Assembly (NCBI RefSeq): GCF_046569735.1
Contig: NZ_JBKICG010000012.1
Coordinates: 30,224 to 54,223, forward strand
Direction: 5' to 3'
DNA: 24,000 nucleotides
Source: Peptococcus simiae
Lineage (GTDB): Bacteria > Bacillota > Peptococcia > Peptococcales > Peptococcaceae
The notes beneath the pieces are model-generated. The model saw nothing but the letters and a program-made list of their open reading frames with translations, did no database searches and was not told where the DNA came from. Both the position numbers and the translations under genes were made by a program. Below are positions 1 to 24,000 of the stretch, piece after piece (position 1 is the stretch's first letter; the number at the start of each line of letters is the position of its first letter).

Positions 1-2
1 AA

Positions 3-611
3 AAAGAAATATTAACTAGCTTATCAGAAAGAGCAGACGCAGTTAGAAATAACCAAGTAGAACCAACAGAAGATAATATGCTAAAGATTACAAATGATGG
101 TAAAAAACTTGCCCTTGATCAAAGATTAATAAATCCACTACTTCCAGATGATCCTAATTCAAAGGTAAATGTATGTGTTAAAAACATCTTTTCAATCTGG
201 GATAAGACAAAAGAAAAATCATCGACCCAATTAGTATTTTCAGATATGTCTACACCAAAAGGAGATGGAGAATTTAATATCTATGATGATATTAGAAATA
301 AGCTAGTGAATATGGGAATACCAAAAGAAGAAATAGCCTTTATACACGAAGCAGATACGGATAAACAAAAAGATGAATTGTTCTCTAAGGTAAGAAGAGG
401 AGAAGTAAGAGTATTATTAGGCTCTACTCAAAAAATGGGAGCAGGTACAAATGTACAGAACAAACTAATAGCCTTACACGATTTAGACGTCCCATGGAGA
501 CCGTCTGACCTAGAGCAAAGAAGTGGTAGAATTGTTCGTCAAGGTAATGAAAATGATAAGGTAAATATCTTTAGATATGTAACAGAAAATACATTTGACG
601 CTTATTTATGG
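3..611 (+). CDS. Large SNF2/SF2 helicase-type conjugative-element protein, exon 1 (5'-partial; continues at 2953 after intron removal)
   Basis: The frame is open from the window edge (KEILTSLSERADAVRNNQVEPTEDN precedes the first Met at 78). Helicase C-terminal domain motifs are present: LLGSTQKMGAGTNVQ (motif V-like) and QRSGRIVRQGN (motif VI, QxxGRxxRxG). The exon ends on a codon boundary (TGG = W, 609..611), immediately before GTGCG at 612. The VRHEVA* tail of track ORF 78..632 is read-through into the intron. Confidence 0.85.
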
Positions 612-1187
612 GTGCGACATGAAGTCGCTTAATTTAACTGTTTAGCAAAATGACCAAACCAACTATTCCGTTAGTTGAGCCGAGTATCGACTGCACTTAG
701 GTGTGGTAAGCCGATACTAAAGTAGCCCTACTTGAGGTAAAACCGTGAGGAAATACCGAAACTGCCAGCAACAAGGTGGTTAGGGAGCGAGGCTTGATAA
801 TATGGCTAACATATGTGAACTACTGATAAATGTCGTTAAGGTGAACAGGCTAAAGTTGCTGATAAGCCTGAACCAAAATGGTGTGTAGTCGGATAATCCT
901 TTCCATAGTGGGATTACACGGACAAAAAGACTACCGGCAGAGAGGTAGAGCCTAAGTTATCAACGTTAATTAAGTGAAACATGGTAAGCCTGCACTATTG
1001 CCATAAGGCAAGGCAAATCGTAAGAAATGCTGATAATGGTGCAGGTAAAGGAGAATGGAAAAAGCGAATGCCATCTTGTAATGAGATGGGTAGGGGTTCA
1101 AAATTTGCCCTAACTTGAAAGAGTGCAGACTTCCATTTGGTTTTTAATCACAAGAGAACTTGTAGAATTTTTGAAAGGAGAAAGCAA

Positions 1188-2858
1188 ATGAACAGTAAAA
1201 TGTGTGCTACTACTAACAGAGCTAAAAACTGGGAAAGTATAGATTTTTCTCTAGCAGAAAGCTATGTTAAAAAACTACAAATGCGTATTGTGAAAGCGTG
1301 GAAAATGAGTAAATATGGAAAGGTAAAATCTTTACAACATTTACTCACAACTTCATTTTATGCAAAAGCCTTGGCTATTAAGAGGGTAACTGAAAATCAA
1401 GGCAAGAAAACAAGTGGTGTTGATGGTGAATTATGGCTAACATCACAGGCAAAATATAAGGCGATAGAAAAGCTAAATTTAAGAGGATATAAACCTAAGC
1501 CTCTTAGAAGAGTGTATATACCAAAGAAAAATGGGAAGAAAAGACCTCTCAGCATTCCTACAATGACAGATAGAGCAATGCAAACTCTATATAAATTTGC
1601 ACTTGAACCCATAGCAGAAACTACTGCTGATCCTAATTCTTATGGATTTAGGGCAAAAAGATGTACACAAGATGCTATCGAGCAGTGTTTTACATCACTC
1701 AATAAAAAGAAATCTGCAAAATGGGTACTGGAGGGAGATATAAAAGGTTGTTTTGATAATATAAGTCATGAATGGATATTAAATAATATCCCAATGAACA
1801 AGAAATTATTAAAACTTTGGCTTGAATGTGGATATATAGAAAAACAAAAACTATTTCCAACAGAAACAGGAAGTCCCCAAGGCTCGCCAATATCACCCAT
1901 TATTTCCAATATGGTATTAGATGGTTTAGAAAAAGCAATCAAAGAGAAATACCATAGAAGAACAGTAAATAAGAAAACATATTTCCCAAAGGTTAACTTT
2001 GTTAGATATGCAGATGATTTCATCGTTACAGGGGAAAGTGCAGAATTGCTTGAAAATGGTGTAAAGCCAATCATTGTAAAATTCTTGGCTGAAAGAGGTT
2101 TAGAATTATCAGAAGAAAAGACACTTATAACAAACATAAATGACGGTTTTGATTTTCTTGGAGTTAATATTAGGATGTATAAAGATAAGTTGCTGACAAA
2201 ACCATCTGATAAGAACTTCAAGGCTATTGTCGATAAAATCAGACGAGTCATAAAAGATAATCCGTCAATGAAACAAGAAATTTTGATTAGAAAATTAAAT
2301 CCAATCATTATAGGTTGGGTAAACTATCAGAAATATAATGTTTCATCTAAAGCCTTTGAAAAACTTGATTATGAAATATATAAAAGCTTGTGGATCTGGT
2401 GCGTTCGTAGACATCCAAAGAAAAGTAGAAAATGGATAGCTAAAAAATACTTCCATACCATTGGAAATAGAACTTGGACTTTCAGTGTAGCAACTGGCGA
2501 GAAAATGGAAAATGGCGAGAAATACTATCTTCGTCTTAAATATGCTACAGATACTGATATTAAAAGATTTACTAAGATACAAGCTGAAGCAAATCCATTT
2601 GATGAAAATTGGCAAATATACTTTGAAGAAAGAGAAGAGTTAAAAATACGAAACGAACTTAAAGGACGTACAGTTATAAATAGACTGTATAAAACGCAAA
2701 ATGGAATATGCCCTGTTTGTGGGGAGAAAATAACTATTGATACAGACTTTAGAGTACATCAAACAATTCAAAATAATATTACCCTTAAAACATTAGTACA
2801 CCCTTGGTGTCATAGAAAATTGCATATAAATGATGAAGAAAACACGCTGGCTCTTTAA
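1188..2858 (+). CDS. Group II intron-encoded reverse transcriptase/maturase with a C-terminal Zn-finger/HNH-like region
   Basis: RT motifs: RRVYIPKKNGKKRPLSIPTMTDRAMQ, GDIKGCFDNISH, GSPQGSPISPIISNMVLD, VRYADDFIV (YADD) and FDFLGV. A maturase X region is present (LNPIIIGWVNYQKY). The C-terminus reads CPVCGEK...HPWCHRKLH. I prefer the ATG at 1188 (MNSKMC..., preceded by AAAGGAG) to the non-ATG start at 1137 in the track. Confidence 0.93.
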   Translation: MNSKMCATTNRAKNWESIDFSLAESYVKKLQMRIVKAWKMSKYGKVKSLQHLLTTSFYAKALAIKRVTENQGKKTSGVDGELWLTSQAKYKAIEKLNLRGYKPKPLRRVYIPKKNGKKRPLSIPTMTDRAMQTLYKFALEPIAETTADPNSYGFRAKRCTQDAIEQCFTSLNKKKSAKWVLEGDIKGCFDNISHEWILNNIPMNKKLLKLWLECGYIEKQKLFPTETGSPQGSPISPIISNMVLDGLEKAIKEKYHRRTVNKKTYFPKVNFVRYADDFIVTGESAELLENGVKPIIVKFLAERGLELSEEKTLITNINDGFDFLGVNIRMYKDKLLTKPSDKNFKAIVDKIRRVIKDNPSMKQEILIRKLNPIIIGWVNYQKYNVSSKAFEKLDYEIYKSLWIWCVRRHPKKSRKWIAKKYFHTIGNRTWTFSVATGEKMENGEKYYLRLKYATDTDIKRFTKIQAEANPFDENWQIYFEEREELKIRNELKGRTVINRLYKTQNGICPVCGEKITIDTDFRVHQTIQNNITLKTLVHPWCHRKLHINDEENTLAL

Positions 2859-2877
2859 TCAGGGCTTATAAAAACTT

Positions 2878-2911
2878 GAGCCGTGTGAGGGGAAACTCTC
2901 ATGCACGGTTC
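2878..2911 (+). ncRNA. Group II intron domain V (catalytic hairpin)
   Basis: GAGCCGTGTGAGGGGAAACTCTCATGCACGGTTC is 34 nt. It forms the paired stem GAGCCGTG.../...CACGGTTC with a GGAA-type loop, at the expected position just after the IEP stop and before domain VI. Confidence 0.85.
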
Positions 2912-2952
2912 TTAGAGGGGAAGGGGATAGTAATATCCTCGACCTACTCGAC

Positions 2953-4320
2953 CAGACAATAGAGAATAAGCAAAAATTTATATCTCAAATTATGACTTCA
3001 AAAACTCCCGTAAGAGTTGCAGAAGATGTTGATGAAGCAAGTCTGTCTTATTCAGAAATTAAGGCTTTGGCTACTGGTAATCCCCTAATTAAAGAAAAAA
3101 TGGATTTAGATAATGAAGTTACAAAATTAAAAATGTTAGAAGCAAACTATAAGTCTAATAAATATAAGCTTGAAGATAAGGTAAATAAAATTTATCCTCA
3201 AAGTATTTTAAAAACTGAAATGGAAATACAAGCAGTTAAAGAAGATATTGCAAGTGTTGAGAAATTAGGAGAAGGAGATAGCAAATTCACTTCAATCAGT
3301 CTTGGTGGAAATAAAATTTTAGATAAGAAAGAGGCTGGAGAAAAGCTATTAGAAGAAATAAAAAAAGTAAAGATAAATGATAGCAAGGTCATTGGTAAAT
3401 ATAGAAATTTAGGCTTACAAGTTTCATATAACTTTATGACTAATACTCACACCTTTAAACTACTAGGAAAAGCAGAATACTTTGGAGAGCTTTCAAACTC
3501 TACTGATGGTAATATAACAAGGCTTGATAATGCAATTGAAAAAATGCCTTCAAGACTTGAAAGGTTAAATCAAAACCTTGAAAACTATAAAGAATCTTTA
3601 GAAAATGCCAAGGTAGAATTAACTAAACCATTTGAAAAAGCAGATGAGTTAAGGGATAAGACACTAAGACTAGCTGAGATTAATAAACTTTTAGATATGG
3701 GAGAAGTAGAAGAATTAGAAAACCAATCACCATTATTAGAAGATTTAAAGAGGGCGATAGTTGATTATTCTAACTATGAGTTTTCAGAATCTAATAGCTA
3801 TGAAGACTTTGATAAACTATATCCTGATTTAAGCCATATAGGACTTGCCTATACAGAAACACCAGATGGTAAGCACTCTATTCAATATGAGGTAAATTTG
3901 GAAGAAAAAACATGGACTCAGTATGTAGATAATGTTGCTATTAGAACAGAATCTTTTGTAGAAGAAGATATATCTAATTCACAAGCTCTTAAAGACATGA
4001 CTGAAGCCATAAAGATGTCAAGTTTTGATGATCTGGTATCAGTAGATGAAGAAGATTTAAAACAAGCCCTGGGACTAGAAATAGATGATGATGGAAACTT
4101 CTATGATCCGCTTGCAAAAGATCTTGATAATGACGGAATACCAGATAGGTATGACAATGATTTTAAAGATAGTGATTACTTTGAATCAACTTATGATGTT
4201 GAGGATAATCTTCACGCAAGGGAAGAGAAACCATCAATATTGGGACAAATATCAAAATTCAAATCAGAAGAAGAAAAAGATAAAAATCAAGAGAAAAACG
4301 AAAAAGGACAAGAAAGATAG
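2953..4320 (+). CDS. Large SNF2/SF2 helicase-type protein, exon 2 (C-terminal region: coiled-coil-like stretch, Asp-rich DxDxDGxxDxxD motif, basic tail)
   Basis: Open frame from CAG at 2953 (QTIENKQKFISQI, then the MTSKTPVRVAEDVDE of track ORF 2992..4320). It is in phase with exon 1 once the intron is removed. Long Glu/Lys-rich helical stretches are present. The C-terminal tail is PSILGQISKFKSEEEKDKNQEKNEKGQER. Confidence 0.8.
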   Translation, partial: QTIENKQKFISQIMTSKTPVRVAEDVDEASLSYSEIKALATGNPLIKEKMDLDNEVTKLKMLEANYKSNKYKLEDKVNKIYPQSILKTEMEIQAVKEDIASVEKLGEGDSKFTSISLGGNKILDKKEAGEKLLEEIKKVKINDSKVIGKYRNLGLQVSYNFMTNTHTFKLLGKAEYFGELSNSTDGNITRLDNAIEKMPSRLERLNQNLENYKESLENAKVELTKPFEKADELRDKTLRLAEINKLLDMGEVEELENQSPLLEDLKRAIVDYSNYEFSESNSYEDFDKLYPDLSHIGLAYTETPDGKHSIQYEVNLEEKTWTQYVDNVAIRTESFVEEDISNSQALKDMTEAIKMSSFDDLVSVDEEDLKQALGLEIDDDGNFYDPLAKDLDNDGIPDRYDNDFKDSDYFESTYDVEDNLHAREEKPSILGQISKFKSEEEKDKNQEKNEKGQER

Positions 4321-4321
4321 A

Positions 4322-4346
4322 GGAGAGCGAAAGGCTCTCCTTATTT
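4322..4346 (+). terminator. Weak hairpin/attenuator after the helicase gene
   Basis: GGAGAGC-GAAAG-GCTCTCC forms a 7-bp stem followed by TTATTT. The next gene's RBS (AAGGAGG) follows directly, so the site is probably leaky. Confidence 0.35.
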
Positions 4347-4363
4347 AGTACAAGGAGGAAATT

Positions 4364-5020
4364 ATGGAATACAAAGATATTAGAGAAAACATAGAAGAAA
4401 TGATGAATGATAACTACAAGGACTTTATAAAAGCACTTGTGAGTATAGAAAAAGGTGTTAATGATGAAAAGGCACTTGAAGAAGTCTATGTTTTATATAT
4501 GAACAATGACACAACAGGTCTACTAAGTGATGACTTTGACTATATGATTGATGACATGAAAGAACAAGGTAAGCTCATTGAAAATACCAATGAACTTGAA
4601 GAAAAAGATGACCTCATAAATCTCGTGGGTAATATAGCTGGCAAAGTAGAAAATCTTGAAAGAGAAAATGCAAATGGAGAAAAGTTTAAAGTAAGTAATT
4701 TTTCAATTGTTTCAAAAGATGATGATGGAAATAAAGTATATACCAATTGTTCAGCCTATGGAGATAAGACAAAAGATTTAGAGAATCTTAAACAAGGAGA
4801 TTTTGTTAAAATCTTCGGGCAAGTTAAAACAAGTATTGATAATAACGGGAAAGAACATAAAAATGCTCGTATTTTGTCTTCTAAGCTCTTAAAAGCAAAA
4901 GAACAAGTAAAGAGTCAATATAAGGATAAAAAGTCCATATTAGGGCAAATAAAAAGCTTTAAGACAGATGACAAAGCTAAGCAAAATAAGAAAGAACATA
5001 GCAAAGGAACAGAGAGATAA
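4364..5020 (+). CDS. OB-fold, SSB-like protein (putative ssDNA-binding protein of the element)
   Basis: Strong RBS (AAGGAGG) 7 nt upstream. The central region NLVGNIAGKVE...FKVSNFSIVSK...VYTNCSAYGDKTKDLENLKQGDFVKIFGQVKTSIDNNGKEHKNARILSSKL follows the SSB OB-fold pattern (LxGxL..., F.I, C.A.G, L.KGD.V...G). The C-terminal tail KSILGQIKSFKTDDKAKQNKKEHSKGTER resembles the tail of the preceding protein. Assigned by eye only. Confidence 0.5.
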   Translation: MEYKDIRENIEEMMNDNYKDFIKALVSIEKGVNDEKALEEVYVLYMNNDTTGLLSDDFDYMIDDMKEQGKLIENTNELEEKDDLINLVGNIAGKVENLERENANGEKFKVSNFSIVSKDDDGNKVYTNCSAYGDKTKDLENLKQGDFVKIFGQVKTSIDNNGKEHKNARILSSKLLKAKEQVKSQYKDKKSILGQIKSFKTDDKAKQNKKEHSKGTER

Positions 5021-5025
5021 ATATC

Positions 5026-5054
5026 GGCGGTCTTCGGACTGCCTTTATTTTTTT
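5026..5054 (+). terminator. Rho-independent terminator (repeat copy 1)
   Basis: GGCGGTC-TTCG-GACTGCC (7-bp stem with one G-U, UUCG loop) followed by TTTATTTTTTT. Confidence 0.8.
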
Positions 5055-5187
5055 GTTTATAAATAACTTGAGTACAAAGTATATTTTAGGTAAAAAAAGA
5101 ACAAATAAAACAAGATAGAGCAGTAAATGATAGAAAATTGTAACCAGAATGATACCGGAAATAGTTTTAAAATAATTTCGAAAGTAG

Positions 5188-5208
5188 TATAATTTCTATA
5201 TAGAAATT
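5188..5208 (+). promoter_or_regulatory. Candidate -10 box (TATAAT 5188..5193) overlapping an 18-bp perfect palindrome; putative MarR operator
   Basis: AATTTCTATATAGAAATT (5191..5208) is a perfect inverted repeat 17 nt upstream of the MarR start codon and overlaps TATAAT. The -35 element is poor. Confidence 0.45.
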
Positions 5209-5224
5209 ACTTTGAGGTGAAATT

Positions 5225-5653
5225 ATGGATTTAAAAAGAGCAATTATGGAATTGCAATGCGAGATGGTTGCAGAAAGGAATTTAGTCAATCCTAAAAATA
5301 TATCATGGTTACAATATGACATACTAAGTCAGGTAAAAAAACTAGAAAAAGTATTGCCCTCAGATTTAAGTATTATTTTAGGAATAACAAGAACAAAGTT
5401 ATCAAAAGCTTTAAAAGGTCTAAAATCTATGGGATATATTGAACAATTTCCTAATAAATTAGATGGTAGGGAGTTATATACTTCACTTTCAAATGAGGGA
5501 AGTAAGCTTTTAGAAGAAATATCAAAAAAGCACAATTCAATTTTTGAAATTGCATCTAAGTCTTTTACTGAAGAAGAACAAGAAATTTTTATAAGACTAT
5601 CGAATATACTATCCAATGAATTGAGAAAGAATAGGTTAGAAAAAGATGAATGA
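5225..5653 (+). CDS. MarR-family transcriptional regulator
   Basis: 142 aa. Winged-HTH pattern LPSDLSIILGITRTKLSKALKGLKSMGYIEQFPNKLDGRELYTSLSNEGSKLL (the D-x-R...LT..G wing). RBS GAGGTGA. The stop overlaps the next start by 8 nt. Confidence 0.8.
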   Translation: MDLKRAIMELQCEMVAERNLVNPKNISWLQYDILSQVKKLEKVLPSDLSIILGITRTKLSKALKGLKSMGYIEQFPNKLDGRELYTSLSNEGSKLLEEISKKHNSIFEIASKSFTEEEQEIFIRLSNILSNELRKNRLEKDE

Positions 5654-7901
5654 TTTCATTTATGTAGAAAAGGCTAGAACAAATAATTTAAAAAATATTA
5701 CAGTAAAAATACCTAAGCATCAAATTGTTGGCGTCACAGGAGTTTCTGGCTCAGGAAAATCTTCATTCGTATTTGATGCCATTGCAGCAGAGTCTCAACG
5801 ACTATTGAATGAAACATATTCTTCCTATGTTCAAAACTTACTTTCTAAATATAAAAAGCCAGATGTTGACTCAATATCTAATCTTCCAGTTTCTTTAGTG
5901 ATTGATCAAAAGAGGATTCGTGGAAATTCAAGGTCAACAGTTGGGACAGTTACCGATATATATTCAGACTTGAGATTACTTTATTCAAGACTAGCAAAAC
6001 CTTTCATCGGATATTCTATGAAGTATTCCTTTAACAATCCTGAAGGAATGTGTAAAAACTGCCAAGGATTAGGTATAGTTCGAGAGATAGATATCAATAA
6101 ATTAATTGACTTTAATAAATCCTTAAATGACAACGCTGTAAAATTTCCTACATTTCAAAATGGAGGATGGAGATTAACCAGGTATACGGAATCAGGGTAT
6201 TTTGACAATGATAAAAAATTATCTGATTACACTAAAAAAGAATTAGACATGCTTTTAAATTCGCCAAAGATAAAGCCTGAAAATCCTAGCAAGAACTGGC
6301 ATAAGACAGCTAAGTATTATGGAATTATTCCTCGTATTATGGAGACCTTTGTAAATGTTCAGCATCCTCAATATCAAGAAGATTTACAAAGGATTTTAAT
6401 AACAAAGACTTGTCCAGTATGTCATGGAGCAAGACTTAACAAAGAGGTTTTAAGTGCCAAGATAAAGGGCAAGTCCATAGCTGACTCTTCTAATATGGAT
6501 ATTATTAATTTGTATAACTTTATAGCTGGTATTAAAGAAGATAAGGTTAAAGAGATCATAAAAGCCTTAAAAGAAAAATTAACTAGCATTTCCCTTGTTG
6601 GCTTAGATTACTTAAAAGTAAATCAAGGAACAAAAAGCCTATCTGGTGGTGAATCTCAAAGAATAAAAATGGTTAAATATCTTAACAGCTCACTATCAGA
6701 TGTTCTCTATATTTTTGATGAACCAAGCGTAGGTCTTCATCCAGAAGATATTAAGGGGATAACAAATATTTTTAAAGCTTTAAAAGATAAAGGAAATTCT
6801 GTTTTATTTGTCGACCACGACCAAGATATGATTAAATGCTCAGATGAAATTATAAATTTTGGAGAAGGCGCAGGAGAAGATGGTGGTAAGGTCACCTTTC
6901 AGGGTACTTACAAAGACTTATTAACATCCAATACTATCACTGCTAAAGCATTTACAAAGAAACATCAAATTAATGAAACTAGGAAAAATTTCGAAGGATA
7001 TTATACTTTAGAAAATGTGTCGAAAAATAACATAAAGAATATATCGGTAAAAATTCCCAAAAAGGCGATAACTCTTGTAACAGGTCTTGCTGGTTCAGGT
7101 AAAAGTACCTTAATAAGGGAAATTTTTACAAGTAAATATCCAGATTCTATTGTTTTAGACCAGAGTCTGCCACAGGCATCGAGTCAGTCAAATATTATCA
7201 CTTATTTAAATATATATGATGAAATCAAGAAACTTTTTGCAAGAGAAAATAGGGTGAATAAAAATCTCTTTTCAGTAAGAGGAAAAGGGGCTTGCCCTGA
7301 ATGCAAGGGAAAAGGAACGATAAAACTTGATTTAGCCTATTTGGGAGACTCTGAACACATATGTGAAAAGTGTGGTGGAAAAAGATTTAATGATAAAACT
7401 CTTTCCTATAAATATAGAGGCAAGGATATTAATGAGATATTCAACTTATCAGTAAAAGATGCTCAAGAAATATTTTTTGATAATTCTAAGATAAAGCAAG
7501 TTTTAAATTCCTTAATGAAATCAAACCTATCATATATTAAACTTGGGCAGACCTTAGACACTTATTCGGGCGGAGAACTTCAAAGATTAAAAATTGCTCA
7601 GATGCTTAGTAAAGAAATAGAAGGGATCATTATCCTAGATGAGCCAACAACAGGACTTCATGAAGCAGATATTGATAAGTTAATGACTCTAGTTCGTGAA
7701 TTGGTTAGTGATGGTAATACATTAATAATAATAGAGCATAATTTATCAGTAATAAGCCAAGCTGACTGGATTGTAGACCTGGGACCTAAAGGAGGTAATC
7801 TTGGAGGAGAATTATTATTTCAAGGTTATCCTATAGATTTTATTAGGTGCAAAGAATCTTATACTTCTAAGAATTTAATAAAGTTTGTGGAGATTTATTA
7901 A
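5646..7901 (+). CDS. UvrA-like ABC ATPase, short (about 750 aa) paralog of the DrrC/Ecm16 type
   Basis: Two ABC cassettes: Walker A GVSGSGKSS and GLAGSGKST; signatures LSGGESQR and YSGGELQR; Walker B LYIFDEPSVGLH and IIILDEPTTGLH. Zn modules CKNCQGLG...CPVCHGAR and CPECKGKG...CEKCGGKR. At 751 aa versus about 940 for canonical UvrA, it is consistent with loss of the UvrB-binding domain. Confidence 0.85.
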   Translation: MNDFIYVEKARTNNLKNITVKIPKHQIVGVTGVSGSGKSSFVFDAIAAESQRLLNETYSSYVQNLLSKYKKPDVDSISNLPVSLVIDQKRIRGNSRSTVGTVTDIYSDLRLLYSRLAKPFIGYSMKYSFNNPEGMCKNCQGLGIVREIDINKLIDFNKSLNDNAVKFPTFQNGGWRLTRYTESGYFDNDKKLSDYTKKELDMLLNSPKIKPENPSKNWHKTAKYYGIIPRIMETFVNVQHPQYQEDLQRILITKTCPVCHGARLNKEVLSAKIKGKSIADSSNMDIINLYNFIAGIKEDKVKEIIKALKEKLTSISLVGLDYLKVNQGTKSLSGGESQRIKMVKYLNSSLSDVLYIFDEPSVGLHPEDIKGITNIFKALKDKGNSVLFVDHDQDMIKCSDEIINFGEGAGEDGGKVTFQGTYKDLLTSNTITAKAFTKKHQINETRKNFEGYYTLENVSKNNIKNISVKIPKKAITLVTGLAGSGKSTLIREIFTSKYPDSIVLDQSLPQASSQSNIITYLNIYDEIKKLFARENRVNKNLFSVRGKGACPECKGKGTIKLDLAYLGDSEHICEKCGGKRFNDKTLSYKYRGKDINEIFNLSVKDAQEIFFDNSKIKQVLNSLMKSNLSYIKLGQTLDTYSGGELQRLKIAQMLSKEIEGIIILDEPTTGLHEADIDKLMTLVRELVSDGNTLIIIEHNLSVISQADWIVDLGPKGGNLGGELLFQGYPIDFIRCKESYTSKNLIKFVEIY

Positions 7902-7916
7902 TAATGAGTGATGTAA

Positions 7917-16329: not shown

Positions 16330-17830
16330 AATAAAAAAATATTTGAAAATAATTTATGAGATAGAAATACACTAAAAATATTAAAAATAAGCATAGGAAA
16401 TAAAGCTAGTGATTTTAGCTTAAAAAATCAACTAACTTTGTGGTACAAATTGGCAATTTTCCTTTAGAAGTTTAAATATAACTCTAACAAGTTTTTTTGC
16501 AGTATGAGAAAGGACGACATAATGATGTTTGCCTTCAGATTTCTTTTTCTGATAATATAAAGCAAAAGTTTCATCATTCATAGCTACAAGCCTTGCAGCA
16601 TTTAAAAGAGCCCATCTTAAATGAGGTGAACCTCTTTTAACCATAGAAACATCCTTAGCGACAAACTTACCTGATTGGTGAGTGCCAGGATCTAGACCAG
16701 CAAATGCAAGTAGTTGACCATCATTATCAAACCTGTTGATGTCAACAATTTCAGCTAAAATGATAGAAGCTAAATTGTAAGAAATACCAGGAATAGTCAT
16801 AAGAGGAGACTGAATTTGATCCATAATAAACTTGATTTTATCTTCTAAAACTTTAAACTTAGAAGAATAAAAATTAATCAAGTCAATAGTTTGAACGAGT
16901 TCAAAGCTAATAGCATCAGAATCAGAACCAATAGACTTAGCTGCAGCTTTTTTAATACAAATAGCCTTATCCTTGCCGTACTTACCACTAGAATTAGCCA
17001 TAAGAACATTAGTAAGTTTAGTAAGATGAGCATTTGCAATAAGCTCTTTAGAAGGAAACATCCTAAGCATAGCCAAAGTAGACTTTTGAGTAACAGAATA
17101 AACACAAGATTCAAGTTCAGGAAAAATAATATTAACAATCCTAGAAATTGAAATCTTAAGCTTAGATAATTGCGCTTTAAGTCTAGATCTGTATCTAGTA
17201 AGTGATTTAAGCTCCGAAATATGATAAGATAAATCTAGGTGGGGTTTAGCATCACTGGCAGATAACATAAGAGCAATTAACTTAGCATCAATTTTATCAG
17301 TTTTAGTCTTTCTAAGCGTATGAGCTTTTCTGAAAAGATTAATTTGAAGTGGATTGAAGATAACAGGATTAAAACCATATTCAACTAAGAAATTGATCAA
17401 GTTTAAAGAATAATGTCCAGTAGCTTCAAGCCCCACTTTTACATTATCAGAAGTCTCAGGCAAAAAAGATAAAAGCAAATTGAAACCATCTATATTATTA
17501 TCAAAAGAAAAAGAATCCTTAATAACATTTCCATCTGAATCACAAATATAGCAATCATGCTTATCCTTAGCAACATCGATACCAACTAAAATCATAAAAA
17601 ATATCCCTTCAAATAAAATTGGCTGTGATATCCACAAAAACTATGTATCGTATCCTTGCTCGATATAAAACGTCAGGCGTTATCTAACTCATAAACAAAT
17701 AAACATAGAAATGTGGTTGTAGCCTTATTAAAATAGTCAAAAGCTATAGGAGACTTAAACAATCCACAAGCCTATGATTATCATATAGTAAAAAATGAAA
17801 AATGAACACTATTTACTATGTGTTCATTAT
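16330..17830 (-). mobile_element. IS110-family insertion sequence (boundaries approximate, not resolved)
   Basis: Contains the DEDD transposase gene plus about 100 nt downstream and about 235 nt upstream of non-coding sequence. It is the only minus-strand gene in the window and splits an otherwise co-oriented RiPP/transporter locus. IS110 elements lack classical terminal inverted repeats, so the ends cannot be set by eye. Confidence 0.35.
16432..17595 (-). CDS. IS110-family (DEDD) transposase/recombinase
   Basis: MILVGIDVAKDKH (first D), GLEATGHY (E), KTDKIDAKLIA (D..D), and the C-terminal domain IPGISYNLASIILAEIVDINRFDNDGQLLAFAGLDPGTHQSGKF. I prefer the ATG at 17595 (RBS GAAGGGA) to the track start at 17637. 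Confidence 0.9.
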   Translation of the reverse strand: MILVGIDVAKDKHDCYICDSDGNVIKDSFSFDNNIDGFNLLLSFLPETSDNVKVGLEATGHYSLNLINFLVEYGFNPVIFNPLQINLFRKAHTLRKTKTDKIDAKLIALMLSASDAKPHLDLSYHISELKSLTRYRSRLKAQLSKLKISISRIVNIIFPELESCVYSVTQKSTLAMLRMFPSKELIANAHLTKLTNVLMANSSGKYGKDKAICIKKAAAKSIGSDSDAISFELVQTIDLINFYSSKFKVLEDKIKFIMDQIQSPLMTIPGISYNLASIILAEIVDINRFDNDGQLLAFAGLDPGTHQSGKFVAKDVSMVKRGSPHLRWALLNAARLVAMNDETFALYYQKKKSEGKHHYVVLSHTAKKLVRVIFKLLKENCQFVPQS

Positions 17831-17922
17831 ACAAGGGGACTCATTGGAGCAAAAGAAATAGGAGTAGAAAATTGTGCTTGGTTTAATAATAAGTTAAATG
17901 ATGAGTTTAGGAGGCTTTTAAT

Positions 17923-18585
17923 ATGAATGTAATCGAAGTAAAAAACATGAGCAAAAACTTTAAAAATAAAAAGCTATTCAACAGTTTTTCTTTAGAAATT
18001 GAAGAAAATACAGTGCATGCAATAGTAGGTCCTAATGGTTCTGGAAAAACTTCGCTTCTGAGAATATTAACGAATTTATATTATGAAGATAATGGAAAAG
18101 TTATCGTTAAGGGAAATCATGCAATGCTTTTAGAGAATGATTATTTGTATGAAGATAAGACTGGAATAGAAAATATAAAATTATATGGTTTATATTTTGG
18201 ATATGAGCCTGTAAATTACAAAAAATATTCTGAGCTTCTTCAAATAACAAATGATTTAGATAGGAAAGTATCAACATATTCTAAGGGAATGAAAAGGAAA
18301 TTATCTTTATTAATTATTGTAATGATGAATAGGGAGATAATATTTTTAGATGAGGTAACTAGTGGGGTAGATCCAATATCAAGAGTTGAGATTAGAAAAC
18401 TCATAAAATTACTAAAGGATGAAGGTAAGACCATAGTAATTACTAGTCATGACCTCTCAGAAATTGAAAAGATAGCTGATAAAGTATCTATGATTAAATC
18501 AGGAGAGTTACTTTTTACAAAGAATATTGGAGAAATTAAGGGAGAGAGCTTAGAAGATTTATTTATAGAGGAAGGTACAAAATGA
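17923..18585 (+). CDS. ABC transporter ATP-binding protein
   Basis: Walker A GPNGSGKTS, signature YSKGMKRKL, Walker B IIFLDEVTSGVD, H-loop TSHD. RBS TAGGAGG. ATGA overlap with the next gene. Confidence 0.9.
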   Translation: MNVIEVKNMSKNFKNKKLFNSFSLEIEENTVHAIVGPNGSGKTSLLRILTNLYYEDNGKVIVKGNHAMLLENDYLYEDKTGIENIKLYGLYFGYEPVNYKKYSELLQITNDLDRKVSTYSKGMKRKLSLLIIVMMNREIIFLDEVTSGVDPISRVEIRKLIKLLKDEGKTIVITSHDLSEIEKIADKVSMIKSGELLFTKNIGEIKGESLEDLFIEEGTK

Positions 18586-19295
18586 AAAATAAGATGAATA
18601 TTAATAGAGCCTGTAGGTACTATTTAAGTAAAGACAAGGATTTTATTTTAAATTTATTATTATTTACTTTGATTTCTCTTGGCTTTATTTTTTTACTATA
18701 TAAGGGGATGTTTGATTCTAGAGGAAATGATTATATTATATTAATGCTATATGTACTAATGCTTGGAATTTCATTAATTATGTCTAATTCTATGGTTGTT
18801 AATTTGACAGTCAAGGATAAACTAAATAAACGTATTGAATTTATTCTAGCATCAGGAATTAATATAAAAGATGTGATTAAAGCCTATGCAATAGAAATGT
18901 GGAGACTATCTTCTATTGTTCCATTTTTATTATTTTTCCTAACTTATGTCCTAGTAGACTTTAAAATCGAATTTAAGTGGATTGTAGGCATATTTGTTAC
19001 AATGATAGGAATGACTTACTTTGAAATACTATTTTTTAACCTTATAAGCTTATCCCAAAAAAACTTCAAGTTTTTCAAAAATATAGTTTTCTTTGGAACA
19101 ACAATTTTAATTTACATGATAGGCACTTTTTCAGAGAAGATTCTATCATTAATAGAAAGATATAATCTAAATCTTATTTATATCATTCTAGGTATAAATA
19201 TTGGCTTAGGATTAATCTTTGCAGTTTTTTCTATGAAAGATTTGTCTAAGATAAACAATGAATCTATAATTAATAAAGAAGGGTCATGGTCATGA
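18582..19295 (+). CDS. ABC-2-type transporter permease (multi-pass membrane protein)
   Basis: 237 aa with about six hydrophobic segments. Translationally coupled to the ATPase on one side and the second permease on the other. Confidence 0.65.
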   Translation: MKNKMNINRACRYYLSKDKDFILNLLLFTLISLGFIFLLYKGMFDSRGNDYIILMLYVLMLGISLIMSNSMVVNLTVKDKLNKRIEFILASGINIKDVIKAYAIEMWRLSSIVPFLLFFLTYVLVDFKIEFKWIVGIFVTMIGMTYFEILFFNLISLSQKNFKFFKNIVFFGTTILIYMIGTFSEKILSLIERYNLNLIYIILGINIGLGLIFAVFSMKDLSKINNESIINKEGSWS

Positions 19296-19930
19296 AGTTA
19301 GTAATTAACGATTTAAGAAAGCTTTTAGATAAAAATGCCTTATTAATGTCTCTTATGGCACTAATCTGCTCCTTTATGGCTCTATTTTTTGCTGATGGAG
19401 GAAGCCAAGAGATAAATAAGGTCATCAATACAATTAAAATTGATGGGATTTTAATACTTTTTGTAATGTTTGGAGTAGAACTCGCTAAAAATACCTTGGT
19501 ATCAGATAAGATTAGCAAAAAGCTTGAATTTTTACTTGCAAATGGACTTTCTATAAAAAAAATTCTAGCCAAATATTTGTTTAGTATTTATTTAGGGGCT
19601 TTGATAATAGTCCTTCCAAGCCTTGTATTAAACCTAGTTAAACTTGATCTAAGCTTAACCATTGGTATAAACTTAATTTTATCAAGTTTTCTTTACACTC
19701 TAATAATAGTTTTTGTAATTCTTAATACTAGAAACATGAATAAAATAAATTCTCTCCAAATTCGGTTGATAGGACTATCTTTAGCTATTATGATAACATC
19801 TGCCATTGTATATAATTTTACAAACTCCTTTACATTTTATTTTCTTACTAAGTTTATTATCTTAGCTTCAATTATTATATTTTTGGGTATTAATATTAAT
19901 AAAGAAAGGATTGTAATTAGTTACTATTAG
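19286..19930 (+). CDS. ABC-2-type transporter permease, second subunit
   Basis: 214 aa, multi-pass hydrophobic. Its start overlaps the preceding gene by 10 nt. Confidence 0.65.
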   Translation: MVMKLVINDLRKLLDKNALLMSLMALICSFMALFFADGGSQEINKVINTIKIDGILILFVMFGVELAKNTLVSDKISKKLEFLLANGLSIKKILAKYLFSIYLGALIIVLPSLVLNLVKLDLSLTIGINLILSSFLYTLIIVFVILNTRNMNKINSLQIRLIGLSLAIMITSAIVYNFTNSFTFYFLTKFIILASIIIFLGININKERIVISYY

Positions 19931-19932
19931 AT

Positions 19933-21090
19933 ATGTATAAGAAATTAGAAAAAATTGTAATAAGCCATTTAATGATAATTTTATTTTGGGGTCTTCTTTT
20001 TAAAAACAATTTGTTAGTAAAAGAGGGCCCAATTTTAAATGCAGTTTCACTTATATTATTTTTCACCTTGTATGGACTTATATACACAGAAATTTCGAAT
20101 AAAAAAATACCGGAATTTGTTTCCATTTTGGTTGTTTTTACTTCTCTTTTGCCGTTGAGCCTTATTTTAATAAATAATCTACACTATAAAGTCTCCTTTG
20201 CCATTATTAGTATTGCTTCAACATGCCTGTTTATTAAAAAATACATGGATATAGAGAGTTTTAAATATATAAACATCTTACCAATATCAAGAAAATCTAC
20301 ACAAACATTTACTATCAAACTAGTATTTTTTATTTTTGTGGTAATTTACTTATTTGATATAGATACGGCAATGATAAATATATTTACTCAAATAGTTTTT
20401 CTTATTACAGAATTTTTCTTTATCTTATTTTTAAAGGAGAAAGAGTTAGCTTTTGAGAAAACCTTCAAACTTTATTACCTATCAGACTATATGGCGAGCG
20501 AAAGAGATGAATTTGCAAGAATTATTCATGACGATATTTTGCAAGATATATATGCAAGTAAAAATTACTTATCTTCAAAAAATCCTGATATAGAATATTC
20601 TAAAAATATCCTAAGAGAACTTGAGGAAAAAGCACGAAATATAATGAAATTCTACCAATCTTCTTTATTTGAAAAAGCAAATTTGGAAACATCTCTATTA
20701 GCTATATTTGATAATGTAGCTTCACTATATCCAGATAAAAATATTGAAATTACTAAATATATCGATAGTGATATGACAGAGGATAAAAGATTAATTAGGT
20801 TGATTTCAATAATATCAAAAGAACTTATAAATAATGTATATAAGCATTCCGATGCTAAATATTTATCTTATAAACTTTATAAAAAAGGAAATTTTGTATA
20901 TATAGAAATGGAAAGTGATGGCGCAAGATCAGATGATTTTAATAAAATTAAGGAATCTAAAAGAGGGGTTTTGCTGCTTAAACTTTTGATAGATTCAAAT
21001 TCAGGAAATATTTCCTATGGATTAAACAAGGGAATACTTACAACAAGAGTTAGCTTGGAGGTGGAAAAAGATGAAAATTATTTTGCTTGA
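19933..21090 (+). CDS. Membrane sensor histidine kinase, HisKA_3 (NarL-partner) type
   Basis: The N-terminal ~170 aa is hydrophobic with several TM segments and no large extracytoplasmic loop. H-box ERDEFARIIHDDILQDI. N-box SKELINNVYKHS. The G-boxes are degenerate (ESDGAR..., KRGVLLLKLL). Confidence 0.75.
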   Translation: MYKKLEKIVISHLMIILFWGLLFKNNLLVKEGPILNAVSLILFFTLYGLIYTEISNKKIPEFVSILVVFTSLLPLSLILINNLHYKVSFAIISIASTCLFIKKYMDIESFKYINILPISRKSTQTFTIKLVFFIFVVIYLFDIDTAMINIFTQIVFLITEFFFILFLKEKELAFEKTFKLYYLSDYMASERDEFARIIHDDILQDIYASKNYLSSKNPDIEYSKNILRELEEKARNIMKFYQSSLFEKANLETSLLAIFDNVASLYPDKNIEITKYIDSDMTEDKRLIRLISIISKELINNVYKHSDAKYLSYKLYKKGNFVYIEMESDGARSDDFNKIKESKRGVLLLKLLIDSNSGNISYGLNKGILTTRVSLEVEKDENYFA

Positions 21091-21664
21091 TGACCATAAA
21101 TTATTTGGTGGATCTCTTAAGATGCTTTTAGAAGAGCAAGAAGAAATTTCATGTGCCTATGTATCAAAAGCCCAAGAGTTTTTAAAAATGATAGAAAAAG
21201 AAATCTACGATATTTTCTTAATTGACATAAATTTAAAAGATGATAAGACTGGTCTTGATTTAATTAAAGATTTGATAGATGAAAATCCCAGACAAAAGAT
21301 AATAGTTTTAACATCTTATGACTTAGATAATTACAAGGATATGGCTTTTAAGTTAGGAGTAAAGGATTTTATAAATAAGTCTGTTGAAATAGAAGAACTC
21401 TTAGCAAGAATAAATAATGTATATAAAGGAAACTATAAGAAAATAGATAAATACATTGTTGATCCACTGACTAAACGAGAGATAGAAGTACTGGAAGAAT
21501 TAATAAAGGGGTCAAGCAAAAAAGATATTGCCAAGAAGCTTTTTATCAGTGAGAGGACCCTTTATAATCATATAGCAAATATATATGATAAATTACAATC
21601 TAAAAATATTGTTGAAGCCTATAATAAGGCTATGGAGCTTGGCTATATATATCCGGTTATGTAA
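21071..21664 (+). CDS. Response regulator, NarL/LuxR family
   Basis: Receiver domain: MKIILLDDH..., FLIDINL (phospho-acceptor Asp context), LTSY, KLGVKDFINK. C-terminal LuxR HTH: LTKREIEVLEELIKGSSKKDIAKKLFISERTLYNHIANIYDKL. Overlaps the kinase gene by 20 nt. Confidence 0.9.
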   Translation: MKIILLDDHKLFGGSLKMLLEEQEEISCAYVSKAQEFLKMIEKEIYDIFLIDINLKDDKTGLDLIKDLIDENPRQKIIVLTSYDLDNYKDMAFKLGVKDFINKSVEIEELLARINNVYKGNYKKIDKYIVDPLTKREIEVLEELIKGSSKKDIAKKLFISERTLYNHIANIYDKLQSKNIVEAYNKAMELGYIYPVM

Positions 21665-21795
21665 GATTATATGATTAAAACTTATTTGGAGATTATATTT
21701 TATGATTTATGAAAACTCTCATAGATATAAAAACTGAGATTAAACATCTTGCCAACTTATTATAATCGTAGAAATAAAAAAAGTGAGGGATGTTT

Positions 21796-21954
21796 ATGTT
21801 AAAACAAGTTCTAGATATAATAATTTTATATTTACTAATATATTTGTTTGGAGCATATATTATTTTTCTAGTGAAGTCTGTGATATATGGAAAAGAAAAA
21901 GTTTATGGTTGTTCAAAGCCTACACTAATGGAAAAAATTTTTATAGGATGCTAA
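21796..21954 (+). CDS. Hypothetical small membrane peptide (52 aa), absent from the ORF track
   Basis: GAGG (21785..21788) lies 7 nt upstream of the ATG. Translation: MLKQVLDIIILYLLIYLFGAYIIFLVKSVIYGKEKVYGCSKPTLMEKIFIGC, with one clear TM helix. It competes with the GTG-initiated 65-aa track ORF in another frame, which looks like AT-rich noise. Confidence 0.3.
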   Translation: MLKQVLDIIILYLLIYLFGAYIIFLVKSVIYGKEKVYGCSKPTLMEKIFIGC

Positions 21955-22096
21955 CAAGTGTTTCATACTTTAAAAATTAATATTGATTTTAAATTTGATA
22001 GGATTGTACTCTTATTAAAATTTTGCAGTAGCTTATATTAAATTAACAGTATAGAAGCAGCAAAAAGATAGAAATTTGGTGGAAAACACAAATATT

Positions 22097-22126
22097 GGTG
22101 GTCTTCGGACTGCCTTTATTTTTTTT
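22097..22126 (+). terminator. Rho-independent terminator (repeat copy 3)
   Basis: GGTGGTC-TTCG-GACTGCC (same hairpin, one C-to-T change that keeps pairing as G-U) followed by TTTATTTTTTTT. About 20-40 nt upstream shows weaker similarity to the sequence preceding copies 1 and 2. Confidence 0.75.
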
Positions 22127-22157
22127 GTATTTATGTTTTAGAAAAGTGAATAATATT

Positions 22158-22186
22158 ATGAAAAAAGTGAAGGTTTATGATATAAT
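22158..22186 (+). promoter_or_regulatory. Candidate sigma-A promoter with extended -10 for the XRE/methyltransferase operon
   Basis: ATGAAA (-35, 4/6), a 17-nt spacer, then TGaTATAAT (extended -10, 22178..22186). It lies about 37 nt upstream of the XRE start. Confidence 0.5.
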
Positions 22187-22222
22187 ATAACTGATACAGA
22201 ATTCATGAATGGAGAGATAGTC

Positions 22223-22438
22223 ATGTTAAAAATCAGCTATAAAAAGCTATTTAAAAAAATGATTGACCTAGATTTAAATAATACAGAATTAATGGAAAAA
22301 ACAAATATTAGTAGAAGTACATTTTATAAAATGAAAAATGGGGAGAATATTACAACTGACGTATTGTTAAGAATATGTGAAGGATTAAATTGTAATCTTT
22401 ACGAAATTATGGAGTTAGTTAAAGATGAAAATAATTGA
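22223..22438 (+). CDS. XRE/Cro-C1-type HTH regulator (possible R-M controller protein)
   Basis: MLKISYKKLFKKMIDLDLNNTELMEKTNISRSTFYKMKNGENITTDVLLRICEGLNCNLYEIMEL is a typical short HTH_XRE pattern. RBS GGAGAG precedes the ATG at 22223, preferred over 22205. Overlaps the MTase start by 14 nt. Confidence 0.8.
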   Translation: MLKISYKKLFKKMIDLDLNNTELMEKTNISRSTFYKMKNGENITTDVLLRICEGLNCNLYEIMELVKDENN

Positions 22439-23918
22439 TTATGTTTTAAATAAGACAAATGAATATATTAAGATTGCATCTAAAGAAACTCGAAAAAGAA
22501 TAGGACAATTTTTTACTAGTAAAGAAACAGCAATATTCATGGCATCTTTATTTGACTTAAATATTAAAAGAGATGAGATATCTATTCTTGACCCAGGAGC
22601 TGGCTCTGGAATTCTTTCTGCGGCACTAATTCAGAGAATTATTGATAGCAAAATGATAAAAAAGATAAATTTAACATGTTATGAAACAGATGAAGACATT
22701 GTAAATTTGTTGGAAGCTAATTTATATTGGGTAAAGGAAAATTCAAATATAGATATAGAATATAGAATTATAGATAAGAATTATATTATAAGTCAGGATT
22801 ATGAATACAATAATTTCTTAGGAATGTATAACAATGTTAAAAAATATGATTTAGTTATATGTAATCCACCATATAAGAAAATTGGTAAAAAAGACAGAGA
22901 AGCAATTATAATGTCAGATGTTTGTTATGGTTCTCCTAATTTATATTTTCTTTTTATGCAAATGTCAAGTTTCAATCTAAAAGAAAATGGGGAACTGGTA
23001 TTTATTGTTCCAAGATCTTGGACATCTGGAGCATACTTTAAAAAATTTAGAGAAGAATTTTTAGAAGAAATGTCATTGGAGCATATACATTTATTTACGA
23101 GTAGAGATAAGGTTTTTGATAAAGAATCTGTCTTACAAGAAACTATGATAATAAAGGCTAAAAAGACAAGAATACCCCCTGAATTTATAACAATCACATC
23201 TAATAATGGAAATTTTGATTTTAAAAATACAACAATTTTTGAAGCAGATTATGATTTAGTTGTTTCTAAAAAAAATAAATATATATATTTAATTACAAAT
23301 GAAGAAGAAGCAAATACAATAAAACAAGTAAAAGAGTGGAAAGATACTTTGCCAAGCTTGGGATTAAAAATGAAAACAGGATTAACTGTGGATTTTAGAA
23401 ATAGTGAAGTATTGAGAGATAGATCTGAAGAAGAAGCAGTACCCTTATTCTATTCTCAGCATATAAAGGATGGAAAAGTTGTTTTTCCAATGGGTAAGGA
23501 TAATGAATATATTTTAAATTCAAAAAAGGGGTTATTACAAGAGAATAAAAATTATTTATTTGTAAAGAGATTTACATCTAAAGAAGAAAAGAGACGACTA
23601 CAATGTGGAGTCTATTTAGCAAAAAAATATCCAGAGTATGAAAAGATAAGCACTCAAAATAAATTAAATTTTATAACTGGATTTGAAAATTTATCTGAGT
23701 GTTTAGTATATGGATTATATGTGGTTCTAAATTCCACTTTATATGATCAGTATTATAGAATTTTAAATGGTTCAACTCAAGTTAATTCAACAGAAATTAA
23801 TTCTATGCCAGTTCCTCCACTAGAATACATTGAGAATATGGGAAAAGATTTGATAAAGGTAAAAGATATGTCAGAAAAAACATGTGATGAAATATTAGGG
23901 AGATATATTTATGTCTAA
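22425..23918 (+). CDS. Type II N6-adenine DNA methyltransferase, gamma class (Eco57I/TaqI/PstI-like)
   Basis: Motif I ILDPGAGSGILS lies upstream of motif IV VICNPPY (this order is the gamma class). N-terminal GQFFTSKETAIFMA. At 497 aa it is similar in size to M.PstI/M.BsuBI. Confidence 0.85.
   Translation: MKIIDYVLNKTNEYIKIASKETRKRIGQFFTSKETAIFMASLFDLNIKRDEISILDPGAGSGILSAALIQRIIDSKMIKKINLTCYETDEDIVNLLEANLYWVKENSNIDIEYRIIDKNYIISQDYEYNNFLGMYNNVKKYDLVICNPPYKKIGKKDREAIIMSDVCYGSPNLYFLFMQMSSFNLKENGELVFIVPRSWTSGAYFKKFREEFLEEMSLEHIHLFTSRDKVFDKESVLQETMIIKAKKTRIPPEFITITSNNGNFDFKNTTIFEADYDLVVSKKNKYIYLITNEEEANTIKQVKEWKDTLPSLGLKMKTGLTVDFRNSEVLRDRSEEEAVPLFYSQHIKDGKVVFPMGKDNEYILNSKKGLLQENKNYLFVKRFTSKEEKRRLQCGVYLAKKYPEYEKISTQNKLNFITGFENLSECLVYGLYVVLNSTLYDQYYRILNGSTQVNSTEINSMPVPPLEYIENMGKDLIKVKDMSEKTCDEILGRYIYV

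Positions 23919-24000: not shown

What the first reader, a model, noticed from the sequence alone, without database searches (positions are those of the whole stretch)
4916..22126. Three direct copies of a gene-3'-end-plus-terminator sequence delimit two cargo modules: a serial accretion site
Seen: the last ~110 nt of the SSB-like gene plus its terminator (4916..5054) recur at 14483..14623. That second copy is about 75-80% identical by eye, no longer coding, and has an identical GGCGGTC-TTCG-GACTGCC hairpin and T tract. A shorter copy recurs at about 22080..22126, with one stem change that preserves pairing. The intervals between copies are two functionally self-contained modules: the MarR-UvrA2-PPTase-NRPS block of about 9.4 kb, and the RiPP-ABC-TCS block of about 7.5 kb. 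After the third copy the backbone resumes with R-M genes.

Inference: cargo has been added repeatedly at one site, each event regenerating or duplicating the target. This is the pattern left by site-specific integration into a gene's 3' end, or by recombination between sister elements carrying different cargo at the same hotspot. Neither module contains a recombinase apart from the unrelated IS110, so the mechanism is not explained by what is visible.
Basis: partly seen in the sequence, partly recalled or inferred. Interest (0 to 1): 0.75.

Follow-up and report, generated by a model that had tools for sequence, protein, structure and literature searches.

The report
Terminator scars marking stacked cargo modules
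A conjugative element carries three copies of one gene-end-plus-terminator sequence; they mark borders where cargo gene blocks were stacked one after another, most likely by recombination between sister elements and not by a dedicated integrase.

Summary
Copy 1 (4909-5056) and copy 2 (14478-14625) are 81% identical over 152 nt (E 1e-30). Copy 3 keeps only a ~40-nt core (22085-22127) with the same hairpin and T tract.

The window is the cargo hotspot of a Tn1806/pAPRE01-type conjugative element, apparently from Peptococcus simiae. In 76 related genome loci the same terminator follows the SSB-like gene in about 60. Eleven loci have further same-strand copies within 10 kb.

- Empty sites: SSB-T-XRE-defence genes-relaxase.
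- A single-module variant: L082 is the window without module 1 and without the IS110.
- Other multi-module arrays.

The repeated stretch ranges from 7 nt to the whole SSB gene (~690 nt), so it is not a fixed att core. Its right edge is nearly always the end of the T tract. Left and right flanks reassort at the terminator: 12 left classes, 34 right classes, 41 combinations. Divergence jumps there from 73-77% to 94-99% identity.

Best reading: serial accretion by ectopic homologous recombination between sister elements. The SSB 3' end plus terminator serves as portable homology and is kept because it terminates transcription. Site-specific integration is not supported. This is a moderately interesting variant of known ICE hotspots.

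The parts
78..4320 (+). Conserved backbone upstream of the hotspot. It is the 3' part of a giant helicase gene (78-632 and 2992-4320), split by a group II intron (RT/maturase ORF 1137-2858).
   Evidence: Pfam Helicase_C and RVT_1/RVT_N/GIIM. pAPRE01 is annotated the same way: helicase-related protein, ltrA, hypothetical protein, hypothetical protein.
4364..5020 (+). SSB-like gene (218 aa), the last conserved backbone gene before the cargo array.
   Evidence: 1565 homologues, 90-96% identical in Peptoniphilaceae. Sources name it DNA-binding or single-stranded DNA-binding protein, and PF00436 is precomputed for homologues about 65% identical. It has no Pfam, NCBIfam or PDB match of its own.
4909..5056 (+). 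Repeat copy 1: the last 112 nt of the SSB-like gene, then hairpin 5026-5043 and its T tract.
5057..14477 (+). Cargo module 1: promoter-like site 5166-5193, MarR (5225-5653), UvrA-like paralogue (5646-7901), PPTase (7917-8558), stand-alone A domain (8573-10219), NRPS C-A-T-R (10225-14328).
   Evidence: Pfam, NCBIfam, promoter scan. It is absent from all 76 related genome loci. The NRPS has one 100% match (Peptococcus simiae) and one 56% relative elsewhere.
14478..14625 (+). Repeat copy 2: a decayed, non-coding remnant of the SSB 3' end (14478-14594), then hairpin 14595-14612 and its T tract.
   Evidence: The remnant is 73-82% identical to all SSB 3' ends, while T and the DNA to its right are 94-99% identical to L035, L082 and L013.
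14626..22084 (+). Cargo module 2: precursor peptide (14696-14821), rSAM-SPASM maturase (15034-16317), ABC ATPase (17923-18585), two membrane proteins (18582-19930), histidine kinase (19933-21090), LuxR response regulator (21071-21664), chimeric orf65 (21783-21980).
   Evidence: Pfam, translation. The same module follows an intact SSB-T in L013 and L082, and a partial SSB copy in L035. It is also present in pAPRE01.
16306..17824 (-). IS110-family insertion (transposase 16432-17637) inside the 3' end of the rSAM gene. It plays no part in the repeat system.
   Evidence: Pfam DEDD_Tnp_IS110 and Transposase_20. The uninterrupted site is seen in L013 and L082.
22085..22127 (+). Repeat copy 3: a few decayed bases of the SSB 3' UTR, then hairpin 22097-22114 (GGTGGTC variant) and its T tract.
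   Evidence: The same junction occurs in L082 and L018.
22128..24000 (+). Distal module: extended -10 promoter-like site 22158-22186, XRE regulator (22205-22438) and Eco57I-type methyltransferase (22425-23918). In relatives a BsuBI/PstI-type endonuclease, SIR2-STALD and ThsB-TIR (Thoeris-like) genes follow, then the convergent relaxase/MobC genes.
   Evidence: Pfam. Contexts L079-L088. This right flank is joined to three different left flanks at T.

Best explanation
The window is the main cargo hotspot of a Tn1806/pAPRE01-type conjugative element. The hotspot lies between the SSB-like gene and the convergent relaxase genes.

T, the intrinsic terminator 9 nt after the SSB stop codon, is the fixed left edge of the variable DNA. 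Arrays grow when two sister elements with different cargo recombine out of register. An SSB-3'-end/T copy that ends one element's cargo pairs with the SSB-T that precedes the other element's cargo. The product is SSB-T-cargoA-(ssb remnant)-T-cargoB.

Redundant SSB copies then decay or are shortened by deletion. The hairpin and T tract persist because each module needs a terminator to insulate it from the next, separately regulated module (MarR, two-component system, XRE).

Applied to the window: an L082-like element (SSB-T-module 2-T-XRE-MTase) received module 1 together with an old remnant at its right end, through a crossover in or beside T.

Shown: the repeats, the family-wide pattern, the empty, single-module and multi-module variants, reassortment of flanks at T, and the divergence jump at T.

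Inferred: that the joining is RecA-type (or element-assisted) homologous recombination, and that T terminates transcription.

Not explained: how each new kind of foreign cargo was first joined exactly at the end of the T tract.
For: 1. Family-wide recurrence. The hairpin follows the SSB gene in about 60 of 76 genome loci. Eleven loci plus the window and L082 have two or three same-strand copies.
2. Variable left limit of the downstream copies: -7, -10, -14, -31, -71, -117, -311, about -400, and about -690 (the whole gene). The right limit is mostly +27 to +30, the end of the T tract. Fourteen loci have two to three tblastn SSB matches.
3. Copy pairs differ by 3-22%. L015, L039 and L054 carry full SSB copies that are 86-89% and 91-94% identical to the window's protein. 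This points to different parental elements, not in-place duplication.
4. Variants. L082 is the window without module 1 and IS110. L013 is SSB-T-module 2. L035 is SSB-T-other cargo-ssb'(-393)-T-module 2. Empty sites SSB-T-XRE occur in about 10 loci, and L020 shows SSB-T-XRE-KAP/QueC-like/TatD genes-relaxase.
5. Reassortment at T. The 95 copies fall into 12 left classes, 34 right classes and 41 combinations. The XRE-B flank is joined to three different left flanks. One cargo end (class L03) is joined to XRE-A in L008 and to XRE-B in L018. The tail of module 2 plus the copy-3 remnant plus T is followed by a different flank in L097.
6. Divergence jump at copy 2. The remnant is 73-77% identical to L035, L082 and L013, against 94-99% for T plus the non-coding 70 nt to its right (Fisher p 2e-4 to 5e-4).
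7. Opportunity. Nine genomes contributed two or more loci.
8. Terminator function. T has a GC-rich 7-bp stem, a TTCG loop and a U tract, with z-scores of -5.7, -5.2 and -3.4. The three copies are the best + strand terminator-like sites in the region. Among 17 variants, 97.5% of cells stay paired, and the L079/L084 lineage shows changes on both sides of two pairs.
9. pAPRE01's roughly 42-kb array contains at least three decayed remnants, including one on each side of module 2.
Against: - At least 16 different sequences begin within a few bases of the end of the T tract. Homologous recombination reshuffles existing T-cargo junctions but does not explain why new foreign DNA was joined at that exact point so many times. 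Selection to keep the terminator explains only a lower bound on the junction position.
- The shared core can be as short as about 40 nt, which is near the lower limit for efficient RecA-dependent recombination (general knowledge, not tested here).
- No donor carrying module 1 plus the remnant was found, so the specific event proposed for the window is inferred by analogy with other modules.
- No experimental evidence exists on recA dependence or on termination at T.
Confidence: 0.6

Rival explanations
1. T is a true recombination site, like an att or attC site. An element-encoded recombinase, or a hairpin-recognising enzyme acting on the transferred single strand, inserts circular cargo cassettes precisely at the end of the terminator. 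This would resemble SCC elements stacking at rlmH, ICE/CIME accretion, or integron cassettes.
For: - The right-hand boundary is sharp and shared by at least 16 cargo classes.
- The 18-nt palindrome is nearly invariant: 68 of the 95 copies scored are identical, although the neighbouring SSB genes are only 77-96% identical in protein.
- All copies lie on the same strand.
- Full-length second SSB copies start at one point, the 3' arm of another hairpin, in two junction classes.
- Large serine recombinases exist in the relative pAPRE01.
Against: - The duplicated length ranges from 7 to about 690 nt, with no constant core on the left side.
- Some right flanks share a further 25-30 nt and then diverge, so the boundaries are nested and not all at one point.
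- No recombinase gene lies in or beside any module in the window except the IS110, which sits mid-module.
- Tn1806-like ICEs are reported to integrate at short G-rich repeats in snf2/MTase genes, not at T (PMC12942858, PMC13006639).
- The hairpin tolerates wobble and compensatory changes, as a structure would and a protein-read sequence would not.
- The hairpin is destroyed in pAPRE01 in front of an otherwise intact module 2.
Confidence: 0.12
2. Junctions at T arise from structure-driven illegitimate recombination. The terminator hairpin stalls or dislodges a polymerase during conjugative or rolling-circle replication. Template switching to a co-resident DNA then joins foreign cargo at the T tract. 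This could be the step that creates new T-cargo junctions, with homologous recombination spreading them afterwards.
For: - Many different junctions sit precisely at the end of the T tract.
- A junction also occurs at the 3' arm of the hairpin after the helicase gene.
- A-rich and T-rich tracts flank the stem and extend it.
- No recombinase is needed.
Against: - There is no direct evidence.
- It does not by itself produce duplicated SSB 3' ends of 100-700 nt.
- It cannot be told apart from selection on junction position using sequence data alone.
Confidence: 0.2
3. The three copies are unrelated, and only look alike because they are generic terminators in AT-rich DNA.
For: Copy 3 shares little beyond the hairpin and T tract.
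Against: - Three matches against none expected in shuffles.
- Copies 1 and 2 align at E 1e-30 and include about 115 nt of coding-derived sequence.
- The same 27-mer occurs in about 90 copies across genera, always in this context.
Confidence: 0.01

Closest known systems
Variable-region hotspots of ICEs: HS1-HS5 of SXT/R391 (PMC2791158) and VR1-VR4 of Tn1806-like ICEs (PMC13006639; 'putative hot spots' in PMC3055811)
   Same: - Variable adaptive DNA sits at an intergenic site of a conserved conjugative backbone.
- The conserved/variable boundary is identical across family members although the contents differ. SXT hotspot 2 starts right after the traA stop codon.
- In SXT the mechanism behind that precision is unresolved: recombination system or selection.
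   Different: Here the left-boundary sequence (gene 3' end plus terminator) is repeated inside the hotspot and marks the border of each stacked module, which records the order of accretion. I found no description of this for Tn1806-family elements in the papers searched. Whether this site equals one of VR1-VR4 could not be checked, because the figures are not held.
Hybrid ICE formation by recombination between tandem or co-resident SXT/R391 elements (PMC2786100)
   Same: Related elements in one cell recombine within shared sequence and yield mosaics with new cargo combinations. Co-resident elements are common here too, in nine genomes.
   Different: - The SXT exchanges described are in-register and swap cargo. 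Here out-of-register pairing of a repeated short unit adds cargo.
- No Bet/Exo-type genes were seen in the window. The role of the SSB-like protein is unknown.
Serial site-specific accretion at a gene's 3' end: composite SCC arrays at rlmH/orfX, and ICESt3 with CIMEs at fda (recalled from general knowledge, not read here)
   Same: Direct repeats derived from the 3' end of a gene delimit tandem modules, and the intact gene stays at one end.
   Different: - Those repeats are att cores of fixed length, made by Ccr or tyrosine recombinases.
- Here the repeat length ranges from 7 to 690 nt, and no associated recombinase was found.
Integron cassette arrays
   Same: A same-strand array of units, each bounded by an imperfect-palindrome hairpin.
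   Different: - No IntI, attI or Pc was found.
- The units are multi-gene operons with their own promoters and regulators.
- The hairpin is a canonical terminator with a U tract.
- The left limits of the repeat vary.
Phage 'morons': independent promoter-gene-terminator units inserted between backbone genes (general knowledge)
   Same: Each module is a self-contained transcription unit that ends in an intrinsic terminator and sits between backbone genes.
   Different: - The modules here are 7-9 kb operons.
- They all share one and the same terminator, derived from the upstream backbone gene.

Membership tests
ICE variable-region hotspot (SXT/R391 HS type; Tn1806-family VR) | The site lies between conserved backbone genes of a conjugative element family. 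| tested here: met
   The order helicase, SSB-like gene, then array is conserved in pAPRE01 (with upstream T4SS-type genes: CD1107, VirB4-like, VirD4-like) and in 76 genome loci. The convergent relaxase/MobC genes close the array.
ICE variable-region hotspot (SXT/R391 HS type; Tn1806-family VR) | Family members share the same conserved/variable boundary while their contents differ. | tested here: met
   There are 34 right-flank classes after T, and at least 16 distinct sequences start at the end of the T tract.
Ectopic (unequal) homologous recombination between sister elements | Repeats of variable length and variable identity, including whole-gene copies of different alleles. | tested here: met
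   Left limits run from -7 to -690, and copy identity from 78% to 97%. L015, L039 and L054 carry two full SSB copies of clearly different identity to the window's protein, 86-89% against 91-94%.
Ectopic (unequal) homologous recombination between sister elements | A break in sequence divergence, and reassortment of flanks, at the repeat. | tested here: met
   Identity jumps from 73-77% to 94-99% across copy 2. There are 41 left-right combinations at T, and L097 adds another.
Ectopic (unequal) homologous recombination between sister elements | Dependence on RecA or on an element-encoded annealing system. | not testable with these tools
   This needs genetics.
Site-specific accretion at a gene 3' end (SCC / ICE-CIME type) | A direct repeat of constant length (att core) at every module border. 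| tested here: not met
   Repeat length varies from 7 to about 690 nt between borders and between elements.
Site-specific accretion at a gene 3' end (SCC / ICE-CIME type) | A tyrosine or serine recombinase carried by the modules or known to act on the site. | tested here: not met
   Modules 1 and 2 hold none apart from a mid-module IS110. The large serine recombinases of pAPRE01 are distant from the array. Tn1806-like ICEs are reported to integrate at short G-rich repeats in snf2/MTase genes (PMC12942858). The rest of the window's own element was not available.
Site-specific accretion at a gene 3' end (SCC / ICE-CIME type) | Excision of modules as circles. | not testable with these tools
   No circle-junction contig appeared among the fetched loci. 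Only PCR or long reads would settle it.
Integron | An IntI integrase with attI and a Pc promoter next to the array, and promoterless cassettes. | tested here: not met
   No integrase was found in the window or in the 10-kb flanks of relatives that were annotated. The modules have their own regulators and promoter-like sites.
Rho-independent (intrinsic) terminator | A GC-rich stem-loop followed by a U tract, placed just after a stop codon or at an operon end, with pairing conserved. | tested here: met
   T has a 7-bp stem with 4-5 GC pairs, a TTCG loop and a T tract. Folding energies are -12.7 to -19.6 kcal/mol with z-scores of -3.4 to -5.7. Among 17 variants, 97.5% of cells are paired and two pairs show changes on both sides. 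Termination itself was not measured.
oriT copy (relaxase-mediated oriT-oriT recombination) | T resembles the inverted repeat and nick region next to the element's relaxase/MobC genes. | tested here: not met
   The inverted repeats beside MobC in L080 (AATGGAGCA...TGCTCCATT and GTAAGTGT-CCGT-ACACTTAC) bear no resemblance to T.

The most novel reading that the evidence does not exclude
The SSB-3'-end/terminator hairpin is a true cargo-capture site of a Gram-positive conjugative element family. It would be a hairpin recognised, perhaps on the transferred single strand, by an enzyme not yet identified. That enzyme would join foreign operons exactly at the end of the T tract, making this an integron-like acquisition platform for whole operons encoding bacteriocin/RiPP, NRPS, ABC-transporter and defence functions.
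Probability: 0.1. Interest if true: 0.85.

Novelty: new variant of a known kind. Interest (0 to 1): 0.45.

Why it matters
Tn1806/pAPRE01-type elements move between Peptoniphilaceae, streptococci, Lactobacillus iners and other human-associated bacteria. They carry resistance, bacteriocin and defence genes. This work locates their main cargo site to the nucleotide. It also shows that module borders are marked by recognisable scars. That gives two things:
- a simple way to parse these arrays in genomes and metagenomes: search for the 27-mer and read the modules between hits;
- a concrete, testable model for how composite elements accumulate cargo.

The same question, why hotspot boundaries are so precise, was left open for SXT/R391. 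With at least 16 independent junctions at one terminator, this family is a good system in which to answer it.

Tried and rejected
- Exact-protein look-ups of the window's SSB-like protein, MarR and NRPS found no contig, so the window's own contig and the rest of its element could not be read.
- The only NRPS relative (56% identity, L089) lies in an unrelated context without SSB or T. It says nothing about how module 1 moves.
- A metagenome scan for the copy-2-specific remnant found nothing.
- I considered that the GGCGGTC stem variant shared by copies 1 and 2 shows gene conversion within the element. The variant also occurs in 12 metagenome contigs in several contexts, so it is weak evidence at best.
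- I tested whether copy 2 came recently from another SSB lineage. It is equally distant from all of them (73-82%), so it is an old remnant.
- I tested whether T is a copy of oriT. It is not similar.
- The IS110 as the agent is rejected. It sits mid-module inside the rSAM gene, and relatives have the same module without it.
- The recurrence of the -117 limit (window copy 2 and L004 copy 3) and of the -400 limit was examined. The -400 cases share one chimeric junction, so they are one event that spread. The two -117 cases have unrelated upstream DNA, and the window's limit is blurred by decay. No conclusion was drawn.
- The literature searches found hotspot descriptions, but none of a repeated terminator boundary in this family.

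Full report
**1.

Reading the three places and a self-BLASTN confirm the repeat. Positions 4909-5056 align with 14478-14625 at 80.9% over 152 columns (E 1.4e-30). The stretch covers the last ~112 nt of the 218-aa SSB-like gene (4364-5020), its 3' UTR, a hairpin GGCGGTC-TTCG-GACTGCC and a T tract.

The 27-mer hairpin plus T tract occurs three times on the + strand (5026, 14595, 22097). None is expected in shuffles.

Copy 3 keeps only about 40 nt (22085-22127). Its stem GGTGGTC replaces a C-G pair with U.G. Copy 2 is non-coding.

The three hairpins are the best + strand terminator-like sites between 4000 and 23999. Each ends a transcription unit. They fold at -19.6, -19.1 and -12.7 kcal/mol, well below shuffled controls.

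**2. What the region is**

Pfam and NCBIfam give the following map:
- the 3' part of a giant helicase gene, split by a group II intron;
- the SSB-like gene;
- module 1: MarR, a UvrA-like paralogue, PPTase, a stand-alone A domain, a C-A-T-R NRPS;
- module 2: a 41-aa Cys-rich peptide, an rSAM-SPASM enzyme, an inserted IS110, an ABC ATPase, two membrane proteins, a histidine kinase, a LuxR-type regulator;
- XRE and an Eco57I-type methyltransferase.

The NRPS is 100% identical to a Peptococcus simiae protein.

The backbone matches plasmid pAPRE01 of Anaerococcus prevotii at 88.6% up to the end of the terminator and no further. It also matches a Streptococcus agalactiae conjugative element. [quoted passage not shown] PMC13006639 defines four variable regions in Tn1806-like ICEs. 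Neither paper mentions a repeated boundary sequence.

**3. The pattern is family-wide**

A scan of one genome per species returned 76 loci, with SSB-like proteins 77-96% identical over the full gene.
- In about 60 loci the hairpin sits 9 nt after the stop codon. Of the 95 copies scored, 68 have the same 18-nt stem-loop.
- Eleven loci carry further same-strand copies within 10 kb, and L004 has three.
- Fourteen loci have two to three tblastn SSB matches.
- pAPRE01's array is about 42 kb, runs up to the convergent relaxase, and is made mostly of RiPP, rSAM and ABC-transporter operons. It contains at least three decayed remnants, one on each side of its copy of module 2. The one in front has lost the hairpin.

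**4.

- Empty sites: about ten loci read SSB-T-XRE promoter. In L020 the whole interval is XRE, a KAP NTPase, an unassigned ORF, a QueC-like protein and a TatD DNase, then the convergent relaxase.
- Single module: L082 matches the window in the order SSB gene (94%), T, module 2 (97% and 90%), T with the same GGTGGTC stem, XRE-MTase (95.5%). It has no module 1 and no IS110. L013 is likewise SSB-T-module 2.
- Other stacks: L035 has SSB-T-different cargo-partial SSB (-393)-T-module 2.
- Downstream of XRE-MTase, relatives carry a BsuBI/PstI-type endonuclease and SIR2-STALD plus ThsB-TIR genes, then relaxase/MobC. XRE-MTase is therefore itself a variable module (34 right-flank classes exist), not backbone.

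**5. Anatomy of the repeat across the family**

- The left limit of downstream copies is -7, -10, -14, -31, -71, -117, -311, about -400 or about -690 (the full gene) relative to the hairpin.
- The right limit is mostly +27 to +30, the end of the T tract.
- Copy pairs are 78-97% identical. L015, L039 and L054 carry two full SSB copies, 86-89% and 91-94% identical to the window's protein. They look like different alleles.
- At least 16 different sequences begin at the end of the T tract. Some right flanks share a further 25-30 nt, including a promoter, before diverging. The mosaic boundaries are therefore nested and not all at one point.

**6. T is a crossover point**

I clustered the 400 nt to the left and to the right of 95 copies. 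This gave 12 left classes, 34 right classes and 41 combinations.
- The XRE-B flank of the window is joined to three different left flanks: a -210 remnant with a compensated stem in L079-L088, a -31 remnant in L018, and -7 in the window and L082.
- One cargo end is joined to XRE-A in L008 and to XRE-B in L018.
- The tail of module 2 plus the copy-3 remnant plus T is followed by a different flank in L097.

At copy 2, the remnant is 73-77% identical to the SSB 3' ends of L035, L082 and L013. T plus the next 70 non-coding nt are 94-99% identical to the same loci (p 2e-4 to 5e-4). The remnant is equally distant (73-82%) from every sampled SSB end. It is therefore old. It travelled with the right end of module 1, or of a predecessor, and was joined to a recently shared module 2 in or beside T.

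**7. Mechanism**

The data fit out-of-register homologous recombination between sister elements, with the SSB 3' end plus T as portable homology. They fit better than a site-specific reaction, for these reasons:
- the repeat length is variable;
- the copies are heterologous alleles;
- the boundaries are nested;
- the modules carry no recombinase;
- nine genomes contributed two or more loci, so sister elements do share cells.

The hairpin behaves as a structure under selection. Among 17 variants, 97.5% of cells stay paired. The L079/L084 lineage has C-G changed to U-A and G-C changed to A-U. This matches the need to insulate modules that have their own regulators.

T is not like the presumed oriT next to MobC. 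The IS110 is a later insertion into the rSAM gene.

What remains unexplained is why so many unrelated cargos were first joined exactly at the end of the T tract. Selection, hairpin-driven template switching and an unknown enzyme all remain possible. The same puzzle was noted for SXT/R391 hotspots (PMC2791158).

**8. Comparison and verdict**

This is an ICE cargo hotspot with precise boundaries, a known kind of feature. Recombination between co-resident ICEs is also known (PMC2786100).

The new aspect is that the boundary unit, a gene 3' end plus its terminator, is reiterated inside the hotspot. It acts both as a scar recording serial accretion and as the likely homology that drives it. It is seen across many genera.

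It fails the tests for att-type accretion and for integrons: no constant core, and no associated recombinase.

I rate it a new variant of a known kind, with interest 0.45. The integron-like reading keeps about 10% probability.

Noticed in passing
window 4228-4320 and 4928-5020: The giant helicase and the SSB-like protein end in the same ~35-aa tail (K-[PK]-SILGQI-xx-FK ... KG-x-ER*). The tail is conserved in every relative checked, and a related tail ends a protein just upstream of the SSB gene in the S. agalactiae element. A shared C-terminal signal, for example for transfer through the conjugation channel, is a guess. The -117 limit of copy 2 roughly matches the start of this tail.
   Followed up: partly
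window 633-2991 (RT/maturase ORF 1137-2858): A group II intron splits the giant helicase gene. pAPRE01 has the same arrangement, and PMC3055811 reports a reverse transcriptase inside the methylase gene of Tn1806.
   Followed up: partly
window 16306-17824: An IS110-family element is inserted in the last ~25 codons of the rSAM-SPASM maturase gene and changes its C-terminus. L013 and L082 show the uninterrupted site (...GCATTATAAG|AGGGCTCATTGG...). Identity of module 2 to relatives also drops across this point, from 95-98% to about 90%.
   Followed up: partly
window 21665-22084 versus L082 8738-9894: Relative to L082, the window lacks about 670 nt holding a 227-aa gene between the response regulator and copy 3. 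What remains is a probably meaningless 65-aa ORF (21783-21980).
   Followed up: partly
window 5225-14328: Module 1 is a very rare gene cluster. In 5.8 billion protein clusters the NRPS has only its own 100% match and one 56% relative. It combines a C-A-T-reductase NRPS, a stand-alone A domain and a PPTase with a UvrA-like paralogue that lacks the first ~125 residues. The UvrA-like protein suggests self-resistance to a DNA-targeting product. That is inference only.
   Followed up: partly
L079-L088 about 9700-14600; L020 10791-15732: The module next to the relaxase is a defence island led by an XRE regulator. In the window's lineage it holds an Eco57I-type MTase, a BsuBI/PstI-type endonuclease, and SIR2-STALD plus ThsB-TIR (Thoeris-like) genes. 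In L020 it holds a KAP NTPase, a QueC-like protein and a TatD DNase (Qat-like).
   Followed up: partly
window 4321-4341; L007 about 18610; L015, L039, L054 and L055 about 9970: A hairpin (GGAGAGC-GAAAG-GCTCTCC) follows the helicase stop codon. Full-length second copies of the SSB gene begin at the same point, CTCCTTATTTAGTAC (the 3' arm of this hairpin), in two junction classes with unrelated upstream DNA. So the SSB 'cassette' is bounded by hairpins on both sides. In L007 the CTCCTT also serves, on the other strand, as the ribosome-binding site of a divergent gene, so the coincidence may be trivial.
   Followed up: partly
L079-L088 about 9893 (and the equivalent positions): A diverged terminator copy, GGTGATC-TTTG-GATTACC, keeps all seven pairs through changes on both sides of two pairs. 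The window's copy 3 (GGTGGTC...GACTGCC) looks like an intermediate.
   Followed up: yes
L096 about 46-347 (minus strand): A scar in which an internal SSB fragment is joined directly to the T tract and leader of module 2, and then to the sequence that normally follows the response regulator. All the module 2 genes are gone. This looks like the deletion of a module that left its ends behind.
   Followed up: no
NC_013164.1 (pAPRE01) 93300-115566 and 1-19000: The array in pAPRE01 is about 42 kb, almost entirely bacteriocin/RiPP operons (sactipeptide, class III lanthipeptides, CXXX-repeat rSAM) with their transporters and two-component systems. A second NRPS cluster with a PPTase and an AMP-binding protein lies beyond the relaxase.
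   Followed up: no
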